In this document: positions 1 to 64,000 of the stretch, one piece after another | How the letters are laid out: every line of letters begins with the position of its first letter | Numbering within the stretch: the first letter of the stretch is position 1 | Source of the DNA: a virus | Taxonomy: Duplodnaviria > Heunggongvirae > Uroviricota > Caudoviricetes | DNA: 64,000 nucleotides | Virus record (IMG/VR): IMGVR_UViG_3300021387_000308 | Location: 38,037-102,036 of that record | Strand: one strand, 5' to 3' | Program-made: the position numbers and the translations under genes | The notes under the pieces: model-generated | Database searches by the model: none | What the model was told of the DNA's origin: nothing | The model's input: the letters and a program-made list of their open reading frames with translations, nothing else

Positions 1-2964
1 GATTTTGAGGATTATAATGAACAGATAAGCGAGATAAAAAACCGTGTTCCTCTTGATGATTTAAAAACAGATTATGGAACATTTTCTATGGAAGAACTAA
101 AGACGGCATTAACAACATATAAAAATCTTTTAGCTACACTCTCTTCTCTCTATAAAGAAGATTATGGGGATATTGGTTTAAATCAAGATGGAAGTATAAA
201 AGAATCTTATATAAAAACAACGGAATATTGGTATGATTATGAAGCTTATCTTTATACCATAAAAGAAATTGAATTTGCTATAAAAGTTTTCCCATATTAT
301 AAAGATCATACTCAATGGAGTTCTGGGGATTCCGATTTATATAAGTCTGAAATTAACGCTTGGGAAACCGAATGGTCATTATACGGAACTATTGAATTAG
401 ACGCGAAAATAAAAGATTATCATAATCGTATGGATTCACTTGCACAAAAAGGTGTTATTAGGATAAATGAAACTGGCTATGAAATAAAAAAGTGGTCAAA
501 ATTAAAACCTGATGGGACTAGCGAATATGAATGGGATGAATTAAGTTCCAATGAAAAGCGCGAGTACTTGAGTCCAGATGAAAAGCGCGAATATAGTGGA
601 ATAGATGGTAATTATAAATATGATGAATATATGGAATACTATAATTATGCAAATGAAGCATAGTAGTATTTAGATTCATTAAATACATAGATTAAATCGC
701 TGGAAACATTACGTGATAGCGCAAATGCCGAGAGATTACAAATTACAAAAGACGTTACTGTTGATAATTATTTTTCTGATAGTGATTTAAAAGTTATTTA
801 TAGATTATATCATGATGCGACATATTCAAACGAGAATATATTAATAACAAGTATAGATGATGTGAATGACAGATTTTCTCATATGAAAGAATTACTTGAT
901 GATGCAAAAGATCAAATATCTATTATTTCAAGACCTCAACTCACATTTTCTGTTGATTGTGATAATCTTCTTGCTATGCCAGAATTTAAATCATTTTGGG
1001 ATAAATTTGTTCCGGGAAATTATATATATGTTTAGTATAAAGATAATGTATATGTAAAATTAAGATTAATAGGTTACTCATTTAATCCACTACTTCCCTC
1101 TTCTTCTACTCTTTAGATTTAGTTTAGCAATTATATAAGATCTAGATCTTACTATAGAGATTGGGATAGTTTACTTGGTAATAATTCTAGTAGTGGCGTA
1201 AGTCAATATAGTTCTGGCGGTGGAGGTGGTGGCAACGATGGTACATATGGTGAATCTGATGATATAGATATTACTATAAGCAACACAATGCTTGCAAAGC
1301 TATTAAATACAGAATTATTTGGTACAAGAGTAACTGATGTAATCCTTGATACTGTTGATGCAAATGCAATTACTGCGCGGTCTGCAACTTTTGGTAGTCT
1401 TGCAAATGGTACTACCGTTGTTGATGGGAAATGTATTACAACTGGTTGGATTGTGGATAAAGATTATAATGGCTCCAATGGATCTATTACTAATACTGCT
1501 GGTTCTATTTTAAATTTGGAATCTGGCTTGTTTAATTTTGCTGGTGGTAATTTAAAATGGGATGGAGATAAATTATTAGTATCTGGAGATATTTATGCTA
1601 ATAGCCTTACACTTGGAAATAATGTTAATATCTCTTATGATAATATATCAAATCGTCCTGATGTTGTAATAAAAGATATTCCAATAAATGGAACTCCATC
1701 TAGCACTCAATAGGGTTTTTTGGTATCAAATAGTGGATTGTTAACTGCTAGTAATGCTATTATTTGGGGAACAATACATGCTACCGATGGTGATTTCGCT
1801 GGGACTATAACAGCTAAATCTGGACATATTGGATATAAAGATACTTCCAATCCAGGTTGGGTAATTAAAACTGGTGCTATATATTCTGGTACAAGTGCAT
1901 TAACTGGAACTGGTTCTACTACTGCTGGTACATATATTGGTACTGATGGTATTTTGAATTATAAAGATTCTAATGCTTATGTAAAAATAACGCAAGGAAA
2001 AATAACTGCCAATAGTGCTGATATTACTGGATCTATTAAAGCTACAGATATAACTGCTAAAAATACATATTACATTAATAATTCATCTGGTACAAAAAAA
2101 ATAGCATTGAATGCTCCAGAAGCGAGTTTTGGCAATGCATTAAATATAGGTGATGGGTTTACAGGAACTCATATAAATGGATAGGTATTTACTGGTAATG
2201 ATCTTTGGGTTGGTGAAGATGGTGGTGCTAATTTATTTTGTGGTGAAATTTCATCTAATGATGTTTGTTATATAAGAAAGAGTTCGGTAGACTCAGATGG
2301 AGATAATATATCAATTAGATGTTCATATGAAAAGACTGGAACAGGTTATAAAGGAAGCGGTATTTATAATGAAACAAAAAATGATTGGATAATTACCCAA
2401 TTTCAATTTCCTGAAACATATACTACAGGTTCATATGAATATTAGGCTGGAGATGTGTATATTCCACATCCATTATGGACAAGAACATTATGTACAAATA
2501 ATGCAAGTGCTACTCTTGGGACAAGTTATTATAAGTGGAAAACTTTATATATTTCTGATTCTGCAATTCATACTTCTGACAGAAAGTTGAAAGATGAAAT
2601 ATCCGATATTTCGTTTGCTACAGATTTAATTATGTCTCTTAATCCGATAACCTTCATGTGGAAAGATGGTGATCATAGAAGAAAACGTATGGGGTTCATT
2701 GCTCAAGACGTGGCATAGGTTTGTAACGATATTGGTGAAAATTTATCATTAGTAACCGCATCATATAAAAATAAACAAGATAATAAAAATGAATATTTTG
2801 GAGAAAATGTAGATGATGAAATTCTTAATTGGGGATTATCTTATGAGTAGCTAATAGCACCAACGATAAAAGTTGTGCAAGATCTTTATAATCAAATACA
2901 ACAACTCAACAAAGAGATTCAATTTCTCAAAAATCAAATATCTGATTTAAAGTCAACCAGATGA
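1..2964 (+). CDS. tail fibre / tail spike protein, 5'-partial, C-terminal S74-type intramolecular chaperone domain; translated with TAG=Gln
   Basis: Frame 1 is open from nt 1 to TGA 2962-2964 when 11 in-frame TAGs (661,664,685,1033,1114,1120,1711,2182,2443,2716,2848) are read as sense. Track ORFs 88..663, 1288..1713, 1720..2184, 2455..2718 are all frame 1. C-terminus has ...TSDRKLKDEI...FMWKDGDHRRKRMGFIAQDVA... plus a coiled coil NQIQQLNKEIQFLKNQISDLK, typical of self-cleaving fibre chaperone modules. Confidence 0.7.
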
Positions 2965-2989
2965 AATCACTATTTTATCGTAGTTTTTT

Positions 2990-3038
2990 ACACAATATGT
3001 TGTGTTTTAAAATATATTGACCACAATATGTAGTGGTC
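2990..3038 (+). promoter_or_regulatory. two adjacent hairpins sharing the core cacaatatgt; the first (ACACAA-tatg-TTGTGT + tttaaaa) is terminator-like for the upstream fibre gene, the second (GACCAC-aatatgta-GTGGTC) is a possible operator/late promoter element
   Basis: Inverted repeats read directly from the sequence at 2990-3005 and 3019-3038; 10-nt core repeated at 2991 and 3022. Confidence 0.35.
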
Positions 3039-3114
3039 TGAAATCAAGATTTTGAGTGTTCGATTTTATTGGACATCAAATATTAATTTTTTATGAAGAA
3101 AAGGAGAATTTTTT

Positions 3115-3618
3115 ATGAAGAAGGAATTATTTTTAATTGAAGCGATCAATATTACAAGTTTTTATGAAAATATGCCAGAGGAAAAGAAGAACGCTCTTCC
3201 ACTTAAAGTGTATTATGGACTTAAAAAGGTTGTGAGTAAACTTCAGCCTGATGTGCGTCAGTTTGAAGAGGTTCGTGATGAAGAGGTAAAAAAGATCCGC
3301 GACATCTACTTCTCTGAAGAAAAGAGCGAAGAAACTGCTATTCCAAAAACTGATGAAAATGGCGAACCTGTACTGGATGAAAATGGAAATCAGTTAACAG
3401 ATACTGGTCGCAAGGTTAAAGATGAATATGTAGACGAATACAAAATTGCAATGGATACGCTGAATGAAAAACTTCAGGAAATCGCAATGGAAAAGAATAC
3501 TTACGAATATAACTGGGTGGATATTGGAGAAATGGTTGAGAATCTTCCAGATGATACACCACTCACAAGAGGAGACATTGATATATTAGATGCAATATTC
3601 GATGAAACTGCTAACTGA
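3115..3618 (+). CDS. hypothetical acidic protein (167 aa), no in-frame TAG
   Basis: Track ORF. RBS aaaaggag 8 nt upstream of ATG. TGA stop followed by a terminator hairpin. Confidence 0.6.
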   Translation: MKKELFLIEAINITSFYENMPEEKKNALPLKVYYGLKKVVSKLQPDVRQFEEVRDEEVKKIRDIYFSEEKSEETAIPKTDENGEPVLDENGNQLTDTGRKVKDEYVDEYKIAMDTLNEKLQEIAMEKNTYEYNWVDIGEMVENLPDDTPLTRGDIDILDAIFDETAN

Positions 3619-3648
3619 GACTGATTAACTTCAGTCTCTTTCTTTTAT
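3617..3648 (+). terminator. rho-independent terminator (GAGACTGA-ttaact-TCAGTCTC then tttcttttat)
   Basis: 8-bp perfect stem at 3617-3624 / 3631-3638 followed by a T-rich tract. Confidence 0.55.
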
Positions 3649-3665
3649 GAGAAAGGATAAAACGA

Positions 3666-6600
3666 ATGGATATTAATGTTAACTTATCTCATCAAACAAT
3701 GAGGGTTGCAACAGATCTAAAGAAGTTAGTCGCTGGCTCATAGAAATTCATCCGTTTCGTTTTTAAACTACCGAGTGAATGGGATGATTTTGATGTTATA
3801 ACAGTTTAGTTTATATAGAATGGTTTGGCAAAATATGATTAGCTTGATGAAAACCATGCTGTATATCTCCCATCAGATCTTGAGCCTGGAGATTTTCTAT
3901 TGTTAATTTACGGCTCAAAAAATAACGGAGAAATTCGAGGGACTGTAAATGCATTACAACTCACTCTTACTCCTGATCAATATATTCCTAGTGCTACTGA
4001 AGTATCTCTTACCGAGAATATGTATGATCAGCTAATAAAAATGGTTACAACCATTGGAAGTGAGCCTGTTACAAGTAGTGATATACGTGGATGGGTTTAT
4101 GATGATTCGGTTGCTATTCTTAGGCAATTTCTCGACAATGGAGATTTAACTGGTTTAACTATTCCAGATAAAACAATTGAAAAACATCATCTCAACGATG
4201 AACTTCAAGCATCCATAGACCGAGCAGATTCTGCACTTCAATATATCCCGGATGGATCAGTAACAAGGTCAAAGGTTGATTCAGAAATTGAAGGACTTTT
4301 TAATACTCTTGAAAACCTCGAAATGACTATCCCAGAAGGTTCTATTGATAAAAGTAAAGTGAATTCTGATTTTGCTGCTACTTTAGATAGGGCAGATTCT
4401 GCCATGCAACCATCTGTCTATGATGTTAATAATCGTGCAACAGATATTTTTAATTATGCTGATAGTAAAGTAGAACCAGTTCAGGCTTTAGCATCAAGTA
4501 TGAGACAGGAAATGTCTAGTGCTTACACTGTTGATGAAACATCTTATGATAGTCTTGGTGCTGCTATTAATGGTGCGCTCACTCAGGCAAGAACTTATGC
4601 TAAATCATATACGGATGTAACTCTTGGTAATTATGTTCCATATAGTGTAGCTATTACTGCTACTCTTCCACCGATTAATCTTGGGCAAGATAGGACTTTC
4701 TATCTCGTACCAAAAGCTTCTGGTAATGGATATGATAAATGGTGGGTTGTTGAAAATCTCGACCATACTAAAGTGTGGGATAATTGGGGCGGTTCTTCTA
4801 CATTAATTGTCACTGAGTTGCCACAGGAAGGTGATGTTGATGTAGATTATATTTTAGCCCAAAATGGAGATTATAAATATTATAAATATATTGATAATGA
4901 ATGGAAAATGATTGCCGGGACTAATAATGTATTTTTAGGTATTGAAGGGCAACATTTTATTATTGGAATTGGTGAGCCTGATAATGATTTGATTACTCAT
5001 GATAATTATGCTGCCACTTTAGGATATATAGATATATCTTCGGAGAACTTGAATTGCTATTTTGCAAATGTAGTTTCTTATGAACCTGATTTTGAATATG
5101 AATGGGATGAACCACATGAATTAGTTGAATTCCCATCCGTTGATAAAGATTATTATGTTTTAGATAATAATATGAATTATGTCCATTTAAAATATAATGG
5201 AGGTCAATTTAATATTGTAGGTTCTTGTACATTTGTAGTAAACAAATTACCGACTGTTGGAATTAGCAATGTAGATTATTTATTATTTAAAGACGGAGAA
5301 TATCAGTATTATAAATATATTAATGATAGTTGGAAAATGATTTCTGGCGGGAGTGCAGATGTAATAGTAAATGAACATTCGATTGATTATTATACTCTTC
5401 CACCATTTACTGATCAAGATTTATCAAAATATATTAATAAGTATTATTTAGATGTAAGTAATTTAAAACTTTATACTGTTGTTCAAAGTAATGATGAATA
5501 TCAATGGCAAGAAACTGTTCTTGTTAGTAACCCAAGTGATAGCAAGGATTATTATATACAATTTGGGAATAATAATCTTCTTCATTTTAGATTTGTTGAT
5601 AATGTATTTATACCTGTTGGTTTTACTCAAACTGAAATTGATTCGATTATTAATCCGCTCAATACTAGGATAAATACATTAACAAATAGAATAGATGGAT
5701 ATGATACTTAGATTACTCAAAATCAAAGCAATATAGCTTCTTTAAATAATACAGTTTCATCTCTTCAGCAAGCTGTTAGTGAGATTGATACAGAGGGTTA
5801 TGAATATTTTGCAGACTATGGGACATATGAAGTTGCTGGGCAAGAAACAGATAATGTTTATAGGCTTCGTAAAGTAAAAGGCAGCGAAGAAGAAGTTGTA
5901 AGTTAGTTTGTGATTCAAGGCGGCGGAGGTGGACAGCAAACTTCTACTAACCTTGTTGTTGAAAGAATTACCTAGTCACCATTAATTGTAACTCCAAATG
6001 ATAATGTGATTCTTGAATTTAGGTATTCTTCTGTAACTAATGATAATCAAAAGGAAGAAATTGATGGTAACTATACATTAAAACTTGGCAATACTGTTAT
6101 TGCAAGTGGTGAATGTATTCAAGGAATAAATTCAATCGATGTAACATCATATTGTACTATAGGTACACAAAGGTTTAGTTTAAATGTTGTTGACCTTGGT
6201 GGTAGTAGTGCCGTTAGAACATTTACTGTGTAGAAGGTAGATGTTCGTATTGAATCTGAATACAATGATAGATATTATAATGAGATTGGGAAATCAGCCC
6301 AATTTACATATACTCCATATGGTGCAATAAATAAGACTATTCATTTTAGTTTGAATGGTGAAGAAGAGACTATTACTACTGCTGCTTCTGGTATATTGCA
6401 ATCATATGCTATTCCAGCCCAGCCACACGGTTCATATTTACTTGATGTATGGGTTACTGCGACTGTTAATGGAACTGATATTGAAACAAATCATATTTAT
6501 AAAGATATAATGTGGTATGATCCAAATATGGATGGACAAGGTAATTATAAATCTCCTGTTATCGGATGTAATTATAGATATGACCATCGTGGAGCGGTAA

Positions 6601-9600
6601 GCGTAAGACAATACGATACTCTTCCAATTGTTTATAATGTTTATGACCCAACAACGAATTATCCAATTGTGCGAAGATATATTGATAATGTACTTGTTGG
6701 TACAGATACCATGGAAACAACTCAGAATACATGGAACTTCAAATCTGACATTGTTGGTGAACATAATCTACGAATTGAATGTAGAGATACCGTTGTTATA
6801 ATTGTTGTAAATGTTACAGAACTTGGTATTGATGTTTCTCCAATTACTGGTGGTCTAGAACTTGATTTCAATCCTGTTGGTATCACTAATAGTTCAGAAA
6901 ATAGAATTTGGTCGAATGATAATTATCATATGACAGTTTCCCAGAATTTTGACTGGGCAAACGGTGGATATAAAACAGATGAAAATGGTAATTCTTATTT
7001 CTTAATAAAAGCTGGAACTACTGCGTCATTTGATTATACTATGTTCTCTGGAGGAGTTGATAATAATCCATCAAGAACTGGTTCTGAAATGAAAATTATA
7101 TTTATGACGGAAAATGTTCAAGATGCTGATGCTGTTTGGTTTAGTAATGTTGAAACAAGAAGCTAGACAGTCGATGAAACAACTGTTACTGTAAATATGG
7201 GTATTCAAATGTCTGCTCATAATGGATGGTTAAAAACAAATAAGGCTAGTGATGTTGATGTATCTGATGGAAGTTCTGATACTGTTGCTGCTACGAATAC
7301 GTATTTGTATATGCCATACAGTGAAGAAGATATTATTGAAATGGATATCAATATAGACACGATTGATCTTGAAAATGAAACTTCTACCGCTTTTGTAATG
7401 TCATATGAAGATGGTGTTCCGTCAAAAGCATATGTATATGATAGAAGTGATAGATTTTATCAGTATGACCCTCAGCCAATCACGATTGGTTCTACTTACT
7501 GTGATGTAAGAATTTATAGATTAAAAATCTATTCTACTTCTTTAACATCAGAGGGTATTATGAGAAACTTTATTGCTGATTCTATGGATTCTACTACTAT
7601 GCTTGCTAGATATGATAGAAACAGTATTTATTATAATCAAGAAACTGGGGAATACTCTCCATATAATACAAATGGTATTTTGAGTCCTGAAAGATTAGCT
7701 CCAATAGTTCCTAATGTAAAGATATTGATGTTGGAAACTGATCATTTTACTACCAGCAAAAAGACATTTGTTAAATCCAATTTAAGATGTATTCATGCTC
7801 CAGGCGGCGATGTTTATCCTGGCGATGAATATTATGATAACTGGTATTTTGAAAATGGATGGCATTCTGGTCAAGGTACTACATCTGACAACTATGGTAA
7901 CTCTGGTAGAAACGTTGACTTTTTGTTTAACTGTGATGGTGTCCATAAACCAAGTGATAAGATAAAAGATCCAGAACCAGATTATATTTCAAAAGTTACT
8001 CTTGGTTATAATACTGAAAATGCATACACTGAAACGGTTACGGACTGGAAGGGTGATTCTGGTAAAATTAGTCTTACAAGGACTTCGATACCAAATAATT
8101 TCTTTAATTTAAAAGTTAATATAGCTTCTAGTGAAAATGCAAACAATGCATTGATGCAAAAGAGGTATACGGATTTCTTACCTTATATTTCTCCAGCAAA
8201 ACGAAGAGATCCTAGGATAAAAAATGATATGGAATTTGTTCCAGCAATTTTATTTATTAAAGAAACAAATCCTGATCTTAGTACTCATAATGAATTCCAA
8301 GATAATGAATGGCATTTCTATGCCCTTGGTAATCTTGGAGATTCTAAGAAAACTGACTATACACGTTCATATGACCCAGAAGATATGAATGAATTTACTA
8401 TAGAAATATCTGATAATACTAAAAATAATGCAACATTCCAAACTGGTGTTTATCAGAAACAAGATGGCTCTTATGGATATGAAACATTCCATCTGATTAA
8501 AACACTTGATAAAGAGGGAGAACTTGTTGTTACTCCAGTATCTGAAGTTTCTATATCTGAGCATATATCTCCTGTTCCTTATGACCAAATTGATGCACTT
8601 TTGTTCTAGCAAGGTACTATTCATGTTATTAATGAAACTGGATTAGCAGAGCATGATGGTGATGAATATGGATATTTAAACATGAGAATCTGGTGTCTTT
8701 ATAATGAGGGATTTGATGGAGATCACTCCTTCGAACCTAGATATGCTTGTTGTGGTGATTATAGAGATGGTAAATTAGTAAATGATTATTCTGGATATGG
8801 TAAATAGCAGGTAAAAACGAATGAAAAGGTTTGGAGAGCATTCTACAAGTGGGTTATCACTTCTACTAATGAATAGTTTGTACAAGAACTTGATCAGTGG
8901 TGCGTAAGAAGTGCTGTAGAATTTTTCTATGCATTCACTTTATATTATACCATGATGGATAATAGAGCAAAGAATACTTTCTGGCATTTTGCAAAGACTG
9001 GTGTTTATAGAGAAGTATCCAGACCTGTTGAAGAATTACTCCATATTTATTGTGAATTAGTAGATGAAGAATATGTTCCAACTGAAGACACTTCAATTGA
9101 TCCAGAAAAAACATATTATACATAGTATGCATTTGATTTATGGTGCTATGATACTGATACTGGTCTTGGAATTAATAATAATGGTGAACTTATTTTCCCA
9201 TATGGTAAAGAAGATACTGATTATAATATTGATGGTGATCCATCTTCTGGTTGGGTATTTAACGGAGCTACTTCTGTATTCTGGTGCAGATTGAGAGATT
9301 TATTATCAAATGAAATAACAGAGACATTTAACAGTGTTTCAGCGGAGTGTTTTAATGCTACTAATCTGATAAATCAATTTGATAAATTCCAAGGATGCTA
9401 TCCAGAAGAAATATGGAGACTTGATGTAGAAAGAAAATATGTAAGGACATATACTGGAAAATCTGTTGATAATTCTATTCCTAAACATGATACTCAGTAT
9501 CTTAGAGATATGATGCAAGGTAGAAAGAAATATCAGAGAAGACAATGGGTTAGAGATTAGGAAATGTATTTTGGAACAAAATATCTTATGAATACTGTTG

Positions 9601-12353
9601 TTGGTGACAATAACCGTATTACATTTAGGTGTTATGACCCAGGTAATGATGTTGTTGTTCCTAAGAATTATTCTCTTAGTATTACACCATTCCAAGATAT
9701 GTATGTATCTGCGATGTTTGGTAATGGTGATCAACGACAAGTTAGGGCAAAAGCTGGAGAAACAGTTGTTCTGAATTTCAGTGTTAGTACAACTACTGAT
9801 ACTTAGGTAACTATTTATGGTGCTAATAGAATTGCGGCACTTAATGATTTATCCGCATGTTATATTGCTGCAAATAACTTCTCAATGGCTACAAAGCTGA
9901 GAAAACTTGTTCTTGGTAATACTACTCCCGGATATTCAAATTCAAGGTTAACTTCTTTAACTCTTGGTTCAAATAAATTGTTAGAAGAACTTGATTTGAG
10001 AAATTGTAATAACTTAACTGGTACGCTTAATTTGGCAGATTGTAGTAATCTTCTTAAATTGTACGCAGATGGTACTAGGATTAGTAGTGTTACTTTTGCC
10101 ACTAATGGTAAAGTATAGATTGCTCATCTTCCACCAACATTAAACACATTGGTAATGAGGAATCTTAATGACCTCCAAGATTTTTAGTGCTCAATGGATT
10201 ATCTTGAATAGTTAACTTTACAAGGAGGCACATTAAATAGTTATGAAGTTATTTCTGATGTAATTGATACTCTTAGTGTAGTATATTTATATGATTTAGA
10301 TTGGACGGTACCGAATTCTGATATTCTTAATCAATTATTAAATCTTGAATATTCTACATTGACTGGTAAAGTATATATTAATGGTGCTACAAGACTTAAG
10401 GAACTTGAAAGATACAATGCAAAATGGGCTGATCTTACTGTCACGTATAATCCTAACTATCTTGTAGAACAATATGCAGTTACTTATGTTAATGATGATG
10501 GTACTACTCTTGGAGTATATTATGTAGACCGTGGTGCCGTCCCGCCAAATCCAGTCGAAGATGGTACAATGGAAACTCCGACAAAAGCAAGTGATGCTCA
10601 ATATACTTACACATTTAGTGGTTGGGATGATATTGAATCTGTAGTACTTGCACCAAGAACTATTAAAGCACAATATTCAGAAACAATTAGAACATATACT
10701 GTAACTTGGTATTCTCGTGAAGGTGTTCCAATTCGTAGCACATAGGCTGAATATGGTTCTGAAGTAGTATACGATGGTAATATTCCAACTCGTACTGATG
10801 AAGAAGCTGCATATTGGTATAATATATTTACTGGATGGGACAAATCTACTGGATATATTACTGGTGATACTGATGTCTATGCTATTTGGGATAGAAAAGT
10901 ATTACCTGTTACTAATAATAACACATTGTTGACGAAAGACCTTAATGATATGAGTCCCGCAGAAATCTATGCTCTTGGTAATGCTTAGGCTATTGATTTG
11001 TCAAATATTACAAATCTGGAAGTGAAAGATTATAAAGATATTGTGGTTGGTAATGATTTTAATTTTAATAATGTAGAATCTGAAGTTCTTCTTGAGAATC
11101 GTTGGTTTGATGGTAAAACACATGTTGATACAAACATTAAATTGTTTAGTGAAGATTCGGAAGATTTTACTCTTGCTATTGATTTTGAATTTTATCAGCC
11201 GACATCAAATGCTACTCTCGTATCTTGCTTCGAAGAAGATGGTTCAGAAGGTTTCAGATTAAGATATAATCAAGGTTCTTCTATTCAGTGGGGTGATAAG
11301 AGTGTAACTGCTGGGCCAGACAGACAACGTAGTATTTGTGTAATCCGACACTTAAAAGGTTCTGATAAATTATATACTTATGTCTATAATACTAACAGTT
11401 ATCAATATGATGATGCTGTAATTAGAACAGAATTAACTAGGACAAGATCTACTACTACTGATTCGGTACTTAGTTTTGGTGCTATCAAATTCCCAGATGG
11501 TGGTTATGATTTCTACGCAAAAGGCTGGATTCACTGGTGTAAGATTTGGTATGCAGATTTAGGTAATGCCAATGCTTTGGAACTTGCACAATGGCCTCAT
11601 GAAACGTGGAGAGCAGAATACACTGGTTTGCAGAATTATAGATTGCCAGGTACTAGTAGATATGCTAGATTATCATTCTCATTAAATAACCTTCTTCTTA
11701 ATGAAATGGTTATGGCATATAGTAGTTCAAATGCTGGTGGTTGGCCCGCTAGTAAGATGAGAGTATGGGAGAATGATAGAATTTATAAAGCATTGCCAGT
11801 ATCTTATAGGGCAATTCTTAAACAAGTAAGAGTATGTTCTAGTGCTGGTAGTATGTCATCCGAAATAGTATATTCTGATGATTATATTTATGCTCCATCA
11901 TTAATAGAAGTTAGTGGCAATTCTTAGATTCCTTATGGAGATGAAATTCAGTCTAGTGGAAGTAACAAGATGATTCCTTGGTATACTAGTGATATTTCTA
12001 GGATTAAGTTCCTTGGTCAATTTGCACCAAGTAATCCAAATACTTTCTATAGTACTGAAGACCCGACAATTAATGATTCTAATAATGTTACTGCTGGAGA
12101 TATTTGGTATAGAAATTCATATGGTACTTACTATATGTTCATACCAAAATCCGAATATGATCGTCATGAGTATAAAGGTGATAATATTGTAGCTTCTAAT
12201 GGTGGCTTATGGTATCAGAGTGCTTATTGGTTTACTAGAACACCAGATGTATCATATAATGAATACTTTAGAGGTGTTGGTAACAGCGGTAATACCTATA
12301 CAATGCTTTGGCCTAATTCTGCTTATGGTGTCAATATTAATTTCTCAGTATAA
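3666..12353 (+). CDS. giant virion fibre/adhesin-like structural protein, 2895 codons, about 21 TAG(Gln) codons
   Basis: ATG 3666 with RBS gaaagga. Frame 3 contains no TAA/TGA from 3666 to TAA 12351-12353 (codon walk checked across the gaps). Track ORFs 3900..5711, 6006..6233, 6351..7166, 7197..8609, 9291..9560, 9564..9806, 9885..10118, 10359..10745, 10998..11927, 11970..12353 are all frame 3 and each ends at TAG. Internal duplicated motif [18 protein letters not shown] / [18 protein letters not shown]. Confidence 0.65.
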
Positions 12354-12370
12354 GAAAGGAGTGAAAGTAT

Positions 12371-13108
12371 ATGAAATATTACAAAATATTAGTAGACTCG
12401 AATTATATTGGGGTTGCGACTACTACTGATTTTCGCAGATATCAAAAGAAGCATAATATTATAATTGTTAGTGATGAAAATAATGCGTAGTTTATTAGTT
12501 ATAATAATGTTTTATACCATGATGATTGGATGAAACCAATTGATGTGAATGGTTTTGAATATATACTTGCAACTGTAACTGAAATTGATGAAGAAGAATA
12601 TATTGTATTAAAAAATGCCGAGACAAATAATAATGTTGTTGCCAAAGAAATTGATGCGAAAAAATCATAGTCTAGTTCTGAAGAGGTTGATGTTAATCAA
12701 TTATCTTATGTAAAATCAGCTAAGATTAATAAGCTTCGTGCTGATTGTTAGAATGCGATTGTTTCTGGATTTGATCTTGAATTATCTGATGGTATTCATC
12801 ATTTTTCGATGGAAACTACTGATTAGTTAGAGATACAAAGATTAATTTCTAATGGCAACAATGGCGATGTTCCATATCATGCAGATGGCGAAAGTTTTAA
12901 GTATTATCCATTTGCTGATATTTTAAAGATATATAACACTATGAATGATTGGAAGTTATATAATACTTCATATTTTAGTGATTTAAAAAACTATATTAAT
13001 TCTCTTCGTTCTATAAGTAAGATTGATTCTATTGAGTATGGTGATGAGATTCCAGAAAAGTATCAATCTGAAGTATATAAGGATATAAAGGATAAAATGG
13101 ATTTTTAA
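12371..13108 (+). CDS. hypothetical late protein (245 aa) with 4 TAG(Gln)
   Basis: RBS gaaaggag then ATG 12371. Frame 2 open to TAA 13106-13108 through TAGs. Followed by a terminator. Confidence 0.55.
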
Positions 13109-13118
13109 CTTATTAATT

Positions 13119-13150
13119 GAGAGTGGCGTAAAAACCACTCTCTATTTTAT
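13119..13150 (+). terminator. rho-independent terminator (GAGAGTGG-cgtaaaaa-CCACTCTC then tattttat)
   Basis: 8-bp stem 13119-13126 / 13135-13142 plus T tract. Confidence 0.55.
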
Positions 13151-13164
13151 AAAGGAGGAATAAC

Positions 13165-13971
13165 ATGGCAAATAAATATTTAGATGATAATGGTTTGCTA
13201 TATTTTTGGCAAAAAATAAAGAACTATGTTGCCAGTGTAGTACCGACTAAGTAGTCCGACCTTACGAATGATGATTATACGGTAAAAGATCCAGATTATT
13301 CAACAATGAAAGGTAAAGTGGCTACACTTGAGGGTAGAGTTGAAGATATCGTTACGCAAGGTGGAGAACCTAATGTTCTCGAATCCGTAAAAGTAAATGG
13401 TACTGCCCTTCAGATTAACGATAAAGCAGTTAATTTAATAGTTGCTTCTGGAACCGAAAATGGTTCTATTGCTGTTAATGGCAGAGATATTTCTGTGGCT
13501 GGACTTGGATCTGCCGCTTATGCTAATACTACTTAGTTTGAATCTGCTGGTGCTGCAAATTTAGTAAGAGGTTCTTCTCTTGATCCTGCTGGGACTGCAA
13601 CTGTATATGGCGCTCTTGCTTCTGCATAGGCTGCTTAGGACGGAGTTAATGCTATTAATAATGCTGGATATCAAACTTCTGCACAAGTTACACAAGCTAT
13701 TAATGACGCTCTTGCTGATGTAACGGGGATTTCTTATGAAGTTATTACCACATTCCCAGCCACTGGTTAGTCTGGTGTTATTTACCTGAAAGCTAATAAT
13801 GGTCTTGCACCAAATATTTATGATGAATATATTTGGTATAATAATAATTATGAAAAGATTGGTACTACGGACGTAGATTTATCTGGATATATGTTGACTA
13901 CTGATATGGTAGCAATTACCAATGGAGAAATCGATACTATTACAGCTAATACACCATAGTCTGGTTCTTAA
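13165..13971 (+). CDS. fibre-like structural protein (268 aa), N-terminus MANKYLDDNGLLYFWQKIK; 6 TAG(Gln)
   Basis: RBS aaaggagg then ATG 13165. Frame 1 continuous through track ORF 13306..13536 to TAA 13969-13971 (codon walk checked). Confidence 0.65.
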
Positions 13972-13986
13972 TGAGAGGTGATTGAT

Positions 13987-14325
13987 ATGTCGGTAAAAAT
14001 CAGGTAGGATAAAAATTTAATTCTTATGACTAGATCGGATACACTTATTACTACTATAGATATTCTTGATGCTGACGGAAATGTATATGAACCAGCACCA
14101 ACCGATAAACTCAGATTTTCTGTAAAGAAAGATTATAATGATAAAAAAGTACTTATTCATAAAGATATACCAATTGATACTAGAGTTCTACGAGTTGATA
14201 CTGAAGATACCGCAAAATTAGAACAACCAGCAATTTATGTATATGATATAGAATTGACATACGGAGATAATATTGTAGATACTATCATAAGTGGACGATT
14301 AAAAATACTTAATGAAGTAGAATAA
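13987..14325 (+). CDS. hypothetical late protein (112 aa), 1 TAG(Gln)
   Basis: RBS gagaggtg then ATG 13987, same frame as track ORF 14026..14325, TAA stop. Confidence 0.55.
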
Positions 14326-14344
14326 GGGTATGGAGGTATAAATT

Positions 14345-14779
14345 ATGTCATTAAAAGGTACTTTATCAACAGCCAGTAATATGACTGGAACTCTCTCACC
14401 TCCTCAGATTTTATCTGGTTTAGTTTCTGATGCGACAAGATTTGTTGGAAAACTTTCTAATACTACACTTCGTGGATATAGTGCCTATGACATTGCGGTA
14501 CTTGAGGGATTTTCTGGCACTGAAGAAGAATGGTTAGAAACTCTTAAAGGTGAGAGAATTGAATTAAGAAATAATAATGGAATTCTTCAATGGAAATATG
14601 AGAGTGAATCAGAATGGATTGATTTAATTGATTTGGTTGCAGCAAATGATTACGAATAGCTGATTAATAAACCAATGATTGATAATATTGTCCTTTCTGG
14701 TAATAGAGATTTAAGTTTAAGTTATATGCGAAATACTAATGCACTTACGAATATGGAAATTGAGAGCTTGTTAAGTTAA
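14345..14779 (+). CDS. hypothetical late protein (144 aa), C-terminal ...ILQWKYESESEWIDLIDL... motif shared with the 29618 gene; 1 TAG(Gln)
   Basis: Track ORF 14345..14659 continues in frame 2 past TAG 14657 to TAA 14777-14779 (walk checked). Confidence 0.55.
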
Positions 14780-14793
14780 GGGGGTGAACTATT

Positions 14794-15192
14794 ATGGCAA
14801 ACTCTTATTTAGACTTACAAGGATTGCAAAGATTTTATAATATAATTTCGGGAAGAATCAATTAGAAATTAACTGTGGTTGCCAAAACGAAAGCTGAGTG
14901 GCAAAATTCTGGAAATGTTACTTCTTAGCCAGGTGTTCTTTATGTTACTACGGATTACAAAACTGTGACTAAAGATGGTACTACTTATGAAATACCATCT
15001 TTTAAACTTGGGGATGGTAATGCTTATGTTGTTGATTTACCAAATGCTACAGTAGATGAGGAAACGTTCCTCAATCATGTTAATGATAGGGTAGTTCATA
15101 TAACACAAGCTGAACGTGAGTTTTGGAATAATAAAAACCGCGCTGAAATTGATGAAAATGATCCCGAATGTTTAGTTATGACTATAAATTAA
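14794..15192 (+). CDS. fibre-family small protein (132 aa), N-terminus MANSYLDLQGLQRFY; 2 TAG(Gln)
   Basis: RBS aagggggtg then ATG 14794. Frame 1 joins track ORF 14965..15192 (walk checked). Confidence 0.6.
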
Positions 15193-15208
15193 GAAAGGAG
15201 AGAATATT

Positions 15209-16453
15209 ATGGCTAACGAACTCTCGAAAATTAAATTGCCTAGTGGTACAGAGTATACGTTGAAAGATAGTTAGGCTAGAACTGATATAGCTAATATTAA
15301 AACATCTATTACACAAGCTATGCATTTTATTGGTGTTACCACTACTGCTCTTTCTGATGGAGCTACTACTAGTCCAATTAAAATAGATAATGTTGATGTT
15401 ACTCCAGCATAGGGTGATGTTGTTATATATGGTACAACTGGTGCTAATGGCGCTGCTCCAAAAGAGTATGTTTGGAATGGTACAAAATGGTCTGAGCTTG
15501 GTTCCACTGGATCATTAAAATCATTAGCTTTTAAGGATTCTGCAAGTGGAAAAGTAACACCAACTGGTAGTGTATCATCTACTTTTACTGGTTCTTCTAG
15601 CACTGTAACGATTACTACTGCTGACAATACTTCTGGTAATTATTAGCCAAAAGGTACTGTTACGGTTAGCACAAATGCTACAACTAATAAAACTGCTACT
15701 GTTAGTCCAGTATCTGGTACTGTTACATATACCCCAGCCGGGACAATTAATACTCCAGTTTTTACTGGTACGGCTGCGACAATTAATTCTACTGGTAAAT
15801 TTACCCCTGCTGGTTCTGTTGCATTAACTAATACAAATAAAACAGCTACTGTTAGCGCAGATACAAGTGGTGATGTTACTTATACTCCAGAGGGTACGGT
15901 GGCGGCCCCCGCAATATCTGTAAAAACTGCTGGTAGTACAACTACTATTAAGAACCCCACAAGTACAACTTGTGCAAAAACTGTTGTTGCCGCCGCCCCA
16001 GGTGCATCTGCTCCAGCCAATAGTATAACGTACTATAGTGTAAGTGGCGAAACATTATCACTCTATCAGTTGGGATACACAACTGGTGATAGTATTACTA
16101 CATCTAATGTAACTGTAAAAAATGGTGATGCAGCATATCAAGCTACTGCACCCAAATTTACTGGAACGGGAAAACGTCTTGTTACAAGCGCAATTCCAGT
16201 ACCGACATCAGCCTCTTTTAATGGCACGGAGGGAAATCTTGCAGTTGCAGCTTCTTATACTCCTGCTGGTACAAATGATGATCTTACTTTTACAGGAACG
16301 GGTGTACGTCTTGTTACTGGTAATATTGCTGTACCGAATACTTATACGGCTACATTTACTGGAACAAAAGCGCAGATTTCTGGTACAACAACTGCAAATG
16401 GTAGCGTAAGTAGTTCGTTCACTGGTGATGAGAAGACTGTCACTGTTAGTTAA
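15209..16453 (+). CDS. Thr-rich fibre protein (414 aa), N-terminus MANELSKIKLPSGTEYTLKDS(Q)A; 3 TAG(Gln)
   Basis: RBS aagaaaggag then ATG 15209. Frame 2 is free of TAA/TGA up to track ORF 15899..16453 (full walk checked). Repetitive TxTxT-rich sequence. Confidence 0.7.
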
Positions 16454-16535
16454 TATAAATTATTATTAGAGTCAACTAATAATAGCTGACTCTTTTATAC
16501 CTCTATAAATCACAACACAAGGAGGTGAAAATAAA

Positions 16536-19500
16536 ATGGCCGATATTTCGGTAATAAAGCTCCCAAATGGGTCTTCTTATAATCTTAAAGATTCTTAGGC
16601 GATTGCTTCTGCCACGTTTTCAGGACACGAATTAACATTAGTAAAGCGAGGTAGTGGAACTCAAGTAGTTGATTTGGGAGACTTTGACACTATAAATGTT
16701 ACTGATGCGAATATCGGTAACTTGGTTGTAACTGGATCTGCTAGATTTACCAATGGTATATTTGGAGATCTTATTGGTAATGCATAGACAGCCACAACAG
16801 CTTCAAGAGTTTCTGGTGTTGCTGGATCTACTAATGCTGCACGACATGTGTGGTTTTCGGATAGCGGAACCGAAACTGCTAGAAATTATGATGATGATTT
16901 TAAATACAATCCATCCACTAACACATTAACTGTTGCGAATGTTAGTGGTAATGCAACATCTGCAACAACAGCAACCACATGTACTGGAAACGCTGCCACA
17001 TCAACCAAAGCAAACATAACAACAACTGCAAATGCAGTAGCAATATACACAGATACTGCTGGAACATTCGGAACAAAAGCTACGGCAAATGGTGCAGCTT
17101 ATGCAACATCAACGAACGGCGCTTTAACATTTGGTACTCTTCCAGTTGCCCAAGGTGGTACTGGAAAAACAAGTGGAAAAGATGCCGCTAATTATTTTAT
17201 GAATTCACTCGATACTGGAAGTTCAACTCCAGTAGATGCCGACTATTATATTTCTCAATATGTTAGCGGTGGAACAACAACTACAACATATCATCGTAGA
17301 CCAATGTCGGCACTTTGGTCATATGTATCTGGTAAACTTTCACATAAAATTGACGGTGTTACATTTAATGGTACAGCTGACATTATACATTATGGAACAT
17401 GTTCAACTGCGGCTGGTACTGCTGAAAAGGCAGTTACTTGTGCAAGTTGGAATCTCGTAACTGGTGCGACAATTTGGGTTAAGTTCACAGTAACAAATAC
17501 TGCTGCTGTTGCAAACCTTAAACTTAATGTCAGCAGTACTGGAGCAAAAGCAATTAAATATCGTGGCGGGAATCTTCCAATGGTCGCAACTCTTACAGCA
17601 AATAGAATATATGGATTTGTTTACGATGGAACGAATTTCGAATTACTTGGCGATCTTGATACAGACTCTAACAGTGATACTTGGAGAGCAATTTAGGTAA
17701 ATGGTACTTAGATTATTGCATCTAATTCAAATACTGCATTAAATCTTAAAGCAGGAACAAATGTTAGTTTATCCAACAGTTCTGGGACTGTAACAATAGC
17801 GGCTACTGATACTACATATTCCGCTGGAGTTGGTCTTACTCTCTCATCTACTACGTTTAAAGCAAAATTAAAATCTGAAACTAATTCTACTCAAGAATCT
17901 GCAACCGTTGGTACAACGGCTAATCGACAATATGCAGTTCATCCAGATAAATCTGGTTATCTTTCTGTAAATGTTCCGTGGACTGATACTACTAAAGCTA
18001 CTGCCTTTAACAGTGTTAGAGAAATTAAACTAACTGGTGATGTTACTGGTTCTGCAAGTGCTGACGGTTCTAGTGGATGGAGTATTGCAACTACAGTAGC
18101 AGATTATTCTCATAATCATTATCCTAATAATTTAATACTTGGTAATAGTGCTACTACTAGTAGTTTAGATCCATTAACTAGTGCATTTATAGGAAGTGCA
18201 GCATCAAACAAAACATTTGGATTACCAGCAAATGCAATTGTTATAGAATATAGTACAGATGGTGGTTCTACATGGACTGATTATGGTGCTACTGATGCGC
18301 AAAAGAGAGATTTATTTGCAGAAACTAGAGGAACTAATTTTGTTCTTGGTAAGTCAACATCTGCTTCTACAAATAGCACTAATAATAGATTACGTGTAAC
18401 TATTGAGCCAACAGATAGATATGTTGCTGTACATGGCATTTATGTTTGGTTTAATACACAAGGAAGCACTGCATATATGGATCTTGAAAGGTCAACTATT
18501 GGAGCGAAAGATACATTTACAACAGTATTTACTGGATAGCAAATAGCTGGTTGGTCTGGTAATAATATAAGATATTTTAGTGCTAGTTCGTTTGGAGGTG
18601 GTTCTAGTCAAACATCAAATCATTATAAATATAGAATCACATTTTACCAAACAGCAATTAATTCAAATTATTCTGGAGCGATTGTTAATGATATTAGGTT
18701 CTTGGGATTAAGTGTTCATTCTTCTCCAAACAACATGGTTGCCAAAAACCACCTATATACATGGAATTCTAGTTTAGACGCAACATTCCCAGCACAACTT
18801 ACTGCAACCAAATTTATTGGTAATGTAACTGGTAATGTGAGTGGAACTTCTTCTGGCGTTTTAGACGCTGGTAATAATAGTTCAACAACCACATTCGCAT
18901 ATTCAAAATCTGGGCTGAATGCAAATTGGACTACAACGCCCTGGTTTGCGGCATGGAATGGTTACGAATTAAGAGCAATTAATTCTGTTAATATGAAGAC
19001 TACTCTTGGTTTAAATAATGTTGATAATACTGCTGATGCTAATAAATCGGTTGCTTCTGCTGCAAAATTTACTTCTGCTTAGTCAGTAACTCTCACTGGA
19101 GACACTACTGGTACTGCAAGTTCATAGGCTGGATGGAGTATAGCAACAACTACGAAATTATTTACTGGAACACTTGAGAGCGCTACTGCTCTTACTACTA
19201 GTCCAACTGCTGGTAAAATTCGTTATAGTTATAATGTTAACAATGGTACAGCTGGATTATTTAATCACTCAAGTAATGCGAACTCAATTATTACATTAAA
19301 TAGACATAATGGCAATTATGATTCACAAATTGGATTTTCATCTGATGGGAATATCTATTATAGATCTTTTAATGGAAGTGCGTTGAATAATACTACAGCA
19401 TGGAAGACTATGTTAGATTCTGGGAATTACACTTCCTATACAGTAACCAAAACTGGTTCAGGAGCTAGTGGGACTTGGGGAATAAGTATTACTGGTAATG

Positions 19501-20396
19501 CAGCGACGGCAACCACGGCTTCTTCGGCTAGTGCGCTAACTGGTCTTACCGCAAATCGTTTTGTGATAGGTAATGGTTCGTCTGCTGCGTATGCGTCTAG
19601 TAGCATGGGGTATTTCAATAATGTTGATGTGACCGTTGCATCTACTACCGTTAAACGGAACGGATTATATATCACTGGCGCTGGATATGGTAACACCGCT
19701 TCGTAGCTAGTATCATAGACATCGGGTGTTCTCAGTTGGGGAGACGGTGGCCCTCAAATTATATTCAGCACTGGCGATTATTCTAACAGTTCTAGCCAAT
19801 CTGGTGCTTTAATATTTACTGATCATGATTCTGCTGGTACTGGTACAAGCTTCCACTTCGTTGGTAACCAAAGCGATTGGAGTGTGAATTCAAAACGTTT
19901 TGTGGCGAAAACGAGCGTGTCTGTCGGAGTGAATGTTCCCAACACGAGTTATAACTTATATGTTGCGGGTACAGCGAATATTACAGGGGTGACTACTGGG
20001 GCAAGTTTCATATCTTCGTCTAAGATGACAATATCCAGTGGAACAATGACGGAAATTGCTACCAACCAACGAGGAGGCTTGTTTGCTGACGGTGTGGCAT
20101 TTTCAAATCCTGCGACTAGAAATGATCAAGGTTGGATACGTTGTCTCGGAACTAGTGAATCAGATACTGTACTTGAGATTGCAACTGGCGATGACAGCGG
20201 TTCAGGAGAACAAATCAAAGCTAGACAGTACAATACATCTAGCGCAGTTGTTCATGAAATGACATTGTTGGATACGTCTGGACATACTGCGGTTCCAGGA
20301 AATCTGACAATCGGGTCAGGCACTACTGGTGCGAGTGGCACTGTTAAGCTTGTTATGAACACAAGCACTAATTCATTAGATTTCGTTTTCTATTGA
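16536..20396 (+). CDS. giant fibre protein (1286 codons), N-terminus MADISVIKLPNGSSYNLKDS(Q)A; compositionally distinct GC-richer C-terminal module
   Basis: RBS aaggaggtg then ATG 16536. Frame 3 is continuous through track ORFs 16848..17696, 18702..19082, 19383..19706, 19884..20396 to TGA (gaps 16536-16848 and 17696-18702 walked codon by codon). Confidence 0.7.
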
Positions 20397-20519
20397 TAAC
20401 TTCCCCTCCTCGTGGTACAATTTCCCGGGGAGAGAAGGAGCTGGGATGGAACTGGACGAATACATATTTTTAATCTCGGAGATATTCAGAGATACAGAAA
20501 TTATTGAATATTATAAATC

Positions 20520-20556
20520 AGGACTTCACGGTTCGACTCCGTGGAGTCTTTTTCTT
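20520..20556 (+). terminator. strong rho-independent terminator (12-bp stem AGGACTTCACGG / CCGTGGAGTCTT, loop ttcgact, then T tract)
   Basis: Stem read directly from the sequence. The loop resembles a tRNA T-loop, but no acceptor/D/anticodon arms can be built. Confidence 0.6.
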
Positions 20557-20574
20557 AATATTTAGGAGGAAAAA

Positions 20575-20688
20575 ATGAATATGTCTTATATTGTTTATAT
20601 AGATACAAAGCAAGCAACACACACACAGTTTTTTAAAATATTTTATGATATTCCATCTGATTTTAGCAAGAAAGTAGGTGAGATGTAA
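20575..20688 (+). CDS. small upstream ORF (37 aa) with strong RBS aggagg; its stop overlaps the next start (TAATG)
   Basis: ATG 20575, TAA 20686-20688, next gene ATG 20688. Confidence 0.3.
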   Translation: MNMSYIVYIDTKQATHTQFFKIFYDIPSDFSKKVGEM

Positions 20689-22382
20689 TGGCACTACAAA
20701 TTTGGATGCCATTAAATGGTGATGCTCATAATCAAGGGCTTACAGAGATATCTACGGTTGGCTCACCCGCATTTGTTAATGGTGGAATTCTTGGTTACGC
20801 ATTCGGCAACAACTCTCTTGCAATCCCGAATTTTTCCGCAATCTCGTGTTTGAGCGATGGGCATAGTTTCACGTTTTGTTTTTGGATAAAGCCAACAACA
20901 GCAAGTCAAACAGTGACATTTTTTGATTGTGGAAATTCGACTGGAACGGGAACGAGATTACACTTTGCTATGAATAGCAATAAGTTTCGATTTGGTTTTC
21001 GAGCCGATGATTTAGATGGACCAACGTTAACAACCTCCTGGAGTCATATTGCATGTGTGTATGACGGTAGCAAGAAGTACATTTATTACAATGGGGTTCT
21101 GAATACAAGTGCTACGAGTGGGTAGTTGAAAATTCCAGCTACAAATATGTCAGGCAACTTTTATGGCTCAACGGTATATATGAATGATTTCCGCCTCTAT
21201 GACACTGCTCTCTCTCCTCGTGAAATTAAAGAGATATCTAAGGGAAAGATTTTGCATTATACACTTAACAGAGGTGGATTTGGACAAGATAATTATTTTA
21301 ATTGTCCAGATTTTATAAGAGGTACATCTAGTACGGCAAATTTGAGAGAGTATAACAATGGTTTATTTACATTAACAGCTAATATGAATAATGCGTTTAG
21401 CCAATTGGTTCCTGCATTAAATGAATATACTTCTGTAAAAATTCCTGCTGGAACGTATGTTTTTTCAATTCAAAATTGGGTATCAGATGTTAGTATACAC
21501 GATGTAACTGGTCTTGCATTGAAAGTTAAAAATTCTAGCGGTTCTACATTTTTACTTCCAAATAATACACCAACAACACTTGCTGATGAATGTTCTTTTG
21601 TCGAAATTGTTGGGAATAAAACAATCTCAAAAGGATCAACTATATCATGTCGTTTTATGCTTGAAAAAGGATCTGTTGTGACTCCGTGGACTCCGCATTC
21701 TTCTGATACATTATATTCTAAAATGGGGTTAGATGATAATATTGAGTATGATGTGAGTGGGTATGGACATAATGGAACTGCAAGTGGTACTACCTATTCT
21801 TCTGATACGCCGAGATATAATATAAGTACAAAATTCGATGCTAACACAAATACTGTGACTCTAATGCCATGTTTTTCAAATGGTCAAACTGTAGATGAAA
21901 TGTCTGTTGGTATTTGGCTTAAAACAAATACCTTAAATAGTACTGCCCCAAATTTTTTCTCGTTAGGAGAAAATATATTTGTTCGTGCAAGAATTACGAC
22001 TAGAACATCAATTTAGACATTTTCAAAAATTGGTACTGGTAATTTAACTGGGGTCAGTTTTAATTGTAAAAATATACTAGATAATGAATGGCATCATTTT
22101 GTATACGTTTTTAACAAAGGCATTATTACGTGCTACATTGATGGCGAAATGCTTAGTTCAGAAGATAAATCCTCTATTGCTAATTATCTTTATTGTGGTT
22201 CTTAGAGTTGGCATCTTGCTGGATATACTGCAAACGGTGAAAATTTTATAGGTTCTTTAAGTGATTTCCGCATCTACGCTACTGCTCTCTCCGCCTCAGA
22301 TGTACTCACCCTCTACAATACCCCAATAAATTTAAGCAGTAACGGAACTCTCCTTACTCAAGGCGAATACGTGGAGGTGTGA
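20688..22382 (+). CDS. tail fibre protein with two LamG/concanavalin-like jellyroll domains (564 aa); 3 TAG(Gln)
   Basis: Track ORFs 20688..21125 and 21126..22016 are both frame 3. Walk 22014-22382 checked, TGA at 22380. Motifs FRLYDTALSPREIKEIS and FRIYATALSASDVLTLYN are typical of LamG-type fibre domains. Confidence 0.65.
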
Positions 22383-22384
22383 TT

Positions 22385-24103
22385 ATGGCATTAAAATATT
22401 GGTTACCTATGACGGACGGAACATTACATAATTAGGGAGTAAGCAATATAACATTAACAAATAATAATGTTACATCCAATAGTAATGGGAAATTAGGAAA
22501 ATGTGTATATTTTAATGGATCTGCCGCAGCATATGCAGATGGTATTACAGTTGGGAATAATCTAACCGTATGTTTTTGGGCAAAAGCAAATACGGTTCAT
22601 AGTGGTTATATATTTTAGCTAGGAAATGCTGCAACTGCTAATTAGGTATAGGTTGCTCTTAGGACAGAAGCGAGTAATTAGTAGTATATAGCATTTATTG
22701 GCAATACATCATTTACTAGCGGATATAATATTGGTTGTAATACAACTGATTGGAATCATTATTGTATGGTAATAGAAGAAACTACATTACGTATTTATAT
22801 TAATGGAACATATAAGTCTTCCCATACTATTTCATCATATTATTCTGGACATAGATTGTCGCTGGGATAGTATTATTCAGGAACTAATTTTAATGGTTAT
22901 ATTAATGATTTTAGATTATATGACAATGTTTTATCACCAAGTGATATTAAAAGAATTTCGCAAGGATTAGTGCTTCATTATTCATTATCTAATAGAGGAT
23001 TTGGCAATGAAAATTTACTTACTCGTTATGTTACTCCTGGGCAAGCAAGTCCTACGTCAACTGCGACTGCTGGTAGAACAAAATATTATGGTGATTATGG
23101 AATTATTATACCAGCACAAGAATCAGCTGACACTTATTTTAGATTATTTTTGAAAGAAAAACTTACTTTAAATGAAGTGTATACTATTAGTTGTCAAGCA
23201 TCTGGATTATTAAATGGGTCATATATTAGATTTCCTCTTTTTGCATAGGGTAATACATCTATGGGTATATTAAATATTGATCATAATGGATTATGTAGTT
23301 TAACCTTTACAATGACTTATACTAATCAAACTGCTGCTACTGCTGGAAGTGAAACTGTTTATATATGTTTTTTAGACGATTCTGGAAGAAATTATGTATC
23401 TGGATAGGGAACAATTACATTAACAAATTTTAAAATAGAAAAAGGTAATAAAGTTACTCCATTTATCCCACATTCTTCCGATCCACTATATTCAAAACTC
23501 GAATTGGATAATAACATTGAATATGATTTATCTGGATATCAATATAATGGAACAAGAAGTGGTGTTACTCCATCAAGTGATGCGCCGCGAAATTTTGGTG
23601 CAACATATTTCGATGGTATTGATGATATGATTCTTATTAATGATTTGTATGGAATATCAAGTATATTAAATGATTGTGCTACTATATCGTTTTGGATAAA
23701 ACCGCAAGATGAAAATGGCGCACGGTCAATATATTTTTCAGCATATTCAAATACGTCATGGTCAATTGAAAAAAGTACTGCAAATACTATTAGAAGTTGG
23801 TGGAACGGTAGCCCAGATTTAAATTGCTCAAATGCTGTTATTACCGATGGTGTATGGTAGCATGTATGTATTGTTAAAAATGGTTCTTCTAATTTAAAAG
23901 TATATATAAATGGGGAATTAAAATATACCCAAGGAGGATATACATTTGAAAATAAAACATTTAGTACGACATGGAGAATTGGAAGAGATACAAGATCAAA
24001 TGATGGTACACCATATCATGGATTAATGACCGATTTTAGACTGTATTCTACTGCTTTATCAGCTGAGGATGTTTCTGAATTATATGGGGGTGGTGTTGCA
24101 TGA
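22385..24103 (+). CDS. paralogous LamG-domain tail fibre protein (572 aa); about 9 TAG(Gln)
   Basis: ATG 22385. Frame 2 runs through track ORFs 22970..23248 and 23504..23860 to TGA 24101-24103. N-terminus MALKYWLPMTDGTLHNQG matches MALQIWMPLNGDAHNQG of the upstream gene. Motifs FRLYDNVLSPSDIKRIS and FRLYSTALSAEDVSELYG. Confidence 0.6.
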
Positions 24104-24675
24104 GTGTTGGATTTTGCAAGACTGGAATTGTTAGTGCTAGTGGAGAAGATGTAAAAGAAAATATTTTAAAATATACTCCAAGAAGTATTTCTCAAACATC
24201 ATATTGTGGATATCAAGCAAATATGACGCAGAATCTTTCAGCTGGACAAACGTATACTGTATAGCTTTGGGATGTGGATGTTAGTCATTCTGGTAAAGAC
24301 GAAGCTAATGTTGGTATATGGATATATTGGGGCGGCGGATCGGTAAATTTATGTGCATGGGCTGGGCCATCTAATTTTACAAATGGACATGCAGACTATT
24401 TATATAAAACTTTTACGGTTTCAAGTACTCAAGCAAGTGGTTCTGGAGCAACAAATTCATATTTAAACTTTTATAATTCGGTTGGTTATGTTGCTGGGAC
24501 AATGTATATGAAAATAGGAAGATGGAAACTTGAAGTTGGAAGTATCCCAACACCTTGGTGTCTTAGTCCATAGGACACTCCATATATAGGATCAAATCAT
24601 GGTTTTATTGAGTCTGGAAATATGATGAGCATATACGAAAATTATATAAATACAAAGGAATTTATCGAATATTAA
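24100..24675 (+). CDS. hypothetical late protein (191 aa), 2 TAG(Gln); start overlaps the upstream stop (ATGA)
   Basis: ATG 24100, frame 1 through track ORF 24274..24573 to TAA 24673-24675. Confidence 0.55.
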
Positions 24676-24736
24676 AATTTTAAGGAGAGCTAGATCACTC
24701 TCCTGTGTAAGAAAGGAAGGTGATTTATAATAAATT

Positions 24737-26677
24737 ATGATTGCAAAAAATCTTTTAGTAAATGGCAGTTCTAGATTTTTAGGAGATATGTACGGGAATT
24801 TAGTTGGTACAATAAATAGCCATACTGTTGCTAAAGATGTACCATCTGATGCCAAATTTACGGATACAACTTACTCTGTTGTGTCAGCTGGAACGTCCAC
24901 AACTGCTGGTGGATTAATGAGTTAGTCAGATAAAACCAAACTAAATGGTATTGCTACTGGAGCGGAAGTTAATTAGAATGCTTTCTCGAATATATATATT
25001 GATGCTGGCAATGCAACATTACTTCCAGCGGGATCAAAAACAGATACATTTAGATTAAAGACTGGTGGTAATATTGCTTTTGAAGTTAATACTAGCCAAA
25101 ATCAAGTAACAATTTCTGCTGTTGATACTATTCCAAGTGCCTATTGCAATACTGCTAGTGGAACTGCCGCAAAGGTTGCAAGTTGTACTGGATATGTACT
25201 TAGACAGCATAATTATATTCAAGTTATAATGGTTAACGCAAATTCATATAATGGTGCTATTACATTAAATATTAATGGTACTGGAGCAAAAACTATTAGG
25301 ATTAATGGTTCTGATTCTTCATCATCAAATAAAACATTACCAGCTGGGTCTTATATGGTTTATTATAACGGTACATAGTATTGTTTTAATACGTCACTTA
25401 GTATGCCTGGATATATAGATTATGCAAAATATATTAACATGACATCTACTACAAATAAGATGTTTATTGGCGGTACGACAAGTAGTTCAAATAGTTATAA
25501 ATCATTGTATTTTAATCCTAATGTACATATAGAAAATTATACATTAAGTATAAATGATAATGTTATATTAGATGGGGATACTTGTGATATATAGCTTATA
25601 TCAAATAGTCTAAGTAATACATATTCAAATTTAAGCCCAAATCACTTTTATATTAATACTCAATCATATAGTGCAAATTATGCTGATACTGACATACTTA
25701 TGAATGAAATACTTAATTCTGTAGAAGTTAATCGTGTTAATATCAGTAGTATGACTGCTAGTATTTATCTTAATTATACTAGCCCTAAAATTGAGTTAAA
25801 TGCTACTGATAATCCAAGCATTACTTTAGAAGTACGTAATACTGGTGTTCATGGATTATACTCATCTGGTTATAATAATGGTAGTTCATTTGTATCAGAT
25901 CCTCGTTGGCTGATTCAAAGAACTGCTGGTTATGATAATAATTTAATAGAGGGCAATACTTATATAACAGGTAATTTAACAACACAAACTTCTACTGCTA
26001 GTATAGCAAATTATATGCGAATTTCACATAATGGATTTGGCGGAACAAGTATAGATATGGAAGTTTCAGCAAGTGGCATACCTGGAATTTATTCAGCTAG
26101 ATATTGGAATGGTAGTTCCGTAGTATACAACAGTGGTATTTGGATGATTTATCGTGATACTGATGGGTTGGTTAGAACTAGAAGTTGTTCTGGTACTAAC
26201 TCAACACCGCTTGTAAATACTTCTACAACAGATGGGAAAATGCTATCTGGATGTCATTGTAATACTTCTACTCAATTAGCATTATATGGTCAATGGGGAA
26301 CTACTGGAACAACGTATGCATATAGATATGTTACGGTAACCACATCTGATCCACGACTTAAAGAAAACATTGAACCGACTAAATTTAATGCTCTTGAATT
26401 GATTAATAAAATTAATCTTTACTCATTTGACTGGAAAAATGATGATACCCCGCATTATGATGTTGGTTATATAGCTACAGAATTATATGAATTGGATCAT
26501 AATCTTGCCATCAAACCAGAAGATGAATCCGAAGGTTATTGGGGAGTTAATGATTATTACATGTCTGGTGTTCAAACAAAAGCAATCCAAGAATTGTCAG
26601 CAGAAAATAATGAACTCAGAAACAAGATCACATCACTTGAAGCTAGGATAGCGTCATTAGAAGCGCTTATAAAATAA
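24737..26677 (+). CDS. tail fibre protein (646 aa) with C-terminal S74-type intramolecular chaperone domain (...TTSDPRLKENIEPTKFNALELINKINLYSFDWK...); 4 TAG(Gln)
   Basis: ATG 24737. Frame 2 continuous through track ORFs 25403..25594 and 25700..26677 (both gaps walked). TAA then a terminator. Confidence 0.7.
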
Positions 26678-26693
26678 TGTAACTTATTAACAT

Positions 26694-26724
26694 AGACGGT
26701 AGTAATACTGCCGTCTTTTTATTA
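26694..26724 (+). terminator. rho-independent terminator (AGACGGTAG-taata-CTGCCGTCT then ttttattat)
   Basis: 9-bp stem with one G-U pair, followed by a T tract. Confidence 0.6.
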
Positions 26725-26743
26725 TAGAAAGGAGATGTGACCA

Positions 26744-27238
26744 TTGTCTGATATTGTAAAATTTATTGACATGGATTGGAAAAATGGTGTCTTATTTATC
26801 GCCGCACTGGTCGTTGTTGCGGTATTTCTAATCCAAAAATGGGATTGGGTTATTTCAAGATTTGGCATTATTTCCAAGCGTAGGCTTGCATAGGAAAAGC
26901 TAGGAAAAGATGTCGATGAATTGAAAGACCATACTAAAAAAACAGACGAAAATATTGAAAAACTCATGGGAACGGTAAACGAAATGAAAGAATGTATTTA
27001 CGATCTATCTAATAAAGTTAATGATATGCAAAAGAAGAATGACGAAAATGAAGTTGCAAGAATAGGAGACAGATTAACACAGGCTTACAATTTTTATCGA
27101 AAACGTGGGTCGTGGACTAATATGGAGAAATGGGCTTTTGACAATATGGTAAAACAATATAAGTCTTCTGGCGGTGATTCATGGATTGATGAAGTTGCAG
27201 TGCCAGCAAGTAGAGGATGGGAAATTGTAGATGAATAA
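26744..27238 (+). CDS. membrane-anchored coiled-coil protein (about 164 aa; N-terminal TM GVLFIAALVVVAVFLIQKW), i-spanin-like or holin-associated; 1 TAG(Gln)
   Basis: RBS aaaggag 9 nt before TTG 26744 (alternative start ATG 26771). Frame 2 joins track ORF 26921..27238 through TAG 26891. Confidence 0.5.
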
Positions 27239-27254
27239 GGGAGGATAATATTAT

Positions 27255-28136
27255 ATGATATTAACTGCAAGAATTAATAATGAAGATGAATTTAGACTTG
27301 TTAGATTTGATTCACAGTCATTTATTTTAAATAGAGAATTATATATTCAAGGAACGGATTTTGGCGCTGTAAAAGAAGCTTGCCAAAACATTCAAACATT
27401 AGACATATACTCCGATGAAACTCTTATTTCATCGTATAAAAATTATGACACTTATGACAAAATCGCTTACCTCGGTACGGATTATGTACCAGGAGAAGAT
27501 AAGTTTGTGGATGTAATTATGGTCAGTTTGACGAAAGCAGACCTCATCGAGCAGGTAAAACGTCTCGATCAATAGTTAAATCCTACAATAGATTTTGATT
27601 CGATGTCACTTGAGCAATACAAGGACTACAAAATTAAAGAAATCCAGTCTGCTGTACAAGCTGATATCTTTGCTGGAAAGGAAGTAACTCTTTCTGATGG
27701 TAGTAAAGAATTCTTTGAATTCACACTGGAAGATCAAAGTAATATCGCAAACTTATATATGACAGTTATTTCTAGCAATGGTAAGATTACTGCTCTTCCA
27801 TTCCATAGCCATGGAAATTATTGTCGTGAATATTCTGTTGCTGATATTGTTCTGCTCTATATAGAAATGCAGAAATGTATTACTGAGAAAACTACTATTG
27901 CCAACTTCACAATTCAGAAAGCTCGTGAAGCGCTGACAAAAGAAGCCGTTGATGAAGTTTATTATGGTATGGAATTTGATACCGATACTGCTGATCAGAT
28001 TAATGCTATTCTTACGTCTACGCTTGCAACTATCAATGTAATGCTTCGTGAGTTAGGATTTATTACTGATGAAGAACCTAGCGATAATCTTAGTGAAGAG
28101 CCAGTAGTTCCAGATGAAACTGGTGAAGAGGAGTGA
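27255..28136 (+). CDS. hypothetical late protein (293 aa), acidic C-terminus; 1 TAG(Gln) joining track ORFs 27255..27575 and 27603..28136
   Basis: Both track ORFs are frame 3. Strong RBS gggagg only before 27255, none before 27603. Confidence 0.5.
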
Positions 28137-28142
28137 TGATTT

Positions 28143-28367
28143 ATGAAGAATATTAAAACTTCAAATGTTGTATTAATTGTAATAGCTATTGTATTAATTG
28201 TATTTACTACTGTATGTTTATATTTATTTGCAAAGATAGGCTCGGTTCCTGATTCACTTATTGGAGCCGTATTCGGTTCAGCATTGGGTGAGATGGGCTT
28301 TATGTCCTGGATACGTAACACAAAACAAAAGTATCGTGATGACGCACCACTTGAAGAGGAGGAATGA
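28143..28367 (+). CDS. holin-like small membrane protein (74 aa, TM VVLIVIAIVLIVFTTVCLYLFA, charged C-terminus)
   Basis: Track ORF. Stop overlaps the next start (ATGA). Confidence 0.55.
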   Translation: MKNIKTSNVVLIVIAIVLIVFTTVCLYLFAKIGSVPDSLIGAVFGSALGEMGFMSWIRNTKQKYRDDAPLEEEE

Positions 28368-28786
28368 TTATGACTGCTGCTACGTGGAATGATATTATGA
28401 GTGCTTGTATTCCGATTTTATGTCTGTTGATTACTGCTGGTGGAGCATATCTTGTTGCCCTGTTGAAGCGTGAAACAATGAAAATCGAAAAACAACTTGA
28501 TAACGAAATGATTAGTAAATATATTGAAATGGCAAATGATGCTGTCACTTAGGCAACTCTATATACTACTTAGGTATATGTTGAAACTCTGAAGAAACAA
28601 GGTGGATTTACTAAAGAAAAACAGATTGAAGCATTTAATATGAGTAAGCAAAAAGCTCTCGAAATTCTTGGTGACACTGCTATTAAAGCGCTGAATGAAA
28701 TTTATGGCGATCTAGATTCGTGGCTGAATACTAAGATCGAACAGGTTGTTTTTGAATCTAAAAATACTGTTGTAAAGGCAGAGTGA
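28364..28786 (+). CDS. membrane protein (140 aa; N-terminal TM then soluble helical domain), antiholin/spanin-like; 2 TAG(Gln)
   Basis: Track ORF 28364..28552 continues in frame 2 through TAGs 28550 and 28571 to TGA 28784-28786. Confidence 0.5.
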
Positions 28787-28790
28787 TTGT

Positions 28791-29210
28791 GTGAGTAAAT
28801 CGATTTTTAAATTTTTAGTATTATTTACATTCTTTGGAACTATCTATACTATTATAGAAACGATATTTAAATATCCTCGCTCTTCTCACTGGTCAATGTT
28901 TATCGTTGGTGGATTGATGGGATATTTTGTTGGGCTATTAAATAATGTAATCCCTTGGGAAATGTCGCTTATCTTATAGGCAATACTTGGCGGAATTGTT
29001 ATTACTATCACCGAGGGAATAGCTGGTATAATCCTTAATATTTGGCTAGGTTTAAATGTCTGGCATTATTCCTACATGACTTTCTTCTTTGGCTAGTGTA
29101 GTGTGCCATTTTGTATAGCATGGATATTTCTAGCACTAGTTGCAATAGTATTAGATGATTTCTTAAGATACTTTTTATTTGATGAGGAATGGCCTCATTA
29201 TAGATTATAA
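28791..29210 (+). CDS. 4-TM small membrane protein (139 aa); 2 TAG(Gln)
   Basis: GTG 28791 (track). Frame 3 through TAGs 28977 and 29094 to TAA 29208-29210 (end checked). Confidence 0.5.
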
Positions 29211-29215
29211 GTTTC

Positions 29216-29250
29216 TGGGCTACTATAGATAATATGGTAGCCCACTTTTA
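29216..29250 (+). terminator. possible terminator (TGGGCTAC-13 nt loop-GTAGCCCA then ctttta)
   Basis: 8-bp stem but a large loop and a weak T tract. Confidence 0.3.
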
Positions 29251-29268
29251 AATAAAGGAGGTGTTTTT

Positions 29269-29616
29269 GTGCTAACAATTCAGAAAACCAATATCTCTCT
29301 AACCCGTGGAGACTCTGCATATATTACTATGGTTATCTTTGATGGTTCTGGTAAGAAGCTTGAATTAACGAGTAATGACAAGGTACGATGCCAAGTAAGA
29401 GATGAGCCTGATACTGGTAACTTATTATTCGAGGGTCGAATTTTGAAATAGGATGATGACTATTTATGGTATATCAGACCAGAAGATACTATAGAACTTG
29501 ATACTGGTGATTATTATTGGGATGCACAAGTTGAATTCTCAAATGGAGATATTTTTTCATTTATTCCTGTTTCGAAATTTAAATTAATTAGTGAAGTAAC
29601 AATGGAGGAGGAATAA
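29269..29616 (+). CDS. hypothetical late protein (115 aa), 1 TAG(Gln)
   Basis: RBS aaaggagg then GTG 29269. Frame 1 through TAG 29449 to TAA 29614-29616. Confidence 0.5.
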
Positions 29617-29617
29617 T

Positions 29618-29947
29618 ATGGGTGCGAGTATACGTTAGAGCGGAAAGATTATAGCAAGTCTGTCCGATGCAAAACAAATCCGTGGTACTCTTATGGAAAC
29701 ATTCCTAAAGGGTGATCCTGGTGCATAGATACAATTACAGATTGCAAATGATTCTATCCTTCAATGGAAATATGATAATGAAACTGAATGGCATGATTTA
29801 TTTGATTTGTCAACTATAGATTATGAATTATTAACCAATCTCCCAACGCTCAATGGTAATGCGTTAGTTGGAGAATTGAATGATTTATTTATGTTACCAT
29901 CAGATGAGGTAACAGAATAGGAATTAATGAATTTATTAAATAATTAA
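29618..29947 (+). CDS. hypothetical late protein (109 aa), 3 TAG(Gln); paralog of the C-terminus of the 14345 gene
   Basis: ATG 29618 overlaps the upstream TAA. Frame 2 walk to TAA 29945-29947 checked. Shared motif ILQWKYDNETEWHDLFDL. Confidence 0.5.
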
Positions 29948-29963
29948 AGAAAGGAGGGAACAA

Positions 29964-31688
29964 ATGAAACCAAAATTTATTTCGTTGGAAAGATTTGCGA
30001 CATTTATAACGTGGTTAAAAGATGCTCTCCTCGGTAAAGTAGATAAAGAAGATGGTAAAGGATTGAGTGCCAACGATTTTACTGATTAGGATAAAAGTAA
30101 ATTAGATAATATCGAATCTGGTGCTCAAGTTAATTTAATTGAATCAATAAGTATTAATGGCGATGCGCAGACCATTAATCAGAAAAACGTGGATATTACT
30201 GTTCCTCTTGTTGATGACACTCTCACACATTCTGGGCAATCTGCTGATGCAAAAGTTACTGGTGATGCAATAGCTGATGTAGTAGCTGATGTAAATGCGG
30301 AACTTGCTACTAAACAGGACACTCTCTCGTTCGCAACTCCTACAGCCGAAGATGTTGGTAAAGCATTGATGCCTAAAACGGTAGAGAATGGTGTTGTTAC
30401 AGCTTGGGAATTTGGAGAAGCTGGATTGGTTGATGATGTCCAAATTAATGGCACGAGTATCGTGTAGGATAAGGTGGCGAATATACCACTGGCTAAGGAT
30501 GGTGTTGTTGGTGCAGTAAAAGTAGTTCCTATATTTGGTATAGCAACAGCTAACGATGGAACATTGTTAATAAACAATTCAACGTCAGATGTTGTAAAAT
30601 TAGGTGACAATAGTAATAGACCAATAACTCCAAATTATCAACATGAATCAACTTTCTATGGTCTTGCCAAAGTTGCGGGACACGATGAGAAGGATTCTAC
30701 ATTGCCTGTTGGTCAATACACCGATTCTGCAAAATCCGCCATTCAATCAATGTTAGGAATTGATACTGCTATCGCTGATGCTGTTGGTGATATAACCAGT
30801 TTTGAGTTTTAGGTTGTTGATGAGCTTCCAGCTACTGGGACTAAGGGTATTATTTATCTAATCCCACATCCACATGATGATAATGATGGATATGATGAAT
30901 ATATCTGGATTGATGATGGATTTGAGAAACTTGGGCATACTGATATTGATTTGAGTAATTATGCCACTATTAATTATGTTGATAGTGCATTGGATAATAA
31001 AATTGATGATGTTCAAATAGATGGGACAAGTATTGTAACTAATGGTGTAGCTGAAATACCTATTGCTAATATCAATACATTTGGAGTTCAAAAAGTAAAT
31101 GGGGCATATGGTATTGCGTCATCAGTTAATGGGACAACTTTATCCATAAATAGATCAACCACAGATAATGTAAAAAAGGGGAAAGAAACTTATAAACCTA
31201 TTGTTCCATCAAATCAACATGAAGCAGTATTCTACGGGTTAACAAAAGCTGCGGGAGTCGATATGGCTAATTCTGCTAATGAAATCGGTCAATACACGAA
31301 TGATGCAAAATTAGCAATCAAATCAATGCTTGGATTTGCTACATCTTCTGATATATCAGCGGCTATAGATAATCTTGTTAGTACTAGATATTATGTATGT
31401 TAGGATGGCGAATATGATCCATCAACTCACATTCCCACACTTGACGGTGAATTGGGAATTATTTATTTGGTACCGAAATATACTGAGCAATCAATAATCG
31501 GTTTTGCTACTATTGGAACTGCTATCGTTGTCACAGCAGATGATAATGCATATTATGAATATATCTTTACTGGAAGTAAGTTCGAGAAAATTGGTGATAC
31601 TAAAATTGATTTAAGTGATTATCTGATGGATTCTGATATAGCAACCGATGATTCTGTGAATACAATGTTGAATTAGGTATTTGTATAA
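29964..31688 (+). CDS. fibre protein (574 aa) with an internal duplicated module (...NGTSIV...PNYQHE..FYGL.K.AG...GQYT..AK.AI.SMLG...); 6 TAG(Gln)
   Basis: RBS aaaggaggg then ATG 29964. Track ORFs 30189..30467, 30474..30812, 30951..31403, 31452..31676 are all frame 3. TAA 31686-31688. Confidence 0.65.
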
Positions 31689-31701
31689 AAGGAGGAATAA
31701 C

Positions 31702-32418
31702 ATGAGTTATGTGAAAAATGTTTGGAGTGATGGAGATGTTATCACTGCAAATAAGATGAACAATATTGAAAATGGTATAGCTACGTTGCAAACCGACATG
31801 GGTAATATAACTGCTGAACCTATGATATCTATTACATGGGCAGAACTTAAGGCTAAACGTGATGACGGAAACCTTACGCCAGGTATGCAGTATCGCATTA
31901 CCGACTATGTTTGCACTACAACGCAGGAAGAAACTAGAGCAGTTAGTCATCCTTACGACATTATCGTAACAGCTGATAGTGCTAATACGCTTAACGAAAG
32001 CGCTATGGCTTGCTTGCATGATGGCGATGACTATTACACCGCCGAAGATCATTCCGCTAATCTTAAGGCTTGGGAACTTAAGTACTGTCTGGATAATGAT
32101 ACGACTAGATTTGCCTGGGCAGATGAGACAAACGGTAAGGGCGTTGTCTACTATCTTAAGGATGAGAAAGGTAACGAATGCCCTTACGATTTCAAACAGA
32201 TCCAGTTTAAGAGATACCTTATTACAGAATGCGAGAAAGTTCCTAGCTTGGTTAGCACCGCTGCTACGGCACTAATAGATTCTGCTATCATCACCGGGAT
32301 AGATGAAGATAACCCGGCTTGGTGCTATACGTTTACTAAATTTACAGGACCTGGCACAGTAGAAGATGCAACAGTATTAGGGTCACAGCATGAAGATAGC
32401 GACGGAGGTGGATATTAA
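31702..32418 (+). CDS. fibre module X (238 aa), no TAG; its core recurs fused inside the next gene
   Basis: RBS aaaaggagg then ATG 31702 (the track's 31681 start is an upstream TTG). TAA overlaps the next ATG (TAATGA). Confidence 0.6.
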   Translation: MSYVKNVWSDGDVITANKMNNIENGIATLQTDMGNITAEPMISITWAELKAKRDDGNLTPGMQYRITDYVCTTTQEETRAVSHPYDIIVTADSANTLNESAMACLHDGDDYYTAEDHSANLKAWELKYCLDNDTTRFAWADETNGKGVVYYLKDEKGNECPYDFKQIQFKRYLITECEKVPSLVSTAATALIDSAIITGIDEDNPAWCYTFTKFTGPGTVEDATVLGSQHEDSDGGGY

Positions 32419-34592
32419 TGAATGTACTTGGAAATAAAATAGCATATGCATCCTATCAAGATCAACAGATTCTTAATAATATAGTTTTTTTGGTAGTAAA
32501 CATTGGATGCTCTAATAACACCTTTGGTAATAACTGCTCTAAAAACACCTTTGGCGATGGCTGCTCTGAAAACACCTTTGGAAATGACTGCCGGAACAAC
32601 AACTTTGGCGATAACTGCAAGAACAACACCTTTGGTAATAGCTGCTACGACAACGTCTTTGACATCAACTGCTCTGAAAACACCTTTGGCAATGACTGCT
32701 ACAGCAACGCCTTTGTCAATAGCTGCTCTAAAAACACTTTTGACGATAATTGCACCGGCAACGCATTTGGCCGTGCATGCCTTGGCAACACCTTTGACAA
32801 TAGCTGCCAGGACAACACCTTTGGCGATAACTGCAAGAACAACACCTTTGGTAATAGCTGCGAAAATAACACCTTTGGCATTAGCTGCCAGAGCAATGCA
32901 TTTGGCGATAATTGCACCGGCAACGCATTTGGCGATAACTGCCAGAACAACACCTTTGGCAATGATTGCGCCGACAACACCTTTGGCGATAACTGCCAGA
33001 ACAACACCTTTGGCAATAGCTGTTATAGCAATACCTTTGATCATTGCTACGCTAATGTCTTAGAATTCAATTGCGGTTATCTTAAAGGCATGTATGACGA
33101 AACCGAAGGCACAACGGCACATTCATATCATGTGCTGCAATCAACTCATGGTACATCTGTTGAAGAATTATATGAACTCCCGACTAAGCCAGATACAGTT
33201 CTATCAGTCACTTACGTTGGAATGGACAGTAGCGGAAATATTACAACGTGGATCCTTGCCGAAGTTAACAATGGTGGTAGCGGTGGATCAGCTACACCAA
33301 TGGAATCCATTACATGGTCTGAACTTAAAGTAAAACGTGATGGTGGAACTCTTACACCTGGCATGTAGTATCGAATCACAGACTATGTCTGTACCACTAC
33401 GTAGGCAGAGTCTAGAGCTGTCAGCCATCCTTATGATATTATTGTGACAGCTGATAAAGTTAATGTGCTCAACGAAAATGCTAGGGCTTGTCTTCACGAT
33501 GGTGATGACTATTACACTGCTGAGGGACATTCTGCTAATTTAGCTGTTTGGGAGCTTAAGTACTGCCTGGATAACGACGAAACTAGGTTTGGATGGGCAG
33601 ACACCGAAAACGGTAAGGGCGTTGTTTACTATCTTAAGGATGAACATAATAACGAGTGTCCTTACGATTTTAAGCAGATTCAGTTTAAACGGTATAGGAT
33701 TACTGAATGCGAGAAAGTTCCTAGCATTGTTGGAGCCTATACGGCACCAATAGAATCTACTGTTATCACCGGAATAGATGAAAATAACCCAGTTTGGGGC
33801 TACACATTTTGTTATTATGGAAATAATCTAGACGATGCAACGGTATTAGATGCACAGCATTATTTAGATGACTGCGGAGTATTTGGAAATAAAATAGCGC
33901 CGGCGTACAATGGCGATCTAATGGTTCTTAATAATATAGTTTTTATAACTATCACCGACGGCTGCTACGGTAACACCTTTGACGAAGGGTGCGGTTACAA
34001 TACCTTTAGCATTACATGTTGTAACAACGCATTTGGCTATAACTGTCATAGCAACATCTTTAATGCTGGTTGCACCAGAAACGCATTCAACAATTCTTGT
34101 GTCGGGAATATTTTTAGTACTAGGTTCAAAGAAAATACTTTTGGCAATGAATGCCATGATAACATCTTTGGCAATGAATGCCATGATAACATCTTTGGTA
34201 ATGACTGCCATGATAACATCTTTGGTAATGACTGCTCTAACAACATATTCGGTAATAACAGTTATAGTAACACATTTAGTAATAACTGCTATAATAACAC
34301 CTTGGGCAATTCCTGCCCGTTCAATTCCTTTGGTAGCAATTGCCATAATAATATTTTAGAAAACACATGCGGTTATCTTAAAGGTACATATGATGAAACC
34401 AACGGCACATCAACACATTCGTGTCATGCATTAGCCGGAACTAGAGGACTGCCTGATCGATTATATGAGCTTCCGACTAACCTAGATTCAAATAAATCAG
34501 TCACTTACGTTGGGATGAAAAGCAACGGAAATATTATAACGTGGGTGCCGGCCGATGTTCATGATGATCCAGATGAGGGTGGGCTACGGTGA
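32418..34592 (+). CDS. beta-helix-type fibre protein (724 aa): 9-residue repeat array - tail - copy of module X - second repeat array - tail; 2 TAG(Gln)
   Basis: Track ORFs 32418..33368 and 33444..34592 are both frame 3 and joined through TAG 33366 and TAG 33402. Both TAGs align to CAG codons (31888, 31924) in the upstream paralog. Confidence 0.7.
32508..33057 (+). repeat. about 20 tandem 27-nt coding repeats (peptide C-x-x-N-T-F-G-x-x)
   Basis: Periodic NTFGDNC / NTFGNSC units in the translated ORF. The same units on the antisense strand create spurious ORFs. Confidence 0.7.
33963..34371 (+). repeat. second array of about 15 27-nt coding repeats (C-H-D-N-I-F-G-N-E type)
   Basis: Same 9-residue periodicity in the second half of the gene. 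Confidence 0.65.
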
Positions 34593-34738
34593 TGATTCTT
34601 TTGAGGATTAAATTATGGGAGTAACTTATAATCGTGGTGTCAGCTGATACTATACCACATAGAATTTATAAAAAATAATACTATTGAGTGATAATTATGT
34701 AATTAAAATTATTAAACATGAAATGAGGTGATGAAATA

Positions 34739-34972
34739 ATGGCAATTACGACATTAGACCAACTCAAGACATCTCTTTAGGCAACTAAAGTTTATATAGA
34801 TAATACTATTAATAGTGCAACTTAGAGAGGTACCTATACTCTCACTGCCACTGATAAAGAAGAAATTGCTGGAATGGTTTTACCAATATTACCATCAGTT
34901 GATGGTTCATATATATTAACAGTAACTATTAGTAATGGCAATCCTACATATGCGTGGCAATTACAAAGTTGA
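34739..34972 (+). CDS. hypothetical small late protein (77 aa), 2 TAG(Gln)
   Basis: RBS gaggtg then ATG 34739. Frame 2 walk to TGA 34970-34972 checked. Confidence 0.45.
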
Positions 34973-34996
34973 TATTAATTTAAGGAAAAATTTATT

Positions 34997-35191
34997 ATGA
35001 CACAATATTATATTGTAGAAATTAAGGTTAATGGAGAATTCGAACATCAGGTTCACTGAGCAAGTGCTACGTTGCTTACTTCTGATGGTCGCGCTATTAT
35101 GAATCAGTGCTATAGACATGAGATCGAGGAGGTAACTCCAGAAGTTGAGCCTACTCTAGAAGAAGATCACGTGGTTGAGCCTACTGAGTAA
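34997..35191 (+). other. small ORF with an in-frame TGA (35057-35059) separating two coding-like halves; possible readthrough/recoding or two tiny genes
   Basis: ATG 34997 ... CAC TGA GCA ... TAA 35189-35191, all in frame 2 (walk checked). The second half is GC-richer and acidic. Confidence 0.25.
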
Positions 35192-35212
35192 TGTAAATTA
35201 AATAATTTTTTT

Positions 35213-35245
35213 GGCTACTGTCTTATGATAGTAGCTTTTATTATT
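35213..35245 (+). terminator. terminator-like hairpin (GGCTACT-10 nt loop-AGTAGCT then tttattatt)
   Basis: 7-bp stem, T-rich tail. Confidence 0.35.
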
Positions 35246-35250
35246 GTGAG

Positions 35251-36933
35251 GTGAAAATTATGTCCGTAACAATAAATAATTTGGCTAAAAAAGCATGGAA
35301 GGTTTTTCTAAAAGAAGGGATGACAAAACAAGGAGCAGCTGGAATGCTGGGTAATATTTTTGCAGAAAGTGGAATGAATGCTTCTATTGTTGAATACCTA
35401 TGTCTTCAACGGCTTAGAGAAAATGGCAAAAATTATACTCAAGAATCATATAGATAGGCTGTTGACAATGGTAAAATTACGAGAGCAGAATTTTTAAATC
35501 CATTGCCAGGCAAATAGTATGGTTGGGGATGGACTTAGTTAACAACTCCTGTTCCACGAAAATCAGAGTTCTATGATAGAACAGTTGCCGTTGGTAAATC
35601 AATAGCTGATGAAGATGAGCAAATTAATTACACTATTTATGAACTTAAAACAAGATATAAAAGTGTGTGGAAAGTACTTACAACCACAACTTCTATTAAA
35701 ACTGCTTCTGATACTGTATTGAGAGATTTTGAATCACCAAGTAATTGGTAGCAATATAGTTCATTGAGAATGCAGTATTCTTAGGAGTATTATGATTATT
35801 TTAATAATCAAGCTACAGGCACGAAAGGAAGTGATGTTGTGTCAGTAACTAGAGAACAAGCAATTAATGCGATGATATCTACCGCAGAAGCTGAGATCGG
35901 ATATCTTGAGAAAGCTAGTAATTCTTAGCTTGATTCTAAGACGGCTAATGCTGGTAGTAATAACTATACTAAATATTGGAGAGATGTATATCCCGCATAT
36001 CAAGCCCAAGCGTGGTGCGCTTGTTTCGTATCTTGGGTGTTTATGAAAACATTTGGATAGGAAACTGCCAAAAAGCTTCTTAAACACTGGCCTTATGTTT
36101 ACTGCCCAACTATGGCATCATTGTTTACGCTTAATGCTAATCCGAAGAAAGGTGATATTGTAATCTTTTATCGCAATGGCACATTTGCTCATACTGGGAT
36201 TGTTGTTGGTGTAAATGGAGATTAGTTTACTACTATTGAGGGTAATACCTCGAATGGTTCTACTATTATTGCAAATGGTGGCGGAGTATGCAAAAAGAGT
36301 TATTACAACTCAAATCTGCCAGGTACTAAATTCTGTACTCCAGATTACTCAATAGTAACCAAGATTCTCTCTGGTAATACTACTATCAATACTACTACAA
36401 CCACTACTTCTACTACCACTACTACAACTACCTCTTCTACTTTGAATGAAACTCCAAAGTGGAAAGGTAAATTAAATCGTAATGCAAAAGTTCGTACTTG
36501 GGCTGGATCAGAAAATAAAGAAGTATCGTTTTCTCCACTCAAGAAAAATATCCAAGTAGAAGTGTGTGATACTGTTAAAGATACAAAGAATCGTAATTGG
36601 TATTATATCAAAGTAAATGATAAATTTGGTTTTATATATAGTAAATATATAGATAAAGTTGTTGCTAATACAACTAAACCAACTAAAACTACAACCGCCA
36701 AAACCACTACTACGCAATATCGTGTTCAAGCTGGAGCATACTCGGTACTTGCCAATGCAAATGCTACTGTAAAGACTCTGACCAAATCTGGGTATGATGC
36801 TGTGGTAGTCAAGAGCGGAAATAGTTATATTGCATAGCTTGGAATGTTTGGTTCACTAGCTAATGCAAATGCACTTAGAGATAAAGTTAAATCTGACGGT
36901 TTCGATGCCGTTGTTATTGCTATAAAATCATGA
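35251..36933 (+). CDS. multidomain peptidoglycan hydrolase (560 aa): N-terminal lysozyme-like domain (AAGMLGNIFAESG), CHAP/NlpC-P60 domain (AWCACFVSW ... HTGIVVGV), SH3b-like domain, C-terminal SPOR domain; about 9 TAG(Gln)
   Basis: GTG 35251 or ATG 35260. Frame 1 continuous through track ORFs 35251..35457 and 36442..36837 to TGA 36931-36933. Cys and His catalytic motifs of CHAP recognised; SPOR motif YRVQAGAYSVLANANATVKTL. Confidence 0.65.
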
Positions 36934-36950
36934 TGAGGAGATAAAAAGGA

Positions 36951-38102
36951 ATGAACGTTTATTTAGATAATGCTGCAACTACACAGATGTTGCCAGAAGT
37001 AATTGATGCTATGAAGTCATATATGATTGAATACTATGGAAATCCATCTGGATTATATACGATTGGATTTAAAACAAAAAATATGCTTGATGATTGTCGC
37101 AAAACTATTGCACAGACTATCAATGTATAGCCTAACCAGATTTATTTCACATCTGGTGGAACTGAGGGAGATAATTGGATTATTAAAGGTGTTGCTGAAG
37201 CGCTGGAAACAAGAGGTCATCATATTATTACTTCTTCTATTGAACACAAAGCAATTCTTAAATCTTGTGAATGGCTTGAAGATCATGGATTTGAAGTAAC
37301 ATATATTGACCCAGATGATCGCGGTTTTATCCATGTATCTGATATTGAAAGTGCCATCCGTGAAGATACTATTCTTGTTAGCATTATGTATGCTAATAAT
37401 GAAGTTGGTACTATACAGCCAATTGAAGAGATTGCTAAAGTATGTAAAAATTATCATGTGTTGTTCCATACAGATGCAGTTCAAGCATATGGTCATGTTC
37501 CAATCAACGCTCGGAAATTTGGTATTGATTTCATGACAACAAGTAGTCACAAATTCCATGGCCCAGACGGTGTAGGATTTGTCTATATTCGTAACCCAAA
37601 AACTATTTCTCAATTTATCCACGGTGGACAACAAGAATCTGGATTCCGCGCTGGAACAGAAAATATGTTGGGTATTGTTGGAATGGCAAAAGCTGCGGAG
37701 ATTGCACATAAAAATCTACAAACTAATATTAATTATATGACATCACTCAGAGATGTGTTTATTGATGAGTGTTTAAATAATATACCAAAGTGTCACCTGA
37801 ACGGTTCTCTCATAAGTAGACTGTGTAATAATATCAGTTTAACATTTGATGGTGTTCCCGGCGAATCTTTGGTAACAATGTTGGATATGATGGGAATAAG
37901 TTGTTCTACTGGAAGTGCTTGTAATTCTTCCGATGAAAAACCATCACATGTTTTAACTGCCATGGGTAGGACTGATGAGTATGCCCATAATACACTCAGA
38001 TTTACTCTTTCTGAGTTGACAACGGCAGATGAGATAGATTATGTTCTTCAATGTTTAAAACGCACTATTTCTGATATTAGGAGGTTATATGGGCAAAAGT
38101 AA
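36951..38102 (+). CDS. class V aminotransferase / cysteine desulfurase (NifS/IscS-like, 383 aa) with 1 TAG(Gln) at 37128
   Basis: RBS aaaaagga then ATG 36951. Frame 3 walk through TAG 37128-37130 to track ORF 37386..38102 checked. PLP-lysine motif SSHKFHGP, active-site Cys motif GSACNS, FTSGGTE motif. Confidence 0.75.
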
Positions 38103-38316
38103 TTGGAGTGGGTTTATAACTTATCATAGGATTAAACGTGCGCAGACCAATTTAGATAAGGTGAATCAATAGATGTTTGAAGACATTTCTTTATTACATC
38201 CACCAAAACTGGATGAAGACTATGTAAAATCATGTATAGATAATAATTAGCCAATTGACTAGGAGCAATAAATTACTCGGCAAGTTTTTGCTCCACTTTC
38301 GTTTTATATATATTTA

Positions 38317-38350
38317 GGGGATACCGTTATTTTTGGTATCCCCATTTTTT
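38317..38350 (+). terminator. rho-independent terminator (GGGGATACC-gttattttt-GGTATCCCC then atttttt)
   Basis: Perfect 9-bp GC-rich stem plus T tract, 215 nt after the cysteine desulfurase stop. Confidence 0.7.
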
Positions 38351-38474
38351 ACCATTTTACGTACTTGTATATAACTAGGAATTGTTTATTCATAATCATA
38401 TATAAATATATAAAGTGCAATGTATACGCTCTATCCTTTCTATAATTTATATTTTATCAAATGTAGTCACATAA

Positions 38475-38486
38475 TTGTCACACGAA
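38475..38486. repeat. direct repeat TTGTCACACGAA, copy 1 (candidate integrase arm-type site)
   Basis: Exact 12-mer repeated at 38581, in the non-coding region next to the integrase 3' end. Confidence 0.35.
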
Positions 38487-38580
38487 AATGCTAAAATGCA
38501 CATGAGAAAATGCGATATATTCAGCATTGTCGAGACCGGACACGCCTCGTCACCCCGCTTAAATACTGGGTTTGCGGGCT

Positions 38581-38592
38581 TTGTCACACGAA
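38581..38592. repeat. direct repeat TTGTCACACGAA, copy 2
   Basis: Exact match to 38475-38486. Confidence 0.35.
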
Positions 38593-38603
38593 TTTGGCAC
38601 ACA

Positions 38604-39914
38604 CTAAGCTAGGGATGATTTTACCATCTTTTTTTCGGCGCTTTCCATGTAAAATTTTTTCTTATCAAAATTTTGAATGTCGTATGTGTAATGAAGATCA
38701 TTGACCCTTGGAGTGTTACCAATTAGGCTTCCAGCTTCAGTAGCAGATACACCATCAAATCTTAGATAAGAATTAAATGTCCTTCTGATAGCATGAATAC
38801 TTTTGTGTGAATCGAATTTGATCTGCTCACATTTATGATTCATGTATGCAGTAAGGTTTTTACATCTCAGCTTTTGACCGTCAAAAGAAAAAACAAAGTC
38901 ACCCTCTTGACCATATTCGCGCTGTAAATCCCGCATCTTATTCAGAAAGGTATTGATCTCTTCCGTAATAGGAATCGTTCTTGTCTTACCAGTCTTTGTT
39001 TTGGATTGCTCGTAAGTTTTATTGACTACATCATATTTCTCAGATTCACATACTATTATATGGTCGTTGAGAACGTATTTCCAACGAAGTCCAGCAATCT
39101 CACCGCATCTCATTCCAGTGAGTAGTGCAAATTGAACTCCATAAGGATAAATGTAATCTTTCTTGCGCAAGATGTCGGAATTTATTTTGTTGATCAGGAT
39201 AGTCAATTCTTCTTGAGAAAGAGTACGTTCTTCAATAGTTTTTTCATCCGTGTTGTAGAACTTCACGAACTTCTTCTTATCAACAAACTGACACGGGTTA
39301 TCTTGCGGTGGAATAACCTTATCTATAACAGCATTGTAAAATACACCACTGATATAAGAATATAATCCATCTGCTCCTCTCCGCTTAAGATTGAACTTTT
39401 TTATGTTGTTTATCATAAATAGTTCAATATCTTTTGAAGTAATCGATGATAAGTCTGCTCTAGCGAACGGAGTACCGTCAAAAAACCGAAACCAGTCTGT
39501 CTCATAGCGTCTTATACTGTTGTTGGATTTGCCGTATTCTTTCTGCATCTCCATCCACTTGTCATGACCTTTGGAAAAAGTATATGTTTTATCCTCTGGT
39601 TCTTCTTCCCCAGTATAAAAGCGCACTATTAAATCTTCTAACTCTTTCAGAGTTTTCTTACTCTTTTGAACTATCTTGCCATCAACATTAAATCTTGTTA
39701 ACCACCTGTCTTTCTTCTCGTTGTACTTTGGTTCGTATGGATGTTGTAACAGTATACGTTTACGTTTCTCCATCTCGATCAACTCACGTATACATTGCAA
39801 GTCCATATTACCACTTTCTTCAATACTTTTCAATGCTGCATCTAATTCGTTAATATTATTAGGGGTAACCTCTTCGGCTACCCCATTTTTTACCATTTTT
39901 CTACTCATAGGCAT
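38604..39914 (-). CDS. tyrosine recombinase / phage integrase (436 aa), TAG stop
   Basis: Track ORF. Catalytic motifs LLTGMRCGEI (Arg), HAIRRTF (His-x-x-Arg), C-terminal Tyr in LHYTYD. The stop is TAG at 38604-38606. Confidence 0.8.
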   Translation of the reverse strand: MPMSRKMVKNGVAEEVTPNNINELDAALKSIEESGNMDLQCIRELIEMEKRKRILLQHPYEPKYNEKKDRWLTRFNVDGKIVQKSKKTLKELEDLIVRFYTGEEEPEDKTYTFSKGHDKWMEMQKEYGKSNNSIRRYETDWFRFFDGTPFARADLSSITSKDIELFMINNIKKFNLKRRGADGLYSYISGVFYNAVIDKVIPPQDNPCQFVDKKKFVKFYNTDEKTIEERTLSQEELTILINKINSDILRKKDYIYPYGVQFALLTGMRCGEIAGLRWKYVLNDHIIVCESEKYDVVNKTYEQSKTKTGKTRTIPITEEINTFLNKMRDLQREYGQEGDFVFSFDGQKLRCKNLTAYMNHKCEQIKFDSHKSIHAIRRTFNSYLRFDGVSATEAGSLIGNTPRVNDLHYTYDIQNFDKKKFYMESAEKKMVKSSLA

Positions 39915-40186
39915 TACCCAATCATAAATGCAATGAGTTTGTTTACATCGTCCTGATTGTAGGCAATAATCTCAAGTTCTGGGATTTCTCCACCACCAGA
40001 AAAAATATTTGCCAGACTAAAATACTGTGTAAGTTTTGATTTTAAGTTCAGACGAAGATCTTCGCCAACAAGTTCAATCTTACCAGTACAGCTATCAATA
40101 ACTTCAAAAAATTTTTCAATATCATTAATATGATTAATCTTCATTATTCGTTTCTCCTTCTTTATTTTCATCCATAATATTTCCAA
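39914..40186 (-). CDS. hypothetical early protein (90 aa)
   Basis: Track ORF abutting the integrase. Confidence 0.4.
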   Translation of the reverse strand: MEILWMKIKKEKRIMKINHINDIEKFFEVIDSCTGKIELVGEDLRLNLKSKLTQYFSLANIFSGGGEIPELEIIAYNQDDVNKLIAFMIG

Positions 40187-41147
40187 TATCTGTAATCACT
40201 GTCCCAGATCCTGATACAACTGGAAGTTTGCCATCCCACTTAGCAATCTTTTCGTTTTCAATAAGTTCTGGTGTAAGAGATTCTGCAATTAATTTATTTG
40301 CCTCAGCCTGTGCTTGTGCTTTCACACGAATAGCTTCTGCTTCACCCTCAGCTTTAATACGAATCTGTTCAGCTTTGGATTCCGCACTAATCTTTTTAGC
40401 ATCAGCTTCCGCTTGTGCTTTAATGCGAGACTGTTCTGCTTCTGCCTCAACTTGAATCGTTGTCTGCTTATTTGTATATTCAGCAGTTTCAGCAGCAAGT
40501 TTAGCCTGAGCTTTCTTCTCAATGGCACTGTTATAAGCGTCTGAGAAATTAATATTTCCGATTGTCACAGATACAATATTAACAATCTGATTTTTATATT
40601 TTGTATTTAGTGAATTCTGAATACATTCTTTAGCAACTTTTTCAATCTTGGATCGATCAGTTACATCTGTATCATTAAACTGTTTAGTTGCTGCTTTAAT
40701 TCCAGACTCGATAGATGTTGCTTTAATAAGATTAGTATCCCATTCCTCAACATTTGTCCAAATCCATGCTGCATACTCCGCATTGATCTGATAGTCAATT
40801 GCAATATTTTCACAGTACAATTCTGTACGTTCGTTTGTTTCAGACCAAATCTGACCAGAATAGATAATCTCCTGCTGTTTGCAGTTAATGTTATTAATTT
40901 TTTCAACAAACGGAATCTTCCAGTTAAGTCCACTCTGAGTCGGCTTGTCAGAAATCTGTCCATACATTGTTCTCACACCTACATACCCAGACGGTACAAA
41001 GCTAAAAGAGCATCCAAATAGAATTGCTATAAGCCCAACAATTGAAATAAAAATTGGCGCAACTTTTTTTATACTAATCATTAATGCCACGCCACCAACA
41101 GTAAAAATAAAACCACCAATAAGCAAAATCGCTTTAATACTATTCAT
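40134..41147 (-). CDS. SPFH/band-7 (prohibitin/HflK-like) membrane protein (337 aa)
   Basis: N-terminal TM segments, GYVGVRTMYGQI and FSDAYNSAIEKKAQAKLAAETAEY motifs, long Ala/Glu/Lys-rich coiled coil. Confidence 0.65.
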   Translation of the reverse strand: MNSIKAILLIGGFIFTVGGVALMISIKKVAPIFISIVGLIAILFGCSFSFVPSGYVGVRTMYGQISDKPTQSGLNWKIPFVEKINNINCKQQEIIYSGQIWSETNERTELYCENIAIDYQINAEYAAWIWTNVEEWDTNLIKATSIESGIKAATKQFNDTDVTDRSKIEKVAKECIQNSLNTKYKNQIVNIVSVTIGNINFSDAYNSAIEKKAQAKLAAETAEYTNKQTTIQVEAEAEQSRIKAQAEADAKKISAESKAEQIRIKAEGEAEAIRVKAQAQAEANKLIAESLTPELIENEKIAKWDGKLPVVSGSGTVITDIGNIMDENKEGETNNED

Positions 41148-41307
41148 CTAAAATCTCCTCGTTATAAATTGATGTAATTCCAATCATCATTCCACAATCG
41201 AAACATTCATAATAATCGTGGTGAGTTGGGTTCTCATCATCAGGAAACGGTTCACTGATAAGTTCCATAATCCCACCACAATATGGACATAATATTTTCT
41301 TACCCAT
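41140..41307 (-). CDS. small zinc-ribbon protein (55 aa, CPYCGG ... CFDCG), TAG stop
   Basis: ATG overlaps the dUTPase stop (TAATG). Four-Cys motif. Too short for the track. Confidence 0.4.
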   Translation of the reverse strand: MGKKILCPYCGGIMELISEPFPDDENPTHHDYYECFDCGMMIGITSIYNEEILDE

Positions 41308-41747
41308 TAGGTAACCCCTGTAGAGCCAAATCCACCACGGTTGGGGTTATCAAGATTATCTACTTCATTGAAGTGGATTATTGGCTGTTTCTTAACAATT
41401 CTAAACTGGCAGATTCTGTCACCTCTATAGATGGTAGTCTTCCTCATAGCTAATGCTGGGAACCTCCACCAATCATCATTGCCACAATAACTGTGATCTA
41501 TTACACCAAAATGGTTGGTTTGGATAATACCGAATTTTTTAAAAGTACTACTTCTAGGTACGATGTGCGCTTCGTATCCTTCAGGTAATTCCATAGCAAC
41601 ACCGAGATTAATAATTCTGAAGTCACCTGGCAGCATCGTTACAGTTTCAGCTGACCTCAAATCAATCCAATCGCTCTTTTCCCCATCGATATACTCAAGT
41701 TTCGGCATATCCTTGTCAATATACTTAATCTTAATTGTCTCACTCAT
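41307..41747 (-). CDS. dut: dUTP diphosphatase (trimeric dUTPase)
   Basis: Motifs [18 protein letters not shown]. Confidence 0.85.
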
Positions 41748-42090
41748 TCTTATTATCTTCCTTTAATATATTATTTCTAATTAATCTATCAATTATTTCG
41801 TTATATACTTTAACAGTTTTTTCATACACAGAATTGTTGTATCTCACATCTGGATCATAAAATGGTGGATAACAACATCCATCCTCACATACTATGCTAT
41901 ACATAACTATTGGTATATTACTTTCAAAATAAATAATCATTTTAAAGGTTACATAAGGATTCTTGGTATTATCATAGCAATATAAATATCTTTTATAAAA
42001 ATATTCTCCACCATATCTTACAAATCCAGATTTCAATAACTGATCCTGTGATACTTTACTATTAACTTTAAATTTTTTAGGTTCAATCAT
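41740..42090 (-). CDS. hypothetical early protein (116 aa)
   Basis: Track ORF, abuts dut. Confidence 0.45.
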
Positions 42091-42310
42091 TCTTTATCTT
42101 CACCTTATCTTCGCAAGGTATACACGCTCCCCAGATATACCATTTATCACGTACTGAACAATAAACCATGATCTTAGCTTTGTTAGATTCATTAAGTATT
42201 GATTTGGCACAATCTTCACAATCTTTTCCAGCTATAATCATTCCCATTCCTCATCTTCATCATCATCGGTATCATCACCATAGCATCCATACTCTTCGTC
42301 TTCTGGATCA

Positions 42311-42637
42311 TTAGGTTTCTTCGAGAATATAAATATGATTCTTCTTTCCAACGATTTCATATCTTCCTTTCGTAGCATTTAAATATTCGTCATCGGTAAA
42401 TAATACTTCGAATCTATATTTTTCAGTAGAAATCTCTCTGGGTGTCTGAGAGAGGATACCAACCAAACACCCAGTGATTAATAAACTTATTACTACATAC
42501 TGCAATTCTAAATCCGTGTAATAGAAACACTTCATACAAACTACAGCAAATACTACTATTGATAATAATGTCAGAAATAAGATTATGGAAAAGAAGATAT
42601 TAGATTTCATTACTGGATATCTATTTAATATTTCCAT
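42311..42637 (-). CDS. small membrane protein (108 aa, 2 TM)
   Basis: Track ORF, hydrophobic segments. Confidence 0.45.
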   Translation of the reverse strand: MEILNRYPVMKSNIFFSIILFLTLLSIVVFAVVCMKCFYYTDLELQYVVISLLITGCLVGILSQTPREISTEKYRFEVLFTDDEYLNATKGRYEIVGKKNHIYILEET

Positions 42638-42646
42638 AATTACTCC

Positions 42647-45600
42647 TTAACTGCAATGACTAAATCCACAATCTTTGCATGTACTACAGCCACCCTCGAA
42701 TATAAGTTCTCCACCGCATTCTGGACAAATCGCTTTTGTTTTTTGTTTAGGAACTTTTACAACATCATTATTTACAGTTGCTTCTACAACTTTAGTAGGA
42801 GTGATCACATACTCATCGTCTTCATCAAAGATATCATCTTGGATTTCACGATACATATCAATTAATGCATTTGCAATCGCTACTGGGCAACTATTACCTT
42901 TTGATGTATCATGCTTGGTCGCTGTTCTTACAGTATAAGACGGACAAGCTGGAACGCTCATAAGCTGGTCAGCAATAGAATTAATATCAACTCCACCTCT
43001 TGCAGATAATGAAATCAATCTTGAGATTGCTGTAAGGTTACAAAGGCATCCTCCGCTACTACCCTTATTTAAGAAGCATTCTAATAAATCACCAGTATCT
43101 GGATCAAAAAATGCAGAACAATGTAGAGAACCGCAGCCAGTCACTAAATGTCTTTCTTTACCAACGGAATTATTATCAACCTTAATAATCATTCCTCTTT
43201 CTAATTTCTGAGGAATATGTTTTACCTCTTCTTCTGAGTGATCGATTGTTAAAATTCCTGCACGTTTACATCCATCACGGAAGATTGTTACACCTTTAAG
43301 GCCAGCTTCCCACGCTTTCATATAAAGGTCTTCTACTTCTTCAATAGTAAAGCTATTTGGTACATTAACCGTTGAAGAAATACTAGCATCAATATGTTTC
43401 TGCCAGATTGCTTGCATTTTAATGCGTTCTTTATAATCAAGTGTTTGTGCTGTCACAAAGAAATCGGGTAATTCAGAATCGTCATCAATATTGTTTTCAT
43501 CCATATATTTTTTTACAATCGGAGTATAAACTTTATAATACTCATCATGTCCATGAAGCGACTCTGTTTTTCTTGTATAGTAATTTGCAAAAATTGGTTC
43601 GATACCACCAGACACTCCAAGCATCGTAGAAAGTGTTCCAGTTGGGGCAATAGTAAGTAGCTGCGAGTTAGCAAGTCCACAAGAAACATCTGTATCACCA
43701 ACATGCTCACTAAAGAATGCAGATTGAGCAACTGCCTCTGGATGATACTTAGGATAATGACCAATTACTTTTGCAAGTTCAGCAGATGTCTTAATAGCTT
43801 GATATGCCATCTTCTGACCAATCATGTCGCACAGATGGATAGATTCATCACTACCATAACGAACACCCATTTTAATCAACATATCTGCCAAGCCAAAGAT
43901 TCCTAATCCACACTGTCTCCAATCTCTAACAGATTCTCTCTGTTCTTTGAGAGGATGAAGTGGAATACCCTCATCAAGAACTTCATTCAATGCTTTAATG
44001 GCAATATCTACTGTATTTGAAAAATCTTCAAAATCAAAAAGCTTATCTTTAGTTACAAATTCTGAAAGATTGATGGAGCCGAGCAAACACGACCCACCGG
44101 GCGGAAGCGGTTCTTCTGCACAATTATGAACAACAAAACCATTTACAACTCCCCAATGTCTTTCAGGTTCTGTAAAATCATATACTTTTATCTTACCATT
44201 TGGTACTACACTAGTAACTTGCATAGCACGTTTTTTAATCATATTACACAGCTGCTCTCTCTTATACTGCTGATAAAAGCCAATGCAAGCCATAAATTTA
44301 ATAATTTCTTGATATCTTCCAATATTGATATCATAACTTTCGCGGATTTCATAAGTCCCATTTTCAAATTCAATCTTGTGTGGTTTATTTGTTGTAATAT
44401 ATGCATTGCAGATATCAAAATCTTCTTTTAATGTAGAAACTAATTTTTCCGCAAAAGCCTTACATGTGGTTTTATATGAAATTCTTCCACCTTTGTGTGT
44501 ATCATTCTTTTTTATAACACATCCATTTGCGGAATAACAGCCACATAAAAAACTTGATTTTTCTAATCTAGTCCATGTATCGTATGTAGAAGGAAATTCT
44601 CTGTCTGGCAAAATATTAGGAGAAAACCCTAACTTAACTAATTCTGGTTGATAATTTGCTAAATAAATTGCACGTTCTGATTTTTTCGTAAATTCTTCAT
44701 CGGAAAACAAATCCCAGATATCGGTATCTTTCTCTCCAATATTAACTTCGATTCCATCATGATATTTACTATTTAATCTAGTAGTTTGCCCATCACCCTG
44801 AATAAATCCAAGCTTAATAAAATGATTATCAAGATTATGGTTTGAACGAGTTAATGGCATTATATATTTACCAGTTAAATTCTCAGCACGACATTCTTCT
44901 CCATCTAAAGTCATAAATCTATGATCTGGAGTACAAATTACTTCTGTGTTATAGAATTTTACTTTAACAGTATCTTTTTCTCCGTTGCACCATACTTTAC
45001 TTTTTACAACGTTCCCATCAACATTAATAATATAAGGTTCAGTACCGTCAAGCTCTTCAAACGTTTTATATCCATCAACTGTAAGAAGTTTCGAATCTCC
45101 AGAAAAACATGGGTTTACTCCACCATATTTAAATTCAGGATCGCAACTAAGAAGATTCCAATTTTCTATTCTATCCCAGAAAAGCATTCCAGGTTCGGCC
45201 CAATCCCAATTAGACTCACAGATTTTATGAAATAATTCATAAGCATCAACTGTTTTAGTAATCGTTTCTCCAGTTTCTACTCTTGTAAAACTAAGTTCAA
45301 ATGGTTCACGATTTTTTACAGCTGCCATAAATCTATCAGTAATACGAATACTAATATTAGCTTTTGTAACCCTATCAGTATTTTGCTTAATTCCAATAAA
45401 TTCTTCAATGTCTGGATGGTCAACGGGGATTGATATCATCAAAGCTCCTCGTCTTCCCGCTTGCCCAATCAAACCAGTAACCATAGAATACAAATCCATA
45501 AAACTTACTGATCCAGATGTTTCTTTAGCGGCATTATGGACTATAGCGCCTCTGGGTGCAAGTTTACCAATATCAATGCCACATCCACCACCATAAGAAT

Positions 45601-45898
45601 AAGTACGTGCCAATTTCTTAGCACAATCAAAGATTTCTTCGATGGAATCACCAGGAGCAGATATCACATAACAATTTGATAAACTAATTTTTCTACCATC
45701 GTTATTAGTTCCACGATTGGCGAGGATTCTTCCACCAAATAAAAACTTTTTATCAATAATCTGCTTTTTTAATATTTCATTTTTATTGGTAATTCTATCA
45801 AGCCATTCATCAAATGTTTCGCCATTATATTGATACTTTCTTTCCCATATGTCAGTTGCTAATTTATTATCTTTACCAAGCCAATCTTCTACTCTCAT
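42647..45898 (-). CDS. nrdJ: ribonucleotide reductase, class II-like (adenosylcobalamin type), intein-containing precursor (1083 aa; about 754 aa after splicing), C-terminal zinc ribbon
   Basis: Extein junction reconstructs the active-site motif GGVNP-C-AEEPLPPGGSC. C-terminal CPECGG ... CSTCKDCG. Standard code, TAA stop. Confidence 0.7.
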   Translation of the reverse strand: MRVEDWLGKDNKLATDIWERKYQYNGETFDEWLDRITNKNEILKKQIIDKKFLFGGRILANRGTNNDGRKISLSNCYVISAPGDSIEEIFDCAKKLARTYSYGGGCGIDIGKLAPRGAIVHNAAKETSGSVSFMDLYSMVTGLIGQAGRRGALMISIPVDHPDIEEFIGIKQNTDRVTKANISIRITDRFMAAVKNREPFELSFTRVETGETITKTVDAYELFHKICESNWDWAEPGMLFWDRIENWNLLSCDPEFKYGGVNPCFSGDSKLLTVDGYKTFEELDGTEPYIINVDGNVVKSKVWCNGEKDTVKVKFYNTEVICTPDHRFMTLDGEECRAENLTGKYIMPLTRSNHNLDNHFIKLGFIQGDGQTTRLNSKYHDGIEVNIGEKDTDIWDLFSDEEFTKKSERAIYLANYQPELVKLGFSPNILPDREFPSTYDTWTRLEKSSFLCGCYSANGCVIKKNDTHKGGRISYKTTCKAFAEKLVSTLKEDFDICNAYITTNKPHKIEFENGTYEIRESYDINIGRYQEIIKFMACIGFYQQYKREQLCNMIKKRAMQVTSVVPNGKIKVYDFTEPERHWGVVNGFVVHNCAEEPLPPGGSCLLGSINLSEFVTKDKLFDFEDFSNTVDIAIKALNEVLDEGIPLHPLKEQRESVRDWRQCGLGIFGLADMLIKMGVRYGSDESIHLCDMIGQKMAYQAIKTSAELAKVIGHYPKYHPEAVAQSAFFSEHVGDTDVSCGLANSQLLTIAPTGTLSTMLGVSGGIEPIFANYYTRKTESLHGHDEYYKVYTPIVKKYMDENNIDDDSELPDFFVTAQTLDYKERIKMQAIWQKHIDASISSTVNVPNSFTIEEVEDLYMKAWEAGLKGVTIFRDGCKRAGILTIDHSEEEVKHIPQKLERGMIIKVDNNSVGKERHLVTGCGSLHCSAFFDPDTGDLLECFLNKGSSGGCLCNLTAISRLISLSARGGVDINSIADQLMSVPACPSYTVRTATKHDTSKGNSCPVAIANALIDMYREIQDDIFDEDDEYVITPTKVVEATVNNDVVKVPKQKTKAICPECGGELIFEGGCSTCKDCGFSHCS
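44123..45109 (-). mobile_element. intein (329 aa) with LAGLIDADG homing endonuclease, inserted at the RNR active-site cysteine
   Basis: Starts CFSGDSKLLTVDGY (block A), has TPDHRF (block B), LGFIQGDG and FLCGCYSANG (LAGLIDADG motifs), ends ...GFVVHN followed by +1 Cys. Confidence 0.8.
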
Positions 45899-46329
45899 AC
45901 ATATTCTCTCCCATACATTCTCACAAGATCTTCTTCAATAGCCATAGCCTTAGCTTCATGTTTGGTACAGAAACCATTAGCAATCATTGCAGCATCAGAG
46001 AGATCTTTTGCAATCCTATGATAAAGTCTAGCAAGCTTCAGATGGTTTTTGAGTTCAAGCTTTTCAGAACAAACATCAATACCAACCTTTTCATCAAACT
46101 CATCTTTCTCATCACAATAAGCATTGGCTGTGATATTATTTTCTCTCATCAGAAAATCAAATATAGTATACTTACGACTCGCGTTTCTAATCAATCGTTT
46201 ATATTTGTCCTTAATACCAGCCTTGAGATCATTCTCAATACCTTTTTCAACCATCTTACCCTGAACCAGACGAGCTTCCGGGATAACCTTAAATTCTTTA
46301 TTTCTAACATTAACTTTCTTCATAATCAA
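45895..46329 (-). CDS. hypothetical early protein (144 aa)
   Basis: Track ORF, start overlaps the next gene's stop. Confidence 0.45.
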   Translation of the reverse strand: MIMKKVNVRNKEFKVIPEARLVQGKMVEKGIENDLKAGIKDKYKRLIRNASRKYTIFDFLMRENNITANAYCDEKDEFDEKVGIDVCSEKLELKNHLKLARLYHRIAKDLSDAAMIANGFCTKHEAKAMAIEEDLVRMYGREYV

Positions 46330-46604
46330 TCCTCCTGTGCAATTACAATAGCATTATAAATAATTGTTCTCTTACCATCGAGGTCAAATAAAACCTTGTT
46401 TTCATTAGACTCAATATCAATCTTGCCACTATATTCGGCAATTTTTTCACCAGTATTTGCATATACTGTGACGGTTCTATCAATTCCACCGCTAAAATTC
46501 GATAAAATACTTTTTTTATCTCTATTCCATTTAGCGGTACATCCACTAAGGACAAAAGCTGCACCAATCACAATACATGCAATACTAATAATCTTCCTTT
46601 TCAA
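46326..46604 (-). CDS. putative lipoprotein (92 aa; signal peptide then lipobox LSGC)
   Basis: N-terminus MKRKIISIACIVIGAAFVLSGCTAKW. Confidence 0.45.
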   Translation of the reverse strand: MKRKIISIACIVIGAAFVLSGCTAKWNRDKKSILSNFSGGIDRTVTVYANTGEKIAEYSGKIDIESNENKVLFDLDGKRTIIYNAIVIAQED

Positions 46605-46885
46605 CTGTAAAATCCCTCCGTTCTATAAGCGCCGAGTTCACTTACTTTGCGAAAGAACTCTTCAATCTCGAAATAGTCATTGGTAACAGGAGCCAAAGTA
46701 ACGTCTCTCCCACACATTTCCATAACTCCCATCACAGAACGACCATCAACACAAAGTCTTCCACTAATAACATTAACATCAATATTTAAGCTGTCACAGA
46801 TAGCGCAAAATTTATTTACTTTATCTACTGTCAGCCTCATCCTGATTTCGTTCGTCCTGCTGTCCATCAACTTTCTCCAATTCAT
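46601..46885 (-). CDS. HPr-like phosphocarrier-fold protein lacking the catalytic His (94 aa)
   Basis: DGRSVMGVMEMCG resembles the HPr Ser46 region (LKSIMGVMSLG). The region that should hold His15 reads KFCAICDS. Confidence 0.4.
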   Translation of the reverse strand: MNWRKLMDSRTNEIRMRLTVDKVNKFCAICDSLNIDVNVISGRLCVDGRSVMGVMEMCGRDVTLAPVTNDYFEIEEFFRKVSELGAYRTEGFYS

Positions 46886-47147
46886 AAATAGAATTTATTG
46901 TTTCAATCACATAATCTCCAAAAGAATTAATCCCAGAACCAATAATTGCCGAAGTATGCCAACACGCATATAAAGAATCACTAGAAATAAAATTCCAATA
47001 AATTTCTTCGAATTCTTTATAGTCTTCTATAGGCTTATCGGTATCAATAATTGATCCAATTAAGCCATCATACTTATAGTCTGTAACTTCATCATATCTA
47101 GTTCCTTTTCTCCCACTATGATAAATACCTATAATCTTATACTTCAT
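46821..47147 (-). CDS. hypothetical early protein (108 aa)
   Basis: Track ORF in the tiled minus-strand early operon. Confidence 0.35.
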   Translation of the reverse strand: MKYKIIGIYHSGRKGTRYDEVTDYKYDGLIGSIIDTDKPIEDYKEFEEIYWNFISSDSLYACWHTSAIIGSGINSFGDYVIETINSIYELEKVDGQQDERNQDEADSR

Positions 47148-47427
47148 AATTCCTCACAATATTGAAACACGTATCGCAATCGCCATTATATTTACAGTCA
47201 CTGTGATATGAACATCTATTCTGCATCGTTATAAGCCTATCTTTAATCATAAACTCAGATGATTGATTGCTAGTAATAGAATAGACAGCTATAATCACAT
47301 CTTGTGGTCTTACAACTTCTTTTAGTGAATAACCATTTTTTATTCTTTTTTTTAAATCGTCTGCTAAATCTTCTTCTGTTTTATAAGACACAGAGATAAA
47401 ATCTTCGCTTCCAATCAATTTTGTCAC
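47137..47427 (-). CDS. hypothetical Cys-rich early protein (96 aa)
   Basis: Track ORF; C-terminal CSYHSDCKYNGDCDTC. Confidence 0.4.
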   Translation of the reverse strand: MTKLIGSEDFISVSYKTEEDLADDLKKRIKNGYSLKEVVRPQDVIIAVYSITSNQSSEFMIKDRLITMQNRCSYHSDCKYNGDCDTCFNIVRNYEV

Positions 47428-47528
47428 TCCCTTCGTTTAATAATTTATATATAGAAGTATACTACAATATCTTGTGGTTGTCAATTATATATTTAATATT
47501 TTATTCACAATTTTTCCACATAATTCGT

Positions 47529-47936
47529 TTACCACGTTATCATATTACCAAGTATACAATGACAAATGCCACTTCCACCATTTTTGGGATTATTATTGCA
47601 ATTTTTACATGGATTTTTCTCTTCAATATTCCATCCACCAATATAGTGATCTTTGTCTTTAATATCCAATTCAGCTATTTTTGTATTTATAGTATTGTCA
47701 ATGATTGAACCAATTGTATTTACTGTAGCCATATTTGTTGTTATAGTTCCATCGCCAAAATCAGCAACATAATTTGTATTATTCTCTTCCGGGAATGGAA
47801 TCCTAATATTTTGTTCACGTTCTTCATGTGACCAGCCACAATTTCTACATTCATACACTTGAATGGGTGGATTAGTTGCAATTATGCTATTGGATAAATC
47901 ATGCCCACATTTTGGGCAAGTGTAAATAAATATCAT
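47529..47936 (-). CDS. double zinc-ribbon protein (135 aa)
   Basis: CPKCGH ... CRNCGW, second cluster CKNCNN ... CHC. Confidence 0.45.
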   Translation of the reverse strand: MIFIYTCPKCGHDLSNSIIATNPPIQVYECRNCGWSHEEREQNIRIPFPEENNTNYVADFGDGTITTNMATVNTIGSIIDNTINTKIAELDIKDKDHYIGGWNIEEKNPCKNCNNNPKNGGSGICHCILGNMITW

Positions 47937-48241
47937 TTTGAATACCTCTCCTTATAAACCTCGCATCTCAAACATGAATCGTATTTGCCAGGTGGAGTCT
48001 GATCTATACAATCTTCTCCTGTAATTTCACAAATTATTTTTTTGTTATATGGATTTTCAATCTCTCTCCAATACAGAATTCCATATCCACATTTAAATAA
48101 TCCGCTCTTAACTGGAAGAACGGTCAGGATATTTTCCCGACCTATTTCTTCAGATATATGAATTACATCACTAAGATTCTCGCAATATTTATAACATAAT
48201 TTATCCAATGTGAACCTCACCAAATTCAAGAGAATTGTCAA
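47933..48241 (-). CDS. hypothetical Cys-rich early protein (102 aa)
   Basis: Track ORF, start/stop overlap with neighbours. Confidence 0.4.
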   Translation of the reverse strand: MTILLNLVRFTLDKLCYKYCENLSDVIHISEEIGRENILTVLPVKSGLFKCGYGILYWREIENPYNKKIICEITGEDCIDQTPPGKYDSCLRCEVYKERYSK

Positions 48242-48524
48242 TCAGGATTTTCGCTTTGTACCAAGAAGTTTTCGGATTGCTCTTCTGTTTTTCTTCATAC
48301 TCTTTATCATTTATTCTAATACTATGAATATTTTCCTCTATGGGAGTAGGAGTAGTGTCAAAACTAATATTACAGCCAGTAATATGATACTGTTGTGGAT
48401 TTTCTGCGGGTATAATATCTCTAGTCTTTTCATTCATAATCAGATACGGATATTTTTTATTACTGTCATAATAAACATCAATATACTTCTTTACCATTGT
48501 TTCATCAAACTTAATAGCATTCAT
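48201..48524 (-). CDS. hypothetical early protein (107 aa)
   Basis: Track ORF. Confidence 0.4.
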   Translation of the reverse strand: MNAIKFDETMVKKYIDVYYDSNKKYPYLIMNEKTRDIIPAENPQQYHITGCNISFDTTPTPIEENIHSIRINDKEYEEKQKSNPKTSWYKAKILIDNSLEFGEVHIG

Positions 48525-48535
48525 ATTAATTCTCC

Positions 48536-48898
48536 TTATTTATAATATCTTCCACTATCAGCTACACTAGCCATAGAATGAGCGCGCAAATCAAATCTAA
48601 ATCTGTTGTTAATCGGAACTCTGTAGGCAAATTCGCCGCCAAAATATACATATGCTTCTTCTTCATCACTCGCTGGAATTAATACATATGTTCTAGCAGT
48701 AGTCATCGCAGATCCACCTACGCCACCAAATCCAAGAGCTGTACTTGCCCACGTTTGGTCAAAATCATAAACATTATATTTTTCAATTACTTTTCTTCTA
48801 TTAATAATATCCTGATTAATTCTTACCAAATCAGCAGTCATATCCATTATATCAATCATATTATTCATCCTTTCGTTCACCGCGACTACAATAGTCAT
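48536..48898 (-). CDS. hypothetical early protein (120 aa)
   Basis: Track ORF. Confidence 0.4.
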   Translation of the reverse strand: MTIVVAVNERMNNMIDIMDMTADLVRINQDIINRRKVIEKYNVYDFDQTWASTALGFGGVGGSAMTTARTYVLIPASDEEEAYVYFGGEFAYRVPINNRFRFDLRAHSMASVADSGRYYK

Positions 48899-49157
48899 CT
48901 GGTTCCATTACAACTGTTGTAAGCTGACTTAATGCTTCACATGCATGATATATTCCATAGTATTTACAATCCTTACAATGGACATGTTGTGGAATTTTAA
49001 TTTCAGAAAATAATTCTACAATATCTATAAACCAGTCAATACAACTGGATACACCGCGAGTAAATGTATCAAATGGTTCTTCCTGATGATCTTGTAGATA
49101 TTCTAATAAATCGTCTTTATCTATTGCTCTCAATTCTATAACCTCGGATCTTTCCAA
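48861..49157 (-). CDS. Cys-rich small protein (98 aa), CKDCKYY family
   Basis: HCKDCKYYGIYHACE, paralogous to 55755..56048. Confidence 0.4.
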   Translation of the reverse strand: MERSEVIELRAIDKDDLLEYLQDHQEEPFDTFTRGVSSCIDWFIDIVELFSEIKIPQHVHCKDCKYYGIYHACEALSQLTTVVMEPDDYCSRGERKDE

Positions 49158-49393
49158 TCAGGATTTTCTCGTTTTTGTCGCTCAATTATTTCGTGCCAAC
49201 CATCAATATATTCATCTTTTTCTTTTAAATCTGCAATCTTATCTTTGAGTACATTGATTAACAAATCTTTTTCCTCAACAGTTTCGAATGTGATTGTATC
49301 AATACTATGCTCTACTTTATCGAGTATATCAGAATACTTTTTCAAATATTTTTTAAAAACACTCACAATTATTCTCCTATTATTCGTTGCCAA
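49136..49393 (-). CDS. hypothetical early protein (85 aa)
   Basis: Track ORF. Confidence 0.35.
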   Translation of the reverse strand: MATNNRRIIVSVFKKYLKKYSDILDKVEHSIDTITFETVEEKDLLINVLKDKIADLKEKDEYIDGWHEIIERQKRENPDWKDPRL

Positions 49394-49432
49394 GATTTCC
49401 TACCATAAAATCCAACTTTATATTTCTTCATA

Positions 49433-49942
49433 TTAGTAGTATTCATAATTAATGCTACCATCCTTAATCCCATCAAGTAGTCGCTCTTTATAAGCCAAAT
49501 CTTGTTTTAGATAATCAATCTCTCGCTGCATTCTCTCAATCACCACTTCTTTAATTTTTTTAGAACCGCGTCTAACTACATATTTAGGATAACTAATACC
49601 ACCAGAATCTAATGCAACTTTCCATCTATCTTCTTCTGGATATTCAAGCCAGCTTTCATAGCTATTAATATAACGGATATCATCCAAATCAAATAAAAAC
49701 TCAAACTTATCAAAATTTTTATCGGTTAATTCAACCGGATGTTCATCACCAGTTGACCAGTAAGTATCATACATAGCATACTTACCCTTGTATTCTTTGA
49801 CCTTGAATGTCCAATTTTTACACCAATATGGATCGTTACGTTTATAATATGGCAACCATTCCAACACTGGATCACAACGATAAATGCCGTTCATATGAAG
49901 CTTATTAATATTTTCTTGTGATAACATGTTCGTCTCCATCAA
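49433..49942 (-). CDS. hypothetical early protein (169 aa)
   Basis: Track ORF. Confidence 0.45.
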   Translation of the reverse strand: MMETNMLSQENINKLHMNGIYRCDPVLEWLPYYKRNDPYWCKNWTFKVKEYKGKYAMYDTYWSTGDEHPVELTDKNFDKFEFLFDLDDIRYINSYESWLEYPEEDRWKVALDSGGISYPKYVVRRGSKKIKEVVIERMQREIDYLKQDLAYKERLLDGIKDGSINYEYY

Positions 49943-49963
49943 TATTCTCCATTCTCACCATAT

Positions 49964-50200
49964 TTATCCTATATAAAACTTAATTTCTGGATTAAACTCT
50001 ACTTCTCCAACGGCAAAGGTTACTTCAAAATCTTCCTCAGTATCCATTATCTTAAAAGAAGTTGTTACTTTATCACCAACATTCTTATCACTTATAATCA
50101 TCCTATCATATGCGTATAAGATTGCTTTTTCAAAGTTTTTAAAGTGATATTCTTTTCTTGCATTTAAACTACCAAGATCACTATATGGAATGATTAACAT
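49964..50200 (-). CDS. hypothetical early protein (78 aa)
   Basis: Track ORF; paralog-like of 62046..62294 (both begin ML/MIIIPY..). Confidence 0.35.
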   Translation of the reverse strand: MLIIPYSDLGSLNARKEYHFKNFEKAILYAYDRMIISDKNVGDKVTTSFKIMDTEEDFEVTFAVGEVEFNPEIKFYIG

Positions 50201-50216
50201 AGATACACTCCTTTTC

Positions 50217-50483
50217 TCACCATAAATCTTCAGATGTTAAAACACTACCTCTCATTTCAATTCCCATTTGTTTAGCAATTTCTGTGGCAGTTTCTCGATC
50301 AACAAATTCCGCAGTCCAATCTTCGCCAAATATGAATCCATCTATATGGCACTTTTTGTACTGGGCAGTTTCTCCAGCATCATGGATTACTTTAATAATC
50401 TCATGATGTCTTCTACCTCGTCTTTCAATCCAGGTACCTTCATTCGTCTTGTATCTAATTGCTGCACATTTAAAATGTTTCAT
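50217..50483 (-). CDS. hypothetical early protein (88 aa)
   Basis: Track ORF. Confidence 0.4.
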   Translation of the reverse strand: MKHFKCAAIRYKTNEGTWIERRGRRHHEIIKVIHDAGETAQYKKCHIDGFIFGEDWTAEFVDRETATEIAKQMGIEMRGSVLTSEDLW

Positions 50484-50507
50484 AAACCCTCCGATATTTT
50501 ATTATTT

Positions 50508-50801
50508 TTACCTGAATTCAACGTCCCCATATTCCATGGTTGGGTCGCTAAATACTTTATAACCTTGATAAAGCCCAATTAATCCAGCAGACTCATCAAA
50601 TGAATCTTCGTCACGCTCACAGTATTCGAGTTTAGGCACATTTTTCAGCGTTTTAGGAGACATAAATATATACAAATCGCTGTGATATATATTAGAATAA
50701 CAATCGATCTTATGATTCAAATCTTCAATATCCAATTTATTAGCTATATTAAATTTCATTGAGTAAACCATCATTATATCCTCCAAATGTTTTATTACCA
50801 T
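50508..50801 (-). CDS. hypothetical early protein (97 aa)
   Basis: Track ORF. Confidence 0.35.
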   Translation of the reverse strand: MVIKHLEDIMMVYSMKFNIANKLDIEDLNHKIDCYSNIYHSDLYIFMSPKTLKNVPKLEYCERDEDSFDESAGLIGLYQGYKVFSDPTMEYGDVEFR

Positions 50802-50831
50802 AAAATCAGTTTTCTATTAGCTGTTTCTCAT

Positions 50832-51194
50832 TTAAAAGTGCTTAACCTTAACTTTCCTCATCCTGTTTTTCTTTTCACAAATCTCAATGGCTTTGTTGAG
50901 TTCTTCGGTACTATATCTGAACACGGTTTTATCAAGTTCATCGCTAATAAACGTCCAACCATTATCCATACGCCATCCCCAGATATTAGTAAACCAAACC
51001 TCAACAACTTCACATTGTCTAATCTTATATTTACCAAATAGTCCTTGATAAATCACATAACAATATTTGTTAAGTCCACCGCCAGGGAATGGAACAAATG
51101 GAGAATCTAATTCTTTATGAAACTCTTTTATTTCAGTACCATCATAATCAACGGCTGCATCTTTGTGCGCGGTAAATAACATGTTAAACACCAT
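50832..51194 (-). CDS. hypothetical early protein (120 aa)
   Basis: Track ORF; first gene downstream of the structured intergenic region. Confidence 0.4.
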   Translation of the reverse strand: MVFNMLFTAHKDAAVDYDGTEIKEFHKELDSPFVPFPGGGLNKYCYVIYQGLFGKYKIRQCEVVEVWFTNIWGWRMDNGWTFISDELDKTVFRYSTEELNKAIEICEKKNRMRKVKVKHF

Positions 51195-51576
51195 CCATAC
51201 AAATTTTATATTTATTTAATCTGTGCCGTTTTACACTCCGCTTCAGACACTGATTAGTACACGGAGAAACCAGGCATATTTGCACCTTATGTTATTATCC
51301 ACGTTCGGTTGTGGTAAGTCTTTCCTTACATTTGTCGATGAGCGGAAAGGAAACCTTTTAATGAAATTGCTCACGTCTGCGGGTGGGGACTTGCACCCCA
51401 CATGATTGGAGTTTTGGGATATTATTGCTCTCGATTACCCCCTGCGTTACACCCGAAGGTTCAAGATTAATCTTGCGCTGACTCGGTGATTATTTTACAT
51501 GGCACAACATCTATCCATAACCAATCTATAAGAAGCCACACTTTAGCGTATATCTGTTCCGCCACCGCAGATAAAA
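51195..51576. other. 382-nt GC-enriched, ORF-free, hairpin-rich intergenic region inside the early operon (candidate origin / small RNA / regulatory hub)
   Basis: No ORF of 60 aa or more on either strand. Visibly higher GC than the flanks. Hairpins GTAAG-tctttc-CTTAC, CTTTCC...GGAAAG, GTGGGG-acttgca-CCCCAC. Confidence 0.4.
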
Positions 51577-51834
51577 CTATTTTGATTTTACAATTTCTAC
51601 TGAAGTCACTTCTGTATAATCTTGTGATAATTCTATAACAGCATCATGATCAAAAATATATCCATAACATTCATCCGTTTTTGTATTAACGTCTGTTATT
51701 ACTCCGATACATTTTCCATCTATACATATAGGACGATCTCTTGCTGCTTTTAAAATGTCAAATCTTCTATTTAGATTTGGTTCTGTTTCTTCATATCTAT
51801 TTTTGATTTTAACTTTAAACTTGACATCAATCAT
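51577..51834 (-). CDS. hypothetical early protein (85 aa), TAG stop
   Basis: Track ORF; the stop codon is TAG. Confidence 0.4.
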   Translation of the reverse strand: MIDVKFKVKIKNRYEETEPNLNRRFDILKAARDRPICIDGKCIGVITDVNTKTDECYGYIFDHDAVIELSQDYTEVTSVEIVKSK

Positions 51835-51858
51835 CTTTCATAACTTACTCCATAAAAT

Positions 51859-52098
51859 TTAGTTTTCAGCTTCACACCAATCACGAAGCTTTTCTTCGCA
51901 ATCAAGTCCATTGTCTTCTGTAATATTTTCATCATTACATGGATACGCTGGGCAACCATCACAATTCAATATCATCGAATCAATAAATCGATCCTGCGTT
52001 AAATTACTTATATATTTTTCAAAATTTGTCATATTATCTCCAAACTTATTTTCTATCCTCAAAGAAACTTTTTGTATCAAACCATTTATCTTCAACAA
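51859..52098 (-). CDS. Cys-rich small protein (79 aa)
   Basis: CDGCPAYPC ... CEEKLRDWC. Confidence 0.35.
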   Translation of the reverse strand: MLKINGLIQKVSLRIENKFGDNMTNFEKYISNLTQDRFIDSMILNCDGCPAYPCNDENITEDNGLDCEEKLRDWCEAEN

Positions 52099-52429
52099 TG
52101 TTTCCTATAATTTTAATAGTATCTCCCCAGCCCATTGTTGCCACTCTAATAAATTTGCCGACCATTTGATTATATTTACTGACACCAACTGTATCCATGA
52201 TTCGCATTATATACTCTGTCCCTGGTTCATAGCCTTTGAACTCTTTGGCTCCAAGATAACCACTTCCGATTTTAAAGCCCCCATATACACAACCCCATCC
52301 ATCACCTTCAAGAACTATTTCTGCACATAAACATCCATGGTCAGCCATTGAAAGATCTACTTCGGTGATTTTGGCATTTTCTATTTTATAACCAGCCTCT
52401 TCGAGTAATTCTTTATTCCATTGCTTCAT
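52046..52429 (-). CDS. hypothetical early protein (127 aa)
   Basis: Track ORF. Confidence 0.4.
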   Translation of the reverse strand: MKQWNKELLEEAGYKIENAKITEVDLSMADHGCLCAEIVLEGDGWGCVYGGFKIGSGYLGAKEFKGYEPGTEYIMRIMDTVGVSKYNQMVGKFIRVATMGWGDTIKIIGNIVEDKWFDTKSFFEDRK

Positions 52430-52458
52430 AGTTTAGTCCTTCCAATCAAACTTAGTTT

Positions 52459-52761
52459 CTATTCCATTATTTTAAATCCATCTATTGTCTTATATACTGC
52501 ATCACAAATCTCATCTGATAATTTTTCCAACATCAATTCTTCATTAATCTCATGTTTCAGATATTCTTGGGATACATCAATTGTAACGGCTATTGAATTA
52601 TTATCTGGGTTAAGTTGACGGTCTTCATCTTCCACTTCAAATTTGAAATTATACCACTCGCCATTAGCATCATACGCTCCAAACAATAAATCTGTTTCCT
52701 TATCATATCCTAGCTGTTTAAATTTATTAATAAATTCTGTAATTTTCATATAAAACCTCAA
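52459..52761 (-). CDS. hypothetical early protein (100 aa)
   Basis: Track ORF. Confidence 0.35.
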   Translation of the reverse strand: MRFYMKITEFINKFKQLGYDKETDLLFGAYDANGEWYNFKFEVEDEDRQLNPDNNSIAVTIDVSQEYLKHEINEELMLEKLSDEICDAVYKTIDGFKIME

Positions 52762-53275
52762 TTTTATTTTGTTCGTTCCATAAATCTTCTGCGATTAATA
52801 ATTCCGTCTTAGTTTGACGATAAATATCTCGCAATTCCCAGTCATCTAAATCCGATACGTCACTCTGAATATAATCGCTCGTAAATGATCCAACGCTTCC
52901 ATAGCTACCATCTGAATATATCGCAACAAAAATATTGTTATAACTCAGTCCATATTTTTCTTTGATATAATCTGCGCTCTCACCTTTGATATCGAATCTA
53001 TAGAAACCATTATTACTAATTCTTCTTAGATTATAAAAATCGCTATACCAAATCTTTCTTCCCCAAACATCCATATGTGGTCCAGTATCTCTGTGTTTTA
53101 ACCACAATATAGACATCTTAAAATCACCGTTATAATAACTAAGAGCTTTTTTGCAATCAATAATTCCGGCCCCAGTCATTTCGCGTAATTTTTTAATATC
53201 TTCTATTGTTGCCTTATATTTTTCCATAATCTTATTTATCAAACTTAATTTTCGTCGGTTACCAATGTTGCCCAT
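52727..53275 (-). CDS. protein with EF-Ts N-terminal (UBA-like, EF-Tu-binding) domain fused to an unrelated C-terminal domain (182 aa)
   Basis: IKKLREMTGAGIIDCKKALSYYNGD aligns with the EF-Ts N-terminus [25 protein letters not shown], with the TGAGxxDCKKAL core intact. Confidence 0.5.
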   Translation of the reverse strand: MGNIGNRRKLSLINKIMEKYKATIEDIKKLREMTGAGIIDCKKALSYYNGDFKMSILWLKHRDTGPHMDVWGRKIWYSDFYNLRRISNNGFYRFDIKGESADYIKEKYGLSYNNIFVAIYSDGSYGSVGSFTSDYIQSDVSDLDDWELRDIYRQTKTELLIAEDLWNEQNKIEVLYENYRIY

Positions 53276-53460
53276 TCATTAACACGATTACAGATACAGC
53301 CATTATTCATGTCTGCATATTCCTGAAGTTTCGGTAAAATATTACCAACGCACCAAGAACTTTCGTTTACATGAAATTCAATCATGTCTTTGTCCCAATC
53401 CTCTGGAACTTCAATTTCAACATCAATTGGAAATCTAATAGTTACCGTTTTCCGGTTCAT
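53245..53460 (-). CDS. hypothetical early protein (71 aa)
   Basis: Track ORF. Confidence 0.35.
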   Translation of the reverse strand: MNRKTVTIRFPIDVEIEVPEDWDKDMIEFHVNESSWCVGNILPKLQEYADMNNGCICNRVNEWATLVTDEN

Positions 53461-53487
53461 ATCTTTTTACCTCATCAAAGACTTGTT

Positions 53488-53889
53488 TTATCCCCACCAT
53501 AAACCACGACCATTAGTATATTTTGAAGCTTCCTCCTCCGACATTACTTGGTTTTTATAAAAATACTTCTCCATATCAGGATGTCCGTCTTCATCAATAG
53601 CCCATTTTAGCCATTGAATAATTTCACGTATTTCATTTTTGCTATAAACAACGAATCTGGCATCCTCATCAAAATCATAATCGGTGGTATCTACAGTTGC
53701 CCAATTAGTAATACGCTCCGTATGGTCATTATCCCAATTAAAACTTGGTTCCAGATTAAGTGTACCATTAAATCCATTACCATTGCTACCTGTTATAATT
53801 TCAAATCCGTTAACACTATAACCATCAAATGATGAGAACACCGTGCCATTTGGCATTTTAGCTAGTTCATTTCGATTAATTATCCTCAT
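53488..53889 (-). CDS. hypothetical early protein (133 aa)
   Basis: Track ORF. Confidence 0.4.
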   Translation of the reverse strand: MRIINRNELAKMPNGTVFSSFDGYSVNGFEIITGSNGNGFNGTLNLEPSFNWDNDHTERITNWATVDTTDYDFDEDARFVVYSKNEIREIIQWLKWAIDEDGHPDMEKYFYKNQVMSEEEASKYTNGRGLWWG

Positions 53890-54189
53890 TATGTTTCTCC
53901 ATCGGCAGATATTTTTTTATTATATTCGTATGTAGCACATATTTTACCAACTATATATCCAAACATAAAAACAACATTCCCAATTGCTAAATAGATCATT
54001 TTATAACTCCTACTTTTATTATTCACTCCGATCTACTTCAATTTTAACTTTTTTATATTTAGAATCTTTCTTCGGTTTAAATTCAAAACAAGGCTCTTCC
54101 TCACCCTGACAGTTCCAATATTCGTGAAGGAAGTAATCACATTCCTGGCATTCATCACAAGCATCAGTCTCTGGATTCCACATTAATCT

Positions 54190-54408
54190 TTACCCCATAT
54201 ATCCGTGATTAGTTAAACAGATACTAATATTTTCTAGTAAAATATCATAATCCATTGGTGTTAACTTATTTAGAGCTTGATCCAGTAACTCATCAATAAC
54301 ACTCTCAAAATCATATATACTATTCATAAAACTTGTATCAATCATATTATATCCTCCCACATTTCTCAGCCAACTCGTGAATACTTGGAAGATGATCACG
54401 AATTTCAT
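54190..54408 (-). CDS. hypothetical early protein (72 aa)
   Basis: Track ORF. Confidence 0.3.
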   Translation of the reverse strand: MKFVIIFQVFTSWLRNVGGYNMIDTSFMNSIYDFESVIDELLDQALNKLTPMDYDILLENISICLTNHGYMG

Positions 54409-54646
54409 GAAGTTGATTAGCTATCTTATTACACTTATTATCAATATAAAGAGTAACTTGCCACTCTACTTCTTCAATCGAACTCATCCCATTATAATAA
54501 AAGCTTTCAGCGATTAATTCAGGCCATATTAGACAATCCCATACAGTATCTTTTTTCTGAATATATGCTATTTTTTCACCTTCAGCAGACCATAAAAAAG
54601 CACATTCACCGTTATTATATTCTTTCCAATATGAATCATTTAACAT
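54347..54646 (-). CDS. hypothetical early protein (99 aa)
   Basis: Track ORF. Confidence 0.35.
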   Translation of the reverse strand: MLNDSYWKEYNNGECAFLWSAEGEKIAYIQKKDTVWDCLIWPELIAESFYYNGMSSIEEVEWQVTLYIDNKCNKIANQLHEIRDHLPSIHELAEKCGRI

Positions 54647-54697
54647 TCATTTCTCCTAAACTAAATTATCAAATCTGTGCAATTAAGTACATCAATA

Positions 54698-55051
54698 TTA
54701 TTCCTCATTATTTAATATTTTCAAAATTTTTTCTGCTTGATCTGCGGTAAGATTCTTCATCTTTTTTTCAAATGTATCTCGGCATTTTCGAATTAAGTTA
54801 ACCTGACGAATTTGCTCTTCAATCTCTGGTGTTAATAACTGAATATGTGACCTACTCCATACATCGCCACCTCTTTGCCACCCGTCATATCTATATGTTT
54901 CTTTATAGTTGCCAAAATCAACAATATAATCGCCACGCTTTTCAGTAATATTAATCACAGTTCCGATTGAAGTTGGAAGTGAATTGTTATAGTTTCTGAT
55001 TACTCTATCGCCAATTTTTAGATTTAAGTTATTATCCATTTTTAACCTCAT
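54698..55051 (-). CDS. hypothetical early protein (117 aa)
   Basis: Track ORF. Confidence 0.4.
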   Translation of the reverse strand: MRLKMDNNLNLKIGDRVIRNYNNSLPTSIGTVINITEKRGDYIVDFGNYKETYRYDGWQRGGDVWSRSHIQLLTPEIEEQIRQVNLIRKCRDTFEKKMKNLTADQAEKILKILNNEE

Positions 55052-55281
55052 TCTGCATCAAATACAATTCTTCCAGAGGGATCATCATAAATCATCATGT
55101 CCGAAATCTTTAAAGTTCCAGTTCCGAATTTTGTTTCGATTATTATTTCTGTGTCTGGCTTATCTCGTTTTAAATAATCAAAAGCATCAATAAATTTTTC
55201 TATAGAATTGTTATTTGAATTCACCTGTCTCCATATATCATCTACCTGGGCGGTTGTTAATCTGATTTCTACTTTATCCAT
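55048..55281 (-). CDS. hypothetical early protein (77 aa)
   Basis: Track ORF, start overlaps the downstream gene. Confidence 0.35.
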   Translation of the reverse strand: MDKVEIRLTTAQVDDIWRQVNSNNNSIEKFIDAFDYLKRDKPDTEIIIETKFGTGTLKISDMMIYDDPSGRIVFDAE

Positions 55282-55331
55282 ATTCTATACACTCCCAATC
55301 TTCATTAATAAAATCTCTCTTTTGTGTTTGT

Positions 55332-55547
55332 TCAGAAATGGCTACTCTCATTCATTAGTCTTGTAACTCTATCACTTAAAATCTCATATAGCTGTTCATC
55401 ATCACCCTGTATAAATAAACGCTGACAATCATCATCATAATCTTCTACTTTTGTTACAATACCAAAAACTATAAGACCATATATCCCGTAAAAACACACT
55501 CGATCATAAATTTTAAATTTATTATAATCTACTCTAGACATATCCAA
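55332..55547 (-). CDS. hypothetical early protein (71 aa)
   Basis: Track ORF. Confidence 0.3.
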   Translation of the reverse strand: MDMSRVDYNKFKIYDRVCFYGIYGLIVFGIVTKVEDYDDDCQRLFIQGDDEQLYEILSDRVTRLMNESSHF

Positions 55548-55768
55548 TCACCATCATCAACAAAATCTCTCGGATGTTCATACATTCTCTTCTCGTAAAA
55601 TTTTCCATTATCTGTGTTATAACACACCAGATTACCATATTCTAAAGCTGCCAATATATCCTCAACATCCATCCTACAGATATTACCATACGAATAACCA
55701 TTAACTTTTGGTGGCACATGATTACAATTTACGCATATGCCGTTGCCAGTAGCATTACAAATTTTCAT
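55529..55768 (-). CDS. zinc-finger small protein (79 aa)
   Basis: CNATGNGICVNCNH. Confidence 0.35.
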   Translation of the reverse strand: MKICNATGNGICVNCNHVPPKVNGYSYGNICRMDVEDILAALEYGNLVCYNTDNGKFYEKRMYEHPRDFVDDGDWICLE

Positions 55769-56048
55769 CTTTCAACCTCGCCATGCTGCAAAAATCATCT
55801 GGGCCAGTATTGTTACCAAAAATTCTACTAAATGGTGATTTACTACATTCGCCATATTCAAACTGAGTACCTTGATATAAAACGCTACAATAGTGTTTAC
55901 AATCTTTACAATGGATAATTTCTTCGCTATGCAAATCGCACATCATTTTTCTCGCTTGAGAATAAAATCCGCGCTCACCATTTTCGATTGCGTCTTCAAA
56001 CTGATCTAAAATATCAAGAGCATCAGACTTGTTAATATATTCATTCAT
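55755..56048 (-). CDS. Cys-rich small protein (97 aa), CKDCKHY family
   Basis: HCKDCKHYCSVLYQGTQFEYGEC, paralogous to 48861..49157. Confidence 0.4.
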   Translation of the reverse strand: MNEYINKSDALDILDQFEDAIENGERGFYSQARKMMCDLHSEEIIHCKDCKHYCSVLYQGTQFEYGECSKSPFSRIFGNNTGPDDFCSMARLKDENL

Positions 56049-56428
56049 TCTATTACATCGACCTCTAATCCATACTGTTTCGCCAATTTAATCATATTTC
56101 TAGTTCCGCGACTTTCACCAATTGGAAATGCTATTAATATTCCCCTATCAGCTTCCGCAGCATATTTTGCCATTTGTTCATTACGGATTGGGCCAGCAGC
56201 TTTACCATATTTATCCCATTCAGCTGGGAATACTACTAATGGATAGCCATATGCTTTAGCAAACCTTTCGCCAAGTTTATCCGCTCCATTAGCATGACCG
56301 CTTATAATTTCAATAGGATTAATGGTATTCATAAGATGAACACCAAGTTCGTCCAGAGTCTTTAACATTTTTTCGTAGTCATTAAACTCTCGACTGCCAG
56401 CAATTATAATTCTTGTCATATTATTCAT
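56045..56428 (-). CDS. SLOG-superfamily (DUF2493/YpsA-like) protein, about 127 aa from MNNMTRIIIAGS
   Basis: AGSREFNDYE ... SGHANGADKLGERFAKAYGYPLVVFPAEWDKYGKAAGPIRNEQM. Track ORF 56045..56518 probably starts at the internal ATG, after the stop of the upstream gene at 56421. Confidence 0.5.
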   Translation of the reverse strand: MNNMTRIIIAGSREFNDYEKMLKTLDELGVHLMNTINPIEIISGHANGADKLGERFAKAYGYPLVVFPAEWDKYGKAAGPIRNEQMAKYAAEADRGILIAFPIGESRGTRNMIKLAKQYGLEVDVIE

Positions 56429-56642
56429 ATACCCCATACATAGACCCAACAAAAACAGCCGAATAAGACCCATCTTGTTTGACATCCACCACATATGTAC
56501 CAGCATGATATACATCAAAGTTTATTGATGCAATTGGCTTTGGAATATCAATTCCCACATTGTCACCAATACCGATTTTTTTAATGTTGTTATTAACATA
56601 TTCAGCCATCGTGTTCACTCTCACACTTCTTGTTTGGATCAT
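56421..56642 (-). CDS. hypothetical early protein (73 aa)
   Basis: Track ORF. Confidence 0.3.
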   Translation of the reverse strand: MIQTRSVRVNTMAEYVNNNIKKIGIGDNVGIDIPKPIASINFDVYHAGTYVVDVKQDGSYSAVFVGSMYGVYE

Positions 56643-56826
56643 CTATTGTATAAGTTGGCGGTTCATGATATTCACTCAATGGACAACCAGTTGGTCTTGT
56701 TGCTATATTAACCCAATCTGGGAATAATCTCATCGTGACTTTGCAACCTTGACCAGAAAAGAATGGACAAACCAGACACATATCTGGAAGATTCCAATCT
56801 TTAACTAATACACTCATATCAAACAC
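56602..56826 (-). CDS. Cys-rich small protein (74 aa)
   Basis: CLVCPFFSGQGC ... GCP. Confidence 0.35.
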   Translation of the reverse strand: MFDMSVLVKDWNLPDMCLVCPFFSGQGCKVTMRLFPDWVNIATRPTGCPLSEYHEPPTYTIDDPNKKCESEHDG

Positions 56827-56909
56827 CTCTCACATTCTATGTTTCAAAAGAGTTACTTTATCACCAAAGTCAATCGCTTTAACATTGCTGTTAATATATT
56901 CAGTCATTA

Positions 56910-57269
56910 TTAATCTCTCCTATTACATGCGTTCCAAACAAATTTTGATTCGGTATCTAAGAATTTCTGCATTCGTTTCTTTGGGAATAACGTAGAAAAA
57001 CATGTTGTTCCGAAACCACATCTTGATCCTTTAGGAAATATTTCCCATACTTGTCCATGCCAAGTCATTAATTTTTCTGAAAAGAACAATTTTAAAGAAG
57101 GTTTCTCGTAGCCCCAGAATGGAGATCTGCAATATTCACAAATATATCTTGTTCCATTAATATTTTTCTCTATCGTATATTTTTTGTAAAAATGATTAAA
57201 AAACCAATGAAGCAATTTATTGTTTGATCTAACATTGCATACAGAATAACTTGCGTAATTACTACCCAT
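56910..57269 (-). CDS. hypothetical early protein (119 aa)
   Basis: Track ORF; CEYC ... C cluster. Confidence 0.4.
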   Translation of the reverse strand: MGSNYASYSVCNVRSNNKLLHWFFNHFYKKYTIEKNINGTRYICEYCRSPFWGYEKPSLKLFFSEKLMTWHGQVWEIFPKGSRCGFGTTCFSTLFPKKRMQKFLDTESKFVWNACNRRD

Positions 57270-57393
57270 AAATTCTCCCCGTGAATACTATATCATTATA
57301 TCATATAACAGTCAATAGCATTTTAATAATTTATTTATTGCTAGATTCTCGTTTTATTAATTCCACTTAGTACAAGCTGTCTTTCCTACAAAT

Positions 57394-57711
57394 TCAACCT
57401 TTTGCATCTTTACCTCCATATGTGCAATTCAATAATACTTCACCAGGACTCATATATTCAAGTTCATCAGAAAACAATTTTGCAAAATCCACCGCTTTAT
57501 GTTTACTAATAATATATTTTATCAAATGTGGATCAACGTAATCCATAAGTACTGTTTCGAATGTGTAAAAATTAGATTTTTCAAAATCAACAGTACGAGC
57601 ATATGATTCCATTTCTGAAAAATGTAAATTAGGTATCGCCATCATTTCCAACAGCGGATGTGAAATAATATATTCCATCAGCGTTAATTTATCTTTTGAA
57701 ACATATAACAT
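57394..57711 (-). CDS. hypothetical early protein (105 aa)
   Basis: Track ORF. Confidence 0.4.
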   Translation of the reverse strand: MLYVSKDKLTLMEYIISHPLLEMMAIPNLHFSEMESYARTVDFEKSNFYTFETVLMDYVDPHLIKYIISKHKAVDFAKLFSDELEYMSPGEVLLNCTYGGKDAKG

Positions 57712-57716
57712 AATTT

Positions 57717-57938
57717 TTATACCACTTCGAATTCATATAGTTTGTTATCAACTGATTCCATAGACATCAATGGATCATCGAACTTTAATCGAAATATATG
57801 GAATCTCACATCTTGTTCTTTGCCATCTTTGTCTGCGGACAAAGTATTAAACCAAAGCTGTCCTGTGCCATCGCCGTTTGATTTCCACTCTATATTTCTT
57901 GCATTATAGATTGGTATATTACTAAGCATAAAATTCAT
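57717..57938 (-). CDS. hypothetical early protein (73 aa)
   Basis: Track ORF. Confidence 0.35.
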   Translation of the reverse strand: MNFMLSNIPIYNARNIEWKSNGDGTGQLWFNTLSADKDGKEQDVRFHIFRLKFDDPLMSMESVDNKLYEFEVV

Positions 57939-57964
57939 ATCATTACTCCCATCAAATAATCTTT

Positions 57965-58210
57965 CTATTGGTTTCTAAATTTTTCAATCCAGGCTGTTGC
58001 TTCAATAATATTTTTTGCAGATTTTCTTAAACGATCAATATCGTTAAATGCTATATCGATACTTGTGCAATGAGAAAACAACCCTTTCATGTCTATCAAA
58101 TCTCCAACTTCAAACTTCTTTTGATGCGAATATAGTCCTTCCATTGCCGCTACATCATCTTTGGAGGCTTCAAGAATAAAGCCATCATTTGTTTTACCAA
58201 TTATTTTCAT
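57965..58210 (-). CDS. hypothetical early protein (81 aa)
   Basis: Track ORF. Confidence 0.35.
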   Translation of the reverse strand: MKIIGKTNDGFILEASKDDVAAMEGLYSHQKKFEVGDLIDMKGLFSHCTSIDIAFNDIDRLRKSAKNIIEATAWIEKFRNQ

Positions 58211-58235
58211 TTCTATCTCCTATAGAATAATATTT

Positions 58236-58484
58236 TTATCTTTCAATCTGATCAATCATTTCTCTCAAGCAACGCAAAATATCGGCTCTTTCGTCATTTA
58301 AACCATTCAGTTGCTCTCCAACTGAAAACATTTGATTACAAAAGTTCGAAAAATTATATTTGCAAATTAATGCTAATTCATACAATATTTCTGCCTGTCT
58401 CTCAGCATCACTGTTCCAAAACTCATCAGCCATATCTTGTGGTGATGGCATAAATGATTCATCACTTATTATCACTCTCATCAA
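58236..58484 (-). CDS. hypothetical early protein (82 aa)
   Basis: Track ORF. Confidence 0.35.
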   Translation of the reverse strand: MMRVIISDESFMPSPQDMADEFWNSDAERQAEILYELALICKYNFSNFCNQMFSVGEQLNGLNDERADILRCLREMIDQIER

Positions 58485-58898
58485 TTCTTACCCCTAATCA
58501 AACAATCTTTTTTATTCTACATAAAATTTGCATCTATATTCTGCATGACAATCATCGCCAGGTGCATATAATTTCAACTCAAGTTCTTTACTAAAGATTT
58601 TTTTTGCCATCGATGTTGATGATAAATCCATCAACAATCATGTCATTACTTTCCACATTACAGAAAGTTTCTCCAATATCTTTAATTGTTGTCACTTCTA
58701 CTATTCTCCATCAAAAACTCTTTCTATCAACTGTCCAGCTACTCCGCATTTAAATATCTCTCAATCAACTTTTTGGTTTTATCACGAATTTCAATTGGTA
58801 TTGAATCATCGCCCATATACAAATCCATTACTTTACCAAATAACTCACCATTGGTATGTGATTCATCTATATATTGTTTGATTTGTGATCTAACATGA

Positions 58899-59171
58899 TC
58901 AAATGTCATTTTGTTCTCCTTTTATTTTATCGATATACTTCAGAATATCATCACAAACTCGTTCACCAATAATGGATTCTCCTATAGAACATAAGCTTCC
59001 ATCTGAGTAATAAACTTTACTGTCTTCAATATATTTAATCAACCTATGCAGCAAGTTACTATCATTCATTATAGCCTTGATCATACTGGCAGTTTCTGCA
59101 TCACAATAAATATCATGTCCATCTTGTTTGATTGCGATATCTAATTCTTCAATAAATTCATTAAGCGTCAT
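58899..59171 (-). CDS. hypothetical early protein (90 aa)
   Basis: Track ORF. Confidence 0.35.
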   Translation of the reverse strand: MTLNEFIEELDIAIKQDGHDIYCDAETASMIKAIMNDSNLLHRLIKYIEDSKVYYSDGSLCSIGESIIGERVCDDILKYIDKIKGEQNDI

Positions 59172-59280
59172 TTGTTCTTCTCTTCCATCCCCCAGCTACA
59201 AAAATCATCTGGTTTAGTTGCTTGCTCGGTTCCATCTACATTACGATGTTCTAAGCATGTCTCCACTTCATCGTAATAAT

Positions 59281-59472
59281 TTAATTTCCTCTGAACAAGT
59301 TCGGAAACATGTCCTTTAGTTCATTCTCTGTGAGTGTCTTGTCTACATCTACTGCATAATAGATCCACCAATCAACTTCGTCCCAAGCCTGTCCATCCAG
59401 AGGCCCATTGCGAATCTCTTCTTGTTCCATATGGGTAAAGAAATCAATATATTCTTGTTTTGTATATTTCAT
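59281..59472 (-). CDS. hypothetical early protein (63 aa)
   Basis: Track ORF. Confidence 0.3.
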   Translation of the reverse strand: MKYTKQEYIDFFTHMEQEEIRNGPLDGQAWDEVDWWIYYAVDVDKTLTENELKDMFPNLFRGN

Positions 59473-59535
59473 TCTGTCTCCTAGCTGTAATACATACTCC
59501 TGTTTTCATCACGGTAGTCATGGGTTATTGACTTA

Positions 59536-59808
59536 TTAATTATCCTCACAGCAATATAATCGCTTTCTTAAAATTTGTTTCATCCGACTCATATCTTCTA
59601 ATGATGGTATTGTTTGTTCGGCTGCTATTTCCAATGCTTTCAAATACGTCTTCATAACATCTCGGTATTCCGGGTACGAACCATTTTCTAATCGTTTCCG
59701 CACTTGTTCTTCTGTAGCGGGTATATAAAAATCCTCTCTCATAGAAGCAAGGCATCCACCGTCACCGCAAAAGCAAGTACAACACGGTTTGTCATTTGTT
59801 CCACACAT
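59536..59808 (-). CDS. Cys-rich small protein (90 aa)
   Basis: MCGTNDKPCCTCFCGDGGC. Confidence 0.35.
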   Translation of the reverse strand: MCGTNDKPCCTCFCGDGGCLASMREDFYIPATEEQVRKRLENGSYPEYRDVMKTYLKALEIAAEQTIPSLEDMSRMKQILRKRLYCCEDN

Positions 59809-59967
59809 GTTTTATTCCTCAATCATCATCCTCTATAATTTCATAATATCCACGAACATTATCACAGACCCATTGATCCGCTGCGTCTTGCAGTTCATCT
59901 TCCTGCATATTATCGGGAAATTCATACTCATCACTTTCATCGGCAGATGCAATGTAAAATACTACTT

Positions 59968-60222
59968 TCATAACTTCCTTCCACACTCCGGGCAGTACTT
60001 AGGGTAATACCATGCCCTGTCATCGCCTGATGCGGCTATATAATACTTACCGTTGCGTAGCACTCCCATGTATAATGTTGAAAAACCAGACTCGTCTGCA
60101 ATTTCTATCTCGTTATCCCAATAATATCCTTTATCATAAAAATCCAACTCGTCTTCACCTTGAATTATTTCTTGTTCGCAAAACTTACACATTCCGTTCC
60201 TCCAATGGCTTATTCTCCGCAT
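59968..60222 (-). CDS. zinc-ribbon small protein (84 aa)
   Basis: CKFC ... CPECG. Confidence 0.35.
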   Translation of the reverse strand: MRRISHWRNGMCKFCEQEIIQGEDELDFYDKGYYWDNEIEIADESGFSTLYMGVLRNGKYYIAASGDDRAWYYPKYCPECGRKL

Positions 60223-60379
60223 TGAATTTAAGCTCCATCTGATCAGCTAACAACAAATATAAATATGTCATTTCTAATAAATGTTTGTCCTTATGTACCC
60301 TCTCACACCACTCAGCCGTTCCCTTATTTGCATATTGCGTTCCGCATGTCTCACATTGGTATACTTTTATTTCTTTCAT
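60185..60379 (-). CDS. zinc-ribbon small protein (64 aa)
   Basis: CETCG ... C. Confidence 0.35.
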   Translation of the reverse strand: MKEIKVYQCETCGTQYANKGTAEWCERVHKDKHLLEMTYLYLLLADQMELKFNAENKPLEERNV

Positions 60380-60483
60380 TATCTATTACCACTCAACTGT
60401 TCTGCTTACTTTAATCTTCGGCTCCCGGTTACCCCAATCTTCAATGAATTCTTCTAAATTAATTTCTGGTGTTTTTGTAGTTA

Positions 60484-60885
60484 TCATAATAATTTGATTT
60501 CTCCATACACTAAATCATCATTGGCAACTATCGTATAACCATCATAATTTCCTATTAATCCATATTTTTCTTCTGAACATTTTTTGTCATCAATAGTCTG
60601 GAGATCAATAGTCTGGAGATCTCCAGCGGTTTCATTCGACATACAAATAATAGGTTTATGATAACACTTGGAATATTCATGAATTTTATCAGCTAATAAC
60701 TGTTCATGTAACTTTCCTCTAATGTTAAACTGCTGCTCATACTGTGTTGGAGTATTTTTAACTGCTCTTTTAGCAAAATTAAATGCATCAATAATTTCTT
60801 TAGCACGACTTGATTGCATACAATATGAATCAAGTGCCATAGCCAATGTACTATCAAGGGCTTCAATTACATCTTTTTTATTCAT
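60484..60885 (-). CDS. hypothetical early protein (133 aa) containing an in-frame 5-aa tandem duplication (DLQTIDLQTID)
   Basis: Track ORF; 15-bp tandem repeat at 60589-60618. Confidence 0.4.
   Translation of the reverse strand: MNKKDVIEALDSTLAMALDSYCMQSSRAKEIIDAFNFAKRAVKNTPTQYEQQFNIRGKLHEQLLADKIHEYSKCYHKPIICMSNETAGDLQTIDLQTIDDKKCSEEKYGLIGNYDGYTIVANDDLVYGEIKLL
60589..60618. repeat. perfect 15-bp tandem duplication (atcaatagtctggag x2), running into the 14-nt palindrome ctggagatctccag
   Basis: Read directly from the sequence; in-frame within the 60484..60885 gene. Confidence 0.6.
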
Positions 60886-61213
60886 TATTAACCTCCATGA
60901 TCATCTTCTTTAACACTTTTCCAAACCTAAACCTAGGTTTTCTTAAATAAGTTAGCGGACTATTTTTTGTCTGCAATATTTCGTGGCATGTTTTTAGTTG
61001 TTGTTCTTTTATGTGATTTGATAACTCTTCCATAGCAAGTTGTACTTCTAATGATTTTTACACTTGTTTAAGCTGTTCATATTGATGATTTAATATTTGA
61101 TTATAATCCAGAGATATATTATCAAACACTGCCCCACAATATTCACATTTATTGCCAATTATTGATGCTCCGCAATTTGGGCAATTACTTATAAGCATAA
61201 AAATACCTCCATA

Positions 61214-61411
61214 TCAGAATAAATACGGTTCTTCTTCCATCATTTGCTGTTGCATATAATCATTCATTTCTTGTTCGTACCGTTCTCTGGCGGCGGCATC
61301 TTGGAGTTCTTCCCACGCTTCTTGCTCAGTAAGTTCTCCACGCTGAACCGCTCCGTCAAGTCTGTTTTCGAGATCATCCAATGTTGTATATCCAGTCCCA
61401 CAGTAAATCAT
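61214..61411 (-). CDS. hypothetical acidic small protein (65 aa)
   Basis: Track ORF. Confidence 0.3.
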   Translation of the reverse strand: MIYCGTGYTTLDDLENRLDGAVQRGELTEQEAWEELQDAAARERYEQEMNDYMQQQMMEEEPYLF

Positions 61412-61438
61412 TTTATCTTCCTCCTAAAATAATAATCA

Positions 61439-61675
61439 TCAAAATTGTATCCATATACGCCAACAGCGACACATTGTGCCAGCCTTAATTAAAAATCTAT
61501 CTTGATTATTATATTCTGGCACATTATAAACCAATACCGTTTCGCATCTCATCCAATCTTCAACCGATCTTGGTATCTTGATTTTTTGTGTGGATCTATC
61601 AATAACATAGATCGAATTATTCCATATATCTTCGCTCGTTTCAAAATCTTGTATCTTTTCTGAATTTCTCCACAT
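61439..61675 (-). CDS. hypothetical early protein (78 aa)
   Basis: Track ORF. Confidence 0.35.
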   Translation of the reverse strand: MWRNSEKIQDFETSEDIWNNSIYVIDRSTQKIKIPRSVEDWMRCETVLVYNVPEYNNQDRFLIKAGTMCRCWRIWIQF

Positions 61676-61702
61676 AATATCTCCTATAAAAAAACCACTT
61701 TA

Positions 61703-62053
61703 TCAACTACCCAGCTGCTTCCATAATCCTTTATTCATAAGTTCATCTTCCAGCCTTTGATAACAAGGTGTTCCACCATCTACATATAAATATCTAAATA
61801 AAACGCATAATGCTCCGTCAAGAGTTGGCTCATTAGCAGTAAAATTTGGAACTTTTACTTGATACCAGAATCCATGCCGAAATGAAAAACATTTATACAA
61901 ATAAGTATCTATTCTATAATTAAATCGTTCATTAGAAGATACTCCCCATCCGTCAGTAATAGTTGCCCAGTAATGATGAAGCTGCTTCTTCCAGATTTTA
62001 TCACGTTTGATATATTCCCACTTCATTTTTATCTCCATCAAAATCTCATCCAA
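61703..62053 (-). CDS. hypothetical early protein (116 aa)
   Basis: Track ORF. Confidence 0.4.
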   Translation of the reverse strand: MDEILMEIKMKWEYIKRDKIWKKQLHHYWATITDGWGVSSNERFNYRIDTYLYKCFSFRHGFWYQVKVPNFTANEPTLDGALCVLFRYLYVDGGTPCYQRLEDELMNKGLWKQLGS

Positions 62054-62294
62054 GATTTTTCATTCCGCAAAGTCCAAACCATCCAATAGGAGCAATTATA
62101 TCTCCATCTTTTTTACTAAACGAAACCGTAAAATCTTCTTTTGTATCAATAATTCTAAATCTTTTTTGAATGGTGTCTGTATTATCTGGCTGCGTATACA
62201 TATCATCGAATGCCCACTCCACAGCATTTCTAATAGTATTAAAATACCTCGTAGAATCCAGACAACCGGATCTAGTGTAAGGAATAATTATCAT
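62046..62294 (-). CDS. hypothetical early protein (82 aa)
   Basis: Track ORF. Confidence 0.35.
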   Translation of the reverse strand: MIIIPYTRSGCLDSTRYFNTIRNAVEWAFDDMYTQPDNTDTIQKRFRIIDTKEDFTVSFSKKDGDIIAPIGWFGLCGMKNLG

Positions 62295-62500
62295 AATATT
62301 TCTCCTTATTAATAATTCATTTTATTGTTATTTCGTCTAAAATAGTCATGGTACTAATTTTATATTCCAAAGCCTTAATCGCGACCTTGATTAATTCTGG
62401 ATTAATAGTACCGACAAATAAATGATTATTTTTTTCTATGTCATTGTATAAACTTATGAGTGTTTCAAGTGCTTTTTCGTCTGTCATTATTTACCTCTCA

Positions 62501-62962
62501 TCAGAACTCTATTGCGTCTTTTATAAATTTCTCGTTAAATCCTTCTGCTTTTAACTGATTAACATAAGCTTTTAAATCATATATAAATTTAGTTAATTTA
62601 TCTTTCCAATACTGTTCAGAATAATTGTCTGCATTAACGGTTCTAACAACAATCAACTCTTCCCAAATGCCACTGTAATTACTATAATAATTATAATTAT
62701 AATCTGATTCACAATCTTTCCAAGATCTTGCAATCAGTTTTTCTTCTTTGTTTGGATACCATTTAAGTTCTATCCTAATTTTGTATTGTTTTTCTATAGC
62801 ATCATCGTCCGATATATCATATTCTTCAACAGTAACATGATCGTTTGCTAACCATTCTGCATATTCATTGGCTTTATTCTTATCTATATAAACACGATTT
62901 ATGCAATAATCAGAATAGATCCCAGAAGTCACTATATATACTTTCATACGCCTCACCATCAA
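62501..62962 (-). CDS. hypothetical early protein (153 aa)
   Basis: Track ORF. Confidence 0.4.
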   Translation of the reverse strand: MMVRRMKVYIVTSGIYSDYCINRVYIDKNKANEYAEWLANDHVTVEEYDISDDDAIEKQYKIRIELKWYPNKEEKLIARSWKDCESDYNYNYYSNYSGIWEELIVVRTVNADNYSEQYWKDKLTKFIYDLKAYVNQLKAEGFNEKFIKDAIEF

Positions 62963-62971
62963 AAACTCATT

Positions 62972-63361
62972 TTATGACCACATACGAACAAGCTTATTCA
63001 TTTTCTTGGTAAATAGTTTCATCTCGTTATATGTTAGTCCAACACAAGTATTTCCAATCAATTTGTCATCAAAAAGACTAGGGCAATAACTTTGAAGAAT
63101 ATGTTCTCCTGATTTTTTATGTAAGATTGCTACCGTTTGTTCATATACGTCTTCTTCATCATCAGAATCTTTCCATCTCTTGTAGACTATTCCGTATTTA
63201 TCATTCTTGATAACTCTAAAACCCAAGTCTTCAATTTTTTGATCTATCGTTTTAAACATATTTCTGCTCCATCCAAAATTAACTTTATTCACCATAATCA
63301 ATATCATAATACTCAGTATGAGTAACTTCGCTCGGAACTCTTTCGTACTCCATGTATCCAT
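62972..63361 (-). CDS. hypothetical early protein (129 aa)
   Basis: Track ORF. Confidence 0.4.
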   Translation of the reverse strand: MDTWSTKEFRAKLLILSIMILIMVNKVNFGWSRNMFKTIDQKIEDLGFRVIKNDKYGIVYKRWKDSDDEEDVYEQTVAILHKKSGEHILQSYCPSLFDDKLIGNTCVGLTYNEMKLFTKKMNKLVRMWS

Positions 63362-63521
63362 GTTCTTGGGAGAATTCGCCCCTTAAATATTTTTCAGCAT
63401 CTATTTTGGTAGTAAAATCTAATGGTTTGTGATCATAAAAGTGGATCGTCCAAACTTCATTTAAAATCTGAAACTCTGTATCATTATGTTTAACTAATTT
63501 CATATGTTGTTTACCTCTCAA
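63285..63521 (-). CDS. hypothetical early protein (78 aa)
   Basis: Track ORF (overlaps the previous ORF; true start uncertain). Confidence 0.3.
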   Translation of the reverse strand: MRGKQHMKLVKHNDTEFQILNEVWTIHFYDHKPLDFTTKIDAEKYLRGEFSQEHGYMEYERVPSEVTHTEYYDIDYGE

Positions 63522-63719
63522 TGAAAGAATCGTTTCATTGGACTTTTCTCATAATTTCAACTTCATGAGTGACATCGCCATCCCAAACTTTGACAATCTC
63601 AATCCCTTTATTTTCAAGCATTTCTAGCACCCAATTTAGCAATTTGCTGTCCGTACACGAAATTTTTCCATCCCATTCAACTTTTTGCATTTTTTACCCC
63701 CAATGAAATTACTGTTTCA

Positions 63720-63992
63720 TTACCAGTTATATTCAACAGATGCCTGACGAATCATTAAATCTGTATATAATTTATTATTCTTAGGTGGATGAGCCAAAAA
63801 CAAATGTGCGACCATTTGAGAATCAAATTTTGCAGCCTCCTCAATATTGTCAGTAAAATTCCAATCTTTAGTACAAAACATTGTTTTTGCTACTTCCTCT
63901 ACCTCGCCAGTACATATACAATCTGAAATTAAAATATAAAATTTTCTAAATGTCCTCATCAAATAACCCCGCTTTATAATTCTTTCCCGCAC
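63720..63992 (-). CDS. hypothetical early protein (90 aa)
   Basis: Track ORF near the window edge. Confidence 0.35.
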   Translation of the reverse strand: MRERIIKRGYLMRTFRKFYILISDCICTGEVEEVAKTMFCTKDWNFTDNIEEAAKFDSQMVAHLFLAHPPKNNKLYTDLMIRQASVEYNW

Positions 63993-64000
63993 TCTGGACA

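Follow-up and report, generated by a model that had tools for sequence, protein, structure and literature searches.

Background

Fe-S clusters, several cofactors and the thiolation of tRNA all draw on the sulfur trafficking that cysteine desulfurases start in the cell. In E. coli, helix alpha12 of IscS (Arg379-Lys391) is contacted by IscU, which fails to bind the truncated IscS(delta376-404) (PMC2854127). In the same bacterium, infection by phage lambda is promoted by the tRNA-thiolation branch; the branch towards Fe-S competes for IscS, and frameshifting is limited by s2U34 (PMC3296357). The YrvO-MnmA and NifZ-ThiI pairs of Gram-positive bacteria function scaffold-free (PMC5372745). As for viruses, iscS/nifS genes have already been recorded in surveys of auxiliary metabolic genes, according to which iscS is abundant in human-gut viral contigs (VIBRANT, PMC7288430; PMC12911398; PMC11041744). 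Gut phages are also known whose late or lytic genes are stop-codon-recoded, with TAG assigned to Gln (code 15; PMC9523058; background in PMC10607447).

How does the gene studied here compare with these systems? It lies in 64,000 nucleotides of Caudoviricetes DNA (positions 38,037 to 102,036 of IMG/VR record IMGVR_UViG_3300021387_000308), hereafter the window, and belongs to a clade of phage desulfurases. With the NifS enzymes of clostridia and other Bacillota it shares the fold and every catalytic residue, and it is similar in length, whereas those enzymes have an SPL(Y/W) tail of their own, a C-T-S-G-S-L-(D/E)-P loop and adjacent nifU, mnmA and rrf2, none of which is found in the phage clade. 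E. coli IscS is 40% identical to it, with a TM score of ~0.93 (model of the 99%-identical protein P0001), but the phage protein stops within helix alpha12 and no isc operon surrounds its gene. The mode of action proposed below would resemble that of YrvO-MnmA and NifZ-ThiI in Bacillus subtilis, where a stand-alone desulfurase serves a thiolation enzyme (PMC5372745). The phage enzyme is likewise tail-less and has no scaffold neighbour; it differs in having no mnmA or thiI neighbour, and its relatedness to them on the tree is nominal (at most 33/200). The iscS/nifS entries of the surveys and phrog_12787 are phage-borne cysteine desulfurases too, but they are catalogue entries only and, unlike the present clade, come with no description of lineage, synteny, recoding or clade-specific features. 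The recoded gut phages show the same confinement of TAG to the structural and lysis strand, outside the integrase and early genes, and the same use of conserved Gln positions; here, in contrast, recoding affects a gene for a metabolic enzyme, and a suppressor tRNA was not found in the ~85 kb surveyed.

A complete desulfurase with one in-frame TAG

The gene (36951..38102, + strand) encodes a class I (NifS/IscS-type) PLP enzyme of 383 aa and ends with TAA. When the window is translated, its single internal stop is a TAG at codon 60 (37128..37130), exactly where a previous sequence-only reading had put it; we read it as Gln, and homologs have Q, S, D or K at this position. The peptide across codon 60, with TAG read as Gln, is …TIAQTINVQPNQIYFTSGGTEGDNWIIK. 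That reading had also described a complete NifS/IscS-type enzyme with an SSHK lysine and a catalytic cysteine, and the full-length matches in Pfam, NCBIfam and PDB bear it out. Aminotran_5 (PF00266) spans 3-365 of the 383 residues (E 6e-84), and cysteine desulfurases in PDB match across the entire length with E values down to 1e-98. The lysine forming the PLP Schiff base, Lys201 (codon 37551..37553), lies in the motif TTSSHKFHG, in an invariant column, and is equivalent to K206 of E. coli IscS. The persulfide-forming Cys324 (codon 37920..37922) is equivalent to C328; its segment TGSAC324NSS fits the group I consensus SSGSAC(T/S)S except that Asn325 takes the place of T/S. Alignment with E. coli K-12 IscS places H99, D175, Q178 and R350 in the active site together with K201, and the IscS residues H104, D180, Q183, S203, H205, K206, C328 and R354 are invariant in the phage clade. 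The AlphaFold model of P0001 has a pLDDT of 91.4 and a TM score of ~0.95 to Nfs1/IscS, the Cys324 loop being its sole low-pLDDT segment. By the chemistry of the family, the enzyme would turn L-cysteine into L-alanine and hold the sulfur as a persulfide on Cys324.

Which subfamily does it belong to? The best NCBIfam model is NifS (TIGR03402), with 484.9 bits against a curated cut-off of 530.75. The IscS equivalogs TIGR02006 and NF010611 give 381.5 and 384.9 bits (cut-offs 643.2 and 548), the group II (SufS/CsdA) model TIGR01979 gives 175.9 (cut-off 475), and the IscS-subfamily model NF002806 is passed with 333 bits (threshold 304). DndA and SspA are members of the same superfamily with moderate scores (DndA model TIGR03235, 368.2 bits; PDB 6m4j, 3vax), but the phage enzyme stays below the DndA cut-off of 480, and the partner genes dndBCDE and ssp (sspBCD) are absent from all phage contexts examined. 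A full-length match was also obtained to phrog_12787 (E 1e-134), which is labelled 'unknown function'.

On the tree, the phage desulfurases are monophyletic in 200/200 bootstrap replicates, while support for any sister group is at most 33/200. Among the matches listed, the closest cellular sequences are clostridial/Bacillota NifS with 45-53% identity, and a GTDB scan of 185,579 species-representative genomes gave a top match of 51% identity (best 80 loci listed). An exhaustive profile search at 50% clustering added little, the phage clade shrinking to a few representatives. Searching IMG/VR with desulfurase peptides returned only loci of 43-48% identity outside the phage clade and no member of the family. 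The INPHARED matches (blastn/tblastn) were discarded, some being fragments of lysins and the others entries labelled 'phage' but evidently host contigs (Listeria, Staphylococcus and Enterococcus assemblies). The best of them, MT835487.1 (51%), is flagged UNVERIFIED and consists of standard-code DNA with 42% GC and cell-like genes. Another TAG-recoded phage group of Clostridia, phAss-1 or 'Phassvirus', was considered as the same family and rejected, its paper mentioning neither an integrase nor a desulfurase (PMC10607447).

The end of the late operon

Upstream of the desulfurase is an endolysin (35260..36933, +) with Phage_lysozyme2, CHAP and SPOR domains in Pfam and nine in-frame TAGs when the ORF map takes TAG as sense. 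The two genes have the same orientation and are separated by 17 nt, which hold a Shine-Dalgarno-like GAGGAG (36935..36940, +) 10 nt before the ATG; neither a strong terminator nor a clear promoter of its own was found between them. Downstream, a terminator (38317..38358, +) is formed by the hairpin GGGGATACC-N-GGTATCCCC at 38317-38343 followed by ATTTTTTACCATTTT with its ATTTTTT. It is the only strong + strand terminator within 34.5-40.3 kb and marks the end of the late operon. Beyond it a tyrosine integrase (38604..39914, -; PF00589, E 2e-13) is convergent with the operon, has 436 aa in the standard code and uses TAG as its stop codon. The location given in the sequence-only reading therefore holds: the gene is in the TAG-recoded late block, directly behind the lysin and ahead of a strong terminator and the convergent integrase. 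Its picture of a desulfurase lying between lysin and terminator is right in order, but a small recoded ORF intervenes before the terminator.

This ORF (38089..38271, +) has 60 aa, three TAGs and its own GGAGG, and overlaps the desulfurase stop. It carries the motif W..RI(K/R)RAQxN and has no match in Pfam or PHROG. Homologs stand downstream of the desulfurase in the related loci L006, where the copy has no Cys, and L014, and are absent in L007 and L018. At the same position in L017, a 62-aa ORF is called.

No att site could be identified at the locus. The 3' arm of the terminator and its tail have an exact match of 13-24 nt in 7/9 related loci, and the tail was considered as an att core. A search of IMG/VR with CCCCATTTTTTACCATTTT found the identical tail after other hairpins in unrelated phages, so this idea was rejected; the conserved tail is more probably a signal of general use, for termination or regulation.

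A fixed gene of a TAG-recoded phage family

At 100% identity the window forms part of a 118,309-bp scaffold that carries phage genes to either side, and sequence composition is uniform across the junction near 36940. Ten contigs of related phages encode desulfurases with 54-99% protein identity. The order of a SPOR-type lysin or SPOR protein followed by the desulfurase is kept in the nine of ten sampled contexts that reach upstream, and a convergent integrase follows in 10/10. Contigs of these TAG-recoded, integrase-bearing phages are up to 154 kb long. In this family of large TAG-recoded phages the desulfurase closes the series of enzyme genes in the late operon, and its dN/dS of 0.09-0.27 among phage copies indicates purifying selection. 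As to other genes of the family, L015, L016, L017 and L018 encode an NrdG activase (Radical_SAM/Fer4_12), next to a class III NrdD wherever the contig extends that far (L016 ends first). Both are TAG-free early-strand genes. The window phage and L006 have a class II RNR and no NrdG, and keep the desulfurase. Small Cys-rich early proteins were inspected as Fe-S clients; they are zinc-ribbon-like, and none is recognisable as such a client.

TAG makes up ~0.9% of codons in the + strand block (88-38102) and is almost absent from the - strand block, hence the TAG in the desulfurase is not a chance lesion. In the window the share is 0.88% of late codons vs 0.07% of early codons, and 29% of late Gln codons are TAG. 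Other loci have 0.3-1.9% in late and at most 0.25% in early codons, with the exception of L013 (0.60%, of only 662 codons). The desulfurase itself has one to four in-frame TAGs in 9/10 related contigs and none in L018. Over the nine gene copies these fall in 16 different alignment columns, two of which are invariant Gln, each TAG-bearing in two lineages; no internal TAA or TGA and no frameshift was found in the copies of related phages. Full-length desulfurase requires TAG to be decoded as Gln. Since it needs TAG read-through, the enzyme would be made late, with the structural and lysis proteins, and neither early nor in the lysogen. The proteins made at that time include very long, TAG-rich ones, with 2,895 aa in the window and 7,650 aa just upstream. 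No tRNA or Rfam match was found in the window, L008, L012, L102 or any related locus.

Could the gene be something other than a working part of the phage? That it is a degraded host fragment, a pseudogene or the product of a chimeric junction near 36940 might be thought from its one internal stop, which resembles a pseudogene in the standard code. This explanation is effectively refuted by a gene order conserved in ten independent assemblies, by TAGs at invariant Gln with neither TAA, TGA nor frameshifts, by the low dN/dS and by the even composition of a junction with phage scaffold on either side. A chimera or a decayed host gene, either of which would have undone the sequence-only reading, is thus contradicted, and its claim that the gene belongs to the phage is upheld by the shared gene order and by TAGs at unrelated positions that include invariant Gln codons. 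Another scenario is lysogenic conversion, in which the gene would be a 'moron', placed between lysis module and integrase end, that the prophage expresses to the benefit of its host. Cargo genes beside the integrase are typical in temperate phages of Gram-positive bacteria, which favours this scenario, as does the TAG-free copy in L018. It is nevertheless very unlikely: in 9/10 contigs the in-frame TAGs would truncate the protein under the standard code of the host, the gene follows the lysin after 17 nt with a ribosome-binding site and without a strong terminator or a clear promoter of its own, it occurs throughout the phage family and not sporadically, and an integrated prophage copy was not found among the best 80 loci of the 185,579 genomes. 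Judging by its sequence and context, the window gene almost certainly encodes a functional, phage-resident, late and recoded desulfurase.

Loss of the tail and the Cys loop

What sets the phage clade apart from its cellular relatives? All 58 tailed homologs have an SPL(Y/W) tail of 12-19 aa, while the phage proteins end 0-9 aa past the position of E. coli R381 without an SPL motif. The window protein extends 6 aa beyond it, and its subclade keeps 4-6 residues after the conserved Arg. The SL(D/E)P part of the cellular Cys loop C-T-S-G-S-L-(D/E)-P is also lost, and Asn follows the catalytic Cys in 21/21 members of the phage clade, whereas almost every cellular enzyme has T or S there. These lost features, the SPL(W/Y) helix and the Cys loop, appear to mark NifU/IscU-coupled enzymes. 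In 71 cellular loci, 31 have both tail and NifU, two have a tail without NifU and 27 have neither. The tail thus goes together with a neighbouring nifU, and most of the tail-less cellular enzymes tested adjoin mnmA or thiI: MnmA follows them directly in L027, L098, L059, L074 and L065, and ThiI does so in L071; in the tail-less relatives L032, L043, L048 and L042 the neighbour is neither of the two. Tail loss is no proof of lost scaffold binding, since the crystal structure 4eb5 shows the tail-less, 382-aa IscS of A. fulgidus in complex with IscU.

Partner genes were searched for within +/-10 kb in ten phage contexts and in ~85 kb of the window phage plus a close relative. The sequence-only reading had pointed to tRNA thiolation enzymes and an Fe-S scaffold as possible partners; none turned up, as neither nifU/iscU nor mnmA or thiI is present in either set, and the ~85 kb hold no tRNA. 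This survey, like the search for a suppressor tRNA(CUA), applies to the parent scaffold outside 87.2-118.3 kb (~31 kb), a stretch taken up mostly by the gene for the giant tape measure and, presumably, by the head module. In a 93% relative, the region equivalent to the scaffold edge encodes DNA ligase, ThyA, DUF1599, a deoxyribosyltransferase and ORFans.

The destination of the sulfur

Then where does the sulfur go? The sequence-only reading had offered tRNA modification or Fe-S supply, both as speculation. Because the phage parts surveyed encode no acceptor, the persulfide would go to host proteins, and because the clade lost the SPL(W/Y) helix and the C-T-S-G-S-L-(D/E)-P loop, a YrvO/NifZ-like mode is the most likely. 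We propose, tentatively and at somewhat less than even confidence, that the desulfurase, made late and working without a scaffold, donates sulfur for the thiolation of host tRNA. It would hand its persulfide sulfur straight to host MnmA and/or ThiI, and tRNA thiolation (s2U34, s4U8) would be kept high during translation of the very long TAG-rich late proteins. A stronger form of the proposal, which we regard as doubtful, is that the clade is a dedicated booster of tRNA thiolation tied to the code switch, with the Fe-S-scaffold interface shed. Late sulfur flow would then be directed to host MnmA/ThiI and any phage tRNAs and not to NifU, so that reading frame and decoding efficiency are secured for TAG-dense proteins of 2,900-7,650 residues; the effect of IscS partitioning that genetic work has shown for phage lambda would here have a phage-encoded equivalent. 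Codon usage gives the thiolation idea no support, as late genes show no enrichment in codons for Lys, Glu and Gln (12.7% vs 18.7% in early genes). The CUA anticodon of a suppressor, which has no U34 to thiolate, and the NrdG activase, an Fe-S client in four related phages, also count against it.

The main rival to a tRNA-thiolation sink is Fe-S supply, which is possible but again doubtful. The desulfurase would feed host NifU/IscU, or clusters would form directly on clients, sustaining enzymes that the phage needs: the NrdG activase of L015-L018, Fe-S virion proteins or host metabolic proteins. This is the default reading for viral iscS/nifS auxiliary genes (PMC12911398), and it agrees with the nearest cellular homologs, which lie in rrf2-nifS-nifU-mnmA clusters with NifU_N adjacent in 24/36 loci, and with the IscU binding of the A. 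fulgidus enzyme. It fits poorly with a clade that has neither the IscU-docking tail nor the SL(D/E)P loop typical of NifU-adjacent enzymes, and with phage contexts that hold no scaffold gene wherever examined. The window phage and L006 retain the desulfurase without NrdG, and there is a mismatch in timing, NrdD/NrdG being on the TAG-free early strand and the desulfurase depending on late TAG read-through. It is improbable, on the other hand, that the sulfur has some further sink, be it a phage acceptor (the small ORF or an ORFan), modification of DNA, cofactors or proteins, or simply cysteine consumption with production of sulfide or alanine near lysis. The invariable Asn after Cys suggests a fit to a non-standard partner, the small recoded ORF is conserved behind the desulfurase in several phages, the gene always adjoins lysis genes, and modification of nucleotides or DNA is hinted at by the family's genes for DUF1599 and nucleoside deoxyribosyltransferase. 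Against this, the small ORF is missing in several other phages and its L006 copy has no Cys, the DndA score is below its cut-off with no dndBCDE/ssp genes seen in the contexts examined, and no specific alternative is positively supported.

Whichever the sink, the desulfurase is a late gene fixed throughout a lineage of large recoded phages, under selection and distinct in its missing scaffold-docking tail and altered Cys loop. Should it serve tRNA thiolation, phages would have a route of their own to tune translation fidelity in late gene expression, and sulfur metabolism would be linked to stop-codon recoding and to giant structural proteins, as a natural counterpart of the IscS/IscU/TusA competition that controls growth of phage lambda in E. 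coli. Should it serve Fe-S assembly, it would be a clear case of a conserved auxiliary metabolic gene placed under the control of a genetic-code switch. The desulfurase gene is small and its product soluble and easy to test.

The desulfurase gene and its place in the late operon

The cysteine desulfurase gene (36951-38102, + strand) has 383 codons followed by TAA and is uninterrupted apart from one TAG at 37128-37130 (codon 60), the sole internal stop of its frame. Pfam Aminotran_5 covers residues 3-365 of the product (E 6e-84). Its top NCBIfam model is NifS TIGR03402, whose 484.9 bits lie below the cut-off of 530.75, and it passes the cut-off of the IscS-subfamily model NF002806 (333 > 304). 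Full-length matches were obtained to solved cysteine desulfurases, namely the T. maritima NifS-like protein (1ecx), E. coli IscS (1p3w) and human NFS1, with E-values down to 1e-98. In the alignment with E. coli K-12 IscS, H104, D180, Q183, S203, H205, K206, C328 and R354 are invariant, the equivalents being H99, D175, Q178, S198, H200, K201, C324 and R350; the PLP lysine K206 thus corresponds to K201 and the persulfide cysteine C328 to C324. The AlphaFold model of P0001, a database protein 99% identical to the desulfurase, has a mean pLDDT of 91.4, scores low only in the mobile Cys loop 324-327, and superposes on NFS1 and IscS with TM about 0.95. The desulfurase is an intact class I enzyme, and by family chemistry it would convert Cys to Ala with the persulfide on Cys324.

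With TAG taken as sense, + strand positions 88-38102 form an unbroken block of long genes including tail and fibre proteins. Among them are a giant ORF of 2,895 aa with 21 in-frame TAGs (3666-12353, +), a holin (28364-28786, +; phrog_13712, E 3e-54) and a lysin with Phage_lysozyme2, CHAP and SPOR domains and 9 TAGs (35260-36933, +). The desulfurase is co-oriented with the lysin and abuts it, starting 17 nt past the lysin stop with GAGGAG in front. In 34.5-40.3 kb there is a single strong + strand terminator, and it lies 3' of the desulfurase, at 38317-38343. Before this terminator, and overlapping the desulfurase stop, is a recoded ORF of 60 aa with 3 TAGs and its own GGAGG (38089-38271, +), missed by the sequence-only reading. 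It has no match in Pfam or PHROG; its motif W..RI(K/R)RAQxN is common to the related phages L006 and L014, the ORF is absent in L007 and L018, and in L017 a 62-aa ORF is called there, a candidate counterpart by position. From 38.6 kb onward the genes lie on the - strand and are nearly TAG-free. The integrase comes first (38604-39914, -), and with it are found an SPFH protein, a dUTPase, many small ORFans and an intein-containing class II ribonucleotide reductase (RNR) of 1,083 aa (42647-45898, -; Ribonuc_red_lgC and TSCPD).

Two minor observations concern this block. The lysis module is split, since tail-fibre-like genes separate the lysin from the holin 6.5 kb upstream. The sequence GGTATCCCCATTTTTTACCATTTT (38335-38358, +), which is the 3' arm and tail of the terminator hairpin, is matched exactly over 13-24 nt in 7 of 9 related loci, even at about 54% protein identity; the exceptions are L007, with 14 nt of overlapping hairpin sequence, and L013, with nothing. 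The hairpin tail ATTTTTTACCATTTT also occurs 3' of other hairpins in unrelated IMG/VR phages (L112-L114). The element could be a terminator or late-regulatory signal that these phages share, and no evidence for an att-core role was found in the related loci or these IMG/VR phages.

A gene of the phage lineage

Is the desulfurase a gene of the phage itself? The window is a 100% identical part of a 118,309-bp ENA scaffold (window position w is scaffold position 80326 - w), with more early ORFans downstream and a 7,650-aa tape-measure protein upstream (PhageMin_Tail; 1-4634 of the scaffold piece L008). If the usual length rule holds, the latter implies a micrometre-scale tail. The region read comprises 77.8 kb of this scaffold (the window, L008 and L012) and about 7.6 kb equivalent from L102, the locus of a 93% relative, which carries DNA ligase, thymidylate synthase, DUF1599, deoxyribosyltransferase and ORFans; most of the other 31 kb or so is taken up by the remainder of the tape-measure gene and, presumably, by the head module. 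Homologs 54-99% identical were found in a large protein database, and contexts were fetched for nine (ten contigs, 7-154 kb). All ten contigs show the order SPOR-type lysin or SPOR protein (where the contig reaches; not L014), desulfurase and convergent integrase, sometimes with a small ORF between the last two, and usually with dUTPase and RNR farther on. A bootstrapped NJ tree of 105 sequences unites the phage copies and their relatives from the database in one clade (200/200), which is compact, with few clusters left at 50% identity. The best match among 185,579 species-representative genomes is 51% identical, among the matches listed. Wherever computable, dN/dS is 0.09-0.27, a qualitative value as dS is near saturation.

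The desulfurase carries 1-4 in-frame TAGs in 9 of the 10 contigs, and an internal TAA or TGA in none. The TAGs fall in 16 different alignment columns. At two of these, all 60 cellular reference sequences have Gln, one of the two being the PLP-site Gln (E. coli Q183), and each acquired TAG in two phage lineages independently; another column has mostly Gln and seven more have mostly Glu or Lys, against a background Gln frequency of 1.7%. This pattern indicates that the gene has long resided in a recoded genome. Scaffold, synteny, TAG pattern, selection and phylogeny therefore exclude both a contig chimeric at 36940 and a degraded host fragment, and the chance that the gene is an artefact is negligible. 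The earlier assignment of the gene to the phage stands: it is the phage's own gene, fixed in a phage lineage.

Stop codon recoding and the time of expression

For Gln, the late genes (88-38102, +) use CAA 201, TAG 107 and CAG 66 times, TAG being second most used (29%); the early genes (38300-64000, -) hold 76 CAA, 70 CAG and about 11 TAG, these mostly likely true stops. The depletion of CAG in late genes suggests its wholesale replacement by TAG in the late block. Full-length desulfurase needs TAG-to-Gln decoding. Recoded stop codons restrict translation to the late phase in a published model (summarised in PMC10607447), and code 15 has been validated (PMC9523058). Under this model the desulfurase would be made late, and not in early infection or the lysogen; that it serves as a lysogenic-conversion gene is very improbable. 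The integrase stop is itself a TAG (38604-38606, -), which read as Gln would give a 15-residue C-terminal extension to the next stop at 38559, and several further early ORFs also seem to end in TAG. ARAGORN detected no tRNA gene, and Rfam no family, in about 85 kb of the window phage and its close relative or in the desulfurase surroundings of nine related phages. A suppressor tRNA is either within the roughly 31 kb outside the region read or not phage-encoded.

Loss of scaffold-associated features

All 58 cellular homologs of the "long" group end in a tail of 12-19 aa with SPL(Y/W), the counterpart in E. coli IscS being LSPLWEMYKQ…. All phage-clade members end 0-9 residues past the conserved Arg that is R381 in E. 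coli; the last residues of the window protein are …IRRLYGQK. In IscS the C-terminal helix alpha12 (Arg379-Lys391) is part of the IscU contact, and binding of IscU is lost in IscS(delta376-404) (Shi et al. 2010, PMC2854127). The Cys loop of the phage clade is GSAC-N-(S/N)-x-(D/E)-x-x-PSHVL, and the residue following the catalytic Cys is Asn in 21/21; in NifU-adjacent cellular enzymes it is almost always GSAC-T-S-G-S-L-(D/E)-PSHVL. The phage clade carries specific losses at the predicted scaffold interface.

The genes adjacent to the 36 nearest cellular loci include NifU_N (24), Rrf2 (16), MnmA (14) and NadA (3); this neighbourhood is the rrf2-nifS-nifU-mnmA cluster. Across 71 cellular loci with enough flanking sequence, with NifU scored within 3 kb, the tail tracks the scaffold gene: 31 loci have both, 27 neither, 2 the tail only and 11 NifU only, several of these with tail variants outside the search pattern. 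Tail-less enzymes without NifU have MnmA directly 3' (L027, L098, L059, L074, L065) or ThiI (L071), the same arrangement as YrvO-MnmA and NifZ-ThiI show in B. subtilis, where a desulfurase plus its thiolation enzyme are enough without a scaffold (PMC5372745). The nominal neighbours of the phage clade are tail-less enzymes that have no NifU close by, with support of at most 33/200.

Viral iscS/nifS genes are known from auxiliary-gene surveys (further mentions in PMC12911398 and PMC11041744), and iscS is abundant in human-gut viral contigs per VIBRANT (PMC7288430). The PHROGs family matching the desulfurase, phrog_12787 (E 1e-134), is labelled "unknown function", and a full-text literature search found no paper that connects a cysteine desulfurase with recoded stop codons in phages. 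What is added here is a phage-specific clade, its fixed site at the end of a recoded late operon, and the losses at the predicted scaffold interface.

Where would the sulfur go?

The sequence-only reading had proposed tRNA modification or Fe-S supply, but the partners sought, thiolation enzymes or an Fe-S scaffold, were found neither in the region read nor within +/-10 kb of the desulfurase in ten phages. We tentatively favour, at somewhat under even chances, a sink in which the persulfide would pass directly to host MnmA/ThiI, independent of a scaffold, because the clade lost both marks of NifU-coupled enzymes, the tail and the Cys loop. Fe-S supply is possible but rather unlikely: the only Fe-S-related gene within +/-10 kb in the ten phages is the NrdG activase of class III RNR (Radical_SAM/Fer4_12; L015-L018), and this sole phage client is an early gene, absent in the window phage, which like L006 has class II RNR in its place. 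The transfer to MnmA/ThiI is further favoured since the tRNA-thiolation branch of E. coli IscS promotes phage lambda growth, with the Fe-S branch competing (PMC3296357), and since s2U34 supports reading-frame maintenance, a benefit to be expected in ORFs as long as 2,895 and 7,650 codons.

Several points speak against transfer to MnmA/ThiI. Neither a thiolation gene nor a tRNA is linked with the phage desulfurase in the contexts read, and A. fulgidus IscS, tail-less like the phage clade, yet binds IscU (4eb5). Lys, Glu and Gln codons are not enriched in late genes. A CUA suppressor anticodon, moreover, has no U34. Sulfur chemistry of another kind, or an acceptor that has escaped recognition, is also conceivable, though we consider it quite unlikely.

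Other genes of the phage and its relatives

The RNR intein (about residues 300-592) has a LAGLIDADG domain; in L006 the homolog lacks an intein (761 aa) and adjoins a free-standing HNH_3 gene. More distant relatives have class III NrdD/NrdG, split by an inserted gene in L015, and in L018 a glutaredoxin-like protein adjoins NrdD. This 154-kb relative also has a T4 Rnl1-type RNA ligase adjoining a KTI12/AAA_33 kinase-like protein (L018 18150-20193), a tRNA-repair pair that shows investment of this lineage in tRNA maintenance. The stretch of some 920 bp from the RNR start to the following - strand gene (45899-46820) has no convincing coding-strand ORF, spurious-looking + strand ORFs and no Rfam match, and could be a regulatory region or non-coding RNA.

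A 724-aa protein of the late tail region (32418-34592, +) has 45 cysteines (6.2%) and, at both ends, dozens of roughly 10-residue repeats NTFGxxCxxN, with no CxxC motifs; it looks like a Cys-ladder beta-helix, and the 238-aa gene in front of it (31702-32418, +) is a duplicate of its central domain. At L007 3307-4305 and 6616-7779, within the late block, are a second gene of the integrase family and, adjoining a Big_3/DUF6273 protein, a reverse transcriptase (RVT_1, 6 TAGs); they may represent a diversity-generating retroelement that targets a tail fibre. A YAcAr/SLOG-type early protein (56045-56515, -) and, just past the window end, a Tad4-family early ORFan (L012 5435-5767; precomputed Pfam PF25186) are candidate counter-defence or nucleotide-signalling genes.

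Follow-up and report, generated by a model that had tools for sequence, protein, structure and literature searches.

A predicted LAGLIDADG intein in front of the active-site cysteine of the class II ribonucleotide reductase of a large TAG-recoded phage

The window, which is the whole stretch of 64,000 nucleotides analysed here from the IMG/VR virus record IMGVR_UViG_3300021387_000308, consists of a plus-strand and a minus-strand half. Long ORFs of the plus-strand half (1..~38100) appear only with TAG read-through, and the minus-strand half, where the gene of the ribonucleotide reductase (RNR) NrdJ lies, reads the standard code, as stated in the initial annotation of this DNA. Searches of the window for tRNA genes and for Rfam families at gathering score gave no match, so that neither a suppressor tRNA nor an intron of group I or II is recognised in it. 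PHROGs assigns no function to 7 of the 10 scanned ORFs in the neighbourhood of nrdJ; the others code for an integrase, a dUTPase and a Band_7-like lipoprotein. Among GenBank phages, megablast returned nothing similar to window positions 42000-47000.

The NrdJ precursor is encoded by an ORF of 1083 codons plus stop (42647..45898, minus strand, as are all the features described below), which is composed of an N-extein, an intein and a C-extein. The N-extein (residues 1-263; 45110..45898) ends with ...PEFKYGGVNP. The intein, delimited by its motifs, profile matches and fold match, has 329 amino acids (precursor residues 264-592; 44123..45109), and codon positions and translation return exactly the boundaries that had been proposed. 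The C-extein (42647..44122) starts with CAEEPLPPGGSC and carries a TSCPD domain (42854..43114; PF12637, 45 bits) and a Cys-rich zinc-ribbon-like carboxyl-terminal tail (42650..42727), profile NF006417 being aligned up to its final position. Deletion of the 329-residue insert gives ...EFKYGGVNP-CAEEPLPPGGSC, which restores the catalytic loop GGVNP-C-AEEPLPPGGSC named at the outset, and homologues without the intein read NPCAEEPLP. The reconstituted intein-free DNA site of 60 bp is CCTGAATTTAAATATGGTGGAGTAAACCCATGTGCAGAAGAACCGCTTCCGCCCGGTGGG, with CCTGAATTTAAATATGGTGGAGTAAACCCA and TGTGCAGAAGAACCGCTTCCGCCCGGTGGG on the two sides of the insertion point.

The score of the precursor against TIGR02504 (NrdJ_Z) is 458.5 bits and that of the spliced extein 479.2 bits, for an equivalog cut-off of 399.95 bits; against PF02867 the two scores are 335.9 and 351 bits, respectively. 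The higher values of the spliced extein with both profiles argue against a chance match. The protein had been called class II-like, and a spliced extein above the TIGR02504 cut-off allows it to be named a full class II enzyme. By profile and alignment, the host enzyme is NrdJ, the adenosylcobalamin-dependent class II RNR, a B12-dependent maker of DNA building blocks. The residue that follows the intein, the +1 Cys and splice nucleophile (44120..44122), aligns with Cys322 of Thermotoga maritima NrdJ, the thiyl-radical cysteine of that enzyme. In the same alignment (PDB 1xje) the N-P-C-A-E loop formed upon splicing is paired with N320-P-C322-G-E324. Glu324, Cys333 and Cys134 of the T. maritima protein are likewise conserved, the redox cysteine pair being kept as Cys604 (equivalent to Cys333) and as Cys76 of the N-extein (45671..45673; equivalent to Cys134). 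By this alignment the insertion point is between Pro263 and the cysteine destined to become the thiyl radical, in agreement with the active-site location suggested before. The nearest named relative of the extein is NrdJ of Blautia hansenii.

The insert opens with the amino-terminal portion of its HINT splicing domain (intein residues 1-94; 44828..45109), which matches TIGR01445 (intein_Nterm) over residues 1-67 with 35.6 bits (cut-off 24.5). It begins with Cys1 (Cys264 of the precursor; 45107..45109), located within CFSGDSKLL of block A (CFSGDSKLLTVDG) and invariant in 65/65 sequences, and includes the block B motif TPDH (44921..44932). The LAGLIDADG homing-endonuclease domain (residues ~95-290; 44240..44827), rich in invariant polar residues, is identified by Foldseek and by PF14528 (LAGLIDADG_3; 25.7 bits over residues 185-270, cut-off 22.5). 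Its motif 1, KLGFIQGDG (residues 99-107; 44789..44815), has the canonical Asp106, an Asp in 63/64 sequences, and its motif 2, LCGCYSANG (residues 188-196; 44522..44548), has Asn195 at the catalytic acidic position, an Asn in 62/64 close homologues. Both motifs fall at predicted helices (residues 95-106 and 181-192) that are each followed by strands, in line with the pseudo-dimeric alpha-beta-beta-alpha-beta-beta-alpha fold of monomeric enzymes with two LAGLIDADG motifs. The carboxyl-terminal part of the HINT domain (residues 291-329; 44123..44239), delimited by the family profile and by block F/G (VYDFTEPERHWGVVNGFVVHN), ends with the penultimate His328 and the terminal Asn329 (44123..44128), the latter being Asn592 of the precursor (44123..44125). 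This block G end, ...VVHN before the +1 Cys, has HN in 63/65 sequences, and the two sequences without HN belong to another intein family and end with AQ. The residues invariant in the 65 sequences are Cys1, Thr60, His63, Asp311, His318 and the +1 Cys. The blocks A, B, F and G and the two LAGLIDADG motifs listed in the initial annotation are all present, with the refinement that motif 2 has no canonical acidic residue. The intein profile search that it had called for gave TIGR01445 and PF14528 above their cut-offs and PF14890 (Intein_splicing) at 34.2 bits, 1.6 below the gathering score of 35.8.

Similarity of the intein alone to PDB sequences is marginal in phmmer (best E 0.0076), and a family profile was needed. 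This profile matches the DnaB, DnaX and DnaE mini-inteins, with E 3e-6 for the DnaB intein. The AlphaFold2 model of the intein (pLDDT 92.9, pTM 0.88) has PI-SceI, PI-PfuI and PI-TkoII as its top Foldseek matches in the PDB (E 1e-12 to 1e-6). Next come free-standing LAGLIDADG enzymes (I-Tsp061I, I-OnuI, I-WcaI) and mini-inteins, among which the HINT fold of DnaB, DnaE, RecA and gp41-1 is matched by the predicted model. The insert is thus very probably a canonical class 1 intein with a LAGLIDADG endonuclease domain, placed in frame in nrdJ of a large TAG-recoded phage and part of a homing family.

With 329 residues separating the halves of its N-P-C-x-E finger loop, the unspliced precursor of 1083 aa cannot work as a reductase, and splicing is a precondition of phage NrdJ activity. 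Splicing would start with an N-S acyl shift at Cys1, the resulting thioester would be attacked by the +1 Cys, cyclisation of Asn329 assisted by His328 would release the intein, and an S-N shift would join Pro263 to Cys, yielding a 754-aa NrdJ with GGVNPCAEEPLPPGGSC. The appropriate annotation is that of a single nrdJ gene whose product carries an intein of 329 aa; the gene is neither a fusion nor broken.

Several known inteins share features with that of the window. Its family includes the inteins of proteins annotated as "intein-containing RnR" in Nodularia phages vB_NspS-kac65v151 (gp173; MK605242) and vB_NpeS-2AV2, which are 42-43% identical to it across 100% of the 329 aa, are found in a phage class II-type RNR too and occupy the same insertion point, with ...GSNP in front, an intein running from CFTGDM to RIAHN with the same GFIQGDG and GCYSANG motifs, and CGE behind. 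Their exteins differ, since they belong to another RNR lineage (C-flank CGEILLRN, 1149 aa), and the Nodularia phages are standard-code cyanophages, unlike the phage of the window with its TAG-recoded late genes. The archaeal NrdJ inteins of Pyrococcus and Thermococcus (NF006207/PRK08332) reside in the same type of enzyme, and the window intein aligns to NF006207 positions 931-1241 with the C-extein starting at 1241, indicating that one archaeal intein ends at the same extein position. Their sequence similarity to the window intein is weak (32 bits) and they are larger (PI-PfuI chain of 454 aa), although PI-PfuI (1dq3) is among its three best structural matches. The yeast VMA1 intein PI-SceI, the best Foldseek match (E 1.4e-12), has a similar bipartite HINT and LAGLIDADG architecture and the class 1 splicing residues Cys1, His-Asn and +1 Cys, but it differs in host protein, has 13-15% sequence identity and carries an extra DNA-recognition region. 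The split inteins NrdJ-1/NrdJ-2 from ocean metagenomes (Dassa et al. 2009, PMC2677866; 8ubs) interrupt the same catalytic loop of a phage-like NrdJ, and their HINT fold was recovered at rank 47 of the fold search. They are, however, inserted one residue further to the carboxyl side (after the Cys) and split over two genes, and their endonuclease is free-standing and not of the LAGLIDADG type (PMC2677866).

An intein is found at the same nrdJ site in about 64 homologues, and more than 50 homologues of 745-764 aa lack it and have NPCAEEPLP unbroken at residue 264. Among the latter are the IMG/VR loci L006 and L007 and protein P0037, with 87% extein identity to the window, whose phage contig shares the local order of a 144-aa ORF, NrdJ, a ~107-aa ORF, dUTPase and Band_7, then integrase. 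A 134-aa mini-intein (P0064) occupies the same site. At E<=1e-30 the intein family comprises at least 441 clusters (50% identity), and in the best 150 of the 441 nearly all those with both flanks readable sit between NP and C(G/A/S)E. In the literature this position is described as the one where contiguous inteins occur most often in RNRs. Among the hosts of bacterial inteins, RNR ranks second in frequency (PMC4760082). This is an already known, very large family at the best-known RNR intein site, to which the window copy, located in a TAG-recoded phage, adds one member. The finding holds but is an ordinary one, and it changes no open question.

Mobility is apparent from phylogenetic discordance in the family. 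Inteins of P0058 and P0065 are 97.8% identical in exteins that are 67.8% identical, which by sequence comparison shows recent transfer among these other family members, and P0075 and P0084 have values of 92.6% versus 67.3%. At the DNA level, homing would carry the family into nrdJ/nrdA alleles that lack an intein, with the strongly conserved NPC codons as the target. The window copy, which is presumed to be mobile, gives no sign of a recent move, as the closest intein among the homologues listed is ~72% identical; relative to P0001, its closest extein relative, identity is 66% for the intein and 86.5% for the extein. Likewise, no tract of raised identity to the intein-free locus L001 was found in the extein DNA at the junction (0.76-0.82, and 0.80 overall), which gives no sign of recent conversion, and GC and GC3 of the intein (0.311/0.182) are near those of the exteins (0.346-0.374/0.20-0.23), with no compositional sign of recent import. 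A repeat search at the intein boundaries found no terminal inverted repeats or target duplications, only short chance-level repeats, as expected for homing by gene conversion; a transposon-like insertion was rejected on this ground.

The family-wide Asn of motif 2 is the sole point with wider potential. An acidic residue (Asp or Glu) is present at the penultimate motif position in one of the two sites, motif 1 having Asp106 and motif 2 having Asn195, and the Asn of this SANG sequence is found in 119/119 family representatives where motif 2 was found. PI-PfuI has acidic residues in both LAGLIDADG motifs, as has PI-SceI (Asp in both, D218 and D326), and I-CreI D20N and PI-SceI D218N/D326N are mutants of the catalytic acidic residue. 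By analogy, Asn195 may impair double-strand cleavage. Literature searches returned no mention of an Asn in the second LAGLIDADG motif of the inteins of RNRs.

Two readings of this residue are about equally likely, each with a low probability. According to the first, splicing is intact but the Asn of motif 2, which occupies the catalytic position, leaves the endonuclease dead, so that the window copy, and perhaps the whole family, would be a fixed passenger that no longer homes and that persists only because an insert in an essential active site is seldom lost precisely. The distance of the window intein from its closest listed homologue and from that of P0001 agrees with this, and the mini-intein of P0064 indicates that endonuclease loss does happen. 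The strong conservation of endonuclease domain length (323 aa in most members) and of many polar positions is unlike the prediction for neutral decay, and the Asn is invariant, without drift, in all the representatives; near-identical SANG inteins in divergent exteins also speak against passengers. By these comparisons, the SANG-bearing family is under purifying selection and has recently moved between divergent RNR alleles.

The second reading, possible but again rather unlikely, is an active asymmetric endonuclease combining the canonical Asp106 site with an Asn site. Such an enzyme would naturally nick one specific strand, or its second active site would be of a non-standard kind. Homing would be triggered by a nick that replication turns into a break, as is the case for HNH endonucleases of phage introns that nick. 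The evident mobility of the family agrees with this, as does the invariance of the Asn alongside Asp106, Lys213 and numerous further polar positions. Single-site nickases exist among variants of I-SceI and I-AniI. Engineered single-site LAGLIDADG mutants are nickases (PMC3943268). On the other hand, the Asn carbonyl could coordinate metal and so allow ordinary double-strand cleavage. Extended to all the inteins with invariant SANG at the RNR thiyl cysteine, the proposal is that these LAGLIDADG enzymes naturally have one active site, being strand-specific nickases or having a second site of non-canonical type, and that a nick, in place of a double-strand break, starts their homing. Its probability is low; if true, a natural nicking LAGLIDADG enzyme would be relevant to specialists of homing endonucleases and of genome engineering.

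Returning to the protein level, splicing might be conditional, for instance redox-controlled through a Cys1-Cys+1 disulfide, and act as a post-translational switch by which the phage regulates dNTP synthesis. The splice junction is flanked by these two cysteines, Cys41, Cys59 and Cys73 are further conserved in the family, and functional roles have been proposed for inteins in RNR and replisome proteins (PMC4760082, PMC8772380). Close relatives nevertheless function without the intein, and its patchy presence is that expected of a selfish element, which makes such a switch improbable. Least credible of all is an insert that does not splice and leaves the phage with an inactive NrdJ, either as a domain that is tolerated in the protein or as a pseudogenising insertion: PF14890 falls just below its cut-off and the splicing reading is drawn from sequence, but all splicing residues are present and largely invariant in the 65 sequences, the ORF is intact over its 1083 codons, the exteins are 87% conserved relative to intein-free homologues, and retention of the insert in the catalytic loop would kill an otherwise well-conserved enzyme. 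A spliced NrdJ, with an intein whose own endonuclease activity can be presumed from its family, is the preferred reading. Two antisense ORFs of the plus strand (44126..44431 and 44921..45235) run across the well-supported reading frame of the intein on the minus strand and were taken as spurious.

Gathering of mobile elements in phage RNR genes is also described for Bacillus prophage SPbeta and relatives, where inteins and group I introns interrupt conserved catalytic codons (Lazarevic 1998/2001; Derbyshire and Belfort 1998, cited in PMC3653736). The SPbeta genes are class Ib nrdE/nrdF, with insertion positions unlike that of the window. A coincidence of intein and intron as in SPbeta is seen between the window, with its intein, and locus L008, which has a group I intron 3 nt downstream of the site of the window intein.

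Translation of the window shows that nrdJ, which codes for a class II ribonucleotide reductase (RNR), is a single long ORF of 1083 codons (42647..45898, minus strand) that includes an insert of 329 residues (44123..45109, minus strand; precursor residues 264–592). The insert begins at Cys264 (codon 45109..45107, minus strand) with CFSGDSKLLTVDG and ends at Asn592 (codon 44125..44123, minus strand) with VYDFTEPERHWGVVNGFVVHN. It is followed by a cysteine (codon 44122..44120, minus strand), and its removal fuses ...PEFKYGGVNP to CAEEPLPPGGSC.... Internal landmarks are TPDH (intein residues 60–63), KLGFIQGDG (99–107, LAGLIDADG motif 1) and LCGCYSANG (188–196, window 44522–44548, minus strand, LAGLIDADG motif 2). 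The initial annotation had described a LAGLIDADG intein at the RNR active-site cysteine. Re-translation reproduces its coordinates and sequence description exactly, and its reading is supported by protein profiles, alignment to a characterised NrdJ and the predicted fold. The window element is thus confirmed as an intein of the LAGLIDADG type that interrupts a phage NrdJ at its thiyl-radical cysteine, a site that is already textbook.

The RNR barrel domain (PF02867) matches the whole protein at residues 74–872, in one stretch that runs across the insert; TSCPD, Intein_splicing and LAGLIDADG_3 are matched as well. The insert alone scores above the cut-offs of TIGR01445 intein_Nterm (35.6 bits, cut-off 24.5) and PF14528 LAGLIDADG_3 (25.7, cut-off 22.5), and lies 1.6 bits below the gathering score of PF14890 (34.2). 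The spliced extein outscores the precursor with every RNR model, passes the NrdJ_Z equivalog TIGR02504 (479.2 bits, cut-off 399.95) and aligns to Thermotoga maritima NrdJ (1xje) with an E-value of 4e-65. The window loop N-P-C-A-E falls onto N320-P-C322-G-E324 of 1xje, the next window cysteine onto Cys333 and window Cys76 onto Cys134. In the T. maritima enzyme Cys322 is the thiyl-radical cysteine and Cys134/Cys333 are its redox pair, which places the intein immediately N-terminal to the radical cysteine. Judged from the sequence, this residue would double as the +1 splice nucleophile.

An AlphaFold2 model of the intein, computed from an alignment of 17 family members (mean pLDDT 92.9, pTM 0.88), is beta-rich in its N- and C-terminal parts; between them lies an alpha/beta domain in which helices 95–106 and 181–192 bear the two LAGLIDADG motifs. 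Its top Foldseek matches in the PDB are PI-SceI, PI-PfuI and PI-TkoII (E 1e-12 to 1e-6), followed by free-standing LAGLIDADG enzymes (I-Tsp061I, I-OnuI) and mini-inteins (DnaB, DnaE, RecA, gp41-1, NrdJ-1). The family profile also matches PDB mini-intein sequences (DnaB intein, E 3e-6). Profiles and fold matches together support a bipartite HINT plus LAGLIDADG architecture. Cys1, the block B residues Thr60 and His63, the block F residues Asp311 and His318, and the +1 Cys are invariant in 65 aligned inteins. His328-Asn329 is present, its place being taken by a C-terminal Gln in two aligned homologues of another intein family. The window intein carries the full residue set of the class 1 pathway and would be expected to splice by the standard four steps; the precursor, with its catalytic loop split, would be inactive until the intein is excised.

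A search with the precursor found about 64 proteins that are interrupted at this position and more than 50 intein-free proteins of 745–764 aa, all of which have ...NPCAEEPLP... at residue 263–265. The inserts are mostly of 323 aa, with a few of 320–329 aa and one mini-intein of 134 aa without endonuclease (P0064). In P0067 and P0073 the NP/C site (/ marks a junction) holds an unrelated LAGLIDADG intein (26–30% identity) with DSDG in motif 2 and a C-terminal Ala-Gln, not His-Asn. P0023 and P0030 have, beside the NP/C intein, another insert immediately ahead of the cysteine aligned with T. maritima Cys134 (window Cys76, codon 45671–45673). The one of P0023 is a clean 307-aa intein (SYSN/CFSSDTEI...NILTHN/CYVIS), and that of P0030, fragmented in the pairwise alignment, ends at the same NILTHN/CYV junction.

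The closest extein relatives of the window protein are a mixture of intein-free (P0037, 87.0% extein identity; P0041, 83%; P0043, 82%) and intein-bearing proteins (P0001, 86.5–86.6%). Uninterrupted nrdJ is also found in two IMG/VR phage contigs (L006 and L007). The window's own protein is recorded in a 118 kb ENA metagenome scaffold that shares the sample-name prefix SHIW14-1 with the 112 kb scaffold of P0037, which has the next BioSample number. Gene order around P0037 is that of the window: a 144-aa ORF, NrdJ, a ~107-aa ORF, dUTPase and Band_7, then integrase and lysin. The neighbouring products (144-aa ORF, ~108-aa ORF, dUTPase, Band_7 and integrase; window 38604–46329, minus strand, against 2670–9966 of the intein-free phage contig L001, whose NrdJ extein is 87% identical to that of the window) are just 31–58% identical. 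The two phages are therefore distant relatives and NrdJ is by far their most conserved gene, which may reflect either unusual constraint on nrdJ or its exchange between these phages.

At the DNA level, inteins of such architecture spread by endonuclease-triggered gene conversion, a mode that fits the absence of repeats or duplications in a search of the intein boundaries. The inteins of P0058 and P0065 are 97.8% identical and their exteins just 67.8%; the corresponding values for P0075 and P0084 are 92.6% and 67.3%. For the window and P0001 the trend is reversed (intein 66.3%, extein 86.5%). Within the family, intein and extein histories are thus partly decoupled; this pattern and the scattered occurrence of the intein in close relatives of the extein are as predicted by the gain-and-loss cycle of homing elements. 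The window copy itself shows no sign of recent movement in intein identity, junction DNA or base composition: the closest intein among the matches listed is ~72% identical, identity with the intein-free allele at the DNA level stays flat over the junction, and base composition is like that of the exteins.

RNR inteins number 211 in bacteria and 43 in archaea, RNRs being the second largest bacterial host class (Novikova et al., PMC4760082), and several phage RNR genes are interrupted by an intein or intron (Dwivedi et al., PMC3653736). The NrdJ-1 and NrdJ-2 split inteins are inserted one residue further on (PMC2677866). Three family representatives (P0200, P0208, P0236) have an intein that is apparently shifted to this NrdJ-1 position (NPC/C...HN/SEI), and two others of the same intein family (P0230, P0247) are in a context that looks non-RNR (..CWA/CT...HN/CLIL..). 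Among cultured phages, nine records, three of them RefSeq duplicates, have an intein at the window site and represent six different Nodularia phages. The gene is annotated "intein-containing RnR", and the intein is 42–43% identical to the window intein over its full length. In the intein-rich Pyrococcus NrdJ (NCBIfam model) one intein ends exactly at the window C-extein start. The window element thus adds one member to a family that is already known and very large.

Motif 2 of the window intein has Asn195 (SANG) at the position of the metal-binding Asp/Glu of characterised LAGLIDADG enzymes, exemplified by D20 of I-CreI and D218/D326 of PI-SceI. Of 64 aligned homologues, 62 share the Asn and the other two belong to a different same-site intein family (DSDG, C-terminal Gln); the Nodularia phage intein has GCYSANG too. 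A profile search of 1.84 billion representative proteins yielded 441 clusters at E<=1e-30; within the best 150 of these (P0121–P0270), Asn is present in all 119 sequences with motif 2 located, and the motif 1 Asp in 90 of the 92 with motif 1 located. The Asn is therefore not a lesion of the window copy. Many polar positions elsewhere in the endonuclease domain are strongly conserved and SANG-bearing inteins have moved recently, so the residue looks functional rather than degenerate; the enzyme may cleave both strands, nick a single one or do no more than bind. Literature searches found no mention of Asn in motif 2 of RNR inteins.

The initial annotation had also placed the intein in a standard-code region, and this holds: the minus-strand half of the window, including nrdJ, reads with the standard code, whereas the plus-strand half (1..~38100) has long ORFs only with TAG read-through. 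The frame 3651..12353 (plus strand), for instance, has 21 in-frame TAGs in 2901 codons, and many others have 1–11. ARAGORN found no tRNA genes in the window, hence no suppressor tRNA, and no Rfam families were found there.

The NrdJ gene of a related phage, L008 (IMG/VR UViG_3300021400_001615), has at 5227–5505 a non-coding insert of 279 nt with stop codons. It immediately follows the TGT codon of the NPC cysteine, at the equivalent of window position 44120/44119 and thus 3 nt further downstream than the intein, and gives a full-length, sub-threshold match to the Rfam model for group I introns (23 bits, E 0.0016). Its GCAGGG can pair with exon CCCUGU, which leaves a U-G pair at the splice site, and its last base is G. 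The coincidence of intron and intein at one catalytic codon in L008 and the window resembles that in Bacillus prophage RNR genes.

What the first reader, a model, noticed from the sequence alone, without database searches (positions are those of the whole stretch)
52727..53275. Early protein carrying the EF-Ts N-terminal EF-Tu-binding module
The TGAGxxDCKKAL core and flanking residues of the EF-Ts UBA-like domain are conserved, but the remainder is unrelated to EF-Ts. This is a candidate EF-Tu hijacker or modulator. It is especially interesting in a phage that later reprograms decoding of TAG.
Basis: partly seen in the sequence, partly recalled or inferred. Interest (0 to 1): 0.55.

Follow-up and report, generated by a model that had tools for sequence, protein, structure and literature searches.

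The report
Phage protein borrowing EF-Ts anchor domain
A small phage gene joins a copy of the EF-Tu-docking domain of bacterial elongation factor Ts to an uncharacterised phage-only domain, so it probably docks on the host's most abundant translation factor without recharging it; binding has not been tested.

Summary

All nine close homologues start at M17, so the gene is probably 52727..53227 (166 aa).

The remaining ~110 residues belong to a previously unnamed domain. It has no Pfam, PHROG, NCBIfam, PADLOC or PDB match. It occurs mostly as stand-alone ~112-aa proteins (at least 136 clusters) in arrays of small genes on large phage contigs. It is also found fused to other small N-terminal modules.

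Both domains are under purifying selection (dN/dS 0.07-0.30). The EF-Tu-contacting Arg and Lys of EF-Ts are kept.

Best reading: a modular phage accessory protein that uses the captured EF-Ts anchor to dock on EF-Tu without catalysing nucleotide exchange. This is inferred, not shown. The phage does read TAG as sense in its late genes, but nothing links this gene to that recoding. It is a new variant of a known kind, of moderate interest.

The parts
52727..53227 (-). Probable coding sequence (166 aa plus TAA stop). The longest ORF extends to the ATG at 53275 (182 aa).
   Evidence: ORF list. Nine homologues of 153-160 aa all start at the M17 equivalent. The upstream gene ends at 53245, so the 53275 start would overlap it by 31 nt. 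dN/dS is 0.07-0.30 against L004 and L001.
53081..53215 (-). EF-Ts N-terminal (TS-N, UBA-like) domain, residues 5-49 of the 166-aa protein. It forms three helices: 8-18, 22-31 and 36-48.
53141..53176 (-). TGAGIIDCKKAL, the EF-Ts signature loop plus helix 2. It includes K26, the equivalent of M. tuberculosis EF-Ts K24, which contacts EF-Tu D144/D145. R15, the equivalent of M. tuberculosis R13, lies just upstream at 53183..53185.
   Evidence: Sequence. Column-by-column comparison with EF-Ts. Contact residues taken from PMC9529903. K26 is invariant in 10/10 family members; R15 is kept in 8/10, with His in the other 2.
52730..53071 (-). C-terminal domain of an unnamed phage family (motif W..DF.Y..R ... 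Y.F.V.GES.NYL.NKY.L), residues 53-166. It is acidic (pI 4.5). The model shows a five-stranded sheet with a short helix (82-91).
   Evidence: An HMM built only from stand-alone family members hits this segment at E=1.6e-12. Family searches. AF2 pLDDT 96-98 over residues 61-130. No Pfam, PHROG, NCBIfam, PADLOC or PDB match.
52736..52843 (-). Long C-terminal helix (residues 129-164). It replaces the conserved RNYEEY.CDD.Y.KDSRWE tail of the stand-alone family.
   Evidence: AF2 secondary structure. Alignments.

Best explanation
This is a two-module phage accessory protein.

Module 1 is the N-terminal anchor domain of bacterial elongation factor Ts, captured from a host-type tsf gene and kept almost unchanged on the face that touches the EF-Tu G domain. 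Module 2 is an acidic ~110-residue phage-only domain. In most phages module 2 works as a stand-alone small protein, and it is shuffled onto different N-terminal modules.

The most likely mechanism has three steps:
1. The TS-N module docks the protein onto host EF-Tu at the site normally used by EF-Ts.
2. Because the catalytic core (subdomain N with the Asp-Phe wedge, and subdomain C) is absent, the protein cannot act as an exchange factor.
3. It therefore either tethers the C-terminal effector domain to the abundant EF-Tu, using EF-Tu as a scaffold or cofactor, or locally competes with EF-Ts.

From prior knowledge (Kothe 2004, Wieden 2001, not re-read here), ribosomal protein L7/L12 also uses helix D of EF-Tu, so it could be a second competitor.

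Shown: the domain identities, the architecture, purifying selection, the modularity, and the absence of the core. Inferred: EF-Tu binding and everything downstream of it.
For: - EF-Ts-specific homology of residues 5-49, with the fold confirmed.
- The equivalents of the two M. tuberculosis EF-Ts N-domain residues reported to bond EF-Tu (R13 to P114/E155; K24 to D144/D145; PMC9529903) are retained. K26 is kept in 10/10 members and R15 in 8/10. The TGAG loop and the following hydrophobic pair are also kept.
- The family keeps 169 of 230 cells at EF-Ts-invariant positions, although synonymous sites are near saturation (dS 0.8-1.4). N-domain dN/dS is 0.07-0.30. This argues that the ancestral binding surface is still under selection.
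- No EF-Ts core is present.
- The C-domain is an independent module. At least 136 clusters are stand-alone ~112-aa proteins, and other fusions exist: P0024, P0049 and P0056. Tandem diverged copies occur in L005. The gene always sits in arrays of small unannotated genes on phage contigs. This pattern is typical of host-interaction or counter-defence genes.
- The gene is conserved at 72-82% amino-acid identity while its neighbours are not syntenic.
- EF-Tu is a recurrent scaffold or target in phage-host conflict: Qbeta replicase, Lit, type IV Thoeris and Avs7 (PMC12803255).
Against: - No binding evidence of any kind. A complex prediction with EF-Tu could not be run.
- In EF-Ts the N-domain is only one of several EF-Tu contacts; most of the residues listed as vital for binding lie at its C-terminal edge or in the core (K51, G54, D80, F81, I125, G126; PMC9529903). 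An isolated TS-N may therefore bind weakly.
- EF-Tu makes up 6-10% of cell protein (PMC12803255), so stoichiometric inhibition or shielding by an accessory protein is implausible.
- Helix 3 and the helix 2-3 loop have diverged from EF-Ts: invariant Leu41 where EF-Ts has Asp/Glu, and an aromatic pair at residues 31-32 (YY in 6 of 10 members, NY or CC in the rest). This could mean a changed partner, or only packing against the C-domain.
- The Pfam score is below the gathering threshold (25 vs 33.2 bits).
Confidence: 0.45

Rival explanations
1. Re-used scaffold. The TS-N/UBA-like three-helix bundle was captured from tsf but now serves as a generic interaction, solubility or oligomerisation module for the C-domain. 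Its partner is something other than EF-Tu. The biological activity lies entirely in the C-domain, as in the stand-alone family.
For: - The C-domain works without any TS-N module in at least 136 clusters and accepts unrelated N-modules.
- Helix 3 and the 2-3 loop have family-specific residues: L41, F36 and, in most members, aromatic residues at 31-32.
- The fusion is rare: about 11 clusters, with none in IMG/VR, GTDB genomes or JGI metagenomes.
Against: The residues that diverge least are the EF-Ts-specific, surface-exposed ones: K12-K13-L-R15-E, TGAG, and D24-C-K26-K27. They include both reported EF-Tu contacts. A new partner would be expected to reshape that face. The generic UBA profile does not match the window protein.
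Confidence: 0.25
2. Counter-defence decoy or shield. The protein mimics EF-Ts to neutralise a host immunity or toxin system that works through EF-Tu/EF-Ts. It would act either by occupying EF-Tu molecules engaged by that system or by baiting a protein that recognises the EF-Ts N-domain. Candidate systems are Lit-type or type IV Thoeris EF-Tu cleavage, Avs7 scaffolding, and tRNase toxins that need Tu/Ts.
For: - EF-Tu is used or cleaved by several defence systems (PMC12803255), and CdiA-CT tRNases need Tu/Ts (PMC9071432 abstract).
- The gene lies in a fast-shuffling array of small genes, and the C-domain family shows tandem diversified copies.
- A homologue (L001) lies two short genes upstream of an RNA ligase, with a kinase and a phosphoesterase 2-3 kb further on, a set that suggests RNA repair.
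Against: - No defence system is identified as a target.
- There are no PADLOC hits.
- Shielding bulk EF-Tu is stoichiometrically implausible.
- The RNA-repair neighbourhood is not conserved in the window or in L004.
Confidence: 0.15
3. Decoding helper for TAG reassignment. The protein tunes EF-Tu so that the phage's suppressor tRNA competes better with release factor 1 when the TAG-containing late genes are translated.
For: - The late genes of this phage carry 76 in-frame TAG codons in ten long ORFs.
- The gene lies in the standard-code block, which is presumably expressed first.
- EF-Ts is known to act on ternary-complex dynamics (general knowledge).
Against: - The catalytic EF-Ts core is absent.
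- The window has no suppressor tRNA or release-factor gene, and the neighbours checked show no translation functions.
- The C-domain family is widespread as a stand-alone protein with no visible link to translation.
- Co-occurrence with recoding could not be tested because the homologue contigs are 8 kb or shorter.
Confidence: 0.05
4. Decaying remnant of a captured host tsf gene, or an artefact of ORF calling, with no function.
For: The Pfam score is below threshold. Truncated or frameshifted tsf fragments are common in assemblies.
Against: - The architecture is the same in 11 clusters with 65-88% identity.
- dN/dS is 0.07-0.30 in both domains, with dS of about 1.
- The AF2 model is confident (pLDDT 90.3, pTM 0.80).
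- The true tsf fragments continue into the EF-Ts core sequence, whereas this protein does not.
Confidence: 0.02

Closest known systems
Bacterial elongation factor Ts (tsf; TIGR00116; Pfam EF-Ts_N PF25025 plus EF_TS PF00889)
   Same: The N-terminal three-helix TS-N domain is homologous. It is 53% identical to an EF-Ts consensus over 45 columns and includes the TGAG..DCKKAL signature. It also keeps the Arg and Lys that contact the EF-Tu G domain in the M. tuberculosis complex.
   Different: It lacks the whole core (subdomains N and C, and the TDF wedge that expels GDP), the dimerisation coiled coil and the C-terminal module. It scores 40.6 bits against a family cut-off of 104. It cannot be an exchange factor by the known mechanism. 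Its C-terminal two thirds are a phage-only domain.
Caulobacter phage CcrColossus gp247, a 98-aa truncated EF-Ts (PMC3556154)
   Same: It is a phage-encoded fragment of EF-Ts, proposed but not tested as a translation modulator.
   Different: gp247 carries the opposite piece: core subdomain N with the F81-equivalent wedge residue. The protein here carries only the N-terminal anchor domain, and fuses it to an unrelated domain.
Viral and defence systems that use EF-Tu as scaffold or cofactor (Qbeta replicase with EF-Tu/EF-Ts; Avs7; Tu/Ts-dependent CdiA-CT tRNases)
   Same: The concept is the same: an abundant, conserved EF-Tu is recruited by a foreign protein for a non-translational job (PMC12803255; PMC9071432).
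   Different: Those proteins bind EF-Tu through their own surfaces. Avs7 binds domains II/III and the Qbeta beta-subunit binds Tu/Ts. Here the proposed handle is a copy of the host's own EF-Ts anchor domain. No interaction has been shown for this protein.
Stand-alone ~112-aa 'GES.NYL' phage proteins (unnamed family; e.g. P0042, P0029, P0054, P0060)
   Same: The C-terminal domain is homologous (E=1.6e-12 with an HMM that excludes the fusion family) and the genomic setting is the same: arrays of small genes on phage contigs.
   Different: The stand-alone proteins have no TS-N module and end in a conserved RNYEEY.CDD.Y.KDSRWE tail. In the fusion family a shorter helical end replaces that tail.

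Membership tests
Elongation factor Ts (tsf, TIGR00116) | N-terminal TS-N domain with the TGAG..DCKKAL signature | tested here: met
   hhalign 99.1%, E=4e-19. TIGR00116 local hit E=1.7e-10. PDB EF-Ts chains only.
Elongation factor Ts (tsf, TIGR00116) | Core domain (Pfam EF_TS PF00889) with the TDF(V) wedge, subdomains N and C | tested here: not met
   No PF00889 hit at E<=10. The hhalign alignment stops at EF-Ts column 46. C-domain against EF-Ts gives probability 0.05%.
Elongation factor Ts (tsf, TIGR00116) | Whole-protein score above the curated equivalog cut-off (104 bits) | tested here: not met
   40.6 bits.
Elongation factor Ts (tsf, TIGR00116) | Catalyses GDP release from EF-Tu | not testable with these tools
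   This needs biochemistry. Absence of the core predicts no activity.
Pfam EF-Ts_N (PF25025) domain | Score at or above the gathering threshold (33.2 bits) | tested here: not met
   25.0 bits, E=1.9e-5 for the window protein. All 9 N-module-bearing members scanned hit the family, best E=4.9e-6.
Pfam EF-Ts_N (PF25025) domain | Homology by profile-profile comparison, and a three-helix fold superposable on EF-Ts N-domains | tested here: met
EF-Tu-binding competence of TS-N | Retention of the N-domain residues that bond EF-Tu (M. tuberculosis R13 and K24) | tested here: met
   R15 is kept in 8/10 members (His in 2) and K26 in 10/10. This shows conservation only, not binding.
EF-Tu-binding competence of TS-N | Physical or predicted complex with EF-Tu | not testable with these tools
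Generic UBA domain (PF00627) | Match to the UBA profile | tested here: not met
   No hit for the window protein at E<=10. Only 1 of 20 family members hits, at E=0.0067. The fold class is UBA-like.
Unnamed phage 'GES.NYL' C-domain family | Significant match to an HMM built from stand-alone members only | tested here: met
   E=1.6e-12, covering residues 74-161 of the 182-aa ORF. A profile built from the fusion family's own C-domain finds the stand-alone proteins in return, and a combined profile recovers at least 136 clusters.
Phage inhibitor folds (AcrIF13, Ugi) | Clear structural or sequence similarity | tested here: inconclusive

The most novel reading that the evidence does not exclude
The protein is a molecular mimic of the EF-Ts anchor. 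It docks on helix D of host EF-Tu without exchanging nucleotide, and so couples a new phage effector domain to the translation machinery. EF-Tu would serve either as a scaffold or as a target whose access to EF-Ts and L7/L12 is blocked. This would be the first phage factor that hijacks EF-Tu by exapting a piece of its own exchange factor. It would also give a functional handle on a family of at least 136 clusters of unannotated phage proteins.
Probability: 0.35. Interest if true: 0.7.

Novelty: new variant of a known kind. Interest (0 to 1): 0.5.

Why it matters
If the TS-N module really docks on EF-Tu, three things follow:
- It would show a simple evolutionary route for phages to reach a central host machine: copy the anchor domain of the host's own regulator and bolt it onto a phage effector.
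- It would give a compact (~45 residue), transferable EF-Tu-binding tag.
- It would offer the first clue to the function of a sizeable, completely unannotated family of small phage proteins (the C-domain family), whose members lie in the gene arrays where host-takeover and counter-defence functions are usually found.

EF-Tu is now known to be cleaved or co-opted by several bacterial immune systems, so a phage-encoded EF-Tu binder is a natural candidate for the other side of that conflict.

If the module has been re-used for another partner, the finding is a modest example of domain capture.

Tried and rejected
- **Related phage genomes.** Megablast of 6 kb around the gene against INPHARED phages gave no match. 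tblastn of the protein gave three hits. One, followed up, is a bacterial rpsB-tsf operon deposited as 'Bacteriophage sp.'. Another is annotated elongation factor Ts in a Salmonella record, and the third (a 386-kb 'Staphylococcus phage' record) was not followed.
- **A hidden EF-Ts core in the C-terminal part.** An invariant Asp-Phe lies at residues 63-64. This idea was rejected: hhalign finds nothing, and in the model the Asp-Phe precedes the first hairpin, whereas in EF-Ts the TDF wedge follows the first strands (my recollection of the EF-Ts fold).
- **Structure.** The first AF2 run, with only 10 close sequences, was poor for the C-domain (pLDDT 62.6). It was replaced by the 121-sequence run (pLDDT 90.3).
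- **Family libraries for the C-domain.** Pfam, PHROGs, NCBIfam, PADLOC and PDB sequence profiles all returned nothing.
- **More context.** The fusion family is absent from IMG/VR, from 185k GTDB species genomes and from JGI metagenomes. The stand-alone family is absent from GTDB genomes, though confirmation there used the fusion protein as reference. It occurs in one IMG/VR contig.
- **Paralogues or separate TS-N genes.** None were found in the window or the fetched loci.
- **Other TS-N fusion architectures.** A search with the N-domain profile returned only truncated or frameshifted bacterial tsf fragments.
- **Taxonomy of the nearest EF-Ts.** The clusters carry no names.
- **Literature on E. 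coli TS-N contact residues.** Several searches failed. Only the M. tuberculosis complex paper was usable.

Full report
**1. What is at the coordinates**

The minus strand carries an ORF at 52727..53275. It is 182 aa from the first ATG and ends in TAA. Nine close homologues from metagenome assemblies (69-88% identity, 153-160 aa) all begin at the residue equivalent to M17. The first ATG would overlap the upstream gene (53245..53460) by 31 nt. In one homologue an AGAGGTG Shine-Dalgarno motif precedes the M17-equivalent start. I therefore take the gene as 52727..53227 (166 aa) and number residues from that start below.

The same 182-aa ORF is called in two other public assemblies. Gene callers prefer the longest ORF, so the start is not fully settled.

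**2. The N-terminal module is a genuine EF-Ts N-domain, not just a UBA fold**

- Pfam gives only EF-Ts_N (PF25025, E=1.9e-5, 25 bits against a curated 33.2). UBA (PF00627) gives nothing even at E<=10.
- phmmer against all PDB sequences returns only EF-Ts chains, from E. coli, M. tuberculosis, Thermus and mitochondria (E 1.7e-5 to 0.016).
- NCBIfam's tsf model matches residues 6-45 at E=1.7e-10. The whole-protein score is 40.6 bits against a cut-off of 104.
- A profile of the phage family aligned with a profile of ten full-length EF-Ts proteins gives 99.1% probability, E=4.1e-19 and 53% identity over 45 columns. The alignment stops at EF-Ts position 46, the end of the N-domain.
- All nine family members that carry the module hit EF-Ts_N, and only one also touches UBA.
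- The AlphaFold2 model built on a 121-sequence alignment is confident (pLDDT 90.3, pTM 0.80). It shows three helices at residues 8-18, 22-31 and 36-48.
- Foldseek against PDB ranks EF-Ts chains in the first 14 places. The isolated mitochondrial TS-N domain superposes at 1.6 A over 43 columns with 40% identity.

**3. Residue-level comparison**

The window protein is identical to the EF-Ts residue at 18 of 23 positions that are invariant in the EF-Ts comparison set. Across the ten family members, 169 of 230 such cells are kept. That set was retrieved by similarity to the query, so the numbers are somewhat flattering.

In the M. tuberculosis EF-Tu/EF-Ts crystal structure, two N-domain residues bond EF-Tu. 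R13 contacts P114 and E155, and K24 contacts D144 and D145 (PMC9529903). Their equivalents here are R15 (Arg in 8 of 10 members, His in 2) and K26 (10 of 10).

What has changed is the loop between helices 2 and 3 and the outer face of helix 3. There is an aromatic pair at residues 31-32 in most members (YY in 6 of 10, NY or CC in the rest), an invariant Phe36, and an invariant Leu41 where EF-Ts has Asp or Glu. This may reflect packing against the new C-terminal domain.

**4. The rest of the protein is unrelated to EF-Ts**

There is no EF_TS core hit. The profile alignment ends at the domain border. The C-domain family profile against EF-Ts gives nothing.

An invariant Asp-Phe at residues 63-64 looked at first like the EF-Ts Asp80-Phe81 wedge. 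In the model it precedes the first beta hairpin, whereas, as I recall the EF-Ts fold, the TDF wedge follows the first strands of subdomain N. No profile signal supports homology, so I reject the resemblance.

**5. The C-terminal domain is a new, mobile phage domain**

A profile of residues ~45-166 searched against 1.8 billion representatives found 15 proteins. Most are stand-alone proteins of 107-137 aa in which the domain starts at residue 3. A second, word-indexed search with a broader profile found 136 clusters, almost all 110-122 aa.

An HMM built only from 54 stand-alone members, with no fusion proteins, recovers the window protein at E=1.6e-12. The homology is therefore not circular.

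The family shares a strong motif: (M)IKFW.EDF.Y.KR ... Y.F.V.GES.NYL.NKY.L.YPN. The stand-alone proteins also carry a conserved tail, RNYEEY.CDD.Y.KDSRWE, that the fusion family lacks.

The family has no match in Pfam, PHROGs, NCBIfam, PADLOC or PDB sequences.

**6. Modularity and genomic setting**

The C-domain is also found behind other N-terminal modules.
- P0024 carries a 45-residue acidic module that is 55% identical to a separate 50-aa ORF of this very window (59819..59971).
- P0049 and P0056 carry yet other N-terminal segments.
- In L005/L006 two diverged copies of the domain gene sit in tandem.

The stand-alone genes lie in long same-strand arrays of small unannotated genes on 160-209 kb phage-like contigs.

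The fusion gene itself is well conserved (72-82% amino-acid identity between the window, L004 and L001), but its neighbours are not syntenic.

Both halves are under purifying selection: dN/dS is 0.07-0.30 with dS of about 0.8-1.4. This excludes a decaying tsf remnant.

The fusion family is rare. It comprises about 11 clusters, all from ENA, Logan or NCBI assemblies. None were found in IMG/VR, in 185,579 GTDB species genomes, or in the JGI metagenome collection. A search with the N-module profile returned only truncated or frameshifted bacterial tsf fragments that continue into the EF-Ts core. No second TS-N fusion architecture came to light.

**7. The phage**

The window is 34% G+C. On the plus strand, 1-38 kb holds tail-fibre-type genes that form long ORFs only if TAG is read as a sense codon. 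There are 76 in-frame TAGs in ten ORFs, including one of 2,900 codons.

On the minus strand, 37-64 kb holds an integrase, a dUTPase, a ribonucleotide reductase and about 45 small genes. These are in the standard code, and six end in TAG. Most of these genes have Shine-Dalgarno motifs (36 of 50), which points to a Firmicutes-type host rather than Bacteroidota.

There are no tRNA genes in the window and no translation-related domains in the 20 neighbouring proteins scanned.

That this gene is early is a reasonable inference from strand, position and code. A functional link between the two has no support.

**8. Mechanism**

Shown:
- A captured, selectively maintained EF-Ts anchor domain.
- Absence of the catalytic core.
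- Fusion to an independently mobile phage domain.

Inferred: the anchor still binds its ancestral partner, the EF-Tu G domain. The reason is that the least-changed residues are the surface residues specific to EF-Ts, including both reported contact residues.

Without the core the protein cannot pry GDP out. It would sit where EF-Ts sits. From prior knowledge (Kothe 2004, Wieden 2001, not re-read here), ribosomal protein L7/L12 contacts the same helix D of EF-Tu.

EF-Tu is 6-10% of cell protein (PMC12803255), so bulk inhibition or shielding is unlikely. I favour a tethering or scaffold role, in which the TS-N handle attaches the C-domain effector to EF-Tu. This is analogous in concept to the use of EF-Tu by Qbeta replicase, Avs7 or the Tu/Ts-dependent CdiA tRNases.

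My confidence figures:
- About 0.45 that EF-Tu docking is the function of the N-module.
- 0.25 for the re-used scaffold rival.
- 0.15 for the counter-defence decoy rival.
- 0.05 for the TAG-decoding helper rival.
- 0.02 for a non-functional remnant.

**9. Comparison with what is known**

The protein is not an EF-Ts. Two of the three sequence-testable defining features, the core domain and the family cut-off, were tested and not met.

The nearest precedent for a phage-encoded EF-Ts fragment is CcrColossus gp247. That protein carries the complementary piece (core subdomain N) and is also uncharacterised (PMC3556154).

I found no described phage protein built on the TS-N domain, and no annotation for the C-domain family. 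I therefore rate the finding a new variant of a known kind: phage proteins that copy pieces of host translation factors or exploit EF-Tu.

Interest is moderate (0.5). It would rise to about 0.7 if EF-Tu docking is demonstrated.

Noticed in passing
window 1..38102 (+ strand) versus 37053..64000 (- strand): The late, tail-fibre-type genes form long ORFs only if TAG is a sense codon: 76 in-frame TAGs in ten ORFs, one of them 2,900 codons long. The opposite-strand block of small genes uses the standard code, and 6 of 50 genes end in TAG. There is no tRNA gene anywhere in the window.
   Followed up: partly
window 59819..59971 (-): This 50-aa acidic ORF is 55% identical to the N-terminal module of P0024, a protein that carries the same C-terminal domain as the finding. 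Small stand-alone genes of this phage lineage are being recombined as N-terminal modules onto that domain.
   Followed up: partly
L005 5690..6037 and 6001..6348 (also L006): Two diverged copies of the C-domain gene lie in tandem and overlap slightly (E=3.5e-10 and 1.2e-48 against the family HMM) at the end of a 209-kb phage-like contig.
   Followed up: no
window 56045..56515 (-): This protein has a YspA/cpYpsA-related SLOG domain (PF10686, E=6e-15), a fold linked to binding of nucleotide-derived signals. It could be a counter-defence sponge.
   Followed up: no
window 54698..55051 (-): A 117-aa protein matches the full length of Phage_ProQ_C_like (PF24203) at E=1.8e-5, just under the curated cut-off (25.8 vs 27 bits).
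   Followed up: no
L001 2700..7219: In the contig carrying homologue P0008, an RNA ligase (PF09414/PF21189) follows the fusion gene after two short genes, and a KTI12/AAA_33 kinase and a metallophosphoesterase lie 2-3 kb further on. The set looks like RNA (tRNA) repair. It is not present next to the gene in the window or in L004.
   Followed up: no
L008 (GenBank MT838987.1, 'UNVERIFIED: Bacteriophage sp.'): The only phage-database hit followed up for the N-domain (one of three; the other two were not followed) is a complete bacterial rpsB-tsf operon (249-aa S2 plus 309-aa EF-Ts). This record, or at least this part of it, is bacterial DNA.
   Followed up: yes
window 38604..39914, 41307..41747, 42647..45898 (-): An integrase (phrog_1, E=4e-42), a dUTPase (E=2e-12) and a 1,083-aa ribonucleotide reductase large subunit sit between the late block and the array of small genes. 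The RNR matches its profile in two separate stretches. The integrase suggests a temperate lifestyle, yet no related prophage was found in GTDB genomes using the fusion protein as probe.
   Followed up: no
L007 11184..12339: A large contig (165 kb) carrying a stand-alone C-domain gene also encodes a 951-aa protein with a PF05183 RdRP-type domain, a Thg1-like protein and a YopX protein nearby.
   Followed up: no
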